NCBI GenBank assembly: GCA_038146805.1
Contig: JAYQSH010000003.1
Location: forward strand, 48,519-112,518
Source: a bacterium
GTDB lineage: Bacteria > Cyanobacteriota > Vampirovibrionia > LMEP-6097
Length of the DNA stretch: 64,000 nucleotides
Direction: 5' to 3'
In this document: positions 1-64,000 of the stretch, piece after piece
Layout of the letters: the number at the start of each line of letters is the position of its first letter
Position numbering within the stretch: position 1 is the stretch's first letter
Made by a program: the position numbers and the translations under genes
The notes under the pieces: generated by a model
The model's database searches: none
Told to the model about the DNA's origin: nothing
What the model saw: the letters and a program-made list of their open reading frames with translations, nothing else

Positions 1-889
1 GTAAGGTTGAAACTAAAGTACCCAAAAATACCAAAAAGGCGATTGCTAAAGCATCATGACTTGAGACACCAATAAATGCAAGTAAATAAATATAACTTGC
101 TTCCTTGGCGCCAACACCTTTGACTGCTGGAATCACAAAACTAAGTAAGGTAGAAGTAGGCACCACAATAAACCAATACCAAAAAGGAACCTCAGCAAAA
201 CTTACAGCACTTGCAAGAGCCGCAAAAATATTACTTAACATCAAAAAAACATGGGTTAAAAAAGTCCACAAAACAACAGTCCAAAAACTTTTTTTGCAAC
301 GAGTATATTGCTCTAAAGCATATTTAATTTTTTTTACAATACCAATATTAATTTTTGACCAGAGAAAATAGCTTGCATAAATAAAAATCATCGCTCCAAA
401 GCTAATCCACAAAAGCATTTCAGTTTTAGCAGGGATAGCATCATGGAAGCGGCTAAACTTCAAAGCAACTAAGGCAATTGGCATCAAAGCAAACATCATT
501 GTAAAACCAAAAAGTCTTTCCATCATGACCGTACTTGCCGCTTTTAGCCATGCTTTATCTTTGCGACCAAGTTCATAAGAACGCCATGCATCACCACCAA
601 AATTACTTGGCAAAAAATTATTTCCAAAAGAAGCTTCAAAATACATTTTGAGTGCGAGCGGATACGACAAATTATAGTCAAGTTGATTGGCTAAAATGCG
701 CCAGCGATAGGCGTTGGTAAAAACAGTGCCAAATAAAGCAAAACAACACATGATAAACCATTTCCAATCTGAATTTTTTAAAGTGATAAAAGTTTCTTTG
801 ATATCAAGCTTCATATACTTGACCAGCAACACTGCAATTGCCAATGAAATAAAAATTTTAAGAGCTAAGGTAAGTTTTTTTTTCATATA
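1..889 (-). CDS. polytopic membrane protein, flippase-like / lysyl-phosphatidylglycerol-synthase TM-domain (UPF0104) family; N-terminal part only, gene continues beyond window start
   Basis: Manual translation of the reverse strand from ATG at 889..887 (MKKKLTLALKIFISLAIAVLLVKYMKLDIKE...WRILANQLDYNLSYPLALKMYFEASFGNNFLPSNFGGDAWRSYELGRKDK...) stays open to position 1 and has about 8 hydrophobic helices. It is absent from the ORF track because no stop lies in the window. The plus-strand ORFs 105..371 and 714..905 look like antisense artefacts. Confidence 0.55.
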
Positions 890-890
890 C

Positions 891-2054
891 TTAAGACTTT
901 TGTAAATAAATAACTGGATTTTGTGGCTTACCTTTTGATCTCAACTCAAAATGTAAATGCGGACCAGTTGCATAGCCAGTTGCACCCTCATGACCGATAG
1001 TGTCACCTTGTTTCACCCTATCACCAACTTTAACTTTTGCTCTATCTAAATGAGCATACAAAGTAGAAAAACCCTTTGAATGATCAACAATAACCACTTT
1101 GCCATAGCCACCATACCAGCCTGAATAAATCACCAAACCACCCTCAGAAGCTTTGATATCAGTACCTCTAGGTGCCGCAAGATCTATACCGCTATGCATA
1201 CTACGAACACCAAAAATCGGGTGACGACGCGGACCAAATGGAGATGTGATCCGAGCAACAACAGGATATCTAAAATCACCTGTCGCATCAGGGTTATCAA
1301 GCTTATCACCAGAAAGCTCAGTAATCTTATACATAAGCTTTACTGACTCACGTTCAAGTTGTCTTTCACCTTCTTCATAGATTTTTCTCTCACCTTGCAC
1401 TTTAAGTAAAACCTGTCTTTGAGCTTCTTTTTGTTTACCAATTTCATTTTCTAATCCATATAAACGATTATTGATTTGTTCAATTTTTTTTGCTTCGACT
1501 GCAAGCGTTTCATTATATTTAGCTATATTTTCTGATTGATCAACAAGAGCTTCTAAAACTTTTTTATCGTATTTCATTATACGTTTTTGGTAATAGATAT
1601 GATCTAAATAGTCAGTAACACTTGCTGTATCTAAAAGACCATTGATCATATTTAAACGATTTTGTTTATAAATAGAAAGAACTCTTTGCTTAGCCTCATC
1701 TTGAAGTTTAGTTTTGTCAGAATTTATTTCACTAAGTCTTTCTTTGGTTTTATTCCACGCTTCTTTGTTGGTTGCCAAATACTGTTTATTCAAACGTAAA
1801 TCACTTTGTGCTTTGCGCAATTTAGAATTAATAGTTTTAAGTTTTTCTGAAGCATAAGCTTCTTTGAGTCTAGCTTCTTTGAGTTTAGTTGCTATATCTA
1901 ATTTTTTTTTGGTTAGATCATGTAAAATTTTTTCTTTTTCATGCAAGCTCATAGTATCAGCCGCAAATAAAGGCAAAAGTGCAGTAAGCAAAAAGCTTAA
2001 AAGCATTAAAATTATTACCATTTTTGCAAAGGAGAATTTCTTTTTTTGCGCCAT
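891..2054 (-). CDS. M23/LytM family metallopeptidase with N-terminal membrane anchor and long coiled-coil region
   Basis: C-terminal M23 motifs HSGIDLAAPRGT ... GPHLHFELR; N-terminal hydrophobic segment then K/E/L-rich heptad-like region. Confidence 0.9.
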   Translation of the reverse strand: MAQKKKFSFAKMVIILMLLSFLLTALLPLFAADTMSLHEKEKILHDLTKKKLDIATKLKEARLKEAYASEKLKTINSKLRKAQSDLRLNKQYLATNKEAWNKTKERLSEINSDKTKLQDEAKQRVLSIYKQNRLNMINGLLDTASVTDYLDHIYYQKRIMKYDKKVLEALVDQSENIAKYNETLAVEAKKIEQINNRLYGLENEIGKQKEAQRQVLLKVQGERKIYEEGERQLERESVKLMYKITELSGDKLDNPDATGDFRYPVVARITSPFGPRRHPIFGVRSMHSGIDLAAPRGTDIKASEGGLVIYSGWYGGYGKVVIVDHSKGFSTLYAHLDRAKVKVGDRVKQGDTIGHEGATGYATGPHLHFELRSKGKPQNPVIYLQKS

Positions 2055-2108
2055 AAGTGATCCTTATATCAGTATAATTTTACCTTGAAAACTCTTTAGT
2101 TGAAAGAC

Positions 2109-3260
2109 TTAAACCTTGCTAGTTTTGTATTTATTAAGCATTTCTGAGTGTATTAACAATAAATCTTCTAAAGATGGGTTTTTAATTATTTGATGAGCTT
2201 GCATTTCTTTTTCGATGATATTACAAATTTGCAAGTATTTAATTTCTTCTTGCAAAAACAAAGCAACCGCGGCTTCATTAGCAGAGTTATATACCGCAGG
2301 CATAGAATGTGCCAAATTACCAGCCTCATAAGCAAGAGCCAATGCCGGAAATTTTTTAAGATCTGGTTTTTCAAAACTCAAATTAGGGTAAGCAAAAATA
2401 TCAAAATCTTTTTTTGTTTGAATAATGTTTTTGTTTGGATAATCAAGTGCATATTGAATTGGCACCATCATATCTGGCTCACCCATTTGTGCAATAGTAT
2501 TACCATCCACAAAACTCACTGCACTATGAATAATTGATTGTGGATGAATAACCACTTTTATTTGTTGGTAATCTAAATCAAAAAGTGTTTTTGCTTCAAT
2601 CACTTCTAAACCTTTATTGACAAGTGTGCTTGAATCAATAGTGATTTTTGCACCCATAGACCAATTAGGATGTTGCAAAGCTTGTTCTAAAGTTACACTT
2701 TCTAACTGTGCTAAAGAAAAAGTTCTAAAAGGACCTCCTGAGGCAGTAAGCAAAATCTCTTTAACATCGTTTTTTTTGTAATCACCCAAAGCATGATGAA
2801 TAGCAACATGTTCACTATCAACAGGAATCAATTGAGTATTAAATTCTTTGATTTTTTGATTTACCAAATGACCAGCGGCAACCAATGTTTCTTTATTGGC
2901 AATTGCAAGTCTTTGAGCATTTTCAAGTGCAATTAAATTTGCCTCAAGCCCAGCAATACCAACGATAGCACTCAGGCAAATATCAACATTTACACTTGCA
3001 ATTTCTTTTATATCTTTTAAAACTTTTATATCAGGAAATAATTCTTGTATTTTTTTTTGATCGTCAAAAGATTTGATACTAATAAATTTTGGTTTAAATT
3101 CTTGTATTTGTTTTACCAAGAGCTCAAAATTAGATCCTGCACTTAAAGCGATAATCTCAAAATCATTTTTTCTATTGCGAACAATATTAAGCGCTTGAGT
3201 TCCAATTGAACCAGTTGAGCCAATAATAGTTAAGGTCTTTGCTTGAGTGCTAGTTTGCAT
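2109..3260 (-). CDS. dxr: 1-deoxy-D-xylulose 5-phosphate reductoisomerase
   Basis: N-terminal NADPH motif LTIIGSTGSIGTQAL; 383 aa; overall Dxr-like sequence. Confidence 0.93.
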   Translation of the reverse strand: MQTSTQAKTLTIIGSTGSIGTQALNIVRNRKNDFEIIALSAGSNFELLVKQIQEFKPKFISIKSFDDQKKIQELFPDIKVLKDIKEIASVNVDICLSAIVGIAGLEANLIALENAQRLAIANKETLVAAGHLVNQKIKEFNTQLIPVDSEHVAIHHALGDYKKNDVKEILLTASGGPFRTFSLAQLESVTLEQALQHPNWSMGAKITIDSSTLVNKGLEVIEAKTLFDLDYQQIKVVIHPQSIIHSAVSFVDGNTIAQMGEPDMMVPIQYALDYPNKNIIQTKKDFDIFAYPNLSFEKPDLKKFPALALAYEAGNLAHSMPAVYNSANEAAVALFLQEEIKYLQICNIIEKEMQAHQIIKNPSLEDLLLIHSEMLNKYKTSKV

Positions 3261-3302
3261 TAGTTTAATTATAACTTGTTAACACTCACTAGGTACTATT
3301 AA

Positions 3303-3536
3303 GGGCGTGCTTCCAAACCCGTAATAAGTATCTCGAGTCTTTAGATTTGGGCATAAGTAGGGTTTGGTTAGACACGCCTAACAAAAGAATCAAACACCGT
3401 CGCTTAGTGAGTTTCACGCAGTGAAACAAGCTAAGCGTAAGGTCGTTTGTGGGACTGATTTCTAACCCCATTTTCTAGTGATTTTAACATTTCACTGTAT
3501 TTTAAAATTCAAAATGGGGTTTGGAATCAGTCCCAT
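3303..3536 (+). repeat. 234-bp highly structured dispersed repeat, copy 1 (plus orientation)
   Basis: Near-identical copies at 18581..18814 (reverse) and 33755..34177 (interrupted by a MITE). Three extended hairpins: GGGCGTG..CACGCC, CGCTTAG-GTTTCAC-gcag-GTGAAAC-CTAAGCG, and GGGACTGATT..AATCAGTCCC. Confidence 0.85.
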
Positions 3537-3554
3537 TAACAGCACCTAAGATTT

Positions 3555-3773
3555 TTAGGAGCTTATTGATCTTAGAGAATTTTTAATTTGTTGTTCAGAA
3601 CGCTGACTAGCACTGTAATTTCTTGAGGATTGCACTAGTTGATTTAGTGTTTGCTGGTCTTGTTGAGCAATTGTATCTGCAATGTTGATATTGTGAAAAA
3701 CATTATTGCCCCTCGCATCTCGAAAAGGATCATAAATTTCTGCAATTACTTTTTTTGTTTTAACTTCTTTCAT
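3555..3773 (-). CDS. hypothetical small protein (72 aa)
   Basis: ORF only; tandem with two further small minus-strand ORFs. Confidence 0.4.
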   Translation of the reverse strand: MKEVKTKKVIAEIYDPFRDARGNNVFHNINIADTIAQQDQQTLNQLVQSSRNYSASQRSEQQIKNSLRSISS

Positions 3774-3776
3774 TTT

Positions 3777-4178
3777 CTAGCTCACATTTGAAAACTCAGC
3801 AACTCTTGCGTTTGTAGCAAAAACCCACATCACGTTAATTTCATCTTGATAAGCTTTTTCATTTTCAGATCGAGTAGTGACCGTTTCTTTTAATTTAGCG
3901 CTTGCAGTTTGAGTCCATGCAGTATCACTTTTACTCAAATCTTGTACTATTGCAGCAACTGCTTGTCTAACTTCGGTAGAATTTTGAGGAGTAGAAGTTT
4001 GAGGAGTAGAATTTGCTTGAGAAGTACCAGGCAATGTTTCTGGAATTTTTGCTTGTTGTGGTTCTGTTACTTTTAATGCATCTACAGTTGAGCTTTTAAT
4101 TGAGCCAGAAGACTTTATGGGCTTTGGTGCACTTATTAATTTATTTGCTTCTACAGATTTATTTAGTTCTCCAGCCAT
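3777..4178 (-). CDS. hypothetical protein, S/T/Q-rich (133 aa)
   Basis: ORF, 3-nt spacing to downstream ORF, low-complexity N-terminal half. Confidence 0.45.
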   Translation of the reverse strand: MAGELNKSVEANKLISAPKPIKSSGSIKSSTVDALKVTEPQQAKIPETLPGTSQANSTPQTSTPQNSTEVRQAVAAIVQDLSKSDTAWTQTASAKLKETVTTRSENEKAYQDEINVMWVFATNARVAEFSNVS

Positions 4179-4322
4179 AAAAATTTCCTCTAACTATAAT
4201 GTGTCAGTTTTAAGTTAAGCTTTGGTTATAAAATCACTAAAAAAAGATTTTTTTTATGATAAATAATTAAAATTACTCAAGCTAATTTAAATAGAGCCTC
4301 AAGCAAGTCTAAATTTGAAGAA

Positions 4323-4742
4323 TTATACATTTGAAGATTCAGCAGCAAGTTTACCAATACCACTAAATAAATCGCCAATCGCTTTTGTAAAAACAACTAG
4401 ATTTTCAGCCGTTGCTTTTGCTGCATTTGCTGAACCTTCAATAGCAGCTCGATCACGAGCAGCATTAGCTGGACCATTCATAGCATCAAATTTTTCCGAA
4501 ATATTTGCTATTGCTTGACCCGGTGCAGATTGACCAAAGCTACTAAAAAAAGTAGGATTAAGCCCCATACCGGGACTCACAAAAGCTAAAAAATTAATTC
4601 CAGAACTTGAAGCACTTGGAGCACTTGCTTGGGCAGGTGTAGAGCTTGATGCAACATGATTAATTGACATAGCATAATCTCTATTGTTTGGTATTTTAGT
4701 ATCAAAAGACAAATCCATAACTATATACTTGCAAATATTCAT
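4323..4742 (-). CDS. hypothetical protein (139 aa; true start possibly the internal Met at MDLSF)
   Basis: ORF; Ala/Ser-rich; no recognisable domain. Confidence 0.45.
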   Translation of the reverse strand: MNICKYIVMDLSFDTKIPNNRDYAMSINHVASSSTPAQASAPSASSSGINFLAFVSPGMGLNPTFFSSFGQSAPGQAIANISEKFDAMNGPANAARDRAAIEGSANAAKATAENLVVFTKAIGDLFSGIGKLAAESSNV

Positions 4743-4766
4743 TAAGCTTGGGTTAAATATCTTTAT

Positions 4767-4800
4767 TAAGACACTTCGGACCGTGTTATTTTTGTCTCAC
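4767..4800 (+). repeat. REP unit (taagacacttcggaccgtgttatttttgtctcac) upstream of RAYT gene
   Basis: Same ~34-bp unit recurs at 5594..5664, 25191..25226, 34211..34243, 52511..52544, 53890..53962 and 55375..55408, in both orientations. Confidence 0.8.
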
Positions 4801-4871
4801 AATTAGGTGCTGCTAACAGTAGCTAGGTAGTTTCACTGAATTTTATTTGGCAAGCGCTAAGATAAATTCTT

Positions 4872-5591
4872 ATGCCAAGAAAAAACAGAAAATTATTCGC
4901 CGACGCTATTTACCATGTATATTCAAGGGGTAATTGCAAAAAAGAAATTTTTAAATCAGACAAAGACAACAAAATATTTTTAAAGATTTGCCAAGTTGCC
5001 GCAAAAAAATTCAATTTTGCAATTTTTTCTTATGCGCTCATGAAAAACCATTATCATCTTTTAATACAAACACCTGATGCAAACCTGCCGGAGATCATGT
5101 GCTTTATCAATCGAACATATGCAAATTACTTCAATAAAGAATATCAACAAGTAGGCTACGTTTTTCAAGGCAGATATAATGCCAAACTAGTTGACGATAA
5201 TGAATACTTGAGGACTTTAATTGCTTATATAAATCTTAACCCCTATGCCGCAAACATTGTCACTGAACCAAGTACATACAAATGGTCAAGTTGCAAAGAA
5301 CTATTAATGCAAAAAGACTTCAATGGTTTTTTGCATATTAACTATGTTTTAAAACTCACTGGAGATTTTGCCAGCTTTTTAGAGGCACACATCTACGATA
5401 AAAACTTAAAAATGGACTCAGAAATTTTTTACCTGACAAGCAAACTAAAATCACTTTTAAATTCAGACGCATTTGAAAAATTAAATAGCAAATCTCAGGT
5501 AAGAAAACTCAAAGAAGAATATAAGTTAACAGCAAAAGAAATAAGCTCGGTTATAAACTTGTCTAGAAGCAGTGTTTATAGATTAATCTAA
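4872..5591 (+). CDS. REP-associated tyrosine transposase (RAYT), IS200/IS605-type Y1 HUH enzyme with C-terminal HTH-like extension
   Basis: HUH motif HYHLL, catalytic-Tyr context FQGRYNAKLVDD, flanked on both sides by inverted REP units. Confidence 0.75.
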   Translation: MPRKNRKLFADAIYHVYSRGNCKKEIFKSDKDNKIFLKICQVAAKKFNFAIFSYALMKNHYHLLIQTPDANLPEIMCFINRTYANYFNKEYQQVGYVFQGRYNAKLVDDNEYLRTLIAYINLNPYAANIVTEPSTYKWSSCKELLMQKDFNGFLHINYVLKLTGDFASFLEAHIYDKNLKMDSEIFYLTSKLKSLLNSDAFEKLNSKSQVRKLKEEYKLTAKEISSVINLSRSSVYRLI

Positions 5592-5593
5592 TA

Positions 5594-5664
5594 AATGAGA
5601 CAAAAATAACCCGGTCCGAAGTGTCTTATAAATGAGACAAAAATGACACGGTCCGAAGTGTCTT
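5594..5664 (-). repeat. REP doublet (two tandem 34-bp units) downstream of RAYT, opposite orientation to the upstream unit
   Basis: aatgagacaaaaataacccggtccgaagtgtctta then aatgagacaaaaatgacacggtccgaagtgtctta. Confidence 0.8.
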
Positions 5665-5908
5665 AGTAGACAGAAACTAATTTTCTGCCACGTTTTTGTT
5701 CAAATTTTACTTTACCTTCAATAATTGAGTACAAAGTATCATCACGACCGCGACGCACATTGTTACCCGGGTGAAACTTAGTACCACGTTGACGAACGAT
5801 AATGTTACCAGCAATAACCACTTGACCGTCATAACGCTTAACTCCAAGTCTTTTAGACTCTGAATCTCTTCCGTTTTTAGTACTACCTACACCTTTTTTT
5901 GATGCCAT
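5663..5908 (-). CDS. rpmA: 50S ribosomal protein L27
   Basis: [25 protein letters not shown]...[11 protein letters not shown]; no N-terminal propeptide. Confidence 0.95.
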
Positions 5909-5929
5909 TTTTAATTCCTTTTATAAAGC

Positions 5930-6253
5930 TTACGCCGCTACTGAAGCGTTGATTTTATTGATTTTCAGTTTTGTGTATTGCTGTCTGTGACCTTGTTTAC
6001 GTCTGTAGCCTTTTTTAGCTCGCATTTTGTAAACCAAAACTTTTTTATCTTTGTTTGTACCGATAATTTCAGCATCGATACTTGCGTTTGCAATAATTGG
6101 CGCACCAATATTAGCAGAGGCAGTATCAGAAACCATCAAAACTCTATCTAAAGTGAGTTTTTCACCAATTTCTTTATCCAGAAGGTCAACTTCTATATAT
6201 TCACCTTCTTCAACTTTATATTGTTTATTATTAATCTCAACAATTGCGTACAT
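5930..6253 (-). CDS. rplU: 50S ribosomal protein L21
   Basis: MYAIVEINNKQYKVEEG...; conserved rplU-rpmA order. Confidence 0.92.
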   Translation of the reverse strand: MYAIVEINNKQYKVEEGEYIEVDLLDKEIGEKLTLDRVLMVSDTASANIGAPIIANASIDAEIIGTNKDKKVLVYKMRAKKGYRRKQGHRQQYTKLKINKINASVAA

Positions 6254-6329
6254 AACTCAAAGAATTGTAGCATTTTGCTTATTTTAGATGTCTAATGTAA
6301 ATATATATAGATTGTTAAAGATTGTGGCG

Positions 6330-9300
6330 TTACGCTGACAGGTTCCATGAAGCCTCTCCTAATTGAACTTTCTCTTTTTGATTAGCAAGCATTATATCCA
6401 AAACATTTGTTGAAGAAAATGGATCTGCTTGTATCCACAAGTCTAATCCAGGTCCTACCGGAGCAGGTCTAGCTGGCGGTCGAGGTACAGCCGGTTCTTC
6501 TGCTTTAACTGGTGCTGGAGCAGGTATCTTAGCTCTTTGAGTTACTGCTTGATAATCATTTTCAAAAAGCTCTAAAAATCTTGCAAAAGAAGAAAGTGAC
6601 TTAGCAAATTCATCTCTTGAAATCATTGTTGTTAGTTGACTTTCTCTTCTTGTCAAATTCTCGTTACCAAAAACTAGATTTAAGTATTCAAACACTGATT
6701 GTTCATCAGCTGCTCTACCTAAGAAGCTCTCAGGATTTGATAGAGATTGAGGATAAGTCTCTCTCAAGAAAGTAGAGATTCTTGAACCTAATTCATTTTT
6801 AAATGCAGTAACATTTAAACTACCATCATTATTGATATAACCCGCTACATACAATCTATCTATGAACTCTTGCTCTGTCATATTTGGATTATATTCTTCA
6901 CCATAGTTATTAAATCTATTAATAAAGTCTGTAGCAGCTTGAGCATTAGCTCTTGCTTCAGAGCTATTATCGACAGGAACAACTTGCCCTCTTTCATTGG
7001 TGTTATAAAGTTCAGCGGCTGTTCTATTAGGATCATAAATCATGCCAAATCTGTATGCTAACTGCATAAGCTGTGAAAAATCACCATTAATATTGACTTC
7101 TCTTGTTTGTCTATCAACATCAAAACCAAGATTTTGCACCAAGCTATCTAAAGCTCTAGGATTAAGATCATATCTAACACTATGATCAGCTTCTTTAAAG
7201 GCTTTGTAAGGTTCATAAAATCGTAAATCTCTATCAGCAAAAGCTAAAAGTGAGTCAGATAGTCTTTCATCATTACTATTAATAAAATCCAATGCATCTC
7301 CATCAGCACTTCTTAATAGAGCATCAAAAACTCTAAATCTAGCTGCCATATCATCATCACCAGAGAAACTAATCTCTTCTAAATATTTTTCATAAGCATT
7401 GGCAAAAGCTCTATTATTAGGATCCATTAATTTTTCTCTAAAAGCTTTCATATCAAAATCTTGTGGTCTAACAAGATCAAAATCAAAAGCAGCATAACTT
7501 TTTAAATCTCTTGCAATACCAGGATCAACACTCTCTGCTTGTCTCATCTTAAAGAGTTGCATTAAAGCTCTTCTTTGAGCATCTATATCAGTAATCCCAG
7601 CTTTTGTTAAATCTTCAACTAAATCCTTATTCTTATCGATAATAGATGCTGGAATAGAATCAGATTGATATAACTGATAAAACTCTGTTAAATTCAAATC
7701 TAATTGATTCTTGTATTTGTCTTCAGCAAGAAGAGTATTAAGTTTTGCCATTTCAGCTTTTAAACCTAATCTATCAAACTCAAGTGCATCTAGATACATC
7801 AAACCAGCATTATCATTATCACTAGCACGAAACTCATTAGCAGCAGTAACTAAATCAGCGATATCACTATCAAAACTCTCTGGTAACTTACCAATAGAGC
7901 TAAGGTATTCTCTGATTTTAGTAAGTTTTCTATGATTAGGACTTTCACCTCTTGCAATCTGCAAGCCAATATCAGTGATTAAGTCATTTATATAATCAGA
8001 ACCTGAACCACTCATACCATCTGCAAAAGCAGCAAAAATTTTCATTGTCTCTGAACCACCAAGCTCTTGAGTTTCAGGTGGAATATTTAAACCTAGTGCA
8101 GCAATAATGCTATCAAAATTTGTATCTAAAGTTACTGCAACTTTAGAGATGTCCGTTTCAGCTAAAGAACCTACAATACTATCAATTGCAGATTTTACAG
8201 CCTCATCAGCAAGTTTGGTATCGATAGTAGCAACATCATGACCGTAAAGTGCTAATTTTGTTCTTAAAGCTTCGTCAATTCTGTCTCTAAGATCAGCTTC
8301 AGGATCAAGATCAGCTTCAGGATCAATATCTACGCCTTGTTGTTTTTGGTTAATTCTTTCAACAAGAATTCTTGAGATATAACCTTTAAGTGATTCATTT
8401 AGTCTATCATTTAATCTCGGTAATGAAGCCACTTGCTCTTGATAAGTTGTTTGAGAAAGACTCATTTGATGAATAGTTCTCTTTAATGTCTCTACACCCT
8501 CTGCATAGATAGCTTTTGCTTCATCAATAGCCTTATCAACACTAACTTGAGCTCTAGAACGAAGTTGAGTTTTAATCTCATCCATCTTTATATTTTCAGA
8601 TTTAGTATAGTTTTCAAGCTTTCTAACTTTAACATCAGCAGGTTTAGAATGATCATACTCAACAGCATTAACAACCCACTGATTATTATCAGCATCATGT
8701 TGTTTTACAACTGTCGTAGTTTTATCATTATCAATATATCGATAGACTTTGTATTGATTTATATCAAAATCCTCAGCTTCAACATTGATACCCATAGTTT
8801 TAAGAAGTTTAGTTTTTTTATCACCTGTTATTTCTACATCATGATTAATTAATCCAGTAGTAAAAGTAGCAGTACCAGCAGCAGTTAAAATAGCTATTTT
8901 ATCTGCTTCTGCTGCTGTATCAATAATACCTACTCTTATCACATCCATTAATTGAGCTAGTTCTTCTTCAGTGATTTTTTCACCACCATCGCTATTTGCC
9001 TCACAAAAACCATCTGCTCCAGTAGCACCTGCATAAATTAACTTTTTGAGATTGGTCTTAGTAGCATCATCAAACGAAGAAATTAAACAATGAAGGACAT
9101 TATTTCTTTCTTTCCAAGCTTGCATTAAATCTGCTGAATATCTCATTGAAGATTCGTAATCATTGTTATCAAAAACAGCAAAAATCTCTTCTAACTGTTT
9201 TACTCTCTCTTCAAAATTCTGAGCAGTAGTTCCTGCTGTCTTCACCTCAGAATAAAGAGACTTATCAACAACTGCATCATTATATGTTTTTGTGCTAGAA

Positions 9301-9962
9301 TTATATTCACCATTGTTATAAGTAAAGAACTGCATATCAGCAGCTCTAAGTTTAGGATTAAATACTCTTATAAAATCAACAAATTCTTGTACTCTTGCTT
9401 TCTTGTCTTTTGGTTCAGCAGTGCTAATCGCATCAGAGAGAGTCTTACGATGAGCTTGTAACATCTCCGTAATCTCATCTCTAACATTATCAACCATCCC
9501 TGATTTAGACTCATCAAAAAGAGTTAAAACTTGTGCCATCTGTCTTGGATCAGATACTCTTGTTAAAGATCCGTTTGTAACCAGTTCATCAACATCACCA
9601 CGAAGATCAGCTAGGGTAAGATCATACTCTGATCTTGCACCATTATCACTAGTATAAATGTTACTTGTTTTGTATACTTCAATCTTACCTTCACCGTTTA
9701 ACCTAATTCTTAAACCGAAAGTTGGATTTGCGTACCTATCACCTTCTTCAAAAACTAAAATAAAATCATTATCTGCAAGTTGATCAACTCGAATTTTGTC
9801 ATCATCGCTATAGTTCGTATACCACTGATCTAGAAACTCTGTTTTAGGAACTTCATCATTAGGACCAGCGTATAAAGTATCTACTAATTGTGTCACTCTT
9901 TGAGGTAAATTTGTTGTTTGATTTGCATAGATCGAAGCTGAATTAATATCGTTCATATACAT
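6330..9962 (-). CDS. very large hypothetical acidic protein (1210 aa) with internal DLDPEA tandem repeat and Pro-rich C-terminus
   Basis: Long uninterrupted ORF with normal codon periodicity; no recognised catalytic motif; repeat DLDPEADLDPEADL near 8291..8336; C-terminus PAPAPVKAEEPAVPRPPARPAPVGPG. Confidence 0.7.
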   Translation of the reverse strand: MYMNDINSASIYANQTTNLPQRVTQLVDTLYAGPNDEVPKTEFLDQWYTNYSDDDKIRVDQLADNDFILVFEEGDRYANPTFGLRIRLNGEGKIEVYKTSNIYTSDNGARSEYDLTLADLRGDVDELVTNGSLTRVSDPRQMAQVLTLFDESKSGMVDNVRDEITEMLQAHRKTLSDAISTAEPKDKKARVQEFVDFIRVFNPKLRAADMQFFTYNNGEYNSSTKTYNDAVVDKSLYSEVKTAGTTAQNFEERVKQLEEIFAVFDNNDYESSMRYSADLMQAWKERNNVLHCLISSFDDATKTNLKKLIYAGATGADGFCEANSDGGEKITEEELAQLMDVIRVGIIDTAAEADKIAILTAAGTATFTTGLINHDVEITGDKKTKLLKTMGINVEAEDFDINQYKVYRYIDNDKTTTVVKQHDADNNQWVVNAVEYDHSKPADVKVRKLENYTKSENIKMDEIKTQLRSRAQVSVDKAIDEAKAIYAEGVETLKRTIHQMSLSQTTYQEQVASLPRLNDRLNESLKGYISRILVERINQKQQGVDIDPEADLDPEADLRDRIDEALRTKLALYGHDVATIDTKLADEAVKSAIDSIVGSLAETDISKVAVTLDTNFDSIIAALGLNIPPETQELGGSETMKIFAAFADGMSGSGSDYINDLITDIGLQIARGESPNHRKLTKIREYLSSIGKLPESFDSDIADLVTAANEFRASDNDNAGLMYLDALEFDRLGLKAEMAKLNTLLAEDKYKNQLDLNLTEFYQLYQSDSIPASIIDKNKDLVEDLTKAGITDIDAQRRALMQLFKMRQAESVDPGIARDLKSYAAFDFDLVRPQDFDMKAFREKLMDPNNRAFANAYEKYLEEISFSGDDDMAARFRVFDALLRSADGDALDFINSNDERLSDSLLAFADRDLRFYEPYKAFKEADHSVRYDLNPRALDSLVQNLGFDVDRQTREVNINGDFSQLMQLAYRFGMIYDPNRTAAELYNTNERGQVVPVDNSSEARANAQAATDFINRFNNYGEEYNPNMTEQEFIDRLYVAGYINNDGSLNVTAFKNELGSRISTFLRETYPQSLSNPESFLGRAADEQSVFEYLNLVFGNENLTRRESQLTTMISRDEFAKSLSSFARFLELFENDYQAVTQRAKIPAPAPVKAEEPAVPRPPARPAPVGPGLDLWIQADPFSSTNVLDIMLANQKEKVQLGEASWNLSA

Positions 9963-10087
9963 ATATAGCTAAGTAATACAGGTTTTTGATAATAATTTCT
10001 TATCAAAAACTAAGACTAGCTCACTTTGTAGAATTAAGAACTAGTTAAGACACATTAAGGTCTTATTAAGATAAAAGGAAAATCAAC

Positions 10088-18814: not shown

Positions 18815-19336
18815 ATTATTAATAGATCAATTAAACTCACTTGATTCAGTCTAGGAAGTTTAGGTTCGTCATATTTAGAGGAGGTTAAGTATATATATCA
18901 CAAGTATGGCACTCAGCCGTTTTACTGCAGGACCAATAGAAGTTGCATTTAATGTTTGCACTACCAATGCAACTTATGAAATGTAGGATATCTCACAAAG
19001 ACTCGTTGGTGGTTATGAAACAACAAGCATGAATGTTATGGCAGAGATAATGAGAAATGTTAGGATTTCTCTTTTAACTCTAGAGTATCACTACTATAGG
19101 AGTACTTATTGGGCTTAAAATAGCTAAGCTAGATATTAAGGTTGCTGGTAAAATCAAAAGACTTATATAATTTATAAGAAAAGAATTTTCACAGCAATTA
19201 GGTACCATTTCAGCAGATAAAGTTCACTCAACAAGAAATAATTATCTAGGTTAGTTGCTAAATAACTTCACAAAAAAACTAGATAACTTTCTGTTAAAAC
19301 ATAGTTTTAAAACTAAATAAGAAAAAGGGAGAGTAG

Positions 19337-19537
19337 ATGAACGATTTTGACCAGATCGAACTACATTTTGAAAATCAAAATATTGATAAAACTAAATCTT
19401 GCTTAGAAAAACCTTATAGAGTCATTAGGATAAAACTAAACGATAATGTCAAACTCAGCAAATATATTCTAAAAAGACTACTTGTCAAAAAGAACCAATT
19501 TGAAAATTACCCTATATTTGATAGATTTCTAAATTAA
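19337..19537 (+). CDS. possible small protein (66 aa)
   Basis: ORF preceded by aagggagag SD-like sequence; lies in an AT-rich non-coding stretch, so weak. Confidence 0.25.
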   Translation: MNDFDQIELHFENQNIDKTKSCLEKPYRVIRIKLNDNVKLSKYILKRLLVKKNQFENYPIFDRFLN

Positions 19538-19584
19538 CAAGGCTATTTTGAGCTTTATAAAGGTTTTGGGCATAATACAGTCAT

Positions 19585-20358
19585 ATGAAAATCCTTATTT
19601 CAAACGATGATGGAATTTGGGCTGAAGGAATTAGCAGCCTAAGTTCGGTACTTGCAAAAAGCCACGAAGTTTATGTCTGCGCGCCTGATCGCGAGCGCTC
19701 AGCAACTGGACATTCAATGAGCTTACACAAACCTCTAATGGTTACACCAATGAAAGCATCTGACATCAACAGCAATGCTCAAGCCGCTTTTATGACATCT
19801 GGCACACCTGCTGATTGTGTCAAAATTTCACTTGGCGCACTTTTTAAAGAAATAGAGTTTGATTTGATGGTATCTGGCATCAACCATGGTCCTAACCTCG
19901 GAGTTGACGTATTATACTCAGGCACTGTGTCTGCGGCAATGGAAGCGATGCTTTTTGGTTTACCTTCTATTGCTTTTTCGCTTTACAGCTACACCTCAAA
20001 AGAATTTGACGATGCGGCACATTGGGCAAAACAATTTATAGAAAAAAACAAAATCCAAAAACATATACCGGCAAAATCATTTTTGAATATAAATATTCCG
20101 CCCGGAGCTCGCGATAATTACAAAGGCGTTGAAGTAACCAAACTTGGTAACAGAGCCTATTGCGAAAACTACGAAGAGCGTCAAGACCCACGAGGTAACA
20201 AATACTTTTGGCTTGCTGGCGCACCAATAGAAGGACTTGAAACCGAAGGTACAGATGGTTGGGCATTGATGAACGGAAAAGTTTCAATTACGCCTGTGCT
20301 TTTTGATATGACCTATAGAGATCAAATTGAAACCTTAAAAAGCAATTTAAAAATATAA
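19585..20358 (+). CDS. surE: 5'/3'-nucleotidase SurE
   Basis: MKILISNDDGIWAEGISSL...PDRERSATGHSMSL. Confidence 0.93.
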   Translation: MKILISNDDGIWAEGISSLSSVLAKSHEVYVCAPDRERSATGHSMSLHKPLMVTPMKASDINSNAQAAFMTSGTPADCVKISLGALFKEIEFDLMVSGINHGPNLGVDVLYSGTVSAAMEAMLFGLPSIAFSLYSYTSKEFDDAAHWAKQFIEKNKIQKHIPAKSFLNINIPPGARDNYKGVEVTKLGNRAYCENYEERQDPRGNKYFWLAGAPIEGLETEGTDGWALMNGKVSITPVLFDMTYRDQIETLKSNLKI

Positions 20359-20373
20359 GCATCGTGCCAGTCA

Positions 20374-20555
20374 TAAACTGATGCTCTAAACTCCACCTGA
20401 ATCTTATAAAAGCCTTTAAAACAAAGATATATTAAGAGTTTTTTGATACATACAGTGCCATACTGTAAATACAAAATAAAATCATCAAAAGTCTTTTAGT
20501 TATATTGGTTTTTTGAAGATTTATATTTTCAGGTGGAGTTTAGAGCATCAGTTTG
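20374..20555. mobile_element. MITE (~182 bp) carrying the IS1-family terminal inverted repeats taaactgatgctctaaactccacctg / caggtggagtttagagcatcagttt
   Basis: Same termini as the transposase-bearing IS at 22878..23919; internal sequence ~90% identical to the copy at 53971..54152. Confidence 0.85.
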
Positions 20556-20619
20556 TAAAACCTAGCATCATGAGGGTAATTGATATCACTAAGCTTAGAG
20601 CAATGATAAAATTTTTCAG

Positions 20620-21132
20620 ATGCGATTTTTTGTTCATAGCCTTGCCATAATTTGTATTTTTTTTTCTAATATCGCCTGCAGCAAAAATTCACAACTTGTT
20701 GCCAATACCAAACTTTTGTTTGCAGTCGAAGAAAGAGATTTCACAAATGAACAAGAAACCAGTTACAAAGTTTTTGCAAATGGGATTTTAGAAAAAACAA
20801 TCTTGCATAATACAAAAAACCAAGCAAAACTTTTTAGCACAACTTTTTTAACACTCAAAAAAGATCAAGTTCAACAAGCAGAAAAACTTTTAAGTGAAAT
20901 CAAAAACACTAAATACCAAAACTTTTTCCCTTGGAAAGAAGATCTTTACAGTCGTGGCAATGTTTATAAGATCAGTTTTGTTGGCGCAACAGAACTTGAA
21001 TATCTCAAGCGCACTAAACAGCAAATTAAAACTATTAATCACCAAAAAATTCTTTATTATTATCAAGGGCACGAAGAAAGTCCTGAAATTTTTAAAACAC
21101 TTATTAATTTTATAAAAACAAATAGTAATTAA
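20620..21132 (+). CDS. hypothetical lipoprotein (170 aa)
   Basis: N-terminal hydrophobic segment ending FFSNIAC (lipobox-like Cys). Confidence 0.5.
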   Translation: MRFFVHSLAIICIFFSNIACSKNSQLVANTKLLFAVEERDFTNEQETSYKVFANGILEKTILHNTKNQAKLFSTTFLTLKKDQVQQAEKLLSEIKNTKYQNFFPWKEDLYSRGNVYKISFVGATELEYLKRTKQQIKTINHQKILYYYQGHEESPEIFKTLINFIKTNSN

Positions 21133-21133
21133 A

Positions 21134-22054
21134 CTAATTCCAAAGAGTTTGTTCTTCTGCTGAAAACTCACCCATCATTTGTACTTCAGGTTTGAGTTTG
21201 ATACCTTTTTCTTGGATCGCTTTTTCTTGGATACGTTTCATCAAACGACAAAATTCAATTGATGTTCCCTCACCATGATTTTCAATAAAATTACCATGCA
21301 AATCCGAAACCACAAAATCACCTTCTCGTGTTCCCTTCAAACCTAGTTCCTGAATAACAAAACCAGCACTTATACGTTGTGCATTTTGCAAATTTGGATT
21401 TTTAAAAGTACAACCACAAGTAAAAGATTTTATAGGCTGGTGTGTTGTTCTTGCTGTATTGTTTTCAATAACTTTGTTACGAATACTTTCTTTATCTCCT
21501 TGTTCAAAATGAAACACAGCACTAAAAACAATATGAGTAGCAGGATTAATTTTAGAACTGCGGTATGCAAAAGCAAAATCCTTATTTTGCCATTCTTCAA
21601 GTTCATGACTTTGAGTATTAAAAACTTTTACTGTTTTTATGTTTTCACACATTTCAGCACCATGCGCACCAGCATTCATTACTATGCCACCACCAATTGA
21701 ACCCGGAATACCTTCCATCCATTCAGCACCAGTTAAAGCTTCTTTGCTGACATGAGCACATAAACGCGGCATGCGCACACCTGCACCAACCTCAAAATCT
21801 GTAGCGTTGATTTTATTAATAAAATTTAGATCATTTGTTGATAACAACAAACCTTTGATACCTCGTGAACTTAGCAAAACATTTGAACCAGCACCTAATA
21901 CAAAGAAATTTAAGTTTTCTTTTTTTATAAATTCAAACAATTCTTGAAGCTCTTCTAGGTTTTTTGGACGAGCAAAATAATCACAACTAGATTTAACACG
22001 CAAGGTACTAAGCTTAGATAAATCATAATTTTTTGTAATTTCAATTAACATCAT
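21134..22054 (-). CDS. murB: UDP-N-acetylenolpyruvoylglucosamine reductase
   Basis: FAD-binding region FVLGAGSNVLLSS..., 306 aa, MurB-like throughout. Confidence 0.88.
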   Translation of the reverse strand: MMLIEITKNYDLSKLSTLRVKSSCDYFARPKNLEELQELFEFIKKENLNFFVLGAGSNVLLSSRGIKGLLLSTNDLNFINKINATDFEVGAGVRMPRLCAHVSKEALTGAEWMEGIPGSIGGGIVMNAGAHGAEMCENIKTVKVFNTQSHELEEWQNKDFAFAYRSSKINPATHIVFSAVFHFEQGDKESIRNKVIENNTARTTHQPIKSFTCGCTFKNPNLQNAQRISAGFVIQELGLKGTREGDFVVSDLHGNFIENHGEGTSIEFCRLMKRIQEKAIQEKGIKLKPEVQMMGEFSAEEQTLWN

Positions 22055-22115
22055 CTTACAATCAACATATTAACAGATAAATCAAATAGCATAAGGGAAT
22101 ATTATTAGCAGATTC

Positions 22116-22886
22116 TTGAAAAAACAGCCGCATTTAATTTTAATTTTATTGATACTTTTTTTAAGTAGCCAATCTCTACATGCCAAATTTTGTGAAACAA
22201 TAAACGAAGCGGATTTGTGCTTGAACAGTCTTTTAGAGCATAAACTTTTTGATTCTTCAGCAAAATTACACGCAAATTATTTGCCAATACTTGCTTTAAG
22301 AGCACTCGCTCACGCTGATATCTATAAAAAGAAAAAAGATTTTAAAATTGAAAGATTTTTTTTTGAGAATGATAAAGTTTATGAAAAAGATACAGACGAG
22401 CTTCCATACGCAAGTTTAATCGGTGTTGGCAAAGTTTCAGGCAATGGTTTTTTTGGTAGAGAAGTTGAATTCGCAGGCACTTTAAACGCACATACAGTCA
22501 AATACAAAAACGTAATGAAATTTAGTTTGCCGCGCAGAGCTGACATGCAAGTAAATGCTTGGCTTGATGAAATTGAGTTTTTAGATTTACAAATTCAAAG
22601 TGATGCAGACAAAATGACCAATGATGTAAGTGGTAAATATTTTGGTAAAGCTGTAAAGTACCATACTGCACACAGAGATAGTTTTGGTATCCTCGCTGAT
22701 ATCCCTTACAAATTACACACAGAAGGTAAAGTAAAAGAAGATGATTTATTTCATGCAGTTACTGATGGATTGATAGACGAAAACAAAGTAACTGGAGCTG
22801 TCAATTTTATAGAAAAAAATCATTACTACTCTATTGAGCATTATGGACCAATTAGAGTTGAAACTCATATAAGAATCTTAAACTGA
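22116..22886 (+). CDS. secreted hypothetical protein (signal peptide MKKQPHLILILLILFLSSQSLHA); stop codon supplied by the IS terminus
   Basis: ORF ends in TGA inside the IS left terminal repeat (aaactgatg). Confidence 0.55.
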   Translation: MKKQPHLILILLILFLSSQSLHAKFCETINEADLCLNSLLEHKLFDSSAKLHANYLPILALRALAHADIYKKKKDFKIERFFFENDKVYEKDTDELPYASLIGVGKVSGNGFFGREVEFAGTLNAHTVKYKNVMKFSLPRRADMQVNAWLDEIEFLDLQIQSDADKMTNDVSGKYFGKAVKYHTAHRDSFGILADIPYKLHTEGKVKEDDLFHAVTDGLIDENKVTGAVNFIEKNHYYSIEHYGPIRVETHIRILN

Positions 22887-23919
22887 TGCTCTAAACTCCA
22901 CCTAAGCCAAAAATCTCATACTAAAAAACCACGTAAAGAAATCTCCTCATTATCAATCACCATATTATGAAAACAAGCATAAATATGCATTAAATGTTCA
23001 AGATTGACAATCTTTTTTGTGGTGCACCAAGTTTTACGACTGAGCCTTTTTACATTGTCGCGAAACATAGCGGCACTATGATTCAAGCTAAAAAGTGGAT
23101 CCCAACCAGTTGCCTTGAGCTCACCTTGCCCCACGACACAGCCACGTCTCCCTTTGTATGACAGTGTTGTAGCGCCTGCGAAAAATTCTTGAATGAGCGC
23201 AGGGTAATGCCAAGATTTATCAGAAATAAATAGCGTTAATTTGTTACAACAAGCTTGAAGTTCACTAAACATTTTGCGCAGTGTTTTTTTGCGCTCACAA
23301 CTACGTGCGCCATATTTTTTCTTGGCAATTTCAGCCAAATGCCCTTTAGCGCGAATTTTGCCAACGTTTACGCTTAATATTTTTCTGCTTTGCATTTCAA
23401 CGGCAATTGCCATTGTCAAAGGCTTACACTTAGTGTGTTCAAAGCTTTCCATTTCATCAAAAACCAAATCTGTAATCGGCGGGATTTCTTCGCGGGATTT
23501 GGCTAATTTTTTTCTTGCACATAAACCCAAGCGCACTAATCTTCTAGAAATTGTGCGAGGTACGACGCTTAGCACAAGCGCACAAGCCCGCTCCGAAAGC
23601 CCTTTGCAGAGTAGCTTAAAGCATGATTTATTGATAAGTCTTTTTTGTAATCGGTAATCAAACCTAAGTGTCTGCTCAGAAAAATTTTTATTACAGCTTT
23701 TACAAAAAAATCTTTGTATGATTTTTCTATCTGACTTTCTAATATGTGTGCCTTTTTTGATGACTTTTTCTCTGTTTTTACAGCAGGGCATGGGTATTGT
23801 TTCATTTTGAATCCTCCAAGTACAAAATATTAGACAATACTTGACTTTTTATGGGGGGTCAAAAGGCTTTTTTTGATGCTAATTAGGTTTTATTAGGTGG
23901 AGTTTAGAGCAGCAGTTAA
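22878..23919 (-). mobile_element. IS1-family insertion sequence (~1.04 kb) with 26-bp terminal inverted repeats
   Basis: TIRs ttaaactgatgctctaaactccacct (22878..22903) and aggtggagtttagagcagcagttaa (23894..23919) bracket a single transposase ORF. Confidence 0.85.
22916..23791 (-). CDS. IS1-family transposase (single-ORF InsAB-like)
   Basis: N-terminal zinc-finger CKNREK...CKSCNKNF then an HTH (LSERACALVLSVVPRTISRRL) then a DDE-like region; architecture matches IS1 InsA-InsB. Confidence 0.8.
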   Translation of the reverse strand: MPCCKNREKVIKKGTHIRKSDRKIIQRFFCKSCNKNFSEQTLRFDYRLQKRLINKSCFKLLCKGLSERACALVLSVVPRTISRRLVRLGLCARKKLAKSREEIPPITDLVFDEMESFEHTKCKPLTMAIAVEMQSRKILSVNVGKIRAKGHLAEIAKKKYGARSCERKKTLRKMFSELQACCNKLTLFISDKSWHYPALIQEFFAGATTLSYKGRRGCVVGQGELKATGWDPLFSLNHSAAMFRDNVKRLSRKTWCTTKKIVNLEHLMHIYACFHNMVIDNEEISLRGFLV

Positions 23920-25175
23920 TTATGACTATAGTAAGCAATAATTTCTTCTAAAACAATCTGTGTATGAGCATAATTCATACCACCTTGAATATAACCCACA
24001 AAAGGCTCACGTAAAGGACCATCGCAAGAAAGTTCAATAGACGAGCCTTCAATAAAAGACCCACTTGCCATAATCACTTCATCATCATAGCCGCTAATCT
24101 GGTCAGGAATTGGACTAAACATTGAATTAACAGGACTGTTTTTTTGTACCAACTCACAAAATTTTATAAGTTTTTCTTTGCTATTAAATTTCACTGCTTG
24201 AATCACATCATTACGTTGTGCATCAAAAGCTGGAATGGTTTGCAAATCAAGATCTTGAAAAACTTTAGCCGCAAGACTCATGCCCTTGAGTGCTTCAGAT
24301 ACAACCAAAGGAGCCAAAAACACTCCTTGTAACATCAAACGTGTTTGATCAAACATGCAACCACCGTGTATACCAATGCCCGGAGCTGTTGCATACTCTG
24401 CAGCATTTTCAACTAACTCTTTTTTGCCAGCAATATAAGCACCAGCGGCAACGATACCAGCTCCGGGATTTTTTATGAGTGAGCCCGCAATAATATCAGC
24501 ACCTAAATCAGTTGGTTCTTGTCTTTGCGTAAATTCGCCATAGCAATTATCGACAAATACAATTAAATCTTGATTGATATTTTTAACTATTTTAATTAGC
24601 CTTGCTAATGACTCAATAGTATATGATGAGCGCCATTCATAGCCACGAGAACGTTGTATAAAAATCATTTTTGTTTTGTCTGTGATTGCTGTTTTGATTA
24701 ATTTGCTAAGCTCAGCATCTGAATTTTCTTCAACAAAATCTGGATTAATTTGAGCAAGAATTTTAAAATCAACAGCAAATTTAGAACTTAATTTTTTAAA
24801 AGAAGTTTGCAATGTATCATAAGGCAAACCCAGTGCTAATAATTGATCATGTGCATTAAGGTTACCCCAAACAGCCGCAGTTATAGCATGAGTTCCAGAA
24901 ACCAATTGTGGACGCACTAAAGCAGATTGACAATTAAAAATATTGGCAAAAACCTCATCAAGTTTTTCTTTACCAAGGTCATCATATCCATAGCCAGTAA
25001 CCCAAGAAAAATGCATATTTTGGATTTGTGCATTTTGAAAAGCTTGTAAAACTTTTTTTGTATTAAAAGTTTTAATCTCATCAATTTCTTGCCAGATCGA
25101 TGCACGTAAAACATTAATCTGTTCTGCTAAATCTAATTGTTTCTTGTTTGTTTGCGTAGTTTGAATACCAACCAT
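23916..25175 (-). CDS. PLP-dependent enzyme of the methionine gamma-lyase / aluminium-resistance-protein family
   Basis: 419 aa; overall similarity to the YnbB-type family; stop codon overlaps the IS right end. Confidence 0.6.
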   Translation of the reverse strand: MVGIQTTQTNKKQLDLAEQINVLRASIWQEIDEIKTFNTKKVLQAFQNAQIQNMHFSWVTGYGYDDLGKEKLDEVFANIFNCQSALVRPQLVSGTHAITAAVWGNLNAHDQLLALGLPYDTLQTSFKKLSSKFAVDFKILAQINPDFVEENSDAELSKLIKTAITDKTKMIFIQRSRGYEWRSSYTIESLARLIKIVKNINQDLIVFVDNCYGEFTQRQEPTDLGADIIAGSLIKNPGAGIVAAGAYIAGKKELVENAAEYATAPGIGIHGGCMFDQTRLMLQGVFLAPLVVSEALKGMSLAAKVFQDLDLQTIPAFDAQRNDVIQAVKFNSKEKLIKFCELVQKNSPVNSMFSPIPDQISGYDDEVIMASGSFIEGSSIELSCDGPLREPFVGYIQGGMNYAHTQIVLEEIIAYYSHN

Positions 25176-25190
25176 GCTTAGATAATATCA

Positions 25191-25226
25191 CTTGAGACAC
25201 TGCGGACCGTGTCATTTTTGTCCTAT
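25191..25226 (+). repeat. REP unit (variant gagacactgcggaccgtgtcatttttgtcctat)
   Basis: Member of the RAYT-associated REP family. Confidence 0.7.
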
Positions 25227-25298
25227 TTATTATTTAATGTCAAACAAAACACAAAAATAGAGGCGTTTTCAATAAAATTAAGATAGTTGGTAAAAAAA

Positions 25299-25484
25299 TT
25301 AAACTGCTGCTCTAAACTCCACCTGACTAGTTAAAAACTATTGTAAATAGTGTGTTTTGCAGAGTTTTTTTAGGAGATAGTCAGGTGCTTATGTAATTAC
25401 AAAATAATAATCCCTTAAATTCAAATATTGTAAGGCTTTTTTTTTGATTTTTTATTTTCAGGTGGAGTTTAAAGCATCAGTTTA
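25299..25484. mobile_element. MITE (~186 bp) with IS1-family TIRs
   Basis: ttaaactgctgctctaaactccacctg ... caggtggagtttaaagcatcagttta. Confidence 0.8.
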
Positions 25485-25526
25485 TAAATTACAAAAAAAA
25501 TTTCTAGCTCTATAATAAAACAAGTA

Positions 25527-26591
25527 ATGAGTTCAAATCTTTTTTATATACTAGAAATCGCTTTTATGCTTTTGGGCATTTTATTTGCGTGTCAAGTATT
25601 TACAAATGCAATTGAAAACTTAGGTGAAAAACTTAATCTAGCTCATGAATTTACTGGTAGTGTGCTTGCGGCAGTAGGTACCGCATTGCCAGAAACTTTG
25701 TTGCCATTAGTAGCGATTTTTTTGGCAAGTCAACACCAGGCGACAGCCACAGCAAAACACGATATAGCAATAGGTGCAATTGTCGGAGCACCTTTTATGT
25801 TGGCGACACTCGCCATGTTTTTACTTGGTTTGAGTATTGTTGTGCACCAAAAACAAAGAAAAAAATTCTTTGCCGCATCCGCACACGATGCTAAATTTCT
25901 TAAAGTAAACTCAAGGCATCTCAAAAGAGACCTTATATTCTTTTTGATTACATTTAGCCTTGGAATTAGTGTTGCCGCTTTTGAAAGCCTACAGCAATTC
26001 GCAAATTATATAGCCTATGCCTTACTAGCTTTATACGTTTTGTATCTTTACCAGACCTACACGCACAGCCAAGCAGAAGTACCAGCAATCGAAGAAGCTG
26101 AGACGCATACACCAAAACTCTACTTAAGCACATACGCAAAAATGCCTGACAAACTTAGCACAATACTTTTGCAGACTTTCATTGGGCTTATTGGCATAAT
26201 ATATTTTGCAGAACATTTTATAAAAGACGTAGAGCATATATCAAGCTTGATTGGTTTAAGTCCACTTGTTTTGAGTTTAATTGTGTCACCGATTGCCACT
26301 GAATTACCAGAAAAAGTAAACACCTGGCTTTGGTCCTCAGAAGGCAAAGACACACTGGCACTTGGAAATGTTACGGGCGCAATGGTATTTCAAGCGGCAA
26401 TTCCATGCTTTATTGGTATCACACTCACACCTTGGCACTTAGAAAAACTCTCTTTAATATGTGCTTTACTTGCAATAGGCTCAACCATCATTTTATATTT
26501 GCAAATAAGTATCAGTCAAAAGATTGGCTACAAAACCCTTTTATTATGCGGGTCACTCTATCTATTGTACCTATTGTCAATATTTTTTTAA
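25527..26591 (+). CDS. cation/calcium antiporter, CaCA (sodium/calcium exchanger) family
   Basis: Two alpha-repeat signatures GSVLAAVGTALPE and GNVTGAMVFQAAIP; 10-11 TM helices. Confidence 0.8.
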   Translation: MSSNLFYILEIAFMLLGILFACQVFTNAIENLGEKLNLAHEFTGSVLAAVGTALPETLLPLVAIFLASQHQATATAKHDIAIGAIVGAPFMLATLAMFLLGLSIVVHQKQRKKFFAASAHDAKFLKVNSRHLKRDLIFFLITFSLGISVAAFESLQQFANYIAYALLALYVLYLYQTYTHSQAEVPAIEEAETHTPKLYLSTYAKMPDKLSTILLQTFIGLIGIIYFAEHFIKDVEHISSLIGLSPLVLSLIVSPIATELPEKVNTWLWSSEGKDTLALGNVTGAMVFQAAIPCFIGITLTPWHLEKLSLICALLAIGSTIILYLQISISQKIGYKTLLLCGSLYLLYLLSIFF

Positions 26592-26636
26592 GTTACTAAA
26601 AAACTCCCGACCCAATTTAGGATTTGTCTACTGTAG

Positions 26637-29600
26637 CTAAGAATTAGTGCTAGATAAACTAGCAGAAGCTAGAATTTTTTCTAAAGCACTTAGCGTTTCA
26701 TCATTATCGTTAATAGTATAACGTGAGCCCAGTGATACTTTGACCTCACGATCCATAGATTTTAACTTTAAAATCAAAATCTTTTTACCAAAATTTTCTG
26801 ATCGCGACATAAAAGCTTTGAGACTATGAAAAAACTGAAAGTAATCATCAAGCTGGTCAACATCAACTTGCATATTTATAGTACCCATACCATCAAGATC
26901 TTCAAGGCTTTCTACCATGATAGACTGATCTCCCTCAGAGTGTTTCGACAAAGTACCCTTCACCAACAAACGCTTACCTTTAACGATTAATTCTTCAAGA
27001 TCATTAAGCTGTCTACTAAAAACCACACCTTCACAACGTGATTCCATATCTTCTAGTTGCATAATACAAATTGGTTTTTTTGATTTTGTGATTTTCTTTT
27101 GAAAATTTGTAATCAAACATGGAACACTCACCTTTGCACCATCTTTACGATTTTCTAAACTCTTTAAAGTATCACTTGCAATAGTAGAAGTCAAAGGTCT
27201 AATGGAAGCCATAGGGTGATTAGACACAAACAAGCCCAAAAGCTCATATTCACTAGCTTGTTGCTCTCTTTCTGTAAACTCTTGTTCAGCACCACCCACA
27301 AATTGAGGAGCTTGATTAAAAGCAAAATCATCACCAGCAAGTGCAAACAAACTTTCTTGTCCTTTTGCTTCTTGCTCTCTAAGTTTTTTTGCAGAACCAA
27401 TAAAGATCTCCAAGTTATCAAACATGGCTTTGCGACCAGCTCCTAAATTATCAAGTGCTCCTGATTTTATTAAAGATTCAGCAGTTTTTTTATTGAGGGT
27501 TTTAGGATCAAGCCTTGAACAAAAATCATAAAAATCTTTAAAGTCACCATTAAGTTGTTTTTCTAAAATAATTGCCTGTGAAGGTGCATCACCAACACCT
27601 TTGATAGCACGCAAACCAAAAGCAATATAACCACTTGGCATTTCACCATTACTTAATTTCAACTCTTGATTTTCATATTCTTGCAAAGGAGTAAAATCCT
27701 CTTTTGATAAATTCACGTGAGGTGGCACTACTTTTATTCCAAGCCTCTCAGCTTCTATGATATAAGACTTAAGCCTGTCAGTATCACCACTTGAAGACAT
27801 CATCAAAGAACTTAAATATTCAACAGGATAATGTGTTTTTAGGTAAGCAGTTTGATAGGTCACAAAACCATAAGCAGTTGAATGCGACTTATTAAAACAG
27901 TACTCAGCAAAAGCTAACATCTGCTCAAAAAGTTTTTCTGCAAGCTCTTGAGGCACAGGGTTAGCATTAGCCGCACAACCTTTAACAAATTGATCTTTAT
28001 AAGGTAATAAAACTTCAGGTTTTTTCTTACCCATTGCTCTTCTTAAAAGATCCGCTTCACCCAATGAAAAACCACCAAGCTTTTGTACAATAAGCATAAT
28101 TTGTTCTTGATAAACAATTGTTCCATAAGTAGTTTTTAAAATTGGTTCAAGCAAAGGGTGCTCATACTTGATTTCTTTTTTACCTGATTTACAAGCAATA
28201 AATTCATCAATCATTCCAGTATCTAAAGGACCCGGTCTATAAAGAGCAATCAAAGCAGAAATATCTTCCATATTTCTTGGAGCTAAATCTCTAGCTACTT
28301 GTTTCATTCCTGCCGAAGTCTCCAACTGAAAAACTCCTGCCAAATTACCACTGCAAAGAGTATCATAAGTAGCTTTGTCATCAAGCGGAATATTGTCGAT
28401 ATCAATTTTATTACCAGTTCGCTCTTCTATCATGACAAGAGCTTTTTTAATCATGGTCAAGTTACGTAAGCCCAAGAAATCCATCTTGAGCAAACCCATA
28501 TCAGCACACTCTTCCATTGGAAACTGCGTAATAATACTACCATCATTACTTTTTGAGATTGGAATAATCTGATCAACAGGCTCATCAGAAATAATCACAC
28601 CAGCCGCATGTACACCAAAAGTTTTGTTTAGTCCTTCATTTTTTAGAGCAAGATCTATAACTTCTTTTGCTTCAGGATCGTTTTTATATTTTTGAGAAAA
28701 CTCATCATGATTTTCTATCATCCAATCAATTGATCGCGGCTTACCACGAACAACAGGAATTAATTTTGCAAGTTCCTCTGCCTTTGCATAAGGGTACTCC
28801 AAAACTCTAGCCATATCTTTGATAACTGAACGTGAAGTAAGACGGTTAAAGGTGATAATTTGACAAACACTCTCTTCACCATATTTTTCACGCACATACT
28901 CTATAACCCGCTCTCTACCATCAATACAAAAATCCGTATCAATATCGGGCATGCTTTTTCTTTCTGGATTCAAAAACCTTTCAAAAAGCAAATCATATTT
29001 CAGAGGATCAATATTGGTAATCCCCAAACAAAAAGCCACCAAAGACCCAGCCGCAGAACCACGACCCGGACCAACAGGAATATCTTGTTGACGTGCCCAA
29101 TCAATAAAGTCCCAAACAACAATAAAGTAAGAAGCAAAACCAGAATTATTCATGATTTCAAGCTCTAGATCTAACCTTTCTCTAATTTCTTTACTAAGCT
29201 CACCATTAAAACGCTTATGAGCACCTTCATAAGCAAGTTCTCTCAAATAAGTTTCAAAGCTATGCCCCTCAGGTATTTTAGGGTCTGGCATATGCATCTT
29301 CGGATTCGCCAACAATTGATAATCTGCAATTTTATTATAGATCTCAGTTGGTGTTTGATATACAGCATCCAAAATTGCATCACTAGGTAAATGATCTTGA
29401 AAAAGTTGCATCATTTCAGAACCAATCTTTAGGTATTCATGCGAAGAAAATTTCATTCGTGGAAAATCAGAAATATATTTTTGTGTTTGCAAACACAAAA
29501 GCGCATCATGAGCGCTTGCGTCTTCTTGGTTGGTATAGTGGCTATCATTAGTTGCTACAAGCTTGATACCAAGCTCGTTTGCCAAAGCAAGTAAACGCGG

Positions 29601-30186
29601 ATTAACATCCTTGTCTTCTTGATATTTATGATCCATAATTTCGATATAAAAATCATCTTTAAAAATCTTTTGGTATTCAAGCGCCGCTTCTTTTGCCTCT
29701 TCGTCTTTGTAATTGAGCATTAAGTTTGAAACCTCACCGCCAAGACAAGCAGATAGAGCGACCAAATCCTGTGAATATTGTTTCAAAAATTCTTTTGAAA
29801 TTCTGGGCTTGTAATAAAAACCATTGATACAAGACTCAGAAACAATTTTAATTAGATTCTTAAAACCATTATCATTTTTAGCGAGTAAAACCAAATGATA
29901 AAGCTTACATCTATGCTCTTTACCTTTTAGAGTATGATCATTATTAATCACATAAACTTCACAACCAATAATTGGTTTTACCCCATGATTTTTTAGCAGT
30001 GTTATAAAACTTATAAGCACCAAACATTGTGCCATGATCAGTTAATGCTAAACCCGGAATATCATTTTCTGCGGCTTTTTTACAAATATCCTCAAGTCGA
30101 GACGCACCATCTAACAAAGAAAATTCTGTATGCAAATGCAAAGGAATATGTTTTGCTTCTTTAAGTTTGTCTTGAACTTCTGGCAC
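26637..30186 (-). CDS. dnaE: DNA polymerase III alpha subunit; frame interrupted at a T6/A6 run (29989..29994), leaving the N-terminal PHP segment in ORF 29959..30186 and the remainder in 26637..30035
   Basis: The N-terminal fragment HIPLHLHTEFSLLDGASRLEDICKKAAENDIPGLALTDHGTMFGAYKFYNTAK continues in another frame as NHGVKPIIGCEVYV...; the rest reads as full-length DnaE. Confidence 0.9.
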
Positions 30187-30237
30187 TGTTAATATTTTAA
30201 AATATATAGAGGGTCTTTTTCTAAAAAAATATTATAA

Positions 30238-30504
30238 ATGGCACGCGGAAAACATAAATCAATACCAAAAGAGCTCAAAAAAAACATAAATTGGCTTGAA
30301 AACCAAGGTGCTAAGATAGTTATTGGCTTATCTGAGTGTGCTCGCCATAAATATGCACCGGGGACAATAAAAATTCTTAGTGAAACTGCGGCTGGCTTTA
30401 AAGCAAATGCTTATTCGGGAAATGGAGTTATGAATATATTTATTGTTGTCAAAAACAATGAATTACGAGAATTAGTAAAGGAAAAATTTAACAATGAACA
30501 ATAA
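30238..30504 (+). CDS. hypothetical small protein (88 aa)
   Basis: ORF overlapping the next start by 11 nt. Confidence 0.45.
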   Translation: MARGKHKSIPKELKKNINWLENQGAKIVIGLSECARHKYAPGTIKILSETAAGFKANAYSGNGVMNIFIVVKNNELRELVKEKFNNEQ

Positions 30505-31246
30505 TTTAAATAGATTGATAGACCATACCAATTTAAATATTGATGCAACAAAAGCAGATATACAAAAACTAGTAAGAGAAGCAATAGAATTTAATTTTAA
30601 TTCGATATGTGTTCGCGCCAATTGGCTTGAAGAATTTGCTAAAGCTTATAGAGTATCTGTGGTTTCTTCATTTCCAGAAAATGTTTTTAATGTTTCAAAA
30701 ACAGATGAGGTCAAACAAATAATCGGCAATGCTCACGCTGATGAAAAATTTGCAGAAGTAAGCAAAATTATTAGACAAGGTGCAAGTGAGATTGATCCTG
30801 TTATTAATATTTCAAAATTAGAACAACTGCACGAAGAAATGGATATTTATTATGAAGCCGTAATGCAAGAACAACGACCGGTAATCATAAAACCAATTTT
30901 TTCTTGTGAAATTTTAAGTGATGAAGAGCTTGAATTTAGTATCGCCAAATACTCTGACTACGCTAAAAGAAATCAAGAAGACAAAATAAAATATTGCTAC
31001 AAAAACTCTACAGGCTTTATCAAAAGTAATAATCCTGAATTACTCAAAACCAGTTCAGTGAAGTTAGTAACGGCAATCAATAAATATTTTGAACTCTATG
31101 ACCCAATGCAACTTGTTGCCATCAAAATTGCTGGCGGCGTTCGCAGTGTTGCTGATATAGAAAATTTTCAAGCAATTTTACAAGAACGACTTAGCCATAT
31201 TGGCACAAGTTCTGGTGCCGATATTTTTAGCTTTAGCGCAAATTAG
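30494..31246 (+). CDS. deoC: deoxyribose-phosphate aldolase-like protein
   Basis: IDHTNLNIDAT (cf. IDHTLLKPEAT) and KNSTGF (cf. Schiff-base KTSTGF); length 250 aa. Confidence 0.6.
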   Translation: MNNNLNRLIDHTNLNIDATKADIQKLVREAIEFNFNSICVRANWLEEFAKAYRVSVVSSFPENVFNVSKTDEVKQIIGNAHADEKFAEVSKIIRQGASEIDPVINISKLEQLHEEMDIYYEAVMQEQRPVIIKPIFSCEILSDEELEFSIAKYSDYAKRNQEDKIKYCYKNSTGFIKSNNPELLKTSSVKLVTAINKYFELYDPMQLVAIKIAGGVRSVADIENFQAILQERLSHIGTSSGADIFSFSAN

Positions 31247-31265
31247 TATTGAGCGAAATTAAAAA

Positions 31266-31692
31266 AATGAGTTAATAATAAGCCGGGTTCTGTATGGCTT
31301 GCGCCATTAACTATCATCTATCTGGACCTAAGCATTACTGCTAGGTTCATGCGGAATTCACAGACCCAAAAAGTATACGAGTAATTCCTTTTTGGTTAAG
31401 CCTGCTTACCTTGCAGCTTCAGCGGGGTTTACCGAGCCTAAGCTTCTCAACTTAGCTGGTGAGCCCTTACCTCACCTTTACACCCTTACCTTTGTGACAC
31501 CGAACTTTGATTTAAGACCAAAGATGCTAAAGCAAAGTTCGATATCACAATTCATCCTTGCGGATTAAGGCGGTATTTTTCTGTGGCACTATCCTCACGT
31601 TCACACGTACTGGCAATTAACCAGCAACCTACACTCATATACTGCCCGGACTTTCCTCTCAAAAAATTGAGCGATAGTCTAATTAACTCAAA
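31266..31692 (-). ncRNA. rnpB: RNase P RNA, bacterial type A
   Basis: Reverse strand carries GAGGAAAGTCCGGGC (P4), AGTGCCACAGAAAAATACCGCC, AAGGTAAGGGTGTAAAGGTGAGGTAAGGGCTCACCAGC, GGTAAACCCCGCTGAAGC and the 3' ACAGAACCCGGCTTAT. P1 pairs GAGTTAAT (31682..31689) with ATTAACTC (31269..31276). GC content is well above the surroundings. Confidence 0.88.
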
Positions 31693-31718
31693 AAGCTATC
31701 TTAGCATATAAAAAATAG

Positions 31719-32795
31719 CTAAAAAACAATTTTAAATTCAGTACCCACTTGCTCTTTAGATATAATTTCAACTTGCCAATGATGTAAATCAATAATCTGC
31801 TTAACAATAGACAGACCCAATCCACTACCTTGAATATGCGCCCTGTCTTTTATACGATAAAACTGTTCAAAAATCTTTTCTTGGTCTTCTGGACTAATAC
31901 CAAGTCCGGTATCAACAATCGAAAAAGAATTTTGAGTAGCTCGCACAAAAACTTTTCCATTTTCAACATTGTACTTAATCGCATTATCAACAAAATTAGC
32001 AAGCAAATGTTCTAATAATTTCAAGTCTGCATTTAAAACAAATTTTTTATCAACTTCGTTTACCAGCTCTATATTTCTTTTGAGTGAGCGAGCTGCAGCA
32101 TTGTCTAAAACTTTATTAGCCACTTGAAACAAATTATGTTTTTGTATATTTAAATCAACAGAAGAATTTATCAAATGACTCAAACTCAACATATCTGTAA
32201 CCAAGTCAGCCAAACGATCTGCTTCATGATTCAACTTAGCCAAATAATCATCAAGTTTTTCAGGATCATTTTTTGCACCCAAAATCAAAGTTTCTACAAG
32301 TGTTTTGATATTTTGTAATGGTCGCTTCAATTCATGTGTAGTTTGATTCATGTCTTGGTAAATAATCGGCGCAAGTTCAATCAAATAAGTATCTTTATCT
32401 AATCGAGAAAGATAGACATTGAAATACTGAGCATCAATTTTGATTTCTTTTCTAAAATTTCGAATTGAATTTTTCAAAAGCTCTAACTCTTGGTCATATT
32501 TTTCATCTTTGATATTTTGCAAAAGTTTCAAAAACGCCTCTAGGTTTTGTTTATTTTTATTGACAAACATTGAATTCAAAAGCTCTATATCAAGTCCAAG
32601 AATTTTATGCGCCGCTTTATTCATAAAAACAATATTTTCTTTCAATGACAAAAGCAAAACCCCTTGCGACATTTGATCAACAAGTTCTTGGCTTTGTAAA
32701 AATATTTGCTTATTTTCAAGCATAATTACAAGTATTTTATACCAAATATAAGCATTTTCACCTAGCAAATCAGTCAAAACTACAGTTTTTATCAA
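31719..32795 (-). CDS. orphan cytoplasmic sensor histidine kinase
   Basis: H-box HELKRPLQNI, G-boxes GLGLSIV; no transmembrane segment and no adjacent response regulator. Confidence 0.8.
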   Translation of the reverse strand: MIKTVVLTDLLGENAYIWYKILVIMLENKQIFLQSQELVDQMSQGVLLLSLKENIVFMNKAAHKILGLDIELLNSMFVNKNKQNLEAFLKLLQNIKDEKYDQELELLKNSIRNFRKEIKIDAQYFNVYLSRLDKDTYLIELAPIIYQDMNQTTHELKRPLQNIKTLVETLILGAKNDPEKLDDYLAKLNHEADRLADLVTDMLSLSHLINSSVDLNIQKHNLFQVANKVLDNAAARSLKRNIELVNEVDKKFVLNADLKLLEHLLANFVDNAIKYNVENGKVFVRATQNSFSIVDTGLGISPEDQEKIFEQFYRIKDRAHIQGSGLGLSIVKQIIDLHHWQVEIISKEQVGTEFKIVF

Positions 32796-32852
32796 AAAAG
32801 CAAAACTTTTAACCTTTTATAGATTAAGAAGAGGTTAAGAGGATTTGACAAT

Positions 32853-33224
32853 ATGGCAATTACAAATGGTTTTTTAAGTAGATTTTTTAGAAAAACAAGG
32901 ACACAAGAAAGTAGTCCAAGCACAAAACCGCAGCAACAAACAAATTCGCAAATTACTTCAAGTAACAATGGTAGAAAAGTCCTAACAACTCACACCCCAA
33001 ACCCTCCTAGATACACTGGTGGAAATATCACAACTAGAGACATGTTTAGATTTATAGGTGGTGGAACACCAAGAGATACTAGTCCAACGGTAGTTTCAGG
33101 TTATACGCAATCATTGCAAAGAAGACTTGGAGGTATCTCATCTAGTAACAGAAGCCTTTTTAGCAGTGGCATAAATAACATGGCTAATTATTTTTCTAGC
33201 AGTAGGTTTTTTTCATGGGCTTAA
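32853..33224 (+). CDS. hypothetical S/T-rich basic protein (123 aa)
   Basis: ORF, low complexity. Confidence 0.4.
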   Translation: MAITNGFLSRFFRKTRTQESSPSTKPQQQTNSQITSSNNGRKVLTTHTPNPPRYTGGNITTRDMFRFIGGGTPRDTSPTVVSGYTQSLQRRLGGISSSNRSLFSSGINNMANYFSSSRFFSWA

Positions 33225-33733
33225 GAGAGTTTTATACTTATTCTAAACTTGAACACGAACTTAATCTACAACAAGTTCAAAAAGATGCCGCTTCAATAGC
33301 ACAAAGAAACAAAGAAGCAGTCCTTGAAATTAATAAGGTACCAACAAAAACACACGAATGCGAAAAAGAGTGCGCCTATACAAAATTAAAATCAAAATTT
33401 TCGGCAACTATTTTGGCAAAACTTTTGGAATATAACTTAGACCCTTTTTCAATTACACCCAATGAAGCACTCAAAAAACTTTTAACACTTGGAATGCCAG
33501 TGCAGTACGCAAGGCAAGACTTAGAAAATAATGGCTTTAACACAAAAATAGTCTGCGATCTTTTAAGTAAGCATGGTTTATCTGCACATTTAAATAACGC
33601 TCTTGCACAAGGCGTCAACGGTCTTTCAACATCTAGTGCTGTTAGTTATGCTGAAGCAATTATTGCGAGACATAAACAGACTAATCTTCAGGATCCACTA
33701 AAAATTGCGACTTCGTCAATTTCTCAAGCCTGA
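33215..33733 (+). CDS. hypothetical protein (172 aa); a 3' remnant of a paralog lies at 12183..12222
   Basis: ORF overlapping the upstream ORF by 10 nt. Confidence 0.5.
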   Translation: MGLREFYTYSKLEHELNLQQVQKDAASIAQRNKEAVLEINKVPTKTHECEKECAYTKLKSKFSATILAKLLEYNLDPFSITPNEALKKLLTLGMPVQYARQDLENNGFNTKIVCDLLSKHGLSAHLNNALAQGVNGLSTSSAVSYAEAIIARHKQTNLQDPLKIATSSISQA

Positions 33734-33754
33734 TCCAAGAGTAAAACAAATAAA

Positions 33755-34177
33755 GGGCGTGCTTCCAAACCCGTAATAAGTATCTCGAGTCTTTAGATTT
33801 GGGCATAAGTAGGGTTTGGTTAGACACGCCTAACAAAAGAATCAAACACCGCCGCTTAGTGAGTTTCACGCAGTGAAACAAGCTAAGCCTAAGGTCGTTT
33901 GTGGGACTGATTTCTGACCCCATTTGCTAGTGATTTTAACATTTCACTGTATTTTAAAATTCACTAACTGATGCTCTAAACTCCACCTGGAAATATAAAT
34001 CTTCAAAAAACCTATATAAATAAAAGACTTTTGACAATTTTATTTTGTATTTAGCGTGGCGCTACATGAATCAAAAAAGTCATAAAATACCATTGTTTTA
34101 AAGGCTTTTATAAGATTCAGGTGGAGTTTAGAGCATCAGTTAGTAAAATTCAAAATGGGGTTTGGAATCAGTCCCAT
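33755..34177 (+). repeat. 234-bp structured repeat, copy 3, split by a MITE insertion (33964..34143) with 9-bp target duplication taaaattca
   Basis: 33755..33963 matches the 5' 200 bp of the element, 34153..34177 matches the last 25 bp; taaaattca is present on both sides of the MITE. Confidence 0.85.
33964..34143. mobile_element. MITE (~180 bp) with IS1-family TIRs, inserted into repeat copy 3
   Basis: ctaactgatgctctaaactccacctg ... caggtggagtttagagcatcagttag; internal sequence is the reverse complement of the 20374/53971 MITEs. Confidence 0.85.
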
Positions 34178-34208
34178 AAACTAAGGGTTTTTGCATAAAT
34201 TCATTTAA

Positions 34209-34685
34209 TCATGAGACAAAATCAACACGGTCCGCAGTGTCGCATTGTCTGAAAGCTTCATAGAACACTGTTTGCACAGTACTTGCCAAATTTAAACTGC
34301 GTGAGTTTTTTGAGCGCATCGGCACAGTAATAGCTTGCTCTTGAAATTCATCTAATAATGCTTGTGGTAACCCTCTTGTTTCTGGACCAAAAACCAAAAA
34401 ATCATTTTTTTGATATTCCACATGCCAAAAACTTTTTTTTGCTTTTGTTGTCAGTAACCAAAACCTTGCTTCTGGATTTTGTGTCAAAAAATCTTGCCAA
34501 TTTTCATATAACTTAAGTTCTAGATATTGCCAGTAGTCTAAAGCTGAGCGCTTTAGGTATTTGTCTGATATTTCAAAACCCAAGGGCTTTATCAAATGTA
34601 AAACCAAATCATTAGAGACACACATGCGAGCAATATTGCCTGTGTTTTGCGGTATTTCTGGTTGGTATAAAACAATATTTATCAT
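34209..34685 (-). CDS. trmL: tRNA (cytidine/uridine-2'-O)-methyltransferase, SpoU/TrmL type
   Basis: 158 aa; MINIVLYQPEIPQNTGNIARMC...FGPETRGLP; SPOUT family. Confidence 0.78.
   Translation of the reverse strand: MINIVLYQPEIPQNTGNIARMCVSNDLVLHLIKPLGFEISDKYLKRSALDYWQYLELKLYENWQDFLTQNPEARFWLLTTKAKKSFWHVEYQKNDFLVFGPETRGLPQALLDEFQEQAITVPMRSKNSRSLNLASTVQTVFYEAFRQCDTADRVDFVS
34211..34243 (-). repeat. REP unit
   Basis: atgagacaaaatcaacacggtccgcagtgtcgc. Confidence 0.7.
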
Positions 34686-35635
34686 TTTTGTTTGATCTCT
34701 GGATAAAGTTCATCTTCAAAACTTACCGCCAAATCTTCTGTAGCAACAGCACCTGAAAGGTAGTCTTTGAGTGTATTTGCAAAAACACTCTTTGCTAGAA
34801 TAATCGAATCATTGGCAATTAAATCATCATCGATACAACTTGGATCAATACCAGTCAAAAAGACTTTGTGTTTTTTTGTCAGTTCAAATACATCATCTTT
34901 AGAAAATTTATTTTCAAAATCAAAAAAGATTTTGATGTTTGTATTAAACAAAAACTGAGATCTAATTCTTTGATAGTGATATGGACTTTTGATAAGGTAA
35001 GCTTTGTCACAACTCATGCCTTCTAAATACTCAAAACCATTTTCGTCTTTTTTCAAATTGTCCAACAAAGAATATTTTTCTATCAATTCTTTTGAAGCAA
35101 ACAAAATCCTAGATTGATATAGGTACTTTGCTAATTCAGGATAGGGTTTGGTCATTTTATGATACAAAGAGCGCGCACTATCTACACTAAAAGGAAATAT
35201 TTTTATATAATCAGCATCTTGCAAGTAATCTTGGTAACGCAAAAGCTCAGATTTGGTATAAAAGCCGGGGATATATTGAAAAACAAAATCTTGATTTTCT
35301 TTTAAAGCATTTTTGATTTCTTCTTTATAGACTGGAGCAAAAATCTTGATTTCTGCTTGATGAAAATCAGCTTCTTTTAAAAGTTTAATGAGTTCTGTTA
35401 CTTGTTCAAGTTCATAGATACTACCAAAAGAAAGCCTTAAATTAAGTTGTTGAGCTTTTTTTAAAATTTCTTTTGCATTAAAAACAAAAGCATCACTTAC
35501 AAAAGAAATTTCTATTTCGTTAAAAGATTTACTGAGTGCATCTAGTGCTTGCACATAAAACTCAAGTTCTTCTTGCGCCTTGAGCACTGGTGTTTCACCA
35601 AAATTAAAATTTAAAATAGGAATAAAATCACTCAT
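34682..35635 (-). CDS. hypothetical protein (317 aa), translationally coupled to trmL (ATGA overlap)
   Basis: ORF; no recognised motif. Confidence 0.55.
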   Translation of the reverse strand: MSDFIPILNFNFGETPVLKAQEELEFYVQALDALSKSFNEIEISFVSDAFVFNAKEILKKAQQLNLRLSFGSIYELEQVTELIKLLKEADFHQAEIKIFAPVYKEEIKNALKENQDFVFQYIPGFYTKSELLRYQDYLQDADYIKIFPFSVDSARSLYHKMTKPYPELAKYLYQSRILFASKELIEKYSLLDNLKKDENGFEYLEGMSCDKAYLIKSPYHYQRIRSQFLFNTNIKIFFDFENKFSKDDVFELTKKHKVFLTGIDPSCIDDDLIANDSIILAKSVFANTLKDYLSGAVATEDLAVSFEDELYPEIKQK

Positions 35636-35673
35636 TTATGTTTTCATTTTATCTCAAAAGAGCAACTCAAGCT

Positions 35674-36549
35674 TTAAGCTGCATAAACATTAATAATCTG
35701 CGCTTCTTGTTTTAATAAATCACGCATTTGAGCTTCAATAGCAAAAGCAGTTTCTTTGTCGATACAAGGAAGCTCTGTAAGCTCTATATAATCAGGTTTT
35801 GTCGTTTGCTGTGCTTCGCCATAGTGATTGCCACGAGTAGCAAGCCAATACTCACCGCTTTTGCTGATTGGTTTTGGGCGAGTTGGCGTGTTTATTTGAA
35901 TATTAAAAACCTCAATCTCATTTATCAACTGACATAGAGCGTGTATATAATTAAAATCTTTGGCAAATTTTTCTAAAAACATAATTTGCAATTGCAATTT
36001 AGTGCGCTCTGGATCAATAATAGATTTTAAAGCTTTGATTCCTTTTATAATATTTTTTAGCGAAAGCTCAGCATGTGCTTGATTAATAACTTGCAAATAA
36101 TGGTCATTAGGTGCATCTAATTTTAGTGACACTAAATCTGCTTTGGCTAAGTTGTCACGAACTCTTGCATCGTTCAAAGTAGTAGCATTTGTCAAAACAG
36201 AAATTTTTGTACTAGTGATTTTTTTGAGTTCATCAATAACTTCACCTAAGTTCAATGCTAGACTAGGTTCGCCGGAACCTGCAAAAGTAATAACATCTAG
36301 TTGGGCAAGATTAAAAACCTGATTCTTCAAAGCTAAATTAAAATCATGCAAAATTTTTGTAGTCTGTTGATAAATTTTAATTTCGGTACTTAGATTTTGT
36401 ATTTTGCCAAGTTGACAATAAACACAATTAAACGAACAAGTAGAAATCTCACCAATAGGGTCTATGCCCAAGGAAGTTCCAGCTCGCCAAGATTTAACAG
36501 GCCCATAGATCGAAAAAAAACTTTCTTGATTAATTTGCTCATTTGGCAT
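35674..36549 (-). CDS. radical SAM domain protein
   Basis: CxxxCxxC cluster CSFNCVYCQLG near the N-terminus, glycine-rich SAM motif FAGSGEP. Confidence 0.7.
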   Translation of the reverse strand: MPNEQINQESFFSIYGPVKSWRAGTSLGIDPIGEISTCSFNCVYCQLGKIQNLSTEIKIYQQTTKILHDFNLALKNQVFNLAQLDVITFAGSGEPSLALNLGEVIDELKKITSTKISVLTNATTLNDARVRDNLAKADLVSLKLDAPNDHYLQVINQAHAELSLKNIIKGIKALKSIIDPERTKLQLQIMFLEKFAKDFNYIHALCQLINEIEVFNIQINTPTRPKPISKSGEYWLATRGNHYGEAQQTTKPDYIELTELPCIDKETAFAIEAQMRDLLKQEAQIINVYAA

Positions 36550-36663
36550 AGATATAGTGTAACTAAAACAAAGAAAATAGTTGAAAACCCCTATAAAATC
36601 TAAGCAAGAGAACCAATATTAAAAAATTTTAATAAAAATATAGCAATATTTGCGAAATAGGGG

Positions 36664-36693
36664 TTGACGTATATACACATTAAAGTGTAATAT
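36664..36693 (+). promoter_or_regulatory. sigma70-type promoter (TTGACG - 18 nt - TAATAT, TG immediately upstream of -10) for the 37.2-45.8 kb gene array
   Basis: Near-consensus hexamers followed by SD AAAGAGGA at 36791..36798. Confidence 0.55.
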
Positions 36694-37234
36694 GTAAAGC
36701 AAGCTTTTAAAGCTTAGATAAATCGTAACTTAATTCAATATCAAAAACCCTGAATTAAAGACCTTTTATAGCTAAGTTTTAAAGATAAACAAAGAGGACA
36801 AAGGTGCAAATTTAAAAAGCAAACAGCAAGCAAATAGCTTACTTGCAAAACACCTTAAATCTCTTAAAAGCCAAGGTGGCGAAGGTACAACCGCAGAAGC
36901 GCCAGATGTTAGTTTAACCGAAATTCTTACTTATCTAAATGATGATTCGAAAGGAACTCTTACTGAATCTGATTTAAAGAACATAGTCCAACTTGTTACC
37001 ACAAAAGAAGCCGGTCAAGACGATCGTTTAAAGGCCTTAGACATTGTTACAAGAACATACGGTGAGTCTGGGAAAAAAGTTGGAAATGCAAAAGATAGCG
37101 AATTAGCACTAGGAAGATTACTAACACTAATTAGACAAGAAATCCAAGGCAATGAAGCTGAAGCTAGAGATTCCGCAGTTGAAGCAGCTTCTATCATCAA
37201 TGACGATAGTTTCAACAATCCTTTCTTTAAGGCG

Positions 37235-39772
37235 ATGGGACAAAGTGACAATTCTTCACTTGGTCAATTATTTAAATTTATTCGTCATGAAACTAAGTAT
37301 CTAGACTACGCAAGTACTCTTGCCAAAGAGTTAGTAAAATCACTAGAAGATGGTGATAACAAACGTTTACCAGCACTAGCTGACACTAATAAAGATTTCA
37401 GAGAATTACTTGCTGAAAAACTTTTAGCAAAAAACTTCCAAATTAAATCTGGTGATATTAGAGTTAACTCAAAACTTACTCTTAAACCACTCAGAGTAAA
37501 AGGTAGTGAGCTTGATGAAATCAGAAATGCAAAAGCTGGAACGAACAAAGATACTACTTATACTCTAAGAGATGTTCTCAAACAAATGGCTGCAGCAAAA
37601 GATCGTAAAGCGAGAGCTAGCGCTGTTGCTAAGTATGCAGACATGAATAACATTCTTGAATTCAGATTTGGAAAAGCAGTGCAAGATATTAAAGCTGCTG
37701 AGCACCATATTCAAGCTGGTACTGCAACGATGCCAGGTACAACAACAACACCTCAAGAAGCTAAAAGAGCTGCTGAGAGAAGGGCAAACGATTCAGCTGA
37801 ACAACTTGAAGCACTTCACTTAGCTGTTAAAAACGCTACTATCATGGGTGACTTCAAAGAAATGTTTGAAGAGTCAATTGGCTCATATGGCGTAATGCTT
37901 TTATCATCAGAATTACCAAAATCTATTAACTCTGTAACAGCACCTGAACTAGATGCCACAGTTAAAAGAGAAATCTCTAGACTTCGTGACTTAGGCATGA
38001 ATCCTACTGAACAAACTGATGAGCAGATTATAGATAAATCAAATGACCTTACTAAAAGTTTAAGATCAGACAAAGAAAATCTTTCAGACAAATTAATAAA
38101 AGCTTTCTTTGGTAAAGAAGGTCTTTCTACAGAAGATTTATTTGAGGCTAGAGTTTTTGCAAAAGTAGCAAGTCCTGATATCAATCCATCAGAAAGAACT
38201 GAAAGTCTTGTCACTCTAAAATCTGAGATTATTGAAGACTTCTTATCAAGTAAAATGCCTACAAATCGTGATGGCTTAATAGATATAAGTGATAAAGCTA
38301 CACAGGAAGTTTTTGAAAGATACATAGATCCTATTCTTAATGGAACTACTAATCATAATGGAGATTTTCAAACTGGTGGTCCTTTTTCTGTAGCCGATTT
38401 AAGAGCAGCTTTAAATGAAGATGATGTATTTGCAAATCTAATTGATCATTGGTCTAACCAAACTATCCAATATAATAACTTTAGAACAAGCCCACCAGGA
38501 GCTGCTCAAACTGCACTTAACGAACTTGATGCAATAAGAGAGAAAGTAGTAGAGTTTGATTATAATAATACTCTAGTTAACAACACTAGTGCTATAGACG
38601 CAAAGGTCAAAGCGTCACTAGAAAGTGCTATTAAAAAAGGAGCTTTTCAGGATGGCGTTATAGGCTCTGATAAATTCAGTACTATATTAGACGCACTTGA
38701 GAGTAGCGGTCACGCCGGTAAAATCAAGTCTTGGAAAAGCGCACTAGATAGCTACCAATCTAATAAATCTAAAGCTGCCACAGCAGTACTTGAGATTTAT
38801 GATGCAATGCAAACTGCGCCTACTGGTCATAGTGCTTATGCAAATGGTCCACAAGATGCTTTCAAAAAGATTTCTGATGCTCTTGAATTAAAAGAAGAAT
38901 CAGTTTTAACAGAAGAATCAAGTTTCAAAGAAGATTTAGGTTCTGCAATTGCAACCTTATATGAAGCAATTGCAAACGAAGATCCTATCGACGATAAGAC
39001 TGGTGGTTTAACACTACTTCAGAAAATCATTGAACAAGATGAAGAAGAAGCGAAACGTGCTCCAGTTCAGGAGAAATTGTTCAAACAGGACAAGAGAGGT
39101 TACTTCGAGTACCAAATGACTATTGATAATGGTTTTGATGGTCAAGATTTTGATCCTGAGCTTAGAGTAGTTGCACTTGGAAGATTGATACAAAAAATCA
39201 AAACTTCTGGAGCTAGCGAAGAAGAACAACAAAAAGCTGTTCAGTATATCTTAGGTAACCTAAAAGAAAATACGTCAAATAATTTTGACCCAAGAGTTCC
39301 TATCACTCTTTTAACAGAATCAGATAGGATTTTAGGTGGAAATACTTTTGATAACTTTCATAAATTACAAAGAGAAGAGGCGCGATATGGTTATGCAAGA
39401 GCAGCTGTAAATGCCAAGAAATCAGAATTAGCTGGTGGCATGCTTTACAGAATGTTTGACAGATCTATAAAATCTTCTTCTGGTGTATTTGGTAAATTAA
39501 AAGCAGCTCTTGAGAAAATTCGTGATATATTCTCTGGTGGAGACACTCTTGAAGCAGCAAATAGATTAAAAGAAGACTCTGATCCTAGTATAGTTCCTTT
39601 CAAAGCTGCTTATGATAGAGCAAAAGGCAATGGAAGTGATGACTACGCTTATAAGTCAAGTTTAAAAGCTTCACCAGAGCAAGATCAAGAACATATAGAT
39701 GTTTTTCTTGCAGCATTGAGACATGTTGATCAAAGGCTTGCTCAAAGAGAAGCACCTGACGCGCAAGCTTAA
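37235..39772 (+). CDS. large hypothetical hydrophilic protein (845 aa from the first ATG; the frame is open upstream to 36776, so the true protein may be ~990 aa starting near GTG 36804)
   Basis: 155 stop-free codons upstream of the ATG in an AT-rich context; SD plus GTG at 36804 sits one frame off, consistent with a 1-nt indel in the caaa run. Confidence 0.65.
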   Translation: MGQSDNSSLGQLFKFIRHETKYLDYASTLAKELVKSLEDGDNKRLPALADTNKDFRELLAEKLLAKNFQIKSGDIRVNSKLTLKPLRVKGSELDEIRNAKAGTNKDTTYTLRDVLKQMAAAKDRKARASAVAKYADMNNILEFRFGKAVQDIKAAEHHIQAGTATMPGTTTTPQEAKRAAERRANDSAEQLEALHLAVKNATIMGDFKEMFEESIGSYGVMLLSSELPKSINSVTAPELDATVKREISRLRDLGMNPTEQTDEQIIDKSNDLTKSLRSDKENLSDKLIKAFFGKEGLSTEDLFEARVFAKVASPDINPSERTESLVTLKSEIIEDFLSSKMPTNRDGLIDISDKATQEVFERYIDPILNGTTNHNGDFQTGGPFSVADLRAALNEDDVFANLIDHWSNQTIQYNNFRTSPPGAAQTALNELDAIREKVVEFDYNNTLVNNTSAIDAKVKASLESAIKKGAFQDGVIGSDKFSTILDALESSGHAGKIKSWKSALDSYQSNKSKAATAVLEIYDAMQTAPTGHSAYANGPQDAFKKISDALELKEESVLTEESSFKEDLGSAIATLYEAIANEDPIDDKTGGLTLLQKIIEQDEEEAKRAPVQEKLFKQDKRGYFEYQMTIDNGFDGQDFDPELRVVALGRLIQKIKTSGASEEEQQKAVQYILGNLKENTSNNFDPRVPITLLTESDRILGGNTFDNFHKLQREEARYGYARAAVNAKKSELAGGMLYRMFDRSIKSSSGVFGKLKAALEKIRDIFSGGDTLEAANRLKEDSDPSIVPFKAAYDRAKGNGSDDYAYKSSLKASPEQDQEHIDVFLAALRHVDQRLAQREAPDAQA

Positions 39773-39796
39773 TCAAAGCTTAAACTAATCAAATGA

Positions 39797-39833
39797 AAGC
39801 ACCTAATGTAAACCAGCATTAGGTGCTTTTTTA
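39797..39833 (+). terminator. rho-independent terminator
   Basis: aagcacctaatg - loop - cattaggtgctt followed by T6. Confidence 0.7.
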
Positions 39834-39870
39834 TCAAATATATAACCTTTCACGCTTTGTATATACACAG

Positions 39871-40470
39871 ATGTCATTATCAGGTACTAGCACAAAAAGA
39901 CATTCAGAGGCAGCACTAAGAGCTCAACTTGAATCAATGCACCCTGGTCAAGAGAAGTCACAGCTAACAGCTGGGCAAATAACAAATACAGCACAAGCAA
40001 TTGAACTTCTTCAGCAACATTCATTACACTTAGCTGGCAAAACTGAACAACCTCAAACTTCTTTAGAAGATGTACTGGCTGCTATTGATGCAAGTAAAAT
40101 AACAAGAAGAAGCTTAGATATTTTAGTAAACATCGTTTCGAACACAAAAGAAGCTGCTACGAAAGCAAAAGTAACAGAAAAAATAAAAGACGCATTAGAA
40201 GCAGATCCTAAATTAGCACCAGCTTCAACTAATCCAGATAGTTTAAGAGCACTAATAGATTACATTTCAAGTGACGAAGAAACAAAAAAAATAAAAGTCA
40301 GGGAATTTGCAAATAGTGAGCGTAGCCTCAGCATAGAATCATTCGCAAATTCAATTAGGGCAAACTCTGCTTTAAGAGGATTATTAAATATAGCAAAAGA
40401 TCAAGGCTTTGAAAGTGATATTAAAGCTCTCGAAAAAGAATTCACAGAACGTTTTACCCAAGAAAAGTAG
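39871..40470 (+). CDS. hypothetical protein (199 aa from Met at MSLSGTS; the track's 39823 start lies inside the terminator hairpin)
   Basis: ORF, hydrophilic. Confidence 0.5.
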   Translation: MSLSGTSTKRHSEAALRAQLESMHPGQEKSQLTAGQITNTAQAIELLQQHSLHLAGKTEQPQTSLEDVLAAIDASKITRRSLDILVNIVSNTKEAATKAKVTEKIKDALEADPKLAPASTNPDSLRALIDYISSDEETKKIKVREFANSERSLSIESFANSIRANSALRGLLNIAKDQGFESDIKALEKEFTERFTQEK

Positions 40471-40493
40471 ATTCTTTTAGTGATTATGATGAC

Positions 40494-42612
40494 TTGAGAG
40501 CAGTATTAGCAAAAAAAATTATCGAATCAAGAAAAGCTTTTGCTGTAAGAGGTCAAGCGGCACTAAACACAAGCAAAAAATTCAATACCGTATCAGCATC
40601 AGCTGTAGAGATGGATCTCATCACAAAAGGGAAAAACACTCAGGCACAAAGGTTTAGCTTAGATGAAATTTTATACAAGATCCTTGAAGCTAAGGACCAG
40701 CAAGCAGGCAGAGAAGCCATTTCTAGTTATCATACAATGATATCGGTTCTTGAAAACAGGTGGGTAAATGGCACTCCTGCTGAACAAAGAAATGCTGCTG
40801 AACAAATGGAAACTCTTTATGCAATAGTTAAAAATAAATCAATAATGGGTGATATTCATGGAGTTTTTCAAGCAACAATAATAGAAAATATGGATATTCT
40901 TGCAGAAATCCCAGATGAACTAAATTTTGCAACGACTAACAACCAAGAACATCTTTATACAGGTCTTACCAACAGGTTAGCTCAACTTGGAATCACAGCC
41001 TTACCTAACACACTTGGGGCTTTCGTTAGTAGATTTAAATCAAGAGCGAGTGGACTTAGCAAAACTAAGCGAGCAAAGAGCAGAAGCCCTTATACCCGTT
41101 TTATTTCAACAAAATTTACCAACAAAAGATGACTTGCTTGCTGTTGAAGTAGCAAGAGAAGTGACATCTATCGTAGATGAAGATAACAACTATTCTGTAA
41201 ATTTGAAAGCCAAACAAGACGAAGTTAAAAGAGAGATAACTCAAAGAATCCTTAATCAATTTAACTATACAAATGGTCAAGTAGATTTCTCAGATACTTA
41301 CAATCAACAAATAGCAGATTTATATTTTGGTGGTCATTATTCCAGCATTGTTATAGACAAAGCTAATATTGAACGCTATATCAATTCTCACTTTCCAGCG
41401 ATTGTAACCAAATCACAGAATGACAGCAATTTAAGGATCCTTGCAGATACATACCTAGAACTTGGGCAAATTCAAGCTAATCCAAATCACTATATCCAAT
41501 ACCTAAAAGGATTTATAGAAAAATCTCTAATAAACCCAAGATCGATATCTGGACTTAAGTCGATAGTAAGCAGATTACAAAATGATGGTGCAATAACAAG
41601 TACAGAAGAAACTCGATTAAATAAAGCTTTTGATTCTTATACACAAAACCCAAACCAAGCCGCAAATGCATTTGAAGATTTAGCTAATATCTTCTTAGGA
41701 CAACCGGGTTATACCTTTGAACTATTTTATTCAGAAGTTTATACTGCAGCAAACTTACATGATAGCTCTAGCTTTCACTCAAACTCAGATCACTTATTAG
41801 AAGATATTAGCTCTTCAGTTGAACAATTAAGAGATGACATTATTAATTCTGATCAAGAAGTAGACGCAGAAAGGATTTTATTCAATATACTTGTTGAAGA
41901 TGAAATTAAGACTACTAATCTAACCGCTGGAGAAAAACATCCTGCTCAAGGGAAACAAGGATTATTAGAAAGATTAATGTCATATCAACCACTTGGCAGT
42001 GAAGATATAACAAAAGGTACACCAAAATTAGTTGCCCTTGCAGAACTAATTAATAGAGTCGGCGATCAATTGCGTTCACAAAGTATAACTCAAACTGAAT
42101 ATCAAGACACTTTGAAATATATAGAAGATCGACTTGGTATCAAGATGAAAGCAGCAGCAACAATCTATAGAGCAAACGCAGGCGTCTTAGCCAAGTACCA
42201 AGATTACTGTGCATCATTAAACACATTTGCCCATAAAAGTGTTGAGCTTGCAAGATTAAATATTTCTCTTGATAATGGAGCTGATGGAGCTCTAGCTAGA
42301 AGAATAGAAAAATCACTTGGTAAAGAGGTTTTTACTGGTGAGCAAATGCAGGCAAATATTGATACTGCTCAAGATTTTGCTCAAAGTATAACAAACGGAC
42401 AAAGTCCTTATGAATGGGCTCAAGCTAATGGCTCTAATAAAAATTCTTTAGTAAGGTTAGCTATGAGAATGTCAGGACAAAGCTCAAGTGACGAGTATGC
42501 AACTATCAAAGGTTTAGAACAAAGAGGAGATCTTAGCTCAGAAAATATAAGCGATATACTTGATTTAATAAGAAATTTTGTACAATATTTTATGAGAGCA
42601 AAGATAAGTTAA
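40494..42612 (+). CDS. hypothetical ~700-aa protein, apparently one gene split into ORFs 40494..41132 and 40987..42612 by a frameshift near a G4 run (about 41020..41035)
   Basis: The ORFs overlap by ~145 nt. The frame-0 tail (SRFKSRASGLSKTKRAKSRSPYTRF) and frame-1 head (MESQPYLTHLG) look like out-of-frame junk, while ...ALPNTLGAF and LVDLNQERVDL look protein-like. Confidence 0.5.
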
Positions 42613-42613
42613 T

Positions 42614-43081
42614 ATGCACTTCCAAAGATATAAAGTTCAAAATTCAATAGATGAAAAAGACTCTAAGAAAAAAAAACAAAGAGCGACAGACTACTATTTA
42701 AAATTTTTGACAAAATATACAGAAATTCTTTTAGATGAAAATTCTACGAATAAATCTAAAATTTTTGCAATTGAAATGCTAGGTGGTTTCATTAATAACA
42801 AATATATCAAAGACACTCTAGAGTTAGCCAAAAACACCTATAAAAACAATACTCTTATTTTGGAAACTGTAAGCTCTGCTTTATCTGGAGCCTATTTTGA
42901 ATCAAAGGAAGATAGTTATGAAAACTATATTATTGAGTCAGGCATTCAAGATGAGATTAAAAAAGCTATTCAAGACGAAGAAAATAGAGCAAAAGAAGAA
43001 TACCGAAACCAAGCTAATGAAGGCAAAGAAATGTCTAGATATAGAGCCGCTTTAGAGAATGTTCTAAAAAGAAGTTTATAG
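42614..43081 (+). CDS. hypothetical protein (155 aa)
   Basis: ORF starting 1 nt after the upstream stop. Confidence 0.5.
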   Translation: MHFQRYKVQNSIDEKDSKKKKQRATDYYLKFLTKYTEILLDENSTNKSKIFAIEMLGGFINNKYIKDTLELAKNTYKNNTLILETVSSALSGAYFESKEDSYENYIIESGIQDEIKKAIQDEENRAKEEYRNQANEGKEMSRYRAALENVLKRSL

Positions 43082-43150
43082 GCATTTCACCTAGTTTCTT
43101 ATCAAAAATCAAACTCTCTACGCTTTATATACATAAGGATAACTAACCTT

Positions 43151-45751
43151 ATGACGTGGACAGATTACATACCACAATCAATCAAATCAGGAGCACAAGC
43201 GGGGCTAGATGCACTAAAAGAAGCACGCAAGCAAAGAGTTTTAGCCAGAAGAATAAAAGCTCAAGAAAAAGCTGAACAACAAATTGAAAACACCTATGGT
43301 GAACTGAGGCTACCTCATGACCACACTACTGAACAAAGACTTGAAGCAACTCTAGGGTTTCAAGTAGGTGAAGAAACTGAAGCTAAATTTGCCTTAGCCG
43401 AAAAAGATCCAGAACGTCTTCATGAGATCCTAAAAGCACTTGGACAAAATTCTTCAACCGAAAGTACCACTAGGAGCGATGTGCTACAAAGCGCAAAAGG
43501 TGCCGACTGTCTTGTTGAAATTGCATCTAAGATAAAAGACCCCAAAGACATATTTAGCATAGAAACAATCTTTCTACAGGAGATAAAATCTAAGCTACCT
43601 CATGAAGCTGCCATTCACTTAGAAAATACTGATTGGGGAATAGTTAATTCAAGATTTGCACATCAGCCACAAATCCTAAGAGATATTAATATCTATAAAG
43701 CTTTAGAAGAATATTTTATTGCAAAAAGTGAGTATTTAAGTTCAGATTCAGCAAATAACGAAGCACAAAAAACTCGTTACGAAAATGCTGTTATAGACTT
43801 AGCTGAATTAAGCATTGATCCTGATAGCAGAGATATTTTAAACTCTACAACCAGCACCCCTAGCGGGCCAGCTCGATCAAAGCATAAAAACTTTTTAGAT
43901 CAAATGAAAGCAAGAGGATCTTCATATTTTGAAAAAGCACTTCATAGGCATTTAGAAAACGAAGGACTACTTAATGAAATTAATAATCTAAGACAAATCA
44001 TTGCAAATCCAATCGAAAATAGTGAACATACATTAGTAAAAGACCCTAATCGTTCTGGATTAAGGATGATACTAGCAAACGATATTTTAAGAACCAGCAA
44101 TCATAGATTAAAATCAGATTCAATTTCAGTAGGTGTTTTAGGTAGATTAACAGGATTTATTTCAGGTAACAATCTAGAAAAAATAGATATTAGCACCCAA
44201 GACTTAGTTGATATTTACGGACAAGATAATTATGATAGATATTTGTCTAATAGAACTGGTTATGAATTTAGATTGGATAATTTCATTGTAGATTTATATT
44301 CTGGTTCAACAGGTTTAAACACAAATAACCCAAACGATCCTCTAATTAATACTAAAGCAGGAGCTGTAAGACAATTAGTTGAAGTCTTTAGTGTAATTAA
44401 ATTAAGAATCGATAGAGAATCAGATCCAACAAAGAAAAAAACTTTAGTCAAACAGCAAGAACTCTTAAGTCAACTTATCAAAAATTCTTCTAGTCCAAAT
44501 AGTAGCTTAGTTCCACACGGAGTCTACATGCAAATACAGCATACATTAAATAACGAAACAGGTGCTGTCTTACACTCACTATTACCTCTCAGCGAGAGTA
44601 TGAAATTAAGTACAATAAAAGCTGAAGTAATAAAACAGAAAGAAAGACTAGAAAGAAAACATCCTGATGCAAGAACTTCTCAACTTCTACAAGACCTTGA
44701 GTATCTTGAACAACAAACTGGTCTTAATGACCCTAAAGCATTCACAACAGTCATCGGGAATATTGTTTCTGAGCAATCAACCTTAACAACAAACCTTGCT
44801 GACAGTTTTCTTGACATAGTAACTGGTGGTAATCAAATTATGAGTAATGTAATTACTAGTGCTCTTGATGCTGATCCAAAAGGTAATGGCTTAGCACAGC
44901 TATTTGAAGAGTCTTTAACAGGTACAGCAAAGAGAGGTAGTACTGAAGAATTATTAGCGAACATATTCATCGCAGATCAAAGAGAGTCGAGAGCTAAGTT
45001 TGATGAAGAAAACCTTGGCACGATATCAAGCTTATGCTTATCTGAATCAAAACGATTCAACCAAGCAATGCTAATTAGGACAATTGCTGATGGTGATATT
45101 AATCAAAGAAGTATTCAATATGATGAAAGTGGTACCGAGAGAAAAATTGTAGGTATAGCTCATATCTTTGCAAAAATTGACTCTAGTAGAGCCACAGCTG
45201 CAGTTAAAGAAGATGCTAAAGAAAGAGTGTTAGAAGCTCTTGGAATAGATATAACCAGTTTAAATGGGTCCACTATACTTACTAATATTAAGACTTTAAA
45301 CTTTGCAGAGACTTTGGTTGGAGCTAATAGTTTCAATGCAAAACAAGCAGTTGAAAATATTCAAAGTTCTGAAGCAAGAACTTTAGATACAATTAAAGCC
45401 TTCCATAACGTAGTTAGCGTAGATAAGCAGTCAAGTCCTGTCTTTATAAATGCCTTTTTTAAACAATTTACTGCCGAACAAGATATGGCTAAAATTCAAG
45501 AGACTCTAAGTATAGTTAATGATGCCTTTAACAGTACTAATCAAGTTGATGATTTTGATCAGAGATTAAGTCAAATGAAAGACTATATCAAAGAAAATTC
45601 AGGTAAAGGAGAGCTTGCAGATTCATTTGATGTATTTAATTTTCATACCGAGCAAGATGGTCAAGGATTTGGTCAATTAGTTAATCAACTTCTCAGACAC
45701 TGGGGTTTTGACCAACTTGCTGAAATAATTTCAAGATTACTTAAAGGCTAA
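43151..45751 (+). CDS. large hypothetical hydrophilic protein (866 aa)
   Basis: Long ORF; no recognised motif. Confidence 0.65.
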   Translation: MTWTDYIPQSIKSGAQAGLDALKEARKQRVLARRIKAQEKAEQQIENTYGELRLPHDHTTEQRLEATLGFQVGEETEAKFALAEKDPERLHEILKALGQNSSTESTTRSDVLQSAKGADCLVEIASKIKDPKDIFSIETIFLQEIKSKLPHEAAIHLENTDWGIVNSRFAHQPQILRDINIYKALEEYFIAKSEYLSSDSANNEAQKTRYENAVIDLAELSIDPDSRDILNSTTSTPSGPARSKHKNFLDQMKARGSSYFEKALHRHLENEGLLNEINNLRQIIANPIENSEHTLVKDPNRSGLRMILANDILRTSNHRLKSDSISVGVLGRLTGFISGNNLEKIDISTQDLVDIYGQDNYDRYLSNRTGYEFRLDNFIVDLYSGSTGLNTNNPNDPLINTKAGAVRQLVEVFSVIKLRIDRESDPTKKKTLVKQQELLSQLIKNSSSPNSSLVPHGVYMQIQHTLNNETGAVLHSLLPLSESMKLSTIKAEVIKQKERLERKHPDARTSQLLQDLEYLEQQTGLNDPKAFTTVIGNIVSEQSTLTTNLADSFLDIVTGGNQIMSNVITSALDADPKGNGLAQLFEESLTGTAKRGSTEELLANIFIADQRESRAKFDEENLGTISSLCLSESKRFNQAMLIRTIADGDINQRSIQYDESGTERKIVGIAHIFAKIDSSRATAAVKEDAKERVLEALGIDITSLNGSTILTNIKTLNFAETLVGANSFNAKQAVENIQSSEARTLDTIKAFHNVVSVDKQSSPVFINAFFKQFTAEQDMAKIQETLSIVNDAFNSTNQVDDFDQRLSQMKDYIKENSGKGELADSFDVFNFHTEQDGQGFGQLVNQLLRHWGFDQLAEIISRLLKG

Positions 45752-45849
45752 AGCAACTAGTAATACAATTTTATACATTAAACCATATTAACTTATAACC
45801 AAGAAGACACTGCTAAAAAATTATCTATATAGATAAAAGGAATATTTTA

Positions 45850-46395
45850 ATGGGTCACGCAGCATCAATACTTAAAAGACGATACACCAATTTTTCAGAT
45901 CTCTGAAGAGAATAAAAACTTCGCTGATTTAGGAGTTCTAGGAAGCATGGTGCTTCTAGATACTATGGGAGATGATCTTTCTATTGTGAACGCTGCAAGA
46001 GTTTCTTATGCTTCTGAATCTGATGCATTTGAAGAGCGTGACAAAAAACTAGTTAAGTATTTAGCGAAGCACAAACACTGGACTCCATTTGAACAAAACT
46101 CTCTTAAGTCTAAAGTTTAGTGTCCTATCTATATTGCTCGTCAATGGATGAAACATAGATGCTGGTTTTTCAACGAGATCTCTGTTCGCTATACTATTTT
46201 TGATAACACAGTTTATAAACCAGATGATTTTCGTAAGTAAGCGTTGCTTCTGAAGATGAAATAAACCAATAAAAACTGCAGCGATTTATTCAAGTGCAAC
46301 AAAAATTCGCCGAAGATTCATATAACCAATTACTTGAATTAGGGTTTTTGGGAGAACAAGCCCGTGGAGTGCTTCCCGTAGGTTCGCGCACTTAG
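45850..46395 (+). pseudogene. decayed thyX copy (frameshifts and in-frame stops), ~80% identical to intact thyX
   Basis: atgggtcacgcagcatcaatacttaaa... parallels 47536 onwards; TAG/TAA stops, e.g. at 46118 and 46237. Confidence 0.8.
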
Positions 46396-46465
46396 ATTAA
46401 CACGTCCCTCCCCCGAACCTTGTCATTTTATCTCATTTTTTTAAAAGCTTTAATTTAAAAAAAGT

Positions 46466-46729
46466 CTATGCCGCTATCCCAGAAGCAAATATGGGTTTTG
46501 CTTTATCATAGAGTTTTTGTATAAACTCCATCATAGAGACCTTTGCATCAAAAGGCTTTTCAAAAGCATTTACAAAACTGTCTGTAAAAGATTCAAAGAA
46601 TGGACTCACGACATCGCGATCTTGATGAGTATTGTTATTCTCATCAGGACTCGCAAGAGCTTCTTGATACAATCGAGCAGTCTCATCTCCTAAGATTTTT
46701 GCTCTTTGCATTCTAGGCAAACCTGTCAA
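46466..46729 (-). CDS. hypothetical small protein (87 aa), paralog of 47109..47459
   Basis: About 90% identical to the downstream copy; part of the ~640-bp tandem duplication. Confidence 0.4.
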   Translation of the reverse strand: MTGLPRMQRAKILGDETARLYQEALASPDENNNTHQDRDVVSPFFESFTDSFVNAFEKPFDAKVSMMEFIQKLYDKAKPIFASGIAA

Positions 46730-46772
46730 TTTTGGATTTTAGTCAAAAATGCTATCGTGATTTAAATTAATT

Positions 46773-47039
46773 CTATATTGCTCGTCAATGGATGAAACAA
46801 AGATGCTGGTTTTTCAACGAGATCTCTGTTCGCTATACTATTTTGATAACACAGTTTATAAACCAGATGATTTTCGTAAGTAAGCGTTGCTTCTGAAGAT
46901 GAAATAAAACCAATAAAAACTGTAGCGATTTATTCAAGTGCAACAAAAATTCGCCGAAGATTCATATCACCAATTACTTGAATTAGGGTTTTTGGGAGAA
47001 CAAGCCCGTGGAGTGCTTCCCGTAGGTTCGCGCACTTAG
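46773..47039 (+). pseudogene. second internal thyX fragment (tandem duplicate of 46127..46395)
   Basis: ctatattgctcgtcaatggatgaaaca...gtaggttcgcgcacttag repeated. Confidence 0.75.
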
Positions 47040-47108
47040 ATTAACACGTCCCTCCCCCGAACCTTGTCATTTTATCTCATTTTTTTAAAAGCTTTAATTT
47101 AAAAAAGT

Positions 47109-47459
47109 CTATGCCGCTATCCCAGAAGCAAATATGGGTTTTGCTTTATCATAGAGTTTTTGTATAAACTCCATCATAGAGACCTTTGCATCAAAAGGCT
47201 TTTCAAAAGCATTTACAAAACTGTCTGTAAAAGATTTAAAGAATGGACTCACGACATCGCGATCTTGATGAGTATTGTTATGCTCATCAGGACACGCAAG
47301 AGCTTCTTGATACAATCGAGCAATCTCACGTCCTAAGATTTTTGCTTTTTGCATTCTAGACAAACCTGTCAATTTTGGATTTTGGTCAAAAATGCTATCG
47401 TGATTTAAATTAATAGATATCATAAAATTAAATAATAACAAATAATATATGTAATACAT
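47109..47459 (-). CDS. hypothetical small protein (116 aa as called; the AT-rich N-terminus is probably not coding)
   Basis: Paralog of 46466..46729. Confidence 0.4.
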   Translation of the reverse strand: MYYIYYLLLFNFMISINLNHDSIFDQNPKLTGLSRMQKAKILGREIARLYQEALACPDEHNNTHQDRDVVSPFFKSFTDSFVNAFEKPFDAKVSMMEFIQKLYDKAKPIFASGIAA

Positions 47460-47535
47460 TAAATAATATAAATAATATTTTTATAATCATAAAAACTGAT
47501 AGAATAATATTATCTAATTAAAAGGAAATTTACAC

Positions 47536-48321
47536 ATGGGTCACGCTGCATCAATACTTAAAAACGATAAACCGATATTTGAAATCGATAGTGAAAATCC
47601 ACGACTAGCCAATATGGGAGTTCTTGGCACAATGGAACTACTCGATGTTATGGGTGATGATCTTAGTATTGTCAATGCCGCAAGAGTTTCTTATGCTTCT
47701 GAATCAAATGCCTTTGAAGAAAAAGACAAAAAGCTAGTTAAGTATCTAGCAAAGCACAAACACTGGACCCCCTTTGAACAAAACTCTCTAAAATTTAGAG
47801 TTAAGTGCCCTATTTATATTGCACGTCAATGGATGAAACATAGATGCTGGGTCTTTAACGAAATTTCTGCTCGTTATACTATTTTTGATAACACTGTTTA
47901 TAAACCTGATGAATTTAGAAAACAAGCAGTGCGCAATAAACAAGCAAGTGATGCCTCAGAAGGTGAAATCAATCAAGAACTTGCAAACGAAATTTACGAA
48001 CAAGCAACAAAAACTGCTATTGATTCTTACAACAAACTACTCGAACTTGGTGTCTGCCGTGAACAAGCTCGGGGAGTGCTTCCTGTGGGTTCACATACAG
48101 AATTTATTACAACAGTAAACCTAAGAAACTTTATGCATTGGTATATGCTTCGTGCACCAAAAGATGCACAATGGGAAATCCAACAATACGCACACGCCGC
48201 TCTTAAATTAATTGAACCAAAGTTTCCTGTTGCAATTGAATGTTTTAAAGAGCTACAAGAAGAAGCATTAGAAGATGCTATCAAACTCAAAGAAATCAAA
48301 GATAGTTTAAAAAACAACTAG
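47536..48321 (+). CDS. thyX: flavin-dependent thymidylate synthase
   Basis: ThyX signature KHRCWVFNEISARYT (RHR-x7-S type), 261 aa. Confidence 0.88.
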   Translation: MGHAASILKNDKPIFEIDSENPRLANMGVLGTMELLDVMGDDLSIVNAARVSYASESNAFEEKDKKLVKYLAKHKHWTPFEQNSLKFRVKCPIYIARQWMKHRCWVFNEISARYTIFDNTVYKPDEFRKQAVRNKQASDASEGEINQELANEIYEQATKTAIDSYNKLLELGVCREQARGVLPVGSHTEFITTVNLRNFMHWYMLRAPKDAQWEIQQYAHAALKLIEPKFPVAIECFKELQEEALEDAIKLKEIKDSLKNN

Positions 48322-48336
48322 CTACTTTAACACAAA

Positions 48337-49242
48337 CTATTTGAGAATCCATTCAAGCAAAGCTTTTTGCGTATGCAATCTGTTTTCTGCTTGATTCAAA
48401 ATTGTTTCTTCGTGGTTTTCTAAAGCTTCAGCTGTAATCTCTTCACCACGATGAGCTGGCAAACAATGTAAAACAATTGCTGTATCTTTTGCATACTCAG
48501 TCATCAAAGCTTTGTTTACTTGGTAACCATGAAATATTTTTTTACGTCTTTGTGCGTCTCTCTCTTGACCCATACTAGACCAAACATCTGTATAAACCAC
48601 ATCTGCATCTTGCGCCGCTTCGCCCACACCATGAGTAACAGTAGAGAAATCAGATTCAAACTCTGATTTTGGTTCATACTCAACCGGGCAAGCAACATGA
48701 ATATTAATACCAAGCTTTGCACAAGCTAACATCAATGAGTGCACTGTATTGTTGCCATCACCGATATAAGCAATTTTTAAATCTTTAAAGGTACCAAAGT
48801 GTTCTTTGATTGTAAGCAAGTCAGCAAGTGTTTGACAAGGATGCTCCAAATCACTTAAACCATTTATAACTGGAATCGAAGAAAACTTTGTAGCTTCTTC
48901 TAAAACTTCATGACCAAAAGTTCTAATCATCAAACCGTCTAGATACCTAGACATTACTCTAGAAATATCCGCTCTAGTTTCTCTTTCAAAAATCTGAATT
49001 TCACTAGCGTTCAAAACCACAGTTGAACCACCAAGTTGTTGCATACCAACTTCAAAACTAATACGAGTACGCAAACTAGGCTTCTCAAAAACCAATCCTA
49101 AAGTTTTACCACGCAAAATATCGCTTTGGTCGCCGCCTTCTTTAAGCTCAAGCTTAAGTTCAGCCGCTCTATCTAAAAGCATAAGCAATTCTTCTTTGCT
49201 TACATCATTAATACTAAGGAAATTTCTAACCATCAGTAACAA
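48337..49242 (-). CDS. argF: ornithine carbamoyltransferase (anabolic ArgF or catabolic ArcB; cannot distinguish)
   Basis: STRTR motif (SLRTRISFEVG), HCLP motif (HCLPAHRGEE). Confidence 0.88.
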   Translation of the reverse strand: MLLMVRNFLSINDVSKEELLMLLDRAAELKLELKEGGDQSDILRGKTLGLVFEKPSLRTRISFEVGMQQLGGSTVVLNASEIQIFERETRADISRVMSRYLDGLMIRTFGHEVLEEATKFSSIPVINGLSDLEHPCQTLADLLTIKEHFGTFKDLKIAYIGDGNNTVHSLMLACAKLGINIHVACPVEYEPKSEFESDFSTVTHGVGEAAQDADVVYTDVWSSMGQERDAQRRKKIFHGYQVNKALMTEYAKDTAIVLHCLPAHRGEEITAEALENHEETILNQAENRLHTQKALLEWILK

Positions 49243-49274
49243 TATATCACTGTTTGGCTAGTTATTAAACTAGG

Positions 49275-50111
49275 CTAAGCTATTGAAGATTTCAAGATAA
49301 TTTGCTTAGCATCTTGCCACTTTTGTTCTAACTCAGCTGGTGAATATTGATTCATTTGCTTAGCTTCTTCTTGGCAAAGTTGCATCATTAAATCAAACCT
49401 TTTAACAAATTTATTATTTGTCATGCGCAAGGCTTCTTCAGGATCAATTTTAAACCAACGAGCAATATTTACAACCGTAAATAAAATATCACCAAGCTCA
49501 AGTTCAGCTTCAGTTTTCATTTGTGAATTTACAAAATCATCGGCATGAGGATCTTTTGCTTGTGCGCGTGATGCTTCAACAATTTCTTTTAATTCATCAA
49601 TCTCAGAAAGTAATTGTTGATAAAGTTTTTCTTCTTGATCCCATTCAAAACTTTCTTTTACAGCTTTTTTAGAAATTTTCCAAGCACGCGCAAGAGCAGG
49701 CATTTCTTTTGGAATGCCCTCAAAAATTGACTTTCGAGATTGTTTTTCTTTGGCTTTTTGCGCATCCCAAAGTGTGTCAACTTCTTTGGTGTTTTGTGCT
49801 GTGTCATTAGCAAAAACATGTGGATGTCTTTTTATCATTTTTTCATTGATTTTTTTGACAACAGAAGCAAAATCAAATTCTTGTTTTTCTTGTGCAATTC
49901 TTGAATGTAAAACAATCTGCAACAAAAGATCACCTAATTCTTCTTCTAATTCTTGAGGATCTTTTTTGTCTATAGCTTCTAAGGTTTCATAAAGTTCTTC
50001 AAGTAGATATCTCTTGAGAGATTCGTGACTTTGTTTCAAATTCCAAACACAACCTTTTTCAGGATCTCTGATTTGTTTTATGGTTTCTATAAAATTATCT
50101 ATTTCTTGCAT
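49275..50111 (-). CDS. mazG: nucleoside triphosphate pyrophosphohydrolase MazG
   Basis: Tandem MazG-type EExxE helices (ELEEELGDLLLQI.., ELELGDILFTVV..). Confidence 0.78.
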   Translation of the reverse strand: MQEIDNFIETIKQIRDPEKGCVWNLKQSHESLKRYLLEELYETLEAIDKKDPQELEEELGDLLLQIVLHSRIAQEKQEFDFASVVKKINEKMIKRHPHVFANDTAQNTKEVDTLWDAQKAKEKQSRKSIFEGIPKEMPALARAWKISKKAVKESFEWDQEEKLYQQLLSEIDELKEIVEASRAQAKDPHADDFVNSQMKTEAELELGDILFTVVNIARWFKIDPEEALRMTNNKFVKRFDLMMQLCQEEAKQMNQYSPAELEQKWQDAKQIILKSSIA

Positions 50112-50145
50112 TTTTTAAGCCAGTGCTTTTGTTAAAATATCTATA

Positions 50146-51198
50146 ATGACTTTAACAGCACAAGAAATCATAGCAAAAAGTAGTTTTCAAAGCAAAGAAC
50201 TTATAGAAAAAATCCTAAGCGCAAAAAATGCAATAGTAACAGCGCACTTAAATCCAGATGGTGATACTTTAGGGTCAATGCTTGCAATCGCGCGAGTACT
50301 TGAACAAGCTGGGCTCACTGTATATAGAATTATGCATGACAAAGTGCCAGAGATTTATGAATTTTTTCCTGACCAAGAATTAGTGCTTTGCTCTTTAGAA
50401 CCAGAAGACCTAAAAAAAATCCCAACAGAAATTGATTTGAGCTTTAGTTTAGATTGCGGTTCTATTGCAAGACTTGGTTCAGCAGGTAATGTTTGGCAAA
50501 CAGCAAAAACAACAGTCAATATTGACCATCACCTTTCAAACCCACTTTACGCAGACTTAAACTGGGTTGATCCAAATGCAACATGTACTGGACAAGTTGT
50601 AAATGAATTGGCAAAAGCTTTAAGTAGCCATGGCAAAGAAATTATAATTGATAAAGAAATTGCAACTCTTTACTATATAACTTTACTTACTGATACAGGC
50701 GGATTCAGACACAGTAACACCACAAGCAAAGTTTTCACTTGGGCAGCTGAGCTTATCGAAAAAGGTGCAGAGCCAAGCAAAATTTACAACGGACTTTTTA
50801 ACCAAATTCCTTTTAGGGCAATCAAAATCATTGGTGATGCTTTAAACAAATTAACTTATGAAAAAATCCAACATAAATCTGGTCAAGAAATTAATATCGC
50901 TTACACCAATACCAACAGAGAAGATCTTGAAAAATTAAACGCCTCTGATGAAGACACAGACGAGATTGTAGACCATATAATGCGTATCAAAAAAATTGAT
51001 ATGTGCCTCTATCTTCGTGAAGATGATAAAGGTTCTTCTTACAAAGGTAGCTTGAGAAGTGCTTGTGACATTGACTGCAGCAAAATTGCAAGTCAACTCA
51101 ACGGCGGTGGACACGCTCGAGCAGCTGGATTTAACCCAGAAGCAAAAAGTTTTGCGGATTTAAAAGAAAAAGTTTTTGAACTTATCGCAAATTACTAG
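50146..51198 (+). CDS. nrnA: DHH/DHHA1 family phosphoesterase (NrnA-like oligoribonuclease/pAp phosphatase)
   Basis: HLNPDGDTLGS (DHH motif I), DHH at NIDHH, C-terminal GGGHARAAG (DHHA1). Confidence 0.75.
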   Translation: MTLTAQEIIAKSSFQSKELIEKILSAKNAIVTAHLNPDGDTLGSMLAIARVLEQAGLTVYRIMHDKVPEIYEFFPDQELVLCSLEPEDLKKIPTEIDLSFSLDCGSIARLGSAGNVWQTAKTTVNIDHHLSNPLYADLNWVDPNATCTGQVVNELAKALSSHGKEIIIDKEIATLYYITLLTDTGGFRHSNTTSKVFTWAAELIEKGAEPSKIYNGLFNQIPFRAIKIIGDALNKLTYEKIQHKSGQEINIAYTNTNREDLEKLNASDEDTDEIVDHIMRIKKIDMCLYLREDDKGSSYKGSLRSACDIDCSKIASQLNGGGHARAAGFNPEAKSFADLKEKVFELIANY

Positions 51199-51533
51199 AA
51201 CCCAGAAATACGATGACCAAATTCAGGTAACTGGTTAAGCGACTCAATTACAACTTCAGCTCGTTGTTCTTCGGACATCGAATCTAAAGTACGCCACATA
51301 TACTTAACCCACTCGGCTCGTTCACTATCAATGCAGTCTGCATTTTCAAACAAAAATTCCTCACAGGAATCATAACAACGATAATAATAAATAGAGGCAA
51401 TGGTATCAGCTATATAAGAATAAGTGTAATCCTCTTCTCGTGTATTCTCTCCGTAAACCTGACAGTATAATAAAAACTTCTCTAAAAGTTGCGATGAATC
51501 TAGAAATTCCTCGCCCTGATTTTTGCCAAACAT
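51195..51533 (-). CDS. hypothetical acidic protein (112 aa), GC content above local average
   Basis: ORF; composition outlier. Confidence 0.4.
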   Translation of the reverse strand: MFGKNQGEEFLDSSQLLEKFLLYCQVYGENTREEDYTYSYIADTIASIYYYRCYDSCEEFLFENADCIDSERAEWVKYMWRTLDSMSEEQRAEVVIESLNQLPEFGHRISGF

Positions 51534-51628
51534 CTTTCCCCCTCGTTTGCCCTTAACAAATGTCTTATTGACATCGTTGATTATTATTAGATTAAGAATT
51601 AAGGAAAACTCTTTTTAAAAGAGCTTTT

Positions 51629-52345
51629 TTAGCTATAAATCCTAGAAAACAAAACTATTGCAGCTGTTTCAGCCTTCAATAAACGTGATCCTAAACCTAC
51701 GGCAGTAAAATGCATTTCCCCCAAATCCTTCACCTCTTTGCTGGTTAAACCACCTTCTGGTCCAACCATAATTAATGTATCGGTCATTTTGGGGATATCT
51801 AAAGAAGAATTTTTTAATGAAAGCTCCTCATAAGCAAAATATTTATTAGGGATTTCCGAAGAAAACTGCAACTCACTAAAAGTTTTTATCTCATTATAAC
51901 GAGGTAAAACGGCTCCTGAACACTGTTCTACGGCTTCTTGTATTGTAATTAAGGCTTTTTCTTTTTGTTTTTGTATTGTTTCAAGGTATTTTTTTTGACT
52001 ACGCTCAAAATGAACTGGTTGAAATTCAGCCACACCCAGCTCAGTCAGCTTTCTTAACATCCAAAAATAATTTTCTGGTTTAATAATAGGGATATAAAAT
52101 TTAACAAAAAAATCCAGCTCACGTTTAGACTTGGATTTTTCAATAACTGTTAGAACTGCCTTAGAGCTTGTTAGTTCATTGATTTTTGCTTTATACACAA
52201 AAGAACTTGAATCAAAAAATTCTAATTCTTCTTGAGAATCTTTGTTGAGCCTTAAAACTTTGTTCATTTTGTGCAAGATATTTTTTTCAGTTATTTGAAA
52301 AACTGGTTCTTGAATATGGGATAAGAAAAATCTATAATTTCTCAT
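51629..52345 (-). CDS. rsmE: 16S rRNA (uracil1498-N3)-methyltransferase RsmE
   Basis: 238 aa; C-terminal SPOUT motif LIMVGPEGGLTSKEV...AETAAIV. Confidence 0.78.
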   Translation of the reverse strand: MRNYRFFLSHIQEPVFQITEKNILHKMNKVLRLNKDSQEELEFFDSSSFVYKAKINELTSSKAVLTVIEKSKSKRELDFFVKFYIPIIKPENYFWMLRKLTELGVAEFQPVHFERSQKKYLETIQKQKEKALITIQEAVEQCSGAVLPRYNEIKTFSELQFSSEIPNKYFAYEELSLKNSSLDIPKMTDTLIMVGPEGGLTSKEVKDLGEMHFTAVGLGSRLLKAETAAIVLFSRIYS

Positions 52346-52510
52346 AGAAAAATTATAGCTTTAACTTAGGTGCTGTTAAAAAATTTGGAGAACAAAGCTT
52401 TTTAGTGCCAAAAAAAGCTTCAGTTTACTCGTTGTAAATGATGATTTTGAGACCGCAGACTAGGGCAGTTATCGGGATTTGTTAACACTAGCTAAGTTAA
52501 TTTATTGAAT

Positions 52511-52544
52511 CATGAGACAAAATCAACACGGTCCGAAGTGTCTT
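52511..52544 (-). repeat. REP unit flanked by a 32-bp direct repeat (52465..52496 and 52545..52576)
   Basis: catgagacaaaatcaacacggtccgaagtgtctt; direct repeat gcagttatcgggatttgttaacactagctaag on both sides. Confidence 0.75.
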
Positions 52545-52623
52545 GCAGTTATCGGGATTTGTTAACACTAGCTAAGGACTCACTAAAGAACTATCTATTT
52601 CGTTATATAATAGTAAAAATATC

Positions 52624-53892
52624 ATGCTAGATATTAAACTTATTAGAAAAGACCCTGAATTTGTCAAAGCGCAAGTTGCAAGAAGAAATGCAGATTTAGT
52701 TGCTGAAATTGAAGCCTTAATTGAACTTGATCTTGAACATCGAAACGAATTACAAATAAAAGAAAATCTTGAAGCACAAAAAAATAAACTTTCAAAAGAA
52801 GTTGGCTTTAAAAAATCAAAAGGTGAAAATGCTGACTCGGAAATAACAGAGCTTAATGAAATCAAAGAAAAATTAAAAGCAATTGCTGACAAAGAACCTG
52901 AATTATTTGCAAAACAAAAAGCTATCCTAGAAAGAATTCCAAATTTACCAGCTTTAGAAATTCCAGATGGCAAAGACGAAGAAGCGAACCAAGAAGTTTA
53001 TAGAAATTTCCCAGCTAAAGAATTTTCTTTTGCAACAAAAGACCACGATGAAATTGGAAGAGAACTTGGACTTTTTGATTTTGAAAGAGGTGTCAAGATT
53101 GCAAAAAGCAGATTTACACTGCTTACTGGTTACGGTGCAAAGCTGGAAAGAGCTCTAATTAATTTTATGCTTGATCTAGCTACCCAAAATGGTTATAGCG
53201 AAATCATGCCACCAATTTTAGTAAACTCAGATTCACTTTATGGCACCGGTCAATTACCAAAATTTGCAGAAGATCTTTTTAAAGTGGCTGACTCAAATTT
53301 ATATTTGATTCCAACAGCAGAGGTACCTTTAACAAATATTTATCGAGATGAAATTTTATCAAGCGATCAATTGCCAATGCACTTGTGTGCTTATACGCCA
53401 AACTTTCGCTCAGAAGCTGGGGCTGCCTCAAAAGACACTAGAGGTATTATTCGCCAACACCAATTTAATAAAGTTGAGCTGGTAACAATTTGTAGTCCAG
53501 AACAAAGTGCAGAACTTCATGAAAAATTAACGCAAAACGCTGAAGCAATACTGCAAGCATTGGCTTTGCCGTATCGCAAAATGTTACTCTGTGCAGGTGA
53601 CATGGGTTTTTCAGCACATAAATGTTATGACCTAGAAGTTTGGTTTGCGGGACAAGGCAAATATAGAGAGATTTCGTCTTGCTCAAATTTTGCTGATTTT
53701 CAAGCGCGCAGAGCGCAAATCCGCTTTAAACGTGATGCAAAAGCAAAAGCCGAATTGGTGCATACAATAAATGGTTCAGGGCTTGCTGTTGGCAGAACTC
53801 TTGCAGCAATTCTAGAATACTACCAAAACGAAGATGGCAGTGTTACAGTCCCCGAAGTTTTAAGAGCCTACGGACTTCCTGAAAAACTATAA
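52624..53892 (+). CDS. serS: seryl-tRNA synthetase
   Basis: N-terminal coiled-coil arm then class II core (..FRSEAGAASKDTRGIIRQHQFNKVE.. motif 2, ..GSGLAVGRTLAAILE.. motif 3). Confidence 0.95.
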   Translation: MLDIKLIRKDPEFVKAQVARRNADLVAEIEALIELDLEHRNELQIKENLEAQKNKLSKEVGFKKSKGENADSEITELNEIKEKLKAIADKEPELFAKQKAILERIPNLPALEIPDGKDEEANQEVYRNFPAKEFSFATKDHDEIGRELGLFDFERGVKIAKSRFTLLTGYGAKLERALINFMLDLATQNGYSEIMPPILVNSDSLYGTGQLPKFAEDLFKVADSNLYLIPTAEVPLTNIYRDEILSSDQLPMHLCAYTPNFRSEAGAASKDTRGIIRQHQFNKVELVTICSPEQSAELHEKLTQNAEAILQALALPYRKMLLCAGDMGFSAHKCYDLEVWFAGQGKYREISSCSNFADFQARRAQIRFKRDAKAKAELVHTINGSGLAVGRTLAAILEYYQNEDGSVTVPEVLRAYGLPEKL

Positions 53893-53962
53893 GACACTTC
53901 GGACCGTGTCATTTTTGTCTCATTTATAAGACACTTCGGACCGTGTCATTTTTGTCTCATTT
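53890..53962 (+). repeat. REP doublet (two tandem 36-bp units taagacacttcggaccgtgtcatttttgtctcattta)
   Basis: Overlaps the serS stop codon. Confidence 0.8.
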
Positions 53963-53970
53963 ATGATTTT

Positions 53971-54152
53971 TAAACTGATGCTCTAAACTCCACCTGAATC
54001 TTATAAAAGCCTTTAAAACAATGATATTTTAAGACTTTTTTGATTCATATAGCGCCACGCTGTAAATACAAAATAAAATTGTCAAAAGTCTTTTAGTTAT
54101 ATAGGTTTTTTGAAGATTTATATTTCCAGGTGGAGTTTAGAGCATCAGTTAG
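53971..54152. mobile_element. MITE (~182 bp) with IS1-family TIRs
   Basis: Nearly identical to the copy at 20374..20555. Confidence 0.85.
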
Positions 54153-54167
54153 TATGATTTTTAGCAA

Positions 54168-55298
54168 TTATCGCTGTGACCTATACCAATATGTAATCAT
54201 GGCTAAAAAACCTAAGATAAAATTTGGCATCCAAACTGCAAGCACAGGAGTAATTTTTCCAGATTGTCCAAAAGAATCAAACACAGTTTGAGACATATAA
54301 AAAACAAAAACAATTAAACCCAATAAAATATAACCCCAATTGATAGCACGTCGTCTTCCAGTTATGCCTAAACAAGCACCAATAATTGCAAGTAAAATGC
54401 AGGCAAAAGGATAAGCATACTTATTAAAATACTTTGTTCTAAATTCATTTAATTTATCAGTATAAATATTGCCCTGCTCATGACTTTGAATAAACTTTCT
54501 TAACTCCAAGAAATTCATATCACGTACATTAGACATCTCTTGCAAAATATCATTTGGATTTAAACTACTTGGTATTAAAGTCTCTTTAAAATTTGTAATC
54601 AAATGTTGAGAATCAGTCTCCATATTGGTTTCATCAGAATTTTTTATATAGCTACTACTTCCCTCGTACAAAATCCAGCCACCACGCTTGGCATCCCATT
54701 CGCCTTTCTTTGCTGTATGAATCATTGCAACTTGTTTTTGAGAAAAATCTAAAATAACTACATCTTTCAAATAATCATTTTTAAATCTTCTTACATAAAA
54801 AATTCTTTTTGTAGCATCGTTAGAATCTTTTTCAAAATAACTAAAACCATGTACACCTTTTGTAGCAATAGGATTTTTATATAATGAAAGCATATAAACC
54901 TTTTGGGCAAAGGGATTAGAAAAAGGAACAATGAACTCAGTCAAAAGAAAACAAAGCAACAAACCCAAGCAACCCAAATAAAAAACCGGACGCATTAAAT
55001 TTTTAAAGCTTAAGCCCGCCGCACGCATAGCAATGATTTCAGATTGAGATGATAATTTTTGAAAAGTCAAAAAAGTTGCAAGTAAAATACTGATCGGAAT
55101 TGTCACAGCAAGAATTTGGGGGATTTCCAAACCCAAAATCACAATCCCTGTAGAAAAAGGGGCACCCGATTTTGCGAGTAATTTGAAAACTTCCTTGAAT
55201 TTATCTATACCAAGCCAAACACCCGTAATTATTCCGGCTCCACTTACCAATGGTAACCAAAATTCACTTAGAATATATTTATCGATCTTTTGTAACAT
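54168..55298 (-). CDS. LptF/LptG family lipopolysaccharide export permease
   Basis: 376 aa, YjgP/YjgQ topology: 3 TM, periplasmic beta-jellyroll, 3 TM. Confidence 0.78.
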   Translation of the reverse strand: MLQKIDKYILSEFWLPLVSGAGIITGVWLGIDKFKEVFKLLAKSGAPFSTGIVILGLEIPQILAVTIPISILLATFLTFQKLSSQSEIIAMRAAGLSFKNLMRPVFYLGCLGLLLCFLLTEFIVPFSNPFAQKVYMLSLYKNPIATKGVHGFSYFEKDSNDATKRIFYVRRFKNDYLKDVVILDFSQKQVAMIHTAKKGEWDAKRGGWILYEGSSSYIKNSDETNMETDSQHLITNFKETLIPSSLNPNDILQEMSNVRDMNFLELRKFIQSHEQGNIYTDKLNEFRTKYFNKYAYPFACILLAIIGACLGITGRRRAINWGYILLGLIVFVFYMSQTVFDSFGQSGKITPVLAVWMPNFILGFLAMITYWYRSQR

Positions 55299-55374
55299 TA
55301 AGCAGGTACTATTTTAACATTCAGAAACTGATGACCTAAATCAGCCTTTGCTTACGCCTCGGGTAAGATAAGAG

Positions 55375-55408
55375 GTGAGACAAATTTAACACGGTCCGAA
55401 GTGTCTTA
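55375..55408 (-). repeat. REP unit
   Basis: gagacaaatttaacacggtccgaagtgtctta; preceded by a degenerate IS-TIR-like fragment aactgatgacctaaatcagcc. Confidence 0.7.
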
Positions 55409-56149
55409 AATATTGATTGTGACGGGAGCTTCTTTTGAAATTGCAATTAAAAGAGACCTTATTGCGGCAATCATTTCAATTTCAGTTTCAAGTTTATTGA
55501 CATACTTACCAACACCAATGCCATTAGCACCAGAAGCTATCGCAAGTTTTGCAGTATCAGGAGTGATACCTGAAGCTGTTAGTAAAAATGTGTTTTCTAA
55601 TACTCTTGCAATTTCAATTGTGTTAGCAAGTGTAAGTTTTACTTTTTCGATTTGCCCAAGCGCAGCAGCAGAATTTGCTTCAACCAAAGACGCACCCTCC
55701 GTTTGAATAATATCAATTCCAAGCAACTCTAATTTTTGAGCTAATTCTACTTGATCCTTAACAGATAAATGACCCGGAACTGTAATAGATACTAACGCAT
55801 TAGGTCTAAAATTTATAATCTCAACAGCTAAACTATAAATCTCATCAGCACTATAAAAAATTCCTTGTTTGTGCAAAGCTTCATAATTACCAAGTTCAAG
55901 AACTGCAACACCTAAATCATCAGCTGCTTTTAATTTTTTTACGTCGACAGAAGAAACACACAAATTTATAGTGAATTCTTCTTTGAGTTTTTCAATAATA
56001 GCTGCATCATCACAGATGTCAACTAAGTCAGCACCAGCAATTTGAGCACTTTGAACAATTTTTCTAACTTTTTGATAATCATAGTTATCAATACCAGAAA
56101 TAACTTTAAGTAATTTATTTCTATCTAACAAATCTATTAAATCTCTCAT
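55406..56149 (-). CDS. TIM-barrel fold protein of unknown function (247 aa)
   Basis: Alternating beta-alpha pattern with Gly-rich phosphate-binding-like C-terminal turns (ASGANGIGVG); no secure family assignment. Confidence 0.5.
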   Translation of the reverse strand: MRDLIDLLDRNKLLKVISGIDNYDYQKVRKIVQSAQIAGADLVDICDDAAIIEKLKEEFTINLCVSSVDVKKLKAADDLGVAVLELGNYEALHKQGIFYSADEIYSLAVEIINFRPNALVSITVPGHLSVKDQVELAQKLELLGIDIIQTEGASLVEANSAAALGQIEKVKLTLANTIEIARVLENTFLLTASGITPDTAKLAIASGANGIGVGKYVNKLETEIEMIAAIRSLLIAISKEAPVTINI

Positions 56150-56197
56150 GATTATATTTTACAATGCTTCAAAAAAAGCACTGTTAAATGAAATTTA

Positions 56198-56382
56198 TAA
56201 ACTGATGCCCTAAACTCCACCTGAAAATAAAATCAATAAAAAAAACCCTACAATACCTGAATTTAAGGGACTTTTATTTTGTAATTACACAACCCCCCCA
56301 ACTATCTTCTAAATAAACTCTGTAAAACTCTTTATTTTCAATAGTTTTCAACTATTTAGGTGGAGTTTAGGGCAGCAGTTTG
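56198..56382. mobile_element. MITE (~185 bp) with slightly diverged IS1-family TIRs
   Basis: taaactgatgccctaaactccacctg ... taggtggagtttagggcagcagtttg. Confidence 0.8.
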
Positions 56383-56458
56383 AGAGATTCATCTTTTTTT
56401 CCTAAAAATAGATCTTTTATGAGGGCATCCCCTTTGAAAATTATGCGCTCCTTAAGCA

Positions 56459-57691
56459 ATGCTTAACTTTAGAAAACTATTCTATATAAGTAGGGCAATT
56501 AAGTTTTTTATGACTGATATTACTAACATTCAACAAAGAGTAGACTTTTCAAATACTAAATTTCAAAGCTATTTGAAAAATTTAGTTGGCCTAGGAAAAG
56601 CAAGAGCGACACAAGAAGAAATTCAACTTTTTGACCTTTTAGATTCATACACCGACGACAATAAATTAGAACTCAATGAAATTAGAGATATTATTGACAA
56701 TTTAAAAAACCTAGATATCAATCAACTTGTTAGGCAAGGAATAATTAATGTTAACGAAGAAACAAATAAAATTGAAGTTTCAAGTAACAATGTTGACATT
56801 AATGCAGATGGCAGGATCAATACAAATGATAAAGATGCACTTGAATATGTATTAAATTTTGCAGATGCCGGTTTAGATGATTTGCTAGGCATTATTGGTG
56901 ATAAGAGTGCTATAAACAACTACTTAATAGAGAAATGGGCAAAGGAAAAAGGCATAGAAGAAAACGCCTCAATAATCAGTCATTTCAAGGAATACGCAAA
57001 CGGTGAGCGCAAAACAAATATCAATAACTTAAAAACACTTTTTGAAATTTACAATTCTGGAATTGGACAAGAAGATCATAATGACTTAAATGCATATTTA
57101 AGCTTGATAGAAAATCAAGTTGCCACAAGAGTTATAAACTCTTTGGTGAAATTTGAAAATTCAGAAAGTTTTCTAGATGGACTTAATGAAGATACCAGTA
57201 AAAAACAGCTTAGAGAAAATATTGCAGCAGCAATACTAGACTCAAACAATGACCCAGAAAGAACTTCAATAATCACAAGTGCAATTGTTAGAAAAAAAAT
57301 ATCTCTTGTAGATGAAGATTTAACAGGCAAAAATATCTTAGATTTCATCAATAATACTAAAGAAGATAGCAAAAACGCTATAACAATGATGAGAATTTCT
57401 CAAATAGTTAGAAAGCTCAAACTTACAAACGATGAAGCTCAAGACCTCGAAGCTAAATTAATTGAATATTTCAACAGCAAAAAATATACTGTAGCAGCAT
57501 TAATTAACTTAACAAAACTATACCAACGTTTAAAACCAATACATGGCGGAAATACACTCGATGCCCTTGAGATATATGCTCCTGCATTAAAAGACTTTGA
57601 AGCAAACAAAAGCTCTAATCTAAAATACTTAGCTTACTTAGTCAAACTTGAAGAAAAATTTGGCTCTGAAATAAGAGAAGGTGACCCCTAG
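56459..57691 (+). CDS. hypothetical N/K/E-rich protein (410 aa) with a dockerin/EF-hand-like Ca-binding loop
   Basis: DINADGRINTNDKDALEYVL at about 56797..56865 matches the DxNxDGxIxxxD loop. Confidence 0.55.
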   Translation: MLNFRKLFYISRAIKFFMTDITNIQQRVDFSNTKFQSYLKNLVGLGKARATQEEIQLFDLLDSYTDDNKLELNEIRDIIDNLKNLDINQLVRQGIINVNEETNKIEVSSNNVDINADGRINTNDKDALEYVLNFADAGLDDLLGIIGDKSAINNYLIEKWAKEKGIEENASIISHFKEYANGERKTNINNLKTLFEIYNSGIGQEDHNDLNAYLSLIENQVATRVINSLVKFENSESFLDGLNEDTSKKQLRENIAAAILDSNNDPERTSIITSAIVRKKISLVDEDLTGKNILDFINNTKEDSKNAITMMRISQIVRKLKLTNDEAQDLEAKLIEYFNSKKYTVAALINLTKLYQRLKPIHGGNTLDALEIYAPALKDFEANKSSNLKYLAYLVKLEEKFGSEIREGDP

Positions 57692-59690
57692 TCAATTAGA
57701 GAATTACATCAATCTAGTAACACAAACGGTTGAAATGAAACCAAGTATTGAGACACAAGAAAATGCAAGAGCCTTACCATTCTTCTTAAAAGCTCTAAAG
57801 AAAATGGAAAATCCAATCACAAAAGAAAAAATAGAAACACTTAATCAATTAGATACGTTTATAAGTTTAGTAAAACAAGAAAATGGCTATGAAAATGAAC
57901 TACTAAGAGTAAATGGTTTAGCAGGCACTGACATACTTACAGAACTTAATAAAAATGATGATTTTTCAACTAACAATAAAATTTCAATAATTAATTTTTT
58001 AATTAAAAATAAAGACGCTGATATCACTGAAGACAGATTAACAGAGGCTGCAACAGCAATGGCAAAGGGAGCTTCTGGAAATGAAATCAAAGCCTTAATG
58101 AAATACTACAAAGAAAGTGATGAAATGACAGCTGATGACTATAAAGTTTTCACAGAAGTATTTAGTAGTGATGATAAAGAAAAAAGAACTATTCTTGCAA
58201 GAACATTAGGTAGTGGAATAATACCTTATACAAACTTTACAGCTGAAGAAGTTGGTATAACAGAAATCAAAAACACGCTAGCGAAACTCAGTGAAGAAAA
58301 TGGATATACAAGATTTAGAATAGAAGATATAGCTCGCAAAAATGGTTTTGATGAAGAAACAACTCCAGAAAGTTTTAATAACTACGTAACAACTTTAATG
58401 TCTTGGAATGTTGATAACAACTTAGATCTCAAAACTATAAACAAACTAGCAACATTTACCAAAAAAAATTCCTATGAAATTGAATCTACGCAAGTTTATG
58501 CAGATGCCTATCATAATGGTTTAGAGTCAAAATATATAGCATCACTAATGGAATTAGAATCTCGAGAAGACTTTGATGTATTTGATGCAGAGAGAGACGA
58601 AACTATTAATAACTATATTTCAATATACACAAACGAAAATACATCTGAACTTAATTTGAAGAAATCGGAATTTTTATTTAAAAGTATTAAATCAAATAAA
58701 ATTTTCTATCTTGAAGATAACGAACAAATACTAAACACAGATAACCTAAATAATTTTTTAGATGGCATTGAAAGCGCTGATGATGCACTAAACATAGAAA
58801 GTGACCACTGGGCAAGAACTTTAGATATTGAAAATCCTAGTCTAAGGTATGATGATTTCAAAACAAAAATTGTTGATTTAAAAAACACAGGACTTGACAC
58901 TCAAAGCATAAGCAGTTCATTACGTTTTCTGAAAAATAATAAAGATATGCAAATCGATGATTTTGAAAAGCTCGCTCTTAGTCTTCATGAGAATCAAAAC
59001 AACTATAAAGCTTTACAGAGAATATACCAATTTAGCCAAAGCAACGACTATAATATTTCACACAAATTAGATGACTTCATAAGAATAATTGAAAATAAAC
59101 CATTAGCGGGAGAAGATGCTGAAAGTGTTGAAAGAGAAAAAACAATTTTAAACCAAATTCTGCGAAGTGAAGAGATTGAATTAACTGGAAAAGCTTTAAA
59201 CTCAGTTAATCTCGAAGACGCACTTGCAATTGCACGTAATGAAGAAAATTACAACAATGCTGAAATAGCAAAATTAGCAAGAGATTTAGGCTATAGAAAT
59301 AGCACCACACAATATGATAAATTTGAAGAATTTTTTCAAAGAAATTATACAAACAGAAACAAAAACGCAGCTAACATAGCAGATAAAGTAAATTCTAAAA
59401 CACTCAGACAATTAGCATATTTATATGACCAAGCAGCAGTCGCCTTTGACGATACAGACCCTAACTCACCATTTGAAAAACTCACTGAACTTGTAATCAA
59501 TCATGATTTAGATAAAAAAACAGTAAGGAATTTCAATAAATTTGTTGCCAATTATGGCTTAAGTTACTCTCAGCAACAAAGATACTTAGATATAATGATA
59601 GGCAATATAGGTACGGATGCACAAAAAGAATTTTTACTAGATAGCTTTGCTGACAACCGCATTCCGTTACTTGGAGTAAGATTATTTTAA
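57681..59690 (+). CDS. hypothetical N/K/E-rich protein (669 aa)
   Basis: Long ORF overlapping the upstream gene by 11 nt; no recognised motif. Confidence 0.6.
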   Translation: MTPSQLENYINLVTQTVEMKPSIETQENARALPFFLKALKKMENPITKEKIETLNQLDTFISLVKQENGYENELLRVNGLAGTDILTELNKNDDFSTNNKISIINFLIKNKDADITEDRLTEAATAMAKGASGNEIKALMKYYKESDEMTADDYKVFTEVFSSDDKEKRTILARTLGSGIIPYTNFTAEEVGITEIKNTLAKLSEENGYTRFRIEDIARKNGFDEETTPESFNNYVTTLMSWNVDNNLDLKTINKLATFTKKNSYEIESTQVYADAYHNGLESKYIASLMELESREDFDVFDAERDETINNYISIYTNENTSELNLKKSEFLFKSIKSNKIFYLEDNEQILNTDNLNNFLDGIESADDALNIESDHWARTLDIENPSLRYDDFKTKIVDLKNTGLDTQSISSSLRFLKNNKDMQIDDFEKLALSLHENQNNYKALQRIYQFSQSNDYNISHKLDDFIRIIENKPLAGEDAESVEREKTILNQILRSEEIELTGKALNSVNLEDALAIARNEENYNNAEIAKLARDLGYRNSTTQYDKFEEFFQRNYTNRNKNAANIADKVNSKTLRQLAYLYDQAAVAFDDTDPNSPFEKLTELVINHDLDKKTVRNFNKFVANYGLSYSQQQRYLDIMIGNIGTDAQKEFLLDSFADNRIPLLGVRLF

Positions 59691-61312
59691 AACTCTAAAA
59701 ACTCTTTAGTATACAATTTAAAGCTGGCTTTGTTTGCAATCAGATATGCAGAACAATCTAAAAAACTTTCTAGCTCTTCCAAATTATTTTCTTCAAGAGT
59801 CTTACCGCTTGCAACTAAATCCACTATCACATCACTAAGTTCTGTTAAAGGACCCAATTCAACTGAACCGTAGAGATTTATAATTTCAGAATTTATTGAT
59901 TTAAGATCAAAAAATTCTTTTGCCAGATTTGGAAATGTTGTCGCAACACGAACTTGCTTTGGTAAGTCTTTTAGCTTGCCATAAAGAGATTGTTTTGCGC
60001 AAACACTTAAACGGCAGTGACCATAATCTAAATCTTGCAAGAGCGCACAAGATACTTTAGAATCTAAAACAACATCAAGACCAACTATCCCCAAGTCAGC
60101 TGCACCATGCTCAACATAGATAGGCACATCATGTCCTCGCACCAATAAAATTTCAACATGATCAAAAGGAGCATTAAGCTTTGAAGATACATTTAAAATT
60201 AGTTTTCTTCCATGATCTTCTGCAAAGTTAAATGATTTTTCTTGCAAAATTTCTTGTGCTTTTTCAAATAAACCACCTTTAGCAATTGCTATCTTCAAGA
60301 CCTTTTTTTCAGTTGCATTAGTTTTTAACTCACTCAGCTCTTTTATATAAAAAGCAAAACCTATAGCAGATATCTCTTCTCCAAACTGCTTACATAAATT
60401 ATCATAGCGACCACCAAGAGCTAACATAGAACCCGCTCCATGTGCATAAAGCGCAAAATGTAAACCGGTATAAAGCTTCAAATCAGGACATTGCAAAGGA
60501 TCAAAATGAATATTTGTAGCCAAAGATTCAACATTTCTTAAATCAGAAAGATCAAGAGCAAGTATTTTTTCAAAATCACTTATAGAATTTGACTTTGAAA
60601 AAATTTCTAGATCTTTATGTCCTTGACAAAGTCTTTTGAAATCAACAATATTATTTTCTAACAATGCCTTATAAAGCTGTGCCGCCAAACTCAAGGTATG
60701 ATTTTTCACCAACACCGACTTAAAACTTTTATCAGTCATCAAAGCACTTAATTCTTGTTCAAAACTTAGTAATGGATCACCATAAATCTCAAAAATCTTA
60801 TGCCAAATTTTTGCATCCGTAATAGTGATTTTTGAATTTTTTATTTTCAAATGCTCAACAGTATCAACAAGAAGTTTCAAGACCTCTCTATCAGAGGCAA
60901 CAGTCTCTTCACCAAAAATTTCAACACCAACTTGTTTTAACTCTTTAGAAAAATCTGTCGAAGAACCTTTGAAGCGAAAAACGTTTGCATCATAAAAATA
61001 GCGCACAGGAAAATTAATCTTTGAACTATAACTGGCAACCATTTTTGCCAAAGGTTGAGTTATTTCGGTTCTTAATGCCATAGTTTTACCAGTTTCATCA
61101 AAAACTTTAAAAACATTTTGAGAAAATTTCGAATTAGCTTTTTCTACCAAACTCAAATCAACTATTGTTGGCACATCAACTTCTTCAAATGATCTATCAA
61201 TAAAAAAGTTTGTAATTTGACGCGATATTTTTTGCTGAGCCAAAATATCCTCAGGTGCAAAATTTGATAAAGATGATCCAGAACCAAACATCTTACTGCA
61301 TAATTTTATCAA
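59687..61312 (-). CDS. fused HisZ-like (class II aaRS-like regulatory) and HisG (ATP phosphoribosyltransferase) protein
   Basis: N-terminal half resembles the HisRS-paralog HisZ; C-terminal half has the HisG-like segment KVLKIAIAKGGLFEKAQEIL...ILLVRGHDVPIYVEHGAADLGIVGLDV. Confidence 0.65.
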   Translation of the reverse strand: MIKLCSKMFGSGSSLSNFAPEDILAQQKISRQITNFFIDRSFEEVDVPTIVDLSLVEKANSKFSQNVFKVFDETGKTMALRTEITQPLAKMVASYSSKINFPVRYFYDANVFRFKGSSTDFSKELKQVGVEIFGEETVASDREVLKLLVDTVEHLKIKNSKITITDAKIWHKIFEIYGDPLLSFEQELSALMTDKSFKSVLVKNHTLSLAAQLYKALLENNIVDFKRLCQGHKDLEIFSKSNSISDFEKILALDLSDLRNVESLATNIHFDPLQCPDLKLYTGLHFALYAHGAGSMLALGGRYDNLCKQFGEEISAIGFAFYIKELSELKTNATEKKVLKIAIAKGGLFEKAQEILQEKSFNFAEDHGRKLILNVSSKLNAPFDHVEILLVRGHDVPIYVEHGAADLGIVGLDVVLDSKVSCALLQDLDYGHCRLSVCAKQSLYGKLKDLPKQVRVATTFPNLAKEFFDLKSINSEIINLYGSVELGPLTELSDVIVDLVASGKTLEENNLEELESFLDCSAYLIANKASFKLYTKEFLEF

Positions 61313-62138
61313 GATTTATAAAACTATTGCCCTGTAAACCACTTACAACAGGGATATTTCTTTCAGATTTTTCAATTTCTTCTAGGTATTCTAACTCAGC
61401 AACCAAAGGATTTCTTTGAATTGCACGACCTTTTATATCAACAACCTTAGCTTGAGCCTCACCCTTTATAATTTCAATCTGCTTTTCTTTAATAGCTATA
61501 TCTTTTCTAATTTGAGCAAGCTGTGCTTTTTGTAAGGCAATTTGTTTTCTTTCAATTGCTTGAATATATTCTTTTGAAAAATTTATTCTACGCAAAAATA
61601 CATCTTTCAAACTAAATCCAGAAGTATCAAAAGAAGTAGATAAACTTTCAAAAATTTCTTGGCTAACGATTCTTCTAGTTTCAGAAGTATAAAGTGCATC
61701 AGCAACGTGCCTTGCAATAACTTCTTGTGTTGTTTTAGAAATTTTTGCTTTTAATACTGGTTCATAATCTGTTCTAAGTTTTTGAAAAACCTCTGAGGCT
61801 CTTTGTTTGATCATTTGACTAACAATAGAAAGTTCAATTGCAACAATTTGCCCGTCTTTTGTTTTTGCCACCAGCGGATCACCTAATCTTTTGGGGTCAT
61901 TAAAACTATTGTTCTTAGATGAAAAAGAATATGTCACAATTCTTGTGTCATAGACAATTAGTTCAGTAACAAATGGCATAACAAAATTTAAGCCCTCTTG
62001 TAACTCCCTTAAATTCCCATTGACTCTATTAAAAAGCACTCCAGTTCTACCGACTGGCACTATTTTTACTATTTGTGAATATACAATTGCAATTAATGCA
62101 ACTATTACTAAACCAACTTGACCTTTTAACTTAAACAT
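61293..62138 (-). CDS. hflC: SPFH/band-7 family protein, HflC-like
   Basis: N-terminal TM then SPFH domain; paired with the upstream HflK-like gene. Confidence 0.7.
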   Translation of the reverse strand: MFKLKGQVGLVIVALIAIVYSQIVKIVPVGRTGVLFNRVNGNLRELQEGLNFVMPFVTELIVYDTRIVTYSFSSKNNSFNDPKRLGDPLVAKTKDGQIVAIELSIVSQMIKQRASEVFQKLRTDYEPVLKAKISKTTQEVIARHVADALYTSETRRIVSQEIFESLSTSFDTSGFSLKDVFLRRINFSKEYIQAIERKQIALQKAQLAQIRKDIAIKEKQIEIIKGEAQAKVVDIKGRAIQRNPLVAELEYLEEIEKSERNIPVVSGLQGNSFINLDKIMQ

Positions 62139-62157
62139 AAAATTTTATTTCCTTTCT

Positions 62158-63048
62158 TTAAAGACTTCCGTTACTAAAAATCATCTTAGTTCTCTTACCT
62201 AAGATTTGAGCTCTTCTATACTTAACAAAGCTTGGGTTTGCAGTCAATGAATTAACACGTAAATTAATTGCTTCAGCCTCACCTTGAGCTTTAGTAATTA
62301 CAGCATCTTTTTTGTTCATTTCTTCAATAATAATATTGTCTTTTGTATCTAGCTCAATACGAGCTTTTTGTTTTTCTTCAATTGCATTTTGAAATGCATC
62401 AGAAAAATTCACTTCATCCAACAAAAACTCTGTAAGCACAATTTTGTATTTTGCTAAAACATCATCAAGATTTTTTGAAATATGATCCGCAACAACTCTT
62501 CTATCTTCACTATAGATTGCAGACACCGTATATCCAGCAATTACTTCACGCACAATACTACGCACAACAGGAGTAATAATTTTTTCTACATAGTTTTCAT
62601 AAGTATCATTACCAAGATTTTGATGTAACCACCATAAATCTTCAAAGCTAGGTCTTGCTCTCACTGTCACCTCTACAGAAATATTTTGACCATCAGAAGT
62701 TAAAGTATTGATTGCACCACCCATAATAAAAGCTCCCCTTTTACTACGCTCTGGTTTATCAGAAAAGATATAACTAATTTCTCTTACATTATAAATTGTA
62801 GGGTCTTGAATAAAAGGAATTATAAACTGTGCCCCACCATTTAAAACACGTTTTTCCATGCCGGTAATTCTATTAAAGACTACCCCTCTTTGCCCGGCGC
62901 CAACAAGAATAATGAGATTAGGCAAGACAAAAAATATTACAACAACAGCAATAATTAGCATCTTGTATTTTGACAAAAATTTGTCAGGGTCAAAGTCTTT
63001 TCCACCCTTTGGGTTAATAAAAAAATCTGGGATATCTGGTCTTTCCAT
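62158..63048 (-). CDS. hflK: SPFH/band-7 family protein, HflK-like
   Basis: TM then SPFH domain (GQRGVVFNRITG...), C-terminal coiled coil. Confidence 0.7.
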   Translation of the reverse strand: MERPDIPDFFINPKGGKDFDPDKFLSKYKMLIIAVVVIFFVLPNLIILVGAGQRGVVFNRITGMEKRVLNGGAQFIIPFIQDPTIYNVREISYIFSDKPERSKRGAFIMGGAINTLTSDGQNISVEVTVRARPSFEDLWWLHQNLGNDTYENYVEKIITPVVRSIVREVIAGYTVSAIYSEDRRVVADHISKNLDDVLAKYKIVLTEFLLDEVNFSDAFQNAIEEKQKARIELDTKDNIIIEEMNKKDAVITKAQGEAEAINLRVNSLTANPSFVKYRRAQILGKRTKMIFSNGSL

Positions 63049-63062
63049 AACTTTGATAATAA

Positions 63063-64000
<938 letters not shown>

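Follow-up and report, generated by a model that had tools for sequence, protein, structure and literature searches.

The window analysed here, a 64-kb stretch of DNA, contains three copies of a hairpin-rich repeat, found as the original prediction had it at positions 3303 (+), 18814 (-) and 33755 (+), and 98-99% identical to one another over their shared length. When complete copies from the window and from metagenome loci are lined up together with their flanks, the element proves to be exactly 232 bp long, running from GGGCG to GTCCC; the length of 234 bp originally proposed takes in two final bases that are part of a target-site duplication. The ends are imperfect terminal inverted repeats of 18 bp that agree at 15 of 18 positions (GGGCGTGCTTCCAAACCC versus GGGACTGATTCCAAACCC, the latter being the reverse complement of the right end), and the end-to-end match between the termini ceases beyond these 18 nt. 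The sole ORF inside the element has 57 codons, continues into the flanks and is lost in the 59-75-bp derivatives described below. The element is thus non-coding, as had been proposed, but the frameshifts said to distinguish the ORFs of different copies are not present: these ORFs, of 58-80 aa, keep one frame and diverge only in the flanks.

Copy 1 (3303-3534, + strand) lies 42 nt upstream of the start codon of dxr (2109-3260, - strand) and is bounded by ATTAA at both 3298-3302 and 3535-3539. Its left terminal inverted repeat (3303-3320, + strand, GGGCGTGCTTCCAAACCC) doubles as the 5′ arm of hairpin 1 (3303-3379), and its right terminal inverted repeat (3517-3534, + strand, GGGTTTGGAATCAGTCCC) as the 3′ arm of hairpin 3 (3451-3534); the central hairpin 2 (3391-3449, + strand) is a near-palindrome, CGCTTAGTGAGTTTCAC...GTGAAACAAGCTAAGCG, which is absent from the 59-75-bp derivatives. 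Copy 2 (18583-18814, - strand) is flanked by ATTAT, as read on the + strand, at 18578-18582 and 18815-18819. Copy 3 (33755-34175, + strand) is in two parts, 33755-33963 and 34153-34175, with a nested insertion between them, and its ATAAA duplication (33750-33754 and 34176-34180) spans the whole 421-bp composite. The nested insertion is a 181-bp MITE of a different family (33964-34144, terminal repeat ...AACTGATGCTCTAAACTCCACCTG) with its own 8-bp duplication AAAATTCA at 33956-33963 and 34145-34152, in agreement with the earlier view that copy 3 had itself been a MITE target. Perfect 5-bp duplications are therefore found at three of three window copies, where no obvious target duplication had been reported.

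Other mobile or repeated sequences are interspersed with these copies. The nested MITE belongs to a second family of about 181-190 bp, with terminal repeats AACTGATGCTCTAAACTCCACCTG, which is present at 20374-20557, 25299-25488, 33964-34144, 53971-54154 and 56197-56386. An apparently intact IS1-like insertion sequence of about 1.04 kb occupies 22881-23917, has 25-bp terminal repeats, AACTG(A/C)TGCTCTAAACTCCACCTAA, and carries an ORF (22916-23791, - strand) for a 291-aa transposase which matches NCBIfam IS1 at 7e-13, below the cut-off, has no Pfam match, and belongs to a large family (over 3000 relatives in databases, about 295 aa long). A RAYT gene (4872-5591, + strand; Pfam Y1_Tnp, 1e-14; NCBIfam REP_Tyr_transpos, 4e-16) is flanked by inverted copies of a REP of about 37 bp whose hairpin reads GACACGGTCCGAAGTGTC. 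This REP recurs across the window and the metagenome loci, at times as tandem doublets, with window copies at 4760-4799, 5591-5665, 25191-25227, 34198-34241, 52499-52542, 53888-53961 and 55362-55405.

Two genes in the window have been partly duplicated. The 5′ end of surE and the region upstream of it recur some 1.3 kb upstream of the intact gene (19585-20358), the two versions being 91-94% identical, and copy 2 abuts this fragment duplication as originally noted (18262-18480 matches 19566-19783). Three other strains (L094, L096 and L101) are without the segment corresponding to window positions 18453-18962, the junction falling at the microhomology ACCAATG, and on account of this absence and the surE duplication we regard the copy 2 region as structurally polymorphic. 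Between 45812 and 47460 there are tandem repeats of about 643 bp (46128-46736 versus 46772-47379, 95-100% identical) together with a more diverged copy; these are thyX fragments, the intact thyX lies at 47536-48321, and in relatives thyX occurs just once at this position (L104).

Seven ORFs of 395-1210 aa (6330-9962, 13046-14233, 37235-39772, 40987-42612, 43151-45751, 56459-57691 and 57681-59690) have no Pfam match, and the 1210-aa ORF has no NCBIfam match either; the syntenic regions of related species contain large ORFs (590-1090 aa) without recorded Pfam matches, which are comparable by position only. The 541-aa ORF at 59687-61312 (- strand) joins a histidyl-tRNA-synthetase-like (HisZ-type) domain to a HisG ATP phosphoribosyltransferase domain, a fusion that is kept in related species (L104 and L107). 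A full-length RNase P RNA of bacterial class A (31264-31690, - strand, 213.5 bits), one helix of which carries a large insertion compared with the model, is the only Rfam match at threshold in the window.

The best named relatives of the window's seryl-tRNA synthetase, at 73% identity, are in MAGs labelled 'Candidatus Melainabacteria' and 'Cyanobacteria bacterium', and on this comparison the host is a non-photosynthetic relative of the cyanobacteria, with about 34% G+C. The window and the metagenome loci have no single-copy DNA in common, so that their relatedness rests on the three repeat families that they share. In two related species, at about 73% nucleotide identity, the syntenic 21-kb regions contain no copy of these three families, but the matching stretch of the window is itself without a copy, so that the comparison carries little weight. 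A protein search with the internal ORF of the 232-bp element returned just five clusters, each at least 95% identical, and no relative below that level. The family looks young and confined to its lineage.

The first 20 nt of the element match 76 metagenome stretches, almost all of which come from a single family of samples, with about 70 distinct left junctions among them, whereas no left end was found in viral contigs. The scan of a genome collection for the left end yielded one chance match (L001) and one MAG contig (L002, JALRAZ010000443.1, from the MAG 'Verrucomicrobia bacterium HM.1'). Because this contig is 97.6% identical to a Melainabacteria-like metagenome population, its Verrucomicrobia label is probably wrong. 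At 6122-6355, 23 bp from the contig end, it carries a palindromic form of the element, in which hairpin 1 is followed by hairpin 2 and by hairpin 1 again, both inverted; this is probably an assembly chimera, since its two flanks occur separately on two other contigs (L037 and L077).

Comparison of flanks across copies reveals an insertion signature in the form of cognate 5-bp duplications. Among 27 distinct complete copies from the window and the metagenome loci, the duplication is perfect in 19 and has one mismatch in five, whereas only 5.4% of non-cognate flank pairs match perfectly by chance. The target consensus is WTWAW, with T at position 2 in 18 of 19 cases and A at position 4 in all 19. 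We considered and rejected a shorter, 3-bp TWA duplication of the IS5/Harbinger-like type, in which the outer positions would match by chance and for which the calculated expectation of a match at all five positions is about 25%, against the 19 of 27 observed. Relative to the adjacent gene, copies are oriented without bias (32:32).

Two of the window's sites are seen both with and without the element. Contigs carrying other alleles of the copy 3 site were located in public assemblies by way of the exact TrmL protein that adjoins this copy. In four of them (L084, L090, L091 and L092), which encode the same TrmL protein, the site is empty, with a single ATAAA and the sequence reading through as ...AAAACAAATAAACTAAG... 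/ ...GTAAAACAAATAAACTAAG...; in five others (L083, L085, L086, L088 and L089) it is occupied, the nested MITE included. The copy 2 site is empty in a more divergent strain (L093/L097, about 84% local identity), where it falls inside an intact, uninterrupted ORF of 187 aa, and a one-ended remnant of the element lies at the copy 2 site in L102. Insertion of the element is recent and strain-variable.

Internally deleted forms that retain both termini and a 5-bp duplication also occur, one of 75 bp at six or more loci, one of 59 bp at two loci and one of 58 bp at a single locus. The 75-bp form is the expected product of deletion between two GGGTTTGG direct repeats, and the recurrence of short forms could therefore reflect repeated deletion in place between these repeats, not transposition of the short forms themselves. 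The 421-bp composite of element and nested MITE recurs at one further locus, where its flank is different (L013), and at another locus (L068, 953-1198) two right-type ends surround the nested MITE in inverted orientation. A 23-bp remnant consisting only of termini, GGGCGTGCTTCCAAACCCGTCCC, lies near positions 4680-4702 of L050. Because the deletion derivatives, the composite on L013 and the L068 form all retain ends, it is the termini that are propagated, and not the interior.

Taken together, the terminal inverted repeats, the 5-bp duplications, the empty sites, the deletions that keep the ends and the presence of dozens of copies make it very probable that the 232-bp repeat is a non-coding, non-autonomous MITE that has spread recently. 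A non-autonomous mobile element was among the candidates originally listed, and it is the one that stands; a structured sRNA and a recombination hotspot, listed beside it, do not accord with the duplications and the precise empty sites. The MITE family is new, its host genome Melainabacteria-like, and the element an ordinary kind of selfish DNA. The transposase that recognises its ends, probably a DDE enzyme, would be encoded at another place in the genome. Insertion at AT-rich WTWAW targets with a 5-bp duplication implies that the target is cut with a 5-bp stagger, followed by gap repair.

We have compared the element with several bacterial MITEs, namely Correia/NEMIS of Neisseria, ERIC, RUP, QMITE of Coxiella and Nezha of cyanobacteria. 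It resembles them in being small, non-coding and multicopy, in having terminal inverted repeats and a target-site duplication, and in its AT-rich, mostly intergenic targets, very stable predicted fold and strain-variable copies; all these traits are listed in a 2024 review (PMC10969869), which treats stable stem-loop folds and AT-rich intergenic targets as generic to MITEs. It is somewhat unusual in consisting of two terminal hairpins and a central palindrome in place of one long hairpin from end to end, and its 5-bp duplication is less common among MITEs than duplications of TA or of 8-9 bp. We found no sequence similarity to any described MITE family, and, in the set of papers searched, none beyond one large-scale IS survey that joins MITEs with Melainabacteria.

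A likeness in size and target is offered by the TIMEs, MITEs derived from Tn3, which have duplications of 5-6 bp, AT-rich targets and 38-bp repeats homologous to the ends of Tn3-family elements, and which are usually single-copy, a feature attributed to transposition immunity (PMC4133298). The element is of similar length (232 bp against 262 bp for TIME), inserts into AT-rich sequence, has termini that begin with GGG, and has a 5-bp duplication that fits the 5-bp (or 6-bp) duplications of TIMEs. It is unlike them in that its terminal repeat is 18 bp and its copies number in the dozens, and the Tn3 end sequence is not known to share more than the leading GGG with the element's ends. A different resemblance is seen to IS1 and IS6/IS26, whose ends follow a GGnnnTG rule (PMC10425158 Table 8; PMC6807381). 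Both ends of the element fit it (GGGCGTG and GGGACTG), and when the outer 14 nt are compared with the ends of E. coli IS1, taken from plasmid R100, 10 of 14 positions agree on the left and 11 of 14 on the right, with the shared pattern GGnnnTGMTnCCAA. The duplications made by IS1 and IS6 are nevertheless 8-9 bp long (PMC10425158; PMC6807381), with which the 5-bp duplication of the element disagrees. Judged from their sequence, then, the ends appear similar to IS1/IS6 termini, but the duplication length fits neither family.

The mobilising transposase was sought in several ways. Neither in the 64-kb window nor in 457 kb of related metagenome loci did we find an autonomous partner, defined by the end motifs lying 0.7-9 kb apart with a matching duplication, and the 495 ORFs of the 457-kb metagenome loci include no multicopy ORF. 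No DDE or Tn3-type transposase was found by Pfam in 29 ORFs of the window, a set that includes all those of 395 aa or more except for a 1132-aa ORF at 26637-30035, and Pfam and NCBIfam together gave no autonomous partner among the 29. The window's IS1-like transposase was rejected as belonging to the parent of the 232-bp element, the ends of its insertion sequence and of three homologues being AACTG...; because these ends are shared with the nested MITE family, the IS1-like element is likely, from this comparison of termini, to be the parent of that family and not of the 232-bp element.

The strong predicted fold of the element raises the question of whether it also functions as an RNA. On the + strand it folds into three long hairpins, as originally described, with a free energy of -102.8 kcal/mol (z = -12.3 versus shuffles); the - strand gives -82.3 kcal/mol (z = -8.4). 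The third hairpin is indeed long, at about 23 pairs. For the consensus the RNA fold is likewise stronger on the + strand (-101 versus -79 kcal/mol), whereas DNA parameters give almost the same value for both (-52 versus -50). This asymmetry is reflected in the pairs themselves, as in the consensus the + strand has eight G·U pairs and not a single A·C, and the - strand lacks G·U altogether. If transitions away from a perfect palindrome had equal odds, we calculate p of about 0.008 for this result. Recognition purely as double-stranded DNA fails to account for such an asymmetry, which leaves room for a role at the RNA or single-strand level.

Selection on the fold in individual copies is a separate matter, and it was addressed by counting the minimum-free-energy structure on an alignment of 20 full-length copies with a mean column identity of 97%. 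Not one of the 80 pairs has both sides changed, and all covariation measures equal their shuffled values, with the limited power that 20 copies diverged by about 2-3% afford; this outcome counts against the RNA reading for which covariation had been proposed as a check. With two divergent copies excluded, there are 30 substitutions in 160 stem columns versus 10 in 72 unpaired columns, and the 27 changes away from Watson-Crick pairing comprise nine to G·U, six to A·C and 12 to other mismatches, so that 18 of 27 are pair-breaking. This is a pattern of neutral decay. The A/G difference in the third stem that had been read as compensatory does exist, but G (as G·U) is present in 19 of 20 copies and the A is private to copy 1, the site recording a single, one-sided G-to-A transition. 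No promoter-like or terminator-like sites were found inside the element, and an Rfam scan at gathering and permissive thresholds, also proposed earlier, gave no family at threshold that might explain it, the only matches being to microRNA-type hairpins, all at less than half the gathering score. The strength of the fold can be accounted for by the layout of the element, as each terminal repeat would pair with its own internal inverted copy and the centre is palindromic, giving three hairpins; we infer that these are a by-product of the architecture and not a selected RNA fold.

These observations bear on whether the MITE might also work as RNA, with its + strand fold acting as a stabiliser, a processing site or an sRNA, mostly within neighbouring mRNAs, and with a master sequence that was under RNA-level selection. 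The G·U asymmetry of the consensus and the very low z-score are what such a role would lead one to expect, copy 1 is probably inside a transcript given its position just upstream of dxr, and regulatory MITE transcripts have been described (PMC10969869). Individual copies nonetheless decay neutrally, with stems as variable as loops; they show no orientation preference relative to genes, derivatives without hairpins 2 and 3 persist, and there are no transcription signals of their own within them. The asymmetry, moreover, is one observation on one master sequence and could be caused by strand-biased mutation, and we consider an additional RNA role unlikely.

A more specific proposal, and the one preferred in the original prediction, is that the repeats are a multicopy family of structured small-RNA genes, paralogues that are kept for their RNA product. 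The stable fold, the near identity of the copies and the G·U asymmetry are all compatible with it. It does not account for terminal inverted repeats and 5-bp duplications, for presence and absence among strains with precise empty sites, or for dozens of copies of which some are truncated or internally deleted; in addition, one copy interrupts a homologue of an ORF, covariation is absent, Rfam gives no match, homologues below 95% identity were not found, and the element is absent from the examined syntenic regions of related species. None of the tests run lends support to a conserved structured RNA gene, and the small-RNA gene family is already contradicted by these observations; we regard it as very improbable.

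It is comparably hard to credit that the repeat is mainly a recombination hotspot or a rearrangement scar, its copies spread by recombination and not by transposition. The copy 2 region is structurally variable, containing the duplicated surE fragment and differing between strains by a 510-bp indel, the left flank of the L013 copy is common to L058 while the right flanks differ, and there is the palindromic chimera on L002. Recombination does not, however, yield precise empty sites, or 5-bp duplications that are cognate at 19 of 27 sites; the flank swaps may be assembly chimeras of short-read metagenomes, as the separate occurrence of the two L002 flanks illustrates, and any dispersed repeat can be expected to recombine between its copies as a secondary effect.

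The presence of a RAYT gene in the window invites comparison with the REP/REPIN elements, which are likewise hairpin-forming dispersed repeats. REP elements lack target-site duplications, whereas the 232-bp element has one, and the window RAYT has a different REP family; REPs are also far shorter, being palindromes of 20-40 bp (PMC3733652). That the element is REPIN-like or IS200/IS605-like, and that the Y1 (RAYT) transposase whose gene lies 1.3 kb away mobilises it in single-stranded form, agrees with the proximity of that gene, with its Pfam and NCBIfam matches, and with the hairpin-rich, strand-asymmetric character of the element, but can be set aside as extremely improbable, and the RAYT gene rejected as mobiliser, on the strength of the target-site duplication and terminal inverted repeats (Y1 transposition makes no target-site duplication and does not need terminal inverted repeats), of the different repeat that flanks RAYT at 4760-4799 and 5591-5665 and has its own copies in the window, and of duplication sequences that vary, contradicting insertion 3′ of one fixed tetranucleotide.

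The interpretation that the 232-bp repeat is a recently spread MITE can be extended in two more speculative directions. Its transposase may belong to an undescribed group that combines IS1/IS6-like GGnnnTG ends with target cuts staggered by 5 bp at WTWAW. The master copy, for its part, may be under strand-specific structural selection as RNA or single-stranded DNA. We think both improbable on present evidence; if true, the strand-specific selection would point to a transposition intermediate or to an adopted RNA role unlike those of ordinary MITEs.

The finding reveals no new RNA class and no new mechanism, and its value is modest. What it adds to the record is a high-copy MITE family that has been active recently in an uncultured Melainabacteria/Vampirovibrionia-like lineage, together with a second MITE family and its IS1-like parent and a REP/RAYT system, in a group whose mobile elements have barely been described. 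There are also consequences for the way in which these genomes are read. Short-read assemblies are broken by the element, with contigs ending inside copies, it has probably created chimeric MAG contigs such as L002, and spurious 'hypothetical proteins' of 60-90 aa are called inside its copies. The presence/absence polymorphism of the copies, in turn, offers a possible strain marker.

Follow-up and report, generated by a model that had tools for sequence, protein, structure and literature searches.

An HUH/Y1 nuclease gene bracketed by inverted copies of a dispersed 33-nt unit: a probable domesticated TIRtron

We analyzed a 64,000-nt stretch of bacterial DNA (the 64-kb window), probably from a non-photosynthetic cyanobacterial lineage of the Melainabacteria type, in which a gene for an HUH/Y1 nuclease lies between copies of a 33-nt repeat unit and further copies of the unit are scattered at other sites. 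The nuclease gene and the unit copies are as follows.

4767..4799, plus strand: left flanking unit TAAGACACTTCGGACCGTGTTATTTTTGTCTCA, with its TAAG end away from the gene, 72 nt before the start codon
4872..5591, plus strand: HUH/Y1 nuclease gene, 239 aa, ATG start, with H60, H62, Y119, and N123
5596..5628, minus strand: right flanking unit, inner doublet copy, beginning 5 nt past the stop codon of the gene
5633..5665, minus strand: right flanking unit, outer doublet copy, at a 37-nt period and inverted relative to the left unit
25193..25225, plus strand: solo unit, TGA-tagged, 4–5 mismatches, between divergent gene starts
34212..34244, minus strand: solo degenerate unit, first triplet TGC, read through as the final 11 codons of an ORF for a SpoU-type methylase (34209..34685)
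52513..52545, minus strand: solo unit separating the starts of two divergent genes, serS and one for an RNA methyltransferase
53890..53959, plus strand: direct tandem doublet (units 53890–53922 and 53927–53959), the first TAA being the serS stop codon
55376..55408, minus strand: solo unit, its TAA being the stop codon of a DUF561 gene (55406..56149)

The 64-kb window thus holds 9 unit copies at 7 loci, where none is expected by chance, and a 29-nt core of the unit gave 8 matches in the window at ≤3 mismatches vs 0 in 100 shuffles. The window has one copy of the nuclease gene, with three units in inverted arrangement within 105 nt of it. A first-pass annotation of this DNA had listed dispersed unit copies, and we found units at ~25193, 34212, 52513, 53890 (doublet), and 55376. 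It had also described the gene as bracketed by one upstream unit and an inverted downstream doublet; the bracketing stands, but the doublet consists of direct repeats rather than an inverted or REPIN pair. In both doublets of the window, the two units repeat in tandem in one direction every 37 nt; the pair downstream of the gene is inverted only with respect to the upstream unit, and neither 5596–5665 nor 53890–53959 is a close inverted pair able to form the one long hairpin of a REPIN. The doublet at 53890–53959 is inverted relative to that at 5596–5665. The outer right unit has TAA as its first triplet (5663–5665, minus strand), and this TAA terminates the convergent gene for ribosomal protein L27. 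The units had been said to lie always at gene 3′ ends, which does not describe the window: 3 of the 7 loci (4767, 25193, and 52513) are flanked on both sides by the starts of divergent genes, and the unit at 34212 is inside the SpoU ORF. An IS1-like MITE is located 77 nt downstream of the unit at 25193..25225.

The unit (TAAGACACTTCGGACCGTGTYATTTTTGTCTCA) is 33 nt long and has a GC content of 42% in an AT-rich genome. We rejected the earlier description of a 34-bp, GC-rich imperfect palindrome, and with it a hairpin reading of the unit, because the unit folds no better than shuffled sequences and its stem lacks compensatory changes. The single stem, GACAC/GTGTY, has 5 bp and closes a loop of 8 nt, and the folding energy of one unit is −1.3 kcal/mol (z = 0.26 vs shuffles); single units and doublets folded as ssDNA were not above shuffles (z = 0.26, 0.15, −1.9, and −1.2). 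The sole change in the stem is G:C to G:T at positions 4/21, and covariation at a putative outer pairing of positions 2/32 was not significant. The units are not GTAG-tagged imperfect palindromes of the classical REPtron type: GTAG is absent from them, and their tag is T-R-R-G, with TAAG as the outer tag. GGGGWSAS is also absent from the unit consensus, and the repeat beside the orthologous gene in the related lineage L097 has GGGGAATT only. Rfam models at gathering thresholds did not match at the units, the only match being RNase P RNA elsewhere.

The ORF at 4872..5591 had been picked out by its HUH motif, an assignment that we confirmed. In a Pfam profile search, Y1_Tnp (PF01797) matched residues 12–121 of the 239-aa protein at 55 bits vs a cutoff of 23, and the HUH motif, H60-Y61-H62 within NHYHLL, showed no variation among 15 homologues. 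The catalytic Tyr had been placed in QGRY, but Y102 in that motif is Phe in several homologues; Y119 is invariant instead. It belongs to a Y---NP signature (Y119-I-N-L-N123-P124), in which N123 is also invariant and P124 nearly so in the homologue alignment, and Y119 and N123 align with Y115 and N119 of E. coli TnpA_REP. The conserved residues W138-S139-S140 of the homologues correspond to the Ser motif downstream of the catalytic Tyr that is a criterion of TnpA_REP subclass 2.1. REP_Tyr_transpos, the RAYT equivalog NF047646, is the top NCBIfam family for the nuclease but scored 59.1 bits, under its curated cutoff of 80, and transpos_IS200 scored 21.3 bits vs a cutoff of 55. In a Foldseek search with an AF2 model (pLDDT 90.4), the best PDB match was 4ER8 (TM 0.73 over 160 of 165 residues, E = 3e-7), which is E. 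coli TnpA_REP complexed with a REP, and IS608 and ISDra2 ranked below it. A phmmer search of PDB sequences with the nuclease returned no Y1 enzyme; the fold search alone detected one. A Y---NP signature and a fold closer to TnpA_REP than to IS transposases, as found here, are the criteria of class 2 TnpA_Y1 enzymes. The alignment and the model show the enzyme fold with an intact active site.

The remainder of the protein distinguishes it further. Helices at residues 206–217, 221–228, and 232–238 are modeled confidently by AF2, giving an HTH-like tail at ~206–238; several HTH Pfam families match weakly at residues 210–239 (E = 0.02–0.3), and PF08299, HTH_23, or HTH_28 is present in homologues. 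A C-terminal HTH fits these weak matches, the model, and the homologues. The nuclease appears to combine the HTH and the Ser motif, both criteria of TnpA_REP subclass 2.1 (Quentin et al., 2018). A length of 239 aa with an HTH-like tail had been regarded as unusual for a RAYT; the helical tail is borne out by the model, but the length is not unusual, because proteins of TnpA_REP subclass 2.1, the TIRYTs, are normally long and end in an HTH (PMC6006769, PMC3733652).

To follow the unit beyond the window, we compiled a census of 49 DNA stretches from a salt-marsh metagenome scan, the window, and contigs bearing the gene; outside the window this census is biased, as contigs were fetched with a pattern derived from the unit. 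It comprised 86 non-redundant units at ≥51 distinct loci in the window and related salt-marsh metagenome contigs. Although ~82% of the DNA is coding, 84 of the 86 units lie outside ORFs of ≥90 aa. The unit is thus a dispersed, over-represented, extragenic family, as are the repeats of REPtrons. Solo units occupy 26 of the 51 loci, and 44 of 51 are either solo or direct arrays, which have a 37-nt period and reach at least 7 units. Inverted pairs with arms of ~43–50 nt, able to form long hairpins, occur at 7 of the 51 loci; in all 7 the TAAG ends point outward, as they do at the nuclease gene. In the window there is no inverted pair besides the one that bracketed the gene. The dispersal implied by the first-pass annotation was therefore found, but REPIN-like pairs are a minority and the remaining loci are solo or direct. 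In unidirectional gene contexts, units were co-oriented with transcription 21 times and opposed to it 4 times. The matches listed for a 17-nt core GACACTKCGGACCGKGT against genome contigs were isolated chance ones in genomes that are unrelated and, for the most part, high in GC. Other small mobile families in the genome, IS1-like MITEs and an 84-bp palindromic element, often adjoin units.

The linker between units is uniform inside an array and different between arrays, indicating that arrays grow locally rather than by repeated insertion. Overlapping contigs yielded no filled-site/empty-site pairs, only differences in array copy number: the locus at 55376 has one unit in the window vs a doublet in contigs L128 and L133, and another array has 3 units in L002 vs 5 in L001. 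Unequal recombination or slippage can explain such differences. That at 55376 cannot be polarized, as insertion of a consensus unit and a recombinational deletion (shared first 20 nt) look alike. In one relative, the sites orthologous to three window units are empty.

Positional orthologues of the nuclease gene are present in five related lineages, beside the same three small ORFs and dxr. The orthologous nucleases are 42–52% identical vs 72–93% for the neighboring genes, and the gene looks to be single-copy and vertically inherited. DNA around the orthologous gene was readable in 4 of the 5 lineages, and in each the gene is flanked by inverted repeats that differ from relative to relative: 40 nt at 100% identity in L097, 24 nt at 100% in L093, 33–37 nt in L095, and 28 nt at 96% in L147. 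All of them have TTAAG at the outer end and CGGWC in the core. Possession by each of the four relatives of its own flanking inverted repeat supports domestication and co-evolution. Compared with the relatives, the block from lpg to the nuclease gene is inverted, and each junction of the block carries a unit array. A tblastn search of plasmids gave distant matches only (≤43% identity), annotated 'transposase'. We dropped a dN/dS estimate for the gene because contigs had been picked by exact protein identity, which biases the few differences (3–7 nt) toward an all-synonymous set.

Our results show that units bracket the gene in inverted orientation, that they are dispersed, extragenic, and ordered by rules of orientation, and that the gene is conserved in position. 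We consider the locus to be probably a domesticated TIRtron, in which the gene for a RAYT-like HUH/Y1 nuclease with an HTH is flanked by inverted copies of the 33-nt unit that the enzyme recognizes. The first-pass annotation had proposed a classic RAYT-REPIN system. A Y1 nuclease of the RAYT branch with inverted, dispersed units is indeed present, but the label does not hold, given the sub-cutoff RAYT score, the lack of GTAG, and the direct doublets; the score (59 vs 80 bits) and the C-terminal HTH fit the TIRYT/TIRtron type (TnpA_REP subclass 2.1) better. We infer that the nuclease mobilizes the units. In the mechanism that we propose, the nuclease would bind the unit, probably via the TTAAG ... 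CGGWCC ... T-run elements common to the repeats and with further sequence-specific contacts made by the HTH, and would nick at the unit boundary through Y119. Units or unit-X-unit cassettes would then be copied to new extragenic ssDNA sites, in the manner of IS608 TnpA and E. coli TnpA_REP, spreading as solo copies, direct arrays of 37-nt period, and gene-less inverted pairs that mimic the flanks of the gene. Arrays would subsequently expand mostly by local amplification, inverted arrays would promote inversions, and units would persist where they are harmless or useful, as they begin with a stop codon and resemble a minimal hairpin-plus-T-run terminator. Against nuclease-driven spread, no transposition event was caught, the array-specific linkers point to local growth of arrays, and the unit has no significant secondary structure, whereas known Y1 enzymes recognize hairpins.

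The relation of the units to host genes bears on a different explanation, which seems unlikely to us. By this account the nuclease no longer spreads units. The host would maintain them as modules, which either combine a stop codon with a weak terminator or serve as protein-binding sites, and slippage, gene conversion, and unequal crossing-over would multiply them; the HTH protein would do something else at the units, such as regulation, recombination, or repair. Of 86 units, 77 have a stop codon as their first triplet, and at 13 of 59 loci (~22%) this triplet actually terminates the upstream gene, vs 2 and 2 in the other frames; the unit also matches a minimal terminator pattern (5-bp stem and ATTTTTGT tail). 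These features favor host maintenance, as do co-orientation with transcription, the array-specific linkers expected from in-situ amplification, and the fact that the observed polymorphisms are all changes in copy number. Slippage, however, cannot seed 26 solo loci at unrelated extragenic sites, and host maintenance sits poorly with three orthologous sites being empty in a relative and with catalytic residues that are invariant across the nuclease family. A matching repeat at each orthologue is also hard to explain without an enzyme-substrate relationship. Separately, we rejected the idea that units target stop codons: TAA is frequent in intergenic DNA of 34% GC, and no special targeting is needed. 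A depletion of TGG as first triplet was not significant.

We regard it as quite improbable that unit, gene, and unit together form a 0.9-kb autonomous and active IS of the IS200/IS605 superfamily, with solo units and pairs as its decay products or MITEs. Inverted terminal repeats and gene-less pairs of equal orientation are MITE-like, homologue P0002 lies in a different genomic context, and contig L005 carries an identical nuclease beside serS rather than the L27 gene. But the L005 junction is the outcome expected from an inversion between the inverted doublets 5596–5665 and 53890–53959, and it may reflect, in this one contig, a 48-kb inversion or an assembly chimera. There is one copy in the window, and the close homologues in a database of 5.8 billion sequences form one protein cluster (98% identity), the next being 45% identical; a single close cluster and inverted terminal units are not what characterizes autonomous IS200/IS605 elements. 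The transpos_IS200 score (21 bits vs 55) and the gene having stayed at one chromosomal position in five lineages, with 7–28% divergence of the housekeeping genes around it, also argue against an active IS. Finally, mobilization by another enzyme, or incidental flanking of the gene in a repeat-rich genome, is very improbable: IS1-like MITEs and the 84-bp element often adjoin units, but their terminal repeats are unrelated to the unit, and three units stand in a specific inverted arrangement ≤105 nt from the gene, an arrangement that recurs with lineage-specific sequences in four relatives.

A more far-reaching extension of the TIRtron reading, which we find possible but on balance doubtful, is that the HTH-bearing branch is an active disperser of non-palindromic units read via the HTH by sequence (TTAAG tag, CGGWCC core, T-run) rather than hairpin shape, with the units co-opted as stop-codon-plus-terminator cassettes where genes end and as inversion hotspots. 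If so, orthologues with different repeats would be a natural specificity-swap series for DNA recognition. If the enzyme-unit relationship is confirmed, the locus would be evidence that the HTH-bearing branch, too, drives dispersal and recognizes a largely unstructured sequence. Few mobile elements of bacteria persist by vertical descent over the long term, and RAYT-type domesticated transposases, with their repeats, belong to these few. To our knowledge, mechanistic understanding of RAYTs has been gained nearly entirely with E. coli and Pseudomonas, whose systems are of the GTAG-hairpin type, and we know of no function for the HTH-bearing branch (subclass 2.1/TIRYT). This branch is common yet essentially unstudied, and TIRYTs are scarcely mentioned in the literature that we searched. 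The present locus is a clean case tying an HTH-bearing protein to a dense, structured family that comprises solo units, arrays in a fixed register, and inverted pairs lacking a gene but oriented like the flanks of the nuclease gene, and syntenic orthologues with diverged flanking repeats add comparative power. In practical terms, the units explain why metagenome assemblies break at gene boundaries, and inversion junctions fall on units as well.

Among known systems, IS608 and ISDra2 share the HUH/Y1 fold, the catalytic residues, and presumably single-strand nicking and strand transfer at short sequences, but they are multi-copy, have distinct left and right subterminal hairpins without inverted terminal repeats, and encode dimeric transposases of ~130–155 aa. 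The REPIN-RAYT systems of Pseudomonas (Bertels and Rainey, 2011; RAYT groups 2 and 3, PMC5581495) have a single-copy, vertically inherited, transposase-derived gene with abundant copies of its flanking sequence, which the present gene appears to match, and some units here form inverted pairs (7 loci); in contrast to those systems, 44 of 51 loci here are solo or direct arrays, and the window doublets are not REPINs. The nuclease, as a member of the HTH-bearing branch, probably belongs to Bertels' Group 1, whose RAYTs were reported without an association to abundant 16-mers (PMC5581495). E. coli TnpA_REP and its REPtron (4ER8; Ton-Hoang 2012; Messing 2012) provide the best structural match, with HUH and Y---N geometry, and again a gene flanked by inverted cognate repeats that are extragenic and dispersed. 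However, sequence similarity of that enzyme to the nuclease was undetectable by phmmer, it has 165 aa and no HTH, and E. coli REPs are GTAG-tagged imperfect hairpins in BIMEs of alternating orientation, whereas the units here have a weak hairpin and form direct arrays.

The TIRYT/TIRtron (Di Nocera et al., 2013, PMC3733652), equivalent to TnpA_REP subclass 2.1 and especially 2.1.2 (Quentin et al., 2018, PMC6006769), is the second largest subclass. It resembles our locus in its RAYT-like Y1 protein with a C-terminal HTH of the Bac_DnaA_C, HTH_23, or HTH_28 type, and in a gene placed between terminal inverted repeats rather than GTAG-tagged hairpins, as we found here and in L093, L095, L097, and L147. 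The repeats of TIRtrons occur as singles, dimers, and groups in some genomes, comparable to the singles, doublets, and arrays described here, and a 3′ repeat can overlap the gene end, as in our relatives. Differences lie in the motif GGGGWSAS, which is found in the majority but not all of the described TIRtron repeats (PMC3733652) and is missing here, where the outer tag is TAAG (TTAAG across the clade), and in the high density of units (9 in 64 kb) and their regular direct arrays of 37-nt period; Quentin et al. saw no REP-like repeats near subclass 2.1 genes (PMC6006769). The locus is thus a further example of a known, little-studied arrangement of a tyrosine nuclease gene with dispersed repeats.

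The nuclease gene lies in an AT-rich window (34.2% GC) and is bracketed by inverted copies of a 33-nt unit that also recurs elsewhere in the window:

4767-4799, +, upstream unit, TAAGACACTTCGGACCGTGTTATTTTTGTCTCA, 72 nt before the nuclease gene
4872..5591, +, nuclease gene, 239 aa
5596-5628, -, downstream unit, inner copy, beginning 5 nt past the nuclease stop codon
5633-5665, -, downstream unit, outer copy, second of the downstream doublet
starts 25193, 34212, 52513, 53890, 53927 and 55376, six further units
34209-34685, -, SpoU-type rRNA methylase ORF, running through the degenerate unit 34212-34244

The repeats listed in the first-pass annotation are real and lie within 0-2 nt of where it placed them: a 29-nt core of the unit had eight matches in the window at three or fewer mismatches, compared to none in 100 dinucleotide-preserving shuffles. 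The downstream copies, described there as an inverted tandem doublet, run head-to-tail with a period of 37 nt (unit plus TTTA) and thus form a direct tandem doublet, inverted only relative to the upstream unit. The further claim that units always lie at gene 3' ends fails, since three window loci (4767, 25193 and 52513) fall between divergent gene starts. "GC-rich imperfect palindrome" was likewise an overstatement, because the unit has 42% GC, its sole self-complementarity is a 5-bp stem (GACAC/GTGTY) with an 8-nt loop, and its folding as single-stranded DNA did not exceed that of shuffles (-1.3 kcal/mol, z = 0.26). Together with ATTTTTGT, which follows it, the stem fits a minimal intrinsic-terminator pattern.

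Both the fold and the active site of the nuclease are RAYT-like, and the site is intact. As the first-pass annotation anticipated, Pfam Y1_Tnp matched (residues 12-121, 55 bits, cutoff 23); the top NCBIfam model was REP_Tyr_transpos at 59.1 bits, under its 80-bit equivalog cutoff, and transpos_IS200 scored only 21 of the 55 bits needed. Across 15 aligned homologues, H60, Y61, H62, Y119, N123 and S140 never varied, and P124, W138 and S139 hardly did. The predicted catalytic tyrosine is Y119 (YINLNP), because the active site of E. coli TnpA_REP comprises H59/H61, Y115 and N119 (PMC3479197) and Y---NP is common to all class-2 TnpA_Y1 proteins (PMC6006769); the tyrosine of QGRY, favored previously, is Y102, which is replaced by Phe in several homologues. 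An AlphaFold2 model built from the alignment was confident (mean pLDDT 90.4), and its best PDB match was 4ER8, TnpA_REP with a bound REP hairpin (E = 3e-7; TM 0.73 over 160/165 residues), with the IS608, ISDra2 and IS200 transposases ranking behind; a phmmer search of PDB sequences with the nuclease gave no match. Beyond the core, residues 141-238 were modeled as a helical extension closing with three short helices (206-217, 221-228 and 232-238). These helices matched many HTH families weakly (E = 0.02-0.3), and the C-terminal HTH of homologues is recognizable as Bac_DnaA_C, HTH_23, HTH_28, HTH_38 or sigma-70 region 4, in agreement with the HTH-like tail noted at first pass.

The unit family is dispersed, extragenic and orientation-biased. 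A 17-nt core scan of genome contigs was overwhelmed by chance matches, and a 27-nt degenerate pattern run on metagenome contigs returned 49 DNA stretches, all from a few salt-marsh samples. Together with the window and contigs encoding the identical nuclease protein, these contained 146 unit occurrences, of which 86 were non-redundant, spread over 51 distinct loci. Among the loci, 26 have a solo unit, 11 a direct doublet, 3 a triplet, 2 a quadruplet and 1 a quintuplet; one array with 7 or more units reaches the end of its contig, and the remaining loci are 6 inverted pairs and one mixed case. Among the 86 copies, positions 4-9, 11-20 and 25-31 were nearly fixed and variation fell chiefly at 2-3, 10, 21-24 and 32, with conservation of positions 4-30 partly forced by the pattern that fetched most contigs. 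Of 35 direct spacings, 33 measured 37 nt, and the 4-nt linker was the same within an array and unlike between arrays (TTTA/TTTT, CGAC, TTAT, TGTT), which points to growth by local amplification rather than repeated insertion. All seven inverted pairs carry their TAAG ends outward and so, with no gene between them, reproduce the nuclease gene's own flank configuration; complementarity runs ~10-17 nt past the unit, giving arms of ~43-50 nt and loops of 0-105 nt. Within the unit family, these pairs are the REPIN- or MITE-like forms.

Of the 86 copies, 84 fell outside ORFs of 90 aa or more, although a crude caller marked ~82% of the DNA as coding; the other two were read through by the very 3' end of an ORF. 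In the SpoU-type methylase ORF, the final 11 codons come from the unit, whose usual stop triplet reads TGC. Between unidirectional genes, units were co-oriented in 21 cases vs 4, counting array members that are not independent. A stop triplet begins 77 of the 86 copies (TAA 54, TGA 17, TAG 6), and in 13 of the 59 units that are solo or first in an array it really terminates an upstream ORF (60 codons or longer), compared to 2 and 2 in the other two frames. In the window, units supply the stop codons of L27, serS and the DUF561 gene. Five independent short-read assemblies (Logan; L151-L155) contain contigs of ~1.35-1.4 kb with serS alone that terminate where its flanking units lie, so units act as assembly breakpoints.

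In the database, the nuclease forms one close cluster (98% identity), with the next homologue at 45%. Four homologues (P0004, P0005, P0006 and P0007; 42-52% identical) share its chromosomal position, being transcribed divergently from three small fast-evolving ORFs, beyond which lie dxr and an M23 peptidase gene. Across these genomes, L27, L21, Dxr and M23 show 72-93% identity. This comparison argues that the nuclease gene is a fast-evolving positional orthologue rather than a recent arrival. Each orthologue with readable DNA is flanked by an inverted repeat of its own:

L093, 24 nt, 100%
L095, 33-37 nt, strongly palindromic unit
L147, 28 nt, 96%
L097 (non-syntenic), 40 nt, 100%

The downstream arm extends into the nuclease 3' end in L093, L095 and L147. 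The relatives' repeats are unlike in sequence and share a TTAAG outer end and a CGGWC(C) core, often with a T-run; none occurred in the window, and the window's unit was absent from L156, the sole relative locus scanned for it. A 664-kb relative scaffold is empty at the sites orthologous to three window units and carries one solo copy of its own repeat 40 kb off, overlapping the MazG stop codon. Dispersal thus occurs in relatives too and is denser in the window's lineage (6 extra loci per 64 kb vs 1 per ~42 kb sampled). For serS, the nearest named homologues come from Melainabacteria/Cyanobacteriota MAGs (69-73% identity), and an LptF/G gene indicates a diderm host. Judged by the single marker serS, the host probably belongs to a non-photosynthetic cyanobacterial lineage.

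ORFs in two neighboring regions gave no significant Pfam match:

3555-4742, -, three small ORFs (72, 133 and 139 aa), divergent from the nuclease gene; position kept in all related lineages, identity only 26-51% vs 72-93% for neighbors
6330-9962, -, 1210-aa ORF past the L21 gene, essentially unalignable between lineages

In related DNA, a ~1.1-kb tandem duplication including the L27 gene (L093 3026-5310 and L094, 86-98% identical) leaves two L27 genes called in L094. Another GC-rich palindromic repeat, intergenic and unrelated to the nuclease-flanking repeats, lies at L095 8454-8569 and L093 3026-3075 and 4210-4259 and holds ...CATTGCGAG... / ...CTCGCAATGACA....

The block lpg-M23-dxr-small ORFs-nuclease is inverted here relative to four relatives, with opposed unit arrays at both junctions:

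4585-4765 (+, 5 units) with 5163-5232 (-, 2 units), junction arrays in the population contig L001
10725-10794, array at the other junction, also in L001

In another contig from this population (L005, JGI 3300061870), the nuclease gene and its doublet are fused to the serS 3' end (compare window 4500-5663 and 52556-53964). A 48-kb inversion with the inverted doublets 5596-5665 and 53890-53959 as its endpoints would give exactly this junction; as only one contig supports it, the junction could also be an assembly chimera. Array length varies within the population (3 units in L002 vs 5 in L001), as does the locus at 55376 (1 vs 2 units), where the extra unit is a consensus copy rather than a neighbor's duplicate and is equally compatible with gain or loss.

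The window also holds two other mobile families and an RNA gene, the sole Rfam match at gathering level across the window, where no tRNA was found:

20376-20553, 25302-25482, 33966-34141, 53973-54150 and 56200-56380, five MITEs of ~178-181 bp bounded by 24-nt inverted repeats AACTGATGCTCTAAACTCCACCTG
22881-23917, 1037-bp element with the same ends, holding a 290-aa ORF (22916..23791, -)
3451-3534, 18583-18666 and 33903...34175, 84-bp palindromic element, arms GGGACTGATTYCNAACCCCATTTT
31264-31690, -, bacterial RNase P RNA class A (213 bits)

The 290-aa ORF had no Pfam match and a sub-threshold NCBIfam IS1-family match (E = 7e-13, 49/100 bits); with its shared ends, the 1037-bp element is thus probably the autonomous parent of the MITEs, three of which lie within ~100 nt of a Y1 unit. 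The 84-bp copy at 33903-34175 is interrupted by the MITE at 33966-34141, a nested insertion, and the copy at 3451-3534 sits in a 233-bp stretch (3303-3535) missing from the otherwise 99%-identical L001.

If the nuclease works like IS608 TnpA and E. coli TnpA_REP (PMC3479197, PMC6006769), it would bind the unit, nick at the TAAG boundary via Y119, and move units or unit-X-unit cassettes to new single-stranded DNA sites. The HTH may contribute sequence-specific recognition, which would account for the dispensable hairpin. Arrays would expand locally and inverted arrays recombine, and units may be tolerated or favored for the stop codon and weak terminator that they supply. We regard this reading as a whole as fairly probable. 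Its main rival, that units now spread by host recombination and slippage alone and the nuclease has another role, appears unlikely; protein and flanking repeat co-vary lineage by lineage.

The locus had been labeled a classic RAYT-REPIN system. Its architecture instead matches that of TIRtrons/TIRYTs, RAYT-like genes with terminal inverted repeats in place of GTAG hairpins. Such repeats sometimes reach into the gene 3' end, and certain genomes carry them as families of singles, dimers and groups (Di Nocera et al., 2013, PMC3733652). TIRYTs have been equated with TnpA_REP subclass 2.1, with C-terminal Bac_DnaA_C, HTH_23 or HTH_28-like domains and no REP-like sequences reported near the genes (Quentin et al., 2018, PMC6006769), and abundant flanking 16-mers were found in RAYT groups 2 and 3 alone (Bertels et al., 2017, PMC5581495). 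Thus, the locus represents neither a classical RAYT-REPIN system nor a new category and belongs to the known, barely studied TIRYT kind, of which it is an unusually clear and dense case.

Follow-up and report, generated by a model that had tools for sequence, protein, structure and literature searches.

In the stretch of 64,000 nucleotides analysed here (the window), an insertion sequence (IS) lies between two convergent genes, both of which end inside its terminal inverted repeats (TIRs). This raises the question of what kind of element it is, how it came to lie there and what became of the two gene ends. Five short non-autonomous elements (MITEs) with the same TIRs must be considered as well. 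The overall account, which is very probably correct, is that of an IS1-related IS with MITEs mobilised in trans, an old insertion at the ends of convergent genes, and stop codons provided by the TIRs. No new mechanism is revealed, and the case is clear but ordinary; it offers a well-documented example of an IS with its MITEs in a poorly studied lineage, the non-photosynthetic Cyanobacteria-like metagenome-assembled genomes (MAGs). The features of the locus are:

22116..22886, plus strand: gene of a 256-aa secreted-type hypothetical protein; last residue (N) and stop from the TIR
22879..23919, minus strand: full-length IS, 1041 bp, transposase on the minus strand
22879..22905, plus strand: TIR on the 3' side of the transposase gene, TAAACTGATGCTCTAAACTCCACCTAA; holds the TGA (22884-22886) of the 256-aa gene
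22916..23805, minus strand: transposase gene; native start ATG at 23805-23803, preceded by GGAGG
23893..23919, minus strand: TIR on the 5' side of the transposase gene, minus-strand sequence TTAACTGCTGCTCTAAACTCCACCTAA; holds the TAA of the gamma-lyase-like gene
23916..25175, minus strand: PF06838 Met_gamma_lyase-family (YnbB-like) gene; last base of the final codon and stop from the TIR

Inventory and ends of the elements

Allowing up to 2 mismatches, the 16-nt TIR core GCTCTAAACTCCACCT is found 12 times in the window where 0.02 would be expected, and none of 100 shuffles reached 12. The 12 matches pair up into six elements, one IS and five MITEs, whose termini lie 9 nt outside the core, as fixed by perfect 9-bp target duplications at several copies. 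The ends of the IS were set by comparison with a second full copy in related metagenome contigs, which bears the perfect 9-bp duplication AGAACTTTA (L081, L083, L086-L088). This confirms a single IS where the original prediction had placed one, but with its start at 22879 instead of 22878. The IS TIRs are 27 nt long and differ at 2 positions (TAAACTGATGCTCTAAACTCCACCTAA vs TTAACTGCTGCTCTAAACTCCACCTAA). Intact copies elsewhere measure 1042 bp; the window copy shares 98.5-98.9% identity with the metagenome copies and 92.3% with that of L097. Two ORFs at 35674 (291 aa) and 62158 (296 aa) were considered as further transposase copies and turned out to be unrelated genes. Long ORFs cover about 77% of the window. 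Its source appears to be a genome of Melainabacteria/Vampirovibrionia type with 34% G+C, a placement based on the named SerS matches.

The transposase and its relation to IS1

All intact copies carry a single 296-aa ORF with no programmed frameshift. The protein consists of an N-terminal CxxC...CxxC zinc finger, a helix-turn-helix (HTH) and a catalytic domain of RNase-H fold, and presumably binds the 27-bp TIRs. In the window copy the C-run at 23786-23788, which reads CCCC in all other copies, is 1 nt short, and translation goes out of frame at codon 7. An internal ATG serves as the new start of the 291-aa ORF (22916..23791), from which the first Cys of the CxxC motif is missing. Because of this frameshift the window copy is probably inactive, although the deletion could be an assembly error in the homopolymer run. 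A programmed frameshift site of the A6C type was rejected as an explanation, the codon-7 change being a lesion. The 90% cluster of the transposase has 28 members; among the 15 listed, 13 measure 296 aa, one is a fragment of 165 aa, and the window copy alone has 291 aa.

The element had been predicted to belong to the IS1 family. An autonomous IS with a single-ORF transposase resembling InsAB' is indeed present, but the homology is distant. Aligned by hhalign with E. coli InsAB', the family profile gave a probability of 94.9% (E = 4.6e-8) over residues 4-93, covering the zinc finger and HTH. As this comparison with the single InsAB' sequence aligned the N-terminal third only, the catalytic domain was compared by MAFFT and by fold. 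The MAFFT alignment pairs the invariant D117 and D196 with the IS1 aspartates and shows a conserved RL-x-R-K/R motif; the transposase is colinear over the whole protein with IS1 and with an annotated IS1 transposase of Emticicia. Its AF2 model (pLDDT 84.7) matches the cores of ISCth4, Mos1 and retroviral integrase. The alignment with IS1 has no Glu at the IS1 catalytic position, which falls on the invariant N242 by its fixed spacing to R249; MAFFT pairs the Glu with A246. Alternative candidates for the third catalytic residue are E229 and D236, in a family-specific insertion around which the model is weakest (pLDDT 54-76).

The domain libraries give a similar picture. All 40 family members tested matched the NCBIfam IS1 model NF033558, the best with E = 5.9e-20, short of the 100-bit cut-off, and the two copies shown score 48.9-50.1 bits against that cut-off. 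NF050000 (IS1/IS1595 zinc domain) was matched in 25 of the 40; the 12 NCBIfam families that these members matched at E <= 0.01 included no IS1595 model. A Pfam scan of the transposase at E <= 0.01 gave no match, DDE_Tnp_IS1 (PF03400) included, and scans of each member gave weak zinc-ribbon and HTH matches only (zinc-ribbon in 6/40). Matches in a sequence profile search of the PDB were limited to chance zinc fingers, while tblastn against plasmids found one distant IS1 family match, in Emticicia, at 22% identity. A literature search found no paper on this transposase clade or on IS1-like elements in Melainabacteria. The clade, with more than 3000 metagenomic members, is large and is missed by standard domain libraries and annotation thresholds; IS of this kind therefore go unannotated in MAGs.

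With IS1 (E. coli IS1A, InsAB') the element shares its small size (about 0.8-1 kb), the homologous N-terminal CxxC...CxxC zinc finger and HTH, the two aligned catalytic Asp with the downstream R-L-x-R-K/R-S/T motif, and a 9-bp target duplication, which is within the 8-9 bp of the IS1 family and perfect at seven insertions. IS1 by contrast has insA and insB with a -1 frameshift instead of a single ORF, a protein of 232 aa instead of 296 aa (the longer one containing two insertions, each of about 20 aa), a Glu at the catalytic position where this transposase has none, and termini of GGTGATG where this clade has TAAACTGA; the transposase studied here also lies below the NCBIfam cut-off and is unseen by Pfam. 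According to the ISfinder description, IS1-family TIRs begin with GGnnnTG, which does not hold for this element. Its termini read YWAACTGMT, those of homologues from other taxa TAAACTGA, the latter being common to the homologous IS of TARA contigs and of an Oligoflexus MAG. A likeness between the TIR (ACTGATGCTCTAAACT) and the IS1 inverted repeat (GGTGATGCTGCCAACT) was taken as chance because other clade members lack it.

The IS1595 family, as reportedly set out by Siguier and colleagues in 2009, includes the ISPna2, ISH4 and IS1595 groups with DDNK motifs. Its members likewise have a single-ORF transposase with an N-terminal zinc ribbon and a length of about 1 kb, and the third catalytic Asn with a basic residue 7 positions later may correspond to N242 and R249. 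They differ in that their models are not significantly matched (the weak zinc-ribbon matches come from 6 of 40 members), in a typical duplication of 8 bp rather than 9 bp, and in their termini.

The element belongs to a known kind, of which it is a new and divergent member, distantly related to IS1. The IS1 label is limited by the missing Pfam match to DDE_Tnp_IS1, by scores of 49-50 bits against 100 for the two members shown (best E = 5.9e-20 in the set), by the IS1 catalytic position without Glu and by the differing termini. These points, together with the two family-specific insertions of about 20 aa each, the TAAACTGA termini kept across distant members unlike the GGTGATG of IS1, and the more than 3000 metagenomic members, would also fit a position outside the IS1 family, in a separate IS1/IS1595 zinc-finger DDE family that is either of the DD(N) type or has a relocated third residue. 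Such a separation is a serious possibility but the less probable one: IS1 is the top NCBIfam transposase model for 40 of 40 members with no IS1595 model matched at E <= 0.01, the whole protein is colinear with IS1, and the 9-bp duplication has the IS1 length. Moreover, single-ORF subgroups of IS1 are already accepted in ISfinder.

Age of the insertion

The insertion appears to be old, and all strains sampled carry it. Between the window and L097 the IS has diverged by 7.7% and the neighbouring gene by 6.0%, with dS of 0.31-0.33 versus 0.28 in the neighbouring gene, and the transposase has a dN/dS of 0.11-0.13. The 90% clusters of the two flanking proteins were searched for an IS-free allele from this species, and none turned up. 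No target duplication surrounds the window IS (tagtcataa vs agattctta). Recombination between copies does not explain this, since swapping flanks between elements gives no match. Junctions vary among sister strains at the IS and at the 25300 and 53971 MITEs; metagenome contigs that span a 1-kb repeat may be chimeric, and in two of them (L082 and L089) the gamma-lyase flank is joined to the flank of the other site.

An old resident IS could have been co-opted by its host, with its ends kept as terminators of the two genes and the transposase selected for a host function. Each of the 15 members listed for the 256-aa protein cluster has the left TIR, the IS has diverged about as much as the neighbouring gene, the transposase dN/dS is as low as 0.11, and there is no duplication to direct precise excision. 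Yet the copy in the window has a frameshift, an IS lineage that continues to transpose should be under purifying selection in any case, and gene conversion among copies may also preserve ORFs. The second copy, with its perfect duplication, shows that the element was recently active in sister strains. No host phenotype is indicated, and co-option is quite improbable. A promoter and terminator scan of 19500-26000 returned counts equal to those of shuffles.

Ends of the flanking genes

The original prediction held that the stop codons of both flanking genes fall within or at the terminal repeats, and this is borne out base by base: TIR positions 6-8 form the TGA that ends the 256-aa gene (22884-22886), and positions 2-4 of the other TIR form the TAA that ends the gamma-lyase-like gene, on the complement of 23916-23918. 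Read inward, the TIR at 22879..22905 closes each of the three reading frames with a stop within 0, 1 or 4 codons.

That both C-termini are altered proved true to a limited extent. As both proteins are essentially native in length compared with their orthologues, the change concerns 1-5 terminal residues and is not a truncation. The 256-aa protein of the window ends in ...HIRILN*, an ending found in 15 of 15 listed cluster members, whereas orthologues end in ...[IV]L*, ...VID* or ...VLD*; the junction on this side is identical in all strains. The gamma-lyase-like protein matches its Pfam family with 1.7e-153 over profile positions 5-402 of 405 and occurs in related strains with three C-terminal alleles. 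AYFKN ends at a native TAG that lies outside the IS, at a distance of 14 nt (L097), while AYFRTY and AYYSHN read into the TIR, as do 12 of 13 members of the gamma-lyase cluster; at that point 15 nt are missing from both the window allele and the L098 allele. Compared with orthologues, the proteins are of native length but do not keep their native stops, except for the gamma-lyase-like TAG in L097.

The evidence speaks against a coincidental placement, in which the IS would sit in an intergenic spacer with native stops kept and gene products unchanged. The native length of both proteins and the native TAG of L097 agree with it, but both stops lie at conserved TIR positions of the copies that define the ends, 12 of 13 gamma-lyase cluster members run into the TIR, and the flanks joined together do not give native ends. 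For the 256-aa gene it is contradicted outright by the extra Asn and the TGA in the TIR in 15 of 15 listed members, and as a whole it is extremely improbable.

In IS-free syntenic relatives the two genes overlap by 14 bp (L094) or 26 bp (L095). Direct joining of the window flanks cannot represent the ancestral state because it yields extensions of 10 aa and about 46 aa. A join with a 1-nt overlap, giving HIRIL* and a gene overlap of 19 bp, is plausible as the ancestral state but not provable, and a unique pre-insertion sequence is not reconstructable from the alleles compared.

The most probable history is one in which the IS entered the overlap, or a very short spacer, of two convergent genes, leaving an old insertion that is orthologous among the strains. 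The transposase would have bound the TIRs and cut the target in a 9-bp stagger, which would be the source of the duplication. The inward frames of the TIRs contain stops, so both genes end inside them with almost native C-termini. Later small rearrangements beside the IS end probably removed the target duplication and gave the gamma-lyase-like protein its three C-terminal alleles. IS1 is classically prone to generate adjacent deletions. An insertion into overlapping gene ends is thus tolerable, since the terminal repeats provide the stop codons. A bolder combination, in which the clade is a distinct IS family, sister of IS1/IS1595, and the TIR stops let it settle in the 3' overlaps of convergent genes with repeated small indels at its ends creating C-terminal alleles, seems rather doubtful.

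A related situation is known from Acinetobacter, where MITEAba12 carries the TIRs of its parent ISAba12, produces 9-bp duplications and has stop codons in all frames (PMC6382973). There, the 3' end of a host gene is fused to a TIR that provides the stop, which shortened the gene by 398 aa and made it a pseudogene (PMC6382973). The parent-IS TIRs, the 9-bp duplications and the TIR-borne stop are common to both cases; ISAba12 is not the IS seen here, and instead of one truncated gene there are two convergent genes of native length.

MITEs and target sites

All five predicted MITEs were recovered at their positions by the pairing of TIR cores (180-185 bp), and all are intergenic and occur in both internal orientations as predicted. 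They form two subfamilies, A and B:

20374..20555, plus strand: MITE A, 182 bp, with surE on one side and a 170-aa gene on the other; no duplication recognisable
33964..34143, minus strand: MITE A, 180 bp, inverted relative to 20374, between convergent genes
53971..54152, plus strand: MITE A, 182 bp, between convergent serS and an LptF/G-like permease gene
25300..25484, plus strand: MITE B, 185 bp, in the divergent promoter region of the gamma-lyase-like and Na/Ca-exchanger genes
56198..56382, minus strand: MITE B, 185 bp, opposite in orientation to 25300, within a divergent promoter region; no duplication recognisable

The prediction that these elements derive from the IS stands in part: the IS TIRs and the 9-bp duplication length are common to both, but derivation is weakly supported. 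Over their outermost 25-27 nt the MITEs match the IS TIRs exactly, even at the two variable end bases. The interiors share short colinear patches with the IS that are mostly not above shuffles; the best match, 36 nt of the 20374 copy to transposase codons 5-16, was reached by 3 of 500 shuffles, and no interior match was significant for the other four copies. As the MITEs have the same TIRs and duplication length as the IS, they were most likely mobilised in trans by its transposase. That they are instead independent structured or REP-like repeats with a shared end sequence, not mobilised by the transposase, is hardly credible: their interiors are largely unrelated to the IS, their hairpins are very stable (RNA fold of the 53971 copy -68.5 kcal/mol, z = -10.7) and the genome has other structured repeats, but the termini are those of the IS down to the outermost variable bases, the duplication length of 9 bp is equal, the empty sites show cut-in insertion, and the hairpin simply results from the TIRs.

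Perfect 9-bp duplications were found at seven insertions, comprising one full IS copy and six MITEs (33964 and 53971 in the window; L100, L106, L107 and L109 in metagenome contigs). Three of the five window MITEs lack one. The 53971 copy is flanked by TATGATTTT (53962-53970, 54153-54161). At the left junction of the 25300 MITE the window has 18 extra nt, and the related strain L082 shows the near-duplication TAAAATTCA/TAAATTACA.

The duplication TAAAATTCA predicted at 33964 is real (33955-33963, 34144-34152). This MITE lies inside copy 3 of a repeat of about 236 bp, and the other two copies in the window retain the uninterrupted target, with flanks matching those of the MITE on both sides:

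3503..3511, plus strand: unoccupied paralogous target TAAAATTCA, repeat copy 1
18606-18614, minus strand: unoccupied paralogous target TAAAATTCA, repeat copy 2

Targets are often A/T-rich 9-mers starting with TAA (or ending with TTA on the other strand), and TAAAATTCA was targeted at least three times independently. The five MITEs and the three junction alleles are strain-typing markers for the salt-marsh and marine metagenomes that hold the species. In an Rfam scan, the repeat of about 236 bp gave only sub-threshold miRNA-hairpin noise; RNase P alone reached the gathering threshold.

Element ends and target duplications

With up to two mismatches allowed, the 16-nt core of the terminal inverted repeats (TIRs), GCTCTAAACTCCACCT, has 12 matches in the window (0.02 expected; 0/100 shuffles reached 12), and these pair into six elements, one insertion sequence (IS) and five transposase-less MITEs. 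The true ends lie 9 nt beyond the core (consensus YWAACTGMT), as perfect 9-bp direct repeats abut exactly there in several copies. The coordinates of the original prediction agree with these ends to within one base.

Elements in the window.
22879..23919: IS, 1041 bp, transposase on the minus strand
20374-20555: MITE, subfamily A, between two same-strand genes
33964-34143: MITE, subfamily A, inverted, 9-bp duplication TAAAATTCA
53971-54152: MITE, subfamily A, 9-bp duplication TATGATTTT
25300-25484: MITE, subfamily B, divergent promoter region
56198-56382: MITE, subfamily B, inverted, divergent promoter region

The TIRs of the IS are 27 nt long with two mismatches between them; a search of JGI metagenomes for the TIR pattern gave 14 contigs, which come from four sample series. 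In the window and related metagenome contigs, seven insertions have perfect 9-bp duplications at their ends: the 33964 MITE, whose predicted duplication is indeed perfect, the 53971 MITE, another complete IS copy lying between plsX and the gene of a 116-aa protein (AGAACTTTA; sister-strain contigs L081, L083, L086-L088) and four more MITEs on JGI contigs (TATTGCTTA, TGTTTCTTA, and two insertions at TAAAATTCA whose flanks differ). A sister-strain allele of the 25300 MITE is flanked by TAAAATTCA/TAAATTACA. Read in one orientation, the targets are TAAAATTCA, TAAGAATCT, TAAAGTTCT, TAAGCAATA, TAAGAAACA and TATGATTTT, all beginning with TAA or TAT, a preference that is modest; in the window, TAAAATTCA itself is found just six times, where three are expected. 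A ~236-bp repeat is present three times in the window, and the 33964 MITE interrupts its third copy. In the other two, TAAAATTCA is single and unbroken and the sequence on either side of it is identical; they serve as an internal empty-site control.

Insertion between two convergent genes

As predicted, the stop codons of both genes flanking the IS lie within its TIRs: the TGA of the 256-aa secreted-type hypothetical protein (22116..22886, plus strand) at 22884-22886, and the TAA of the 419-aa gamma-lyase-like ORF (23916..25175, minus strand) at the complement of 23916-23918. Translation that enters the TIRs stops within a few codons in the reading frames that these genes use, and the left TIR stops it whatever the frame, after 0, 1 or 4 codons. 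The suspected alteration of the C-termini holds for the 256-aa protein to the extent of one residue: orthologues end in [IV]L, VID or VLD and the window protein in HIRILN, so that it has its native length plus one Asn, the TIR encoding Asn and stop. The gamma-lyase-like gene is a complete PF06838 gene (Met_gamma_lyase/YnbB-type; E = 1.7e-153, profile positions 5-402 of 405).

Among syntenic relatives that lack the IS, the convergent pair overlaps by 14 bp (L094) or 26 bp (L095), is 142 bp apart (L093) or is split by a GIY-YIG gene (L001); the retrieved loci of these relatives contain no TIR cores. L001 is a 66%-identical relative from a MAG labelled Gammaproteobacteria, probably wrongly, and its 97-aa GIY-YIG nuclease-type gene (3310-3603) occupies the same spot between both genes. 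The convergent junction may attract different mobile genes.

The junction on the side of the 256-aa gene is identical throughout the species cluster, with HIRILN at the protein end in all 15 listed members. On the gamma-lyase side, three C-terminal alleles exist in a 13-member cluster: AYYSHN (9/13, including the window), AYFRTY (3/13; L082, L098) and AYFKN (1/13; L097). In L097 the gene still ends at a TAG of its own, 14 nt away from the IS; AYYSHN and AYFRTY each lack 15 nt beside the IS and run on to the TAA of the TIR. L098 resembles L097 with the 15 nt adjoining the IS removed. The L097 flank AGTTCATA and the opposite flank AGATTCTTA are alike at 7/9 positions with one indel and may be a decayed duplication. 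Junction indels are also found at the 25300 MITE (18 additional nt in the window; L105 is arranged differently) and at the 53971 MITE in L108.

Divergence from L097 is 7.7% for the IS of the window (dS 0.31-0.33) and 6.0% for the adjacent gene (dS 0.28). These similar values, together with the shared junction, indicate a single insertion that is old and was inherited vertically. The dN/dS ratio of the transposase is 0.11-0.13. Copies at the plsX site differ from those at the convergent site by 0-6 nt, which, given the perfect duplication of the plsX copy, implies recent transposition in sister strains. In the window transposase gene, a C4 run at codon 7 is one nucleotide short, a deletion absent from all other copies that reflects either a null allele or an error in assembling the homopolymer.

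The transposase

Searches yielded 3167 metagenomic proteins at E <= 0.001, the top members being about 295 aa long with no Pfam domain on record and some labelled 'IS1 family transposase' by JGI. Several lines of evidence uphold the predicted link to IS1. The NCBIfam IS1 model matches 40/40 family members tested (best E 5.9e-20), hhalign matches the zinc finger and HTH of the family profile to E. coli InsAB' (probability 94.9%, E = 4.6e-8), and MAFFT aligns the clade colinearly over the full length with InsAB' and an Emticicia protein annotated as an IS1 transposase, with D117 and D196 aligned to the IS1 aspartates and the R-L-x-R-K/R-S/T motif kept. On the other hand, Pfam scans give no match, and the NCBIfam scores (48.9 bits for the window copy, 50.1 for the intact copy P0001) stay below the cut-off of 100. 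Unlike IS1, this clade has two additional ~20-aa segments and lacks Glu at the position of the IS1 catalytic Glu, whose partner is A246 by MAFFT or the invariant N242 by fixed spacing to R249. Asn at the third catalytic position is a trait of DDN-type IS1595 elements. Two other invariant residues, E229 and D236, both within the second extra segment, are alternative candidates for the third catalytic residue. The AF2 model (pLDDT 84.7), which matches the ISCth4, Mos1 and retroviral integrase cores, confirms a transposase of the RNase-H fold. The terminus TAAACTGA also begins the TIRs of homologous IS from an Oligoflexus MAG and TARA contigs and is thus a clade feature, whereas IS1 ends in GGTGATG. 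We classify the element as a divergent single-ORF relative of IS1, with homology secure and strict family membership tentative.

Origin of the MITEs

Subfamily A MITEs are 89-94% identical pairwise and the two of subfamily B about 85%; the subfamilies are only about 70% alike, mainly through the TIRs. All five are intergenic, as predicted, though long ORFs cover about 77% of the window, and the inverted 33964 and 56198 copies account for the two internal orientations noted before. Two subfamily A MITEs and the IS sit between convergent gene ends, a distribution resting on five MITE copies from which no conclusion is drawn. Folded as RNA, the MITEs give long hairpins (z = -10.7 and -4.9), a consequence of the TIRs.

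That the MITEs share the TIRs and duplication length of the IS is solid. Their proposed derivation from it by internal deletion is no more than suggested by short colinear patches, the extent of interior similarity. The best is a 36-nt match between the 20374 copy and transposase codons 5-16 (reached in 3/500 shuffles); interior matches in the other four are not significant against shuffles. In L107 (5498-5790), a complete MITE flanked by TAAAATTCA has a solo TIR 111 bp upstream of it, perhaps a copy that is truncated or nested.

Precedents

An IS with cognate MITEs, 9-bp duplications, all-frame TIR stops and fusion of a gene 3' end to a TIR are all precedented, the last by MITEAba12 (PMC6382973). 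Less common are the placement of an IS in the overlap of two convergent genes that both read into its TIRs, C-terminal alleles from small rearrangements at an IS end, and a large IS1-like clade missed by Pfam and the NCBIfam threshold.

Host and other repeats

The best named SerS matches are Candidatus Melainabacteria and Cyanobacteriota MAGs (69-73% identity). The window contains no tRNA genes in its 64 kb, and RNase P RNA is its sole Rfam match at the gathering threshold.

Other features of the window.
3303-3538 (plus), 18580-18813 (minus), 33754-33963 with 34144-34177 (plus): ~236-bp repeat, three copies, 97-98% identical
53893-53970, 5591-5665, 25190-25235, about 34205-34241, 52499-52542: REP-like palindromic unit TGAGACAAAAATGACACGGTCCGnAGTGTC, 90-97% identical
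45760-48092: tandem array of ~644-bp units
18262-18480 and 19566-19783: 220-bp duplication over the surE start region, 92% identical
31264-31690 (minus): RNase P RNA, bacterial class A, 213.5 bits

The ~236-bp repeat is predicted to form three long hairpins (-102.8 kcal/mol, z = -12.4), has no ORF and no Rfam family (sub-threshold miRNA-hairpin noise only), and may be a family of non-coding RNA genes or a further non-autonomous element. The REP-like unit recurs at gene ends, sometimes in tandem, with two units immediately 3' of serS beside the 53971 MITE. Array units 46128-46771 and 46772-47414 are 97.7% identical, the outer units 74-85%, and the array overlaps ORFs 47109-47459 (minus) and 47536-48321 (plus). 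One 220-bp duplicate lies in a 2-kb region without long ORFs (17543-19584), alongside copy 2 of the 236-bp repeat.

In sister-strain contigs (L082, L083, L089 and L108 compared), the 116-aa gene and an M48 peptidase gene lie between IS/plsX and the 236-bp repeat, a place taken by other ORFs in the window. The gamma-lyase flank is joined to a flank of the other IS site in L082 and L089, and a 33964-type flank adjoins a 53971-type MITE in L108; all these arrangements reflect either genuine rearrangement mediated by repeats or chimeric assembly across them.

Follow-up and report, generated by a model that had tools for sequence, protein, structure and literature searches.

The window, a stretch of 64,000 nucleotides with a G+C content of 30–40%, carries the gene for the alpha subunit of DNA polymerase III, dnaE, on its reverse strand. 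The gene is laid out in two reading frames, a short N-terminal fragment (ORF1) and a long remainder (ORF2), which overlap by 77 nt in different frames (Table 1). The original prediction had described this split, and both the coordinates and the frames were confirmed. ORF1 contains the HxH metal motif (HLHTEFS) and ends in 10 out-of-frame codons, and the first approximately 14 residues of ORF2 are out-of-frame read-through without DnaE homology. On the NCBIfam DnaE model, ORF1 matched positions 3–59 and ORF2 positions 48/50 to the end. When the intact protein of a same-species contig (L013) was used as the tblastn query, its residues 1–65 were found in frame −2 with 100% identity (ORF1) and its residues 60–1182 in frame −3 with 99.6% identity (ORF2). 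Since the model and tblastn matches are contiguous, ORF1 and ORF2 are adjacent pieces of one dnaE. The NCBI protein P0126 (1127 aa), which belongs to the 90%-identity DnaE cluster, is identical to ORF2 from the sixth ORF2 codon onwards and is therefore the truncated dnaE gene call of the window itself.

The L013 allele, which differs from the repaired window gene by one amino acid, scored 1294.6 bits on NF004226 (cut-off 1002) in a full-length match, 1284.5 bits on NF005298 (cut-off 1260) and 1255.5 bits on TIGR00594 (cut-off 434). Assignment to the error-prone paralog DnaE2 was rejected, as the same allele reached 631 on the DnaE2 model, below its cut-off of 939. The domains PHP, DNA_pol3_alpha, finger, HHH_6 and OB fold (PF02811, PF07733, PF17657, PF14579 and PF01336) follow one another in this order in the precomputed Pfam annotation of protein P0001 and the gene calls. 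The window dnaE occupies two frames, and the gene is a single frame in eight same-species contigs. As to a second copy of dnaE, which the original prediction had also raised, tblastn found none within the 64-kb window.

Table 1. The dnaE locus and the other private frameshifting indels of the window (positions are those of the window)
Feature	Position	Strand	Remarks
Whole dnaE (DNA polymerase III alpha) locus	26637..30186	-	interrupted by one extra base
ORF1, N-terminal fragment	29959..30186	-	75 aa, GTG start, start of PHP domain
ORF2, remainder of dnaE	26637..30035	-	1132 aa, in-frame ATG at 30035
Extra base, T on coding strand (A on + strand)	29995	-	between GC and the A6 run
A6 run on coding strand	29989..29994	-	A6 in the window and six intact alleles; A7 in two KKY alleles
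A5 to A4	15245	+	239-aa hypothetical, intact in L025
A7 to A5	15301	+	same 239-aa hypothetical as the 15245 deletion; ORFs now 14979-15251 and 15369-15695
T3 to T4 on + strand (+1)	17554	-	splits 239-aa class I SAM methyltransferase (17045-17765), frames -3 then -1
C4 to C3 (-1)	23785	-	seven codons into IS1-like transposase
G deleted (-1) in locally divergent stretch (relatives GGG)	40461	+	913-aa hypothetical
T2 to T3 (+1)	41034	+	same 913-aa hypothetical as the 40461 deletion
C3 to C4 (+1)	57685	+	splits 1059/1081-aa hypothetical into ORFs 56459-57691 and 57681-59690

The change of frame from ORF1 to ORF2 is +1. Two natural alleles occur at the site in the same species: KKY (L010 and L011), with GCA AAA AAA TAT, and KNH (L012–L017, n = 6), with GCA AAA AAT CAT. 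The window reads GC-T-AAAAAA-TCAT where the KNH alleles read GC-AAAAAA-TCAT, the match being otherwise base for base, and the extra T is the only dnaE indel relative to each of the six KNH-allele contigs. An alignment of the window with the eight intact alleles (alignment A1) likewise had one gap column, at 29995. The window letters at 29983–29997 are GCTAAAAAATCAT, and their counterpart in the intact allele is GCAAAAAATCAT. Comparison with L010 and L011 suggested a C insertion at 29987, flanked by two mismatches; this placement was rejected because the KNH-allele DNA matches the window except for one T.

Deletion of the T or shortening of A6 to A5 yields the same protein (..TAKNHGVKP..; the wild-type junction peptide contains ..TAKNHGVKPIIG..), because GCT and GCA both encode alanine. 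Thus, the window sequence alone could not separate the two repairs. The original prediction had placed the frame switch within the homopolymer run and had taken the length of the run as the altered feature. The A6 run is present as described, but the switch lies one base outside it, and the run has the same length in the window as in six intact same-species alleles. Similarly, of the two run lengths predicted to restore a single frame, 5 nt does so (as would A8), whereas 7 nt does not.

At the 29995 site, an intact allele was found in nine independent contigs of the same species (ENA, Logan and JGI), eight of which read through as 1182-aa genes. These eight intact alleles are 98.8–99.4% identical to the window, and the 90%-identity protein cluster consists of eight intact 1182-aa DnaE proteins (ENA, Logan and JGI assemblies) together with P0126. 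There were no exact matches to the frameshifted allele in the public JGI metagenome contigs, where intact alleles were found. With the T removed, the window dnaE is 3549 nt long and encodes 1182 aa, collinear with the eight intact alleles and with no further indel or stop. All six of the window-private substitutions in dnaE are synonymous; neutral decay would give about 75% nonsynonymous changes, and the probability of six out of six being synonymous is then about 2e-4. The gene is not decaying. The break interrupts the PHP domain downstream of the HxH motif. As dnaE is essential, a consensus genome with a null dnaE allele is not viable.

The best named homologues of the window DnaE come from Melainabacteria, Caenarcaniphilales, Vampirovibrionales or other Cyanobacteriota MAGs from environmental metagenomes, and a scan of genome contigs returned a Loclat bin as a relative at approximately 85%. 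The organism is environmental and Melainabacteria/Caenarcaniphilales-like, and not a known reduced endosymbiont.

For the window as a whole, 29 same-species contigs covering 52,577 of its 64,000 bases were compared, and an indel was regarded as private when the window disagreed with all covering contigs. A hypervariable region (6.3–13.4 kb, 30–50% amino acid identity) and the uncovered 20.5–23.7 kb lay outside the frameshift count. Besides the base at 29995, seven private frameshifting indels of 1–2 nt were found, which affect four genes other than dnaE and, near its 5′ end, an IS1-like transposase gene; most of them are in runs of 2–7 nt, and the frame switches were confirmed by tblastn. The methyltransferase gene is intact in L024, L026 and L027. 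The 913-aa hypothetical, which in the window falls into ORFs 39823–40470, 40494–41132 and 40987–42612 (tblastn frames 1, 3 and 1), is intact in L018 and L020, and the 1059/1081-aa hypothetical in L018, L019, L020 and L034. A 291-aa ORF of the IS1-like transposase is retained through another ATG, at 23791.

The original prediction had counted four other genes of the window as broken at short homopolymers and had considered a systematic cause likely. The four broken genes were borne out by both the contig comparison and tblastn. The location in short homopolymers holds for some of the breaks (A5 to A4, A7 to A5 and others) but not for the G deletion at 40461. In favor of a systematic cause, the window has eight private coding frameshifts over 52,577 bases, compared with one in 205,740 aligned bases of the relatives, i.e. 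a rate approximately 31 times that of the relatives (binomial p = 2e-5). The density of the window frameshifts is about 0.15 per kb, or roughly one per 6–7 kb. The ratio of coding to non-coding small indels, classified manually, was 8:8 for those private to the window and 1:18 for those segregating among the relatives (Fisher p = 0.005). The extra indels of the window are therefore blind to purifying selection, like errors and unlike mutations. No common sequence motif was seen by eye around the eight indel sites.

In the two genes that are hit twice, the net change of each indel pair is a multiple of three (−1 and −2 at 15245/15301; −1 and +1 at 40461/41034). The frame thus returns downstream, yet stops between the indels still break the ORFs. 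The pairing may be due to chance, or it may indicate that the consensus was locally misaligned where strains vary; in the 913-aa gene, identity to L018 is 82% in the middle piece and 92–94% in the flanks. Two in-frame length changes are also private to the window: a GAGGAGTAGAAGTTT-like repeat (3987–4010) is 15 nt longer, and 6 nt are missing at 4346, in two small hypothetical ORFs; these changes look like natural repeat-length variation and not like errors. A Pfam scan of 20 adjacent same-strand ORFs for further split genes gave almost nothing, because most of these ORFs are lineage-specific hypotheticals.

A ThyX fragment at 45851–46120 was rejected as a further broken gene, being an old partial duplicate that lies beside an intact thyX and is also found in short-read assemblies. 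The degraded partial copy as a whole (45851–47380) is located just upstream of the intact thyX (47536–48321), with 79% identity between 45875–46174 and 47560–47859. It occurs as a 97–105-aa Thy1 ORF in the short-read contigs L018, L020 and L022, and in the window it is tandemly duplicated with a period of 643–644 bp (46128–46770 and 46771–47380; 95–99% identical).

Several other duplicated or mobile sequences were observed. A MITE-like intergenic element of approximately 215–240 bp is present in three copies that are 98% identical (3298–3536, 18581–18820 in inverted orientation, and 33749–33963); the last of these forms, with its neighbor, a 421-bp segment (33755–34175) that is missing from L010, L012 and L016. 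A second dispersed intergenic repeat of approximately 185–200 bp, with 83–99% identity and the conserved core AAACTGMTGCTCTAAACTCCACCTGA, is found at 20374–20557, 33960–34153 (inverted) and 53971–54154, with a diverged copy at 25299–25490, and also occurs in L029/L030 at a different locus. An IS200/IS605-type Y1 transposase gene (PF01797) lies at 4872–5591 on the forward strand, and 75-bp inverted copies are located at 5591–5665 and 53890–53964. An identical transposase gene adjoins serS in contig L033, and the element therefore appears mobile within the species. The 5′ end of surE (19585–20358) and its upstream region have a duplicate of approximately 170 bp (18262–18432 versus 19566–19737; 91–94%) 1.3 kb upstream, and the intervening 18.0–19.6 kb contain no long ORF.

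The region 6330–12900 is hypervariable within the species: a 1210-aa ORF (6330–9962) and its neighbors show 30–50% protein identity to L029, the flanks of the block are 96–99% identical in DNA, and the G+C content of the block rises to 37–40%. No family match was obtained for several short same-strand ORFs at 10796–12157. A HisZ-like domain (tRNA-synt_His) and HisG (ATP phosphoribosyltransferase) are fused in one ORF at 59687–61312 on the reverse strand, and the fusion is a 534-aa gene in the relatives as well. A bacterial class A RNase P RNA (213.5 bits) is encoded at 31264–31690 on the reverse strand, between deoC and a histidine kinase gene, and there were no tRNA genes in the 64 kb.

Taken together with the intact alleles of the relatives, the excess of private indels supports the sequencing or assembly error that the original prediction had listed as one of its options, and we consider that the dnaE frameshift is very probably an indel error in the assembly consensus and not biology. 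One spurious T, abutting the A6 run, would have been introduced at 29995 during assembly or polishing, as one in a series of 1–2-nt indel errors scattered through the contig, and the real dnaE would be a normal, intact, single 1182-aa gene. We infer a technical cause from the pattern of the indels, and a consensus error of the long-read type appears the likeliest source. An error of this kind would be expected to leave an excess of private small indels, including indels in conserved coding sequence, and such an excess was found. Some observations point the other way. The most typical error would be a simple change in the length of a homopolymer, and the extra base is not of this type. Moreover, coding A/T runs of 6 nt or more in the rest of the overlap are mostly the same as in the short-read contigs, so that the assembly is not grossly unpolished.

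It is also conceivable that the insertion is real. A very recent, strain-specific mutational event would then have left +1 frameshifts in dnaE and several other genes without any rescue, and could reflect a mismatch-repair-deficient or dying subpopulation. Indels at short runs belong to the natural mutational spectrum too, and the window does contain real private variation, namely the synonymous dnaE substitutions and the in-frame repeat-length changes at 3987–4005. We nevertheless regard an unrescued mutation as improbable. A living population cannot carry a null allele as the consensus form of the only dnaE in view, the five to six genes broken in 52 kb are broken in none of the nine other contigs of the species, and the frameshifted allele is absent from the public JGI metagenome contigs. 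We give next to no credence to the idea that dnaE functions as a split gene, with ORF1 and ORF2 translated into separate polypeptides (75 and 1132 aa) that then assemble. ORF2 has an in-frame ATG at 30035, but there is no ribosome-binding motif before it, the break lies inside the PHP fold, and both ORFs carry out-of-frame junk at their ends. Moreover, all 120 dnaE homologues among the matches listed are single ORFs, none of them split at the 29995 site.

A real frameshift might, finally, be rescued by recoding, through slippage of RNA polymerase from A6 to A5 or a +1 slip of tRNA-Lys on GCU-AAA-AAA-U. Either slip regenerates the exact wild-type peptide, and A-runs are known to be slippery, with frameshifted replication genes (dnaX and dnaG) and their presumed rescue by slippage reported in Blochmannia (PMC3017870). 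Even so, rescue of this kind is very unlikely here: the run is only 6 nt and of unchanged length, as against the long tracts in PMC3017870, the shift is conserved in no relative, the zero-frame stop lies 11 codons downstream and not at the site, there is no Shine-Dalgarno-like AGGAGG anywhere near the site, and RNA folding downstream of it is unremarkable (z = −0.88). The other breaks of the window sit in runs of 2–4 nt, in which slippage is, to our knowledge, negligible. More doubtful still is the full proposition that the extra T is real and that a free-living Melainabacteria-like strain expresses an essential, +1-frameshifted dnaE by A6-to-A5 or tRNA-Lys slippage. If true, a core replication gene would be rescued by slippage in an organism other than a reduced endosymbiont, and the tract would be unusually short for such a rescue. 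The second option of the original prediction, pseudogenisation rescued by slippage as in endosymbionts, is not supported, in view of the unchanged 6-nt tract, the absence of the shift from all other assemblies and the environmental MAG homologues.

Since the polymerase gene is almost certainly intact, the frameshift carries little biological weight. Its value is that of a data-quality warning: split or truncated gene calls of this genome should not be taken for pseudogenes, genome reduction or recoding, and the 1127-aa DnaE call of the window (P0126) is an example of a misleading truncated call. The dnaE case also suggests that the repair indicated by the nearest homopolymer can mislead, as here the run is correct and the neighboring base very probably in error.

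Programmed frameshifts are found in prfB (+1) and dnaX (−1 at A AAA AAG), and we know of no recoding of dnaE. The window site resembles these systems in that a Lys-codon A-run in a replication gene is, in principle, a slippery site. It differs from them in having no conservation, no A-site stop or rare codon, no Shine-Dalgarno sequence and no structural stimulator; by the standard of a programmed +1 shift of the prfB type, the site is unconserved, the stop is 11 codons downstream, AGGAGG is lacking nearby and the fold is ordinary, with the z-score given above.

Blochmannia has frameshifted dnaX and dnaG genes that are thought to be rescued by slippage (PMC3017870). The window shares with the poly(A) frameshifts of Buchnera and Blochmannia an AT-rich genome and a replication gene that is interrupted beside an A-run and is otherwise undegraded. 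In those endosymbionts, however, the tracts are long and contain the indel, and different populations or species have some of the shifts in common; in the same study, the tracts counted in coding sequence are at least 9 bp long, and an indel in a tract of 11 A is cited (PMC3017870). In the window, the run is 6 nt and unaltered, the shift is present in one assembly only, and the organism is environmental and Melainabacteria-like. Thus, where a long A/T tract (about 9 nt or more) containing the indel would be expected, there is a T outside a 6-nt run, and instead of a frameshift maintained across strains without decay, there is one that is absent from nine contigs and has no metagenome matches. 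The lack of decay does hold for the window, but it fits an error equally well.

In MAGs, the fragmentation of gene calls by indels in the long-read consensus is a documented artefact (Sereika et al. 2022, PMC9262707). The dnaE case departs from this artefact in that the erroneous base was inserted beside a run and is not part of it, and in that the density of coding frameshifts is moderate, about 0.15/kb. It is like the artefact in that the window has an excess of private indels of 1–2 nt, mostly in short runs, which fall in coding sequence regardless of selection; apart from these indels, the genes they hit are undamaged, and the short-read assemblies of the same species are free of these indels.
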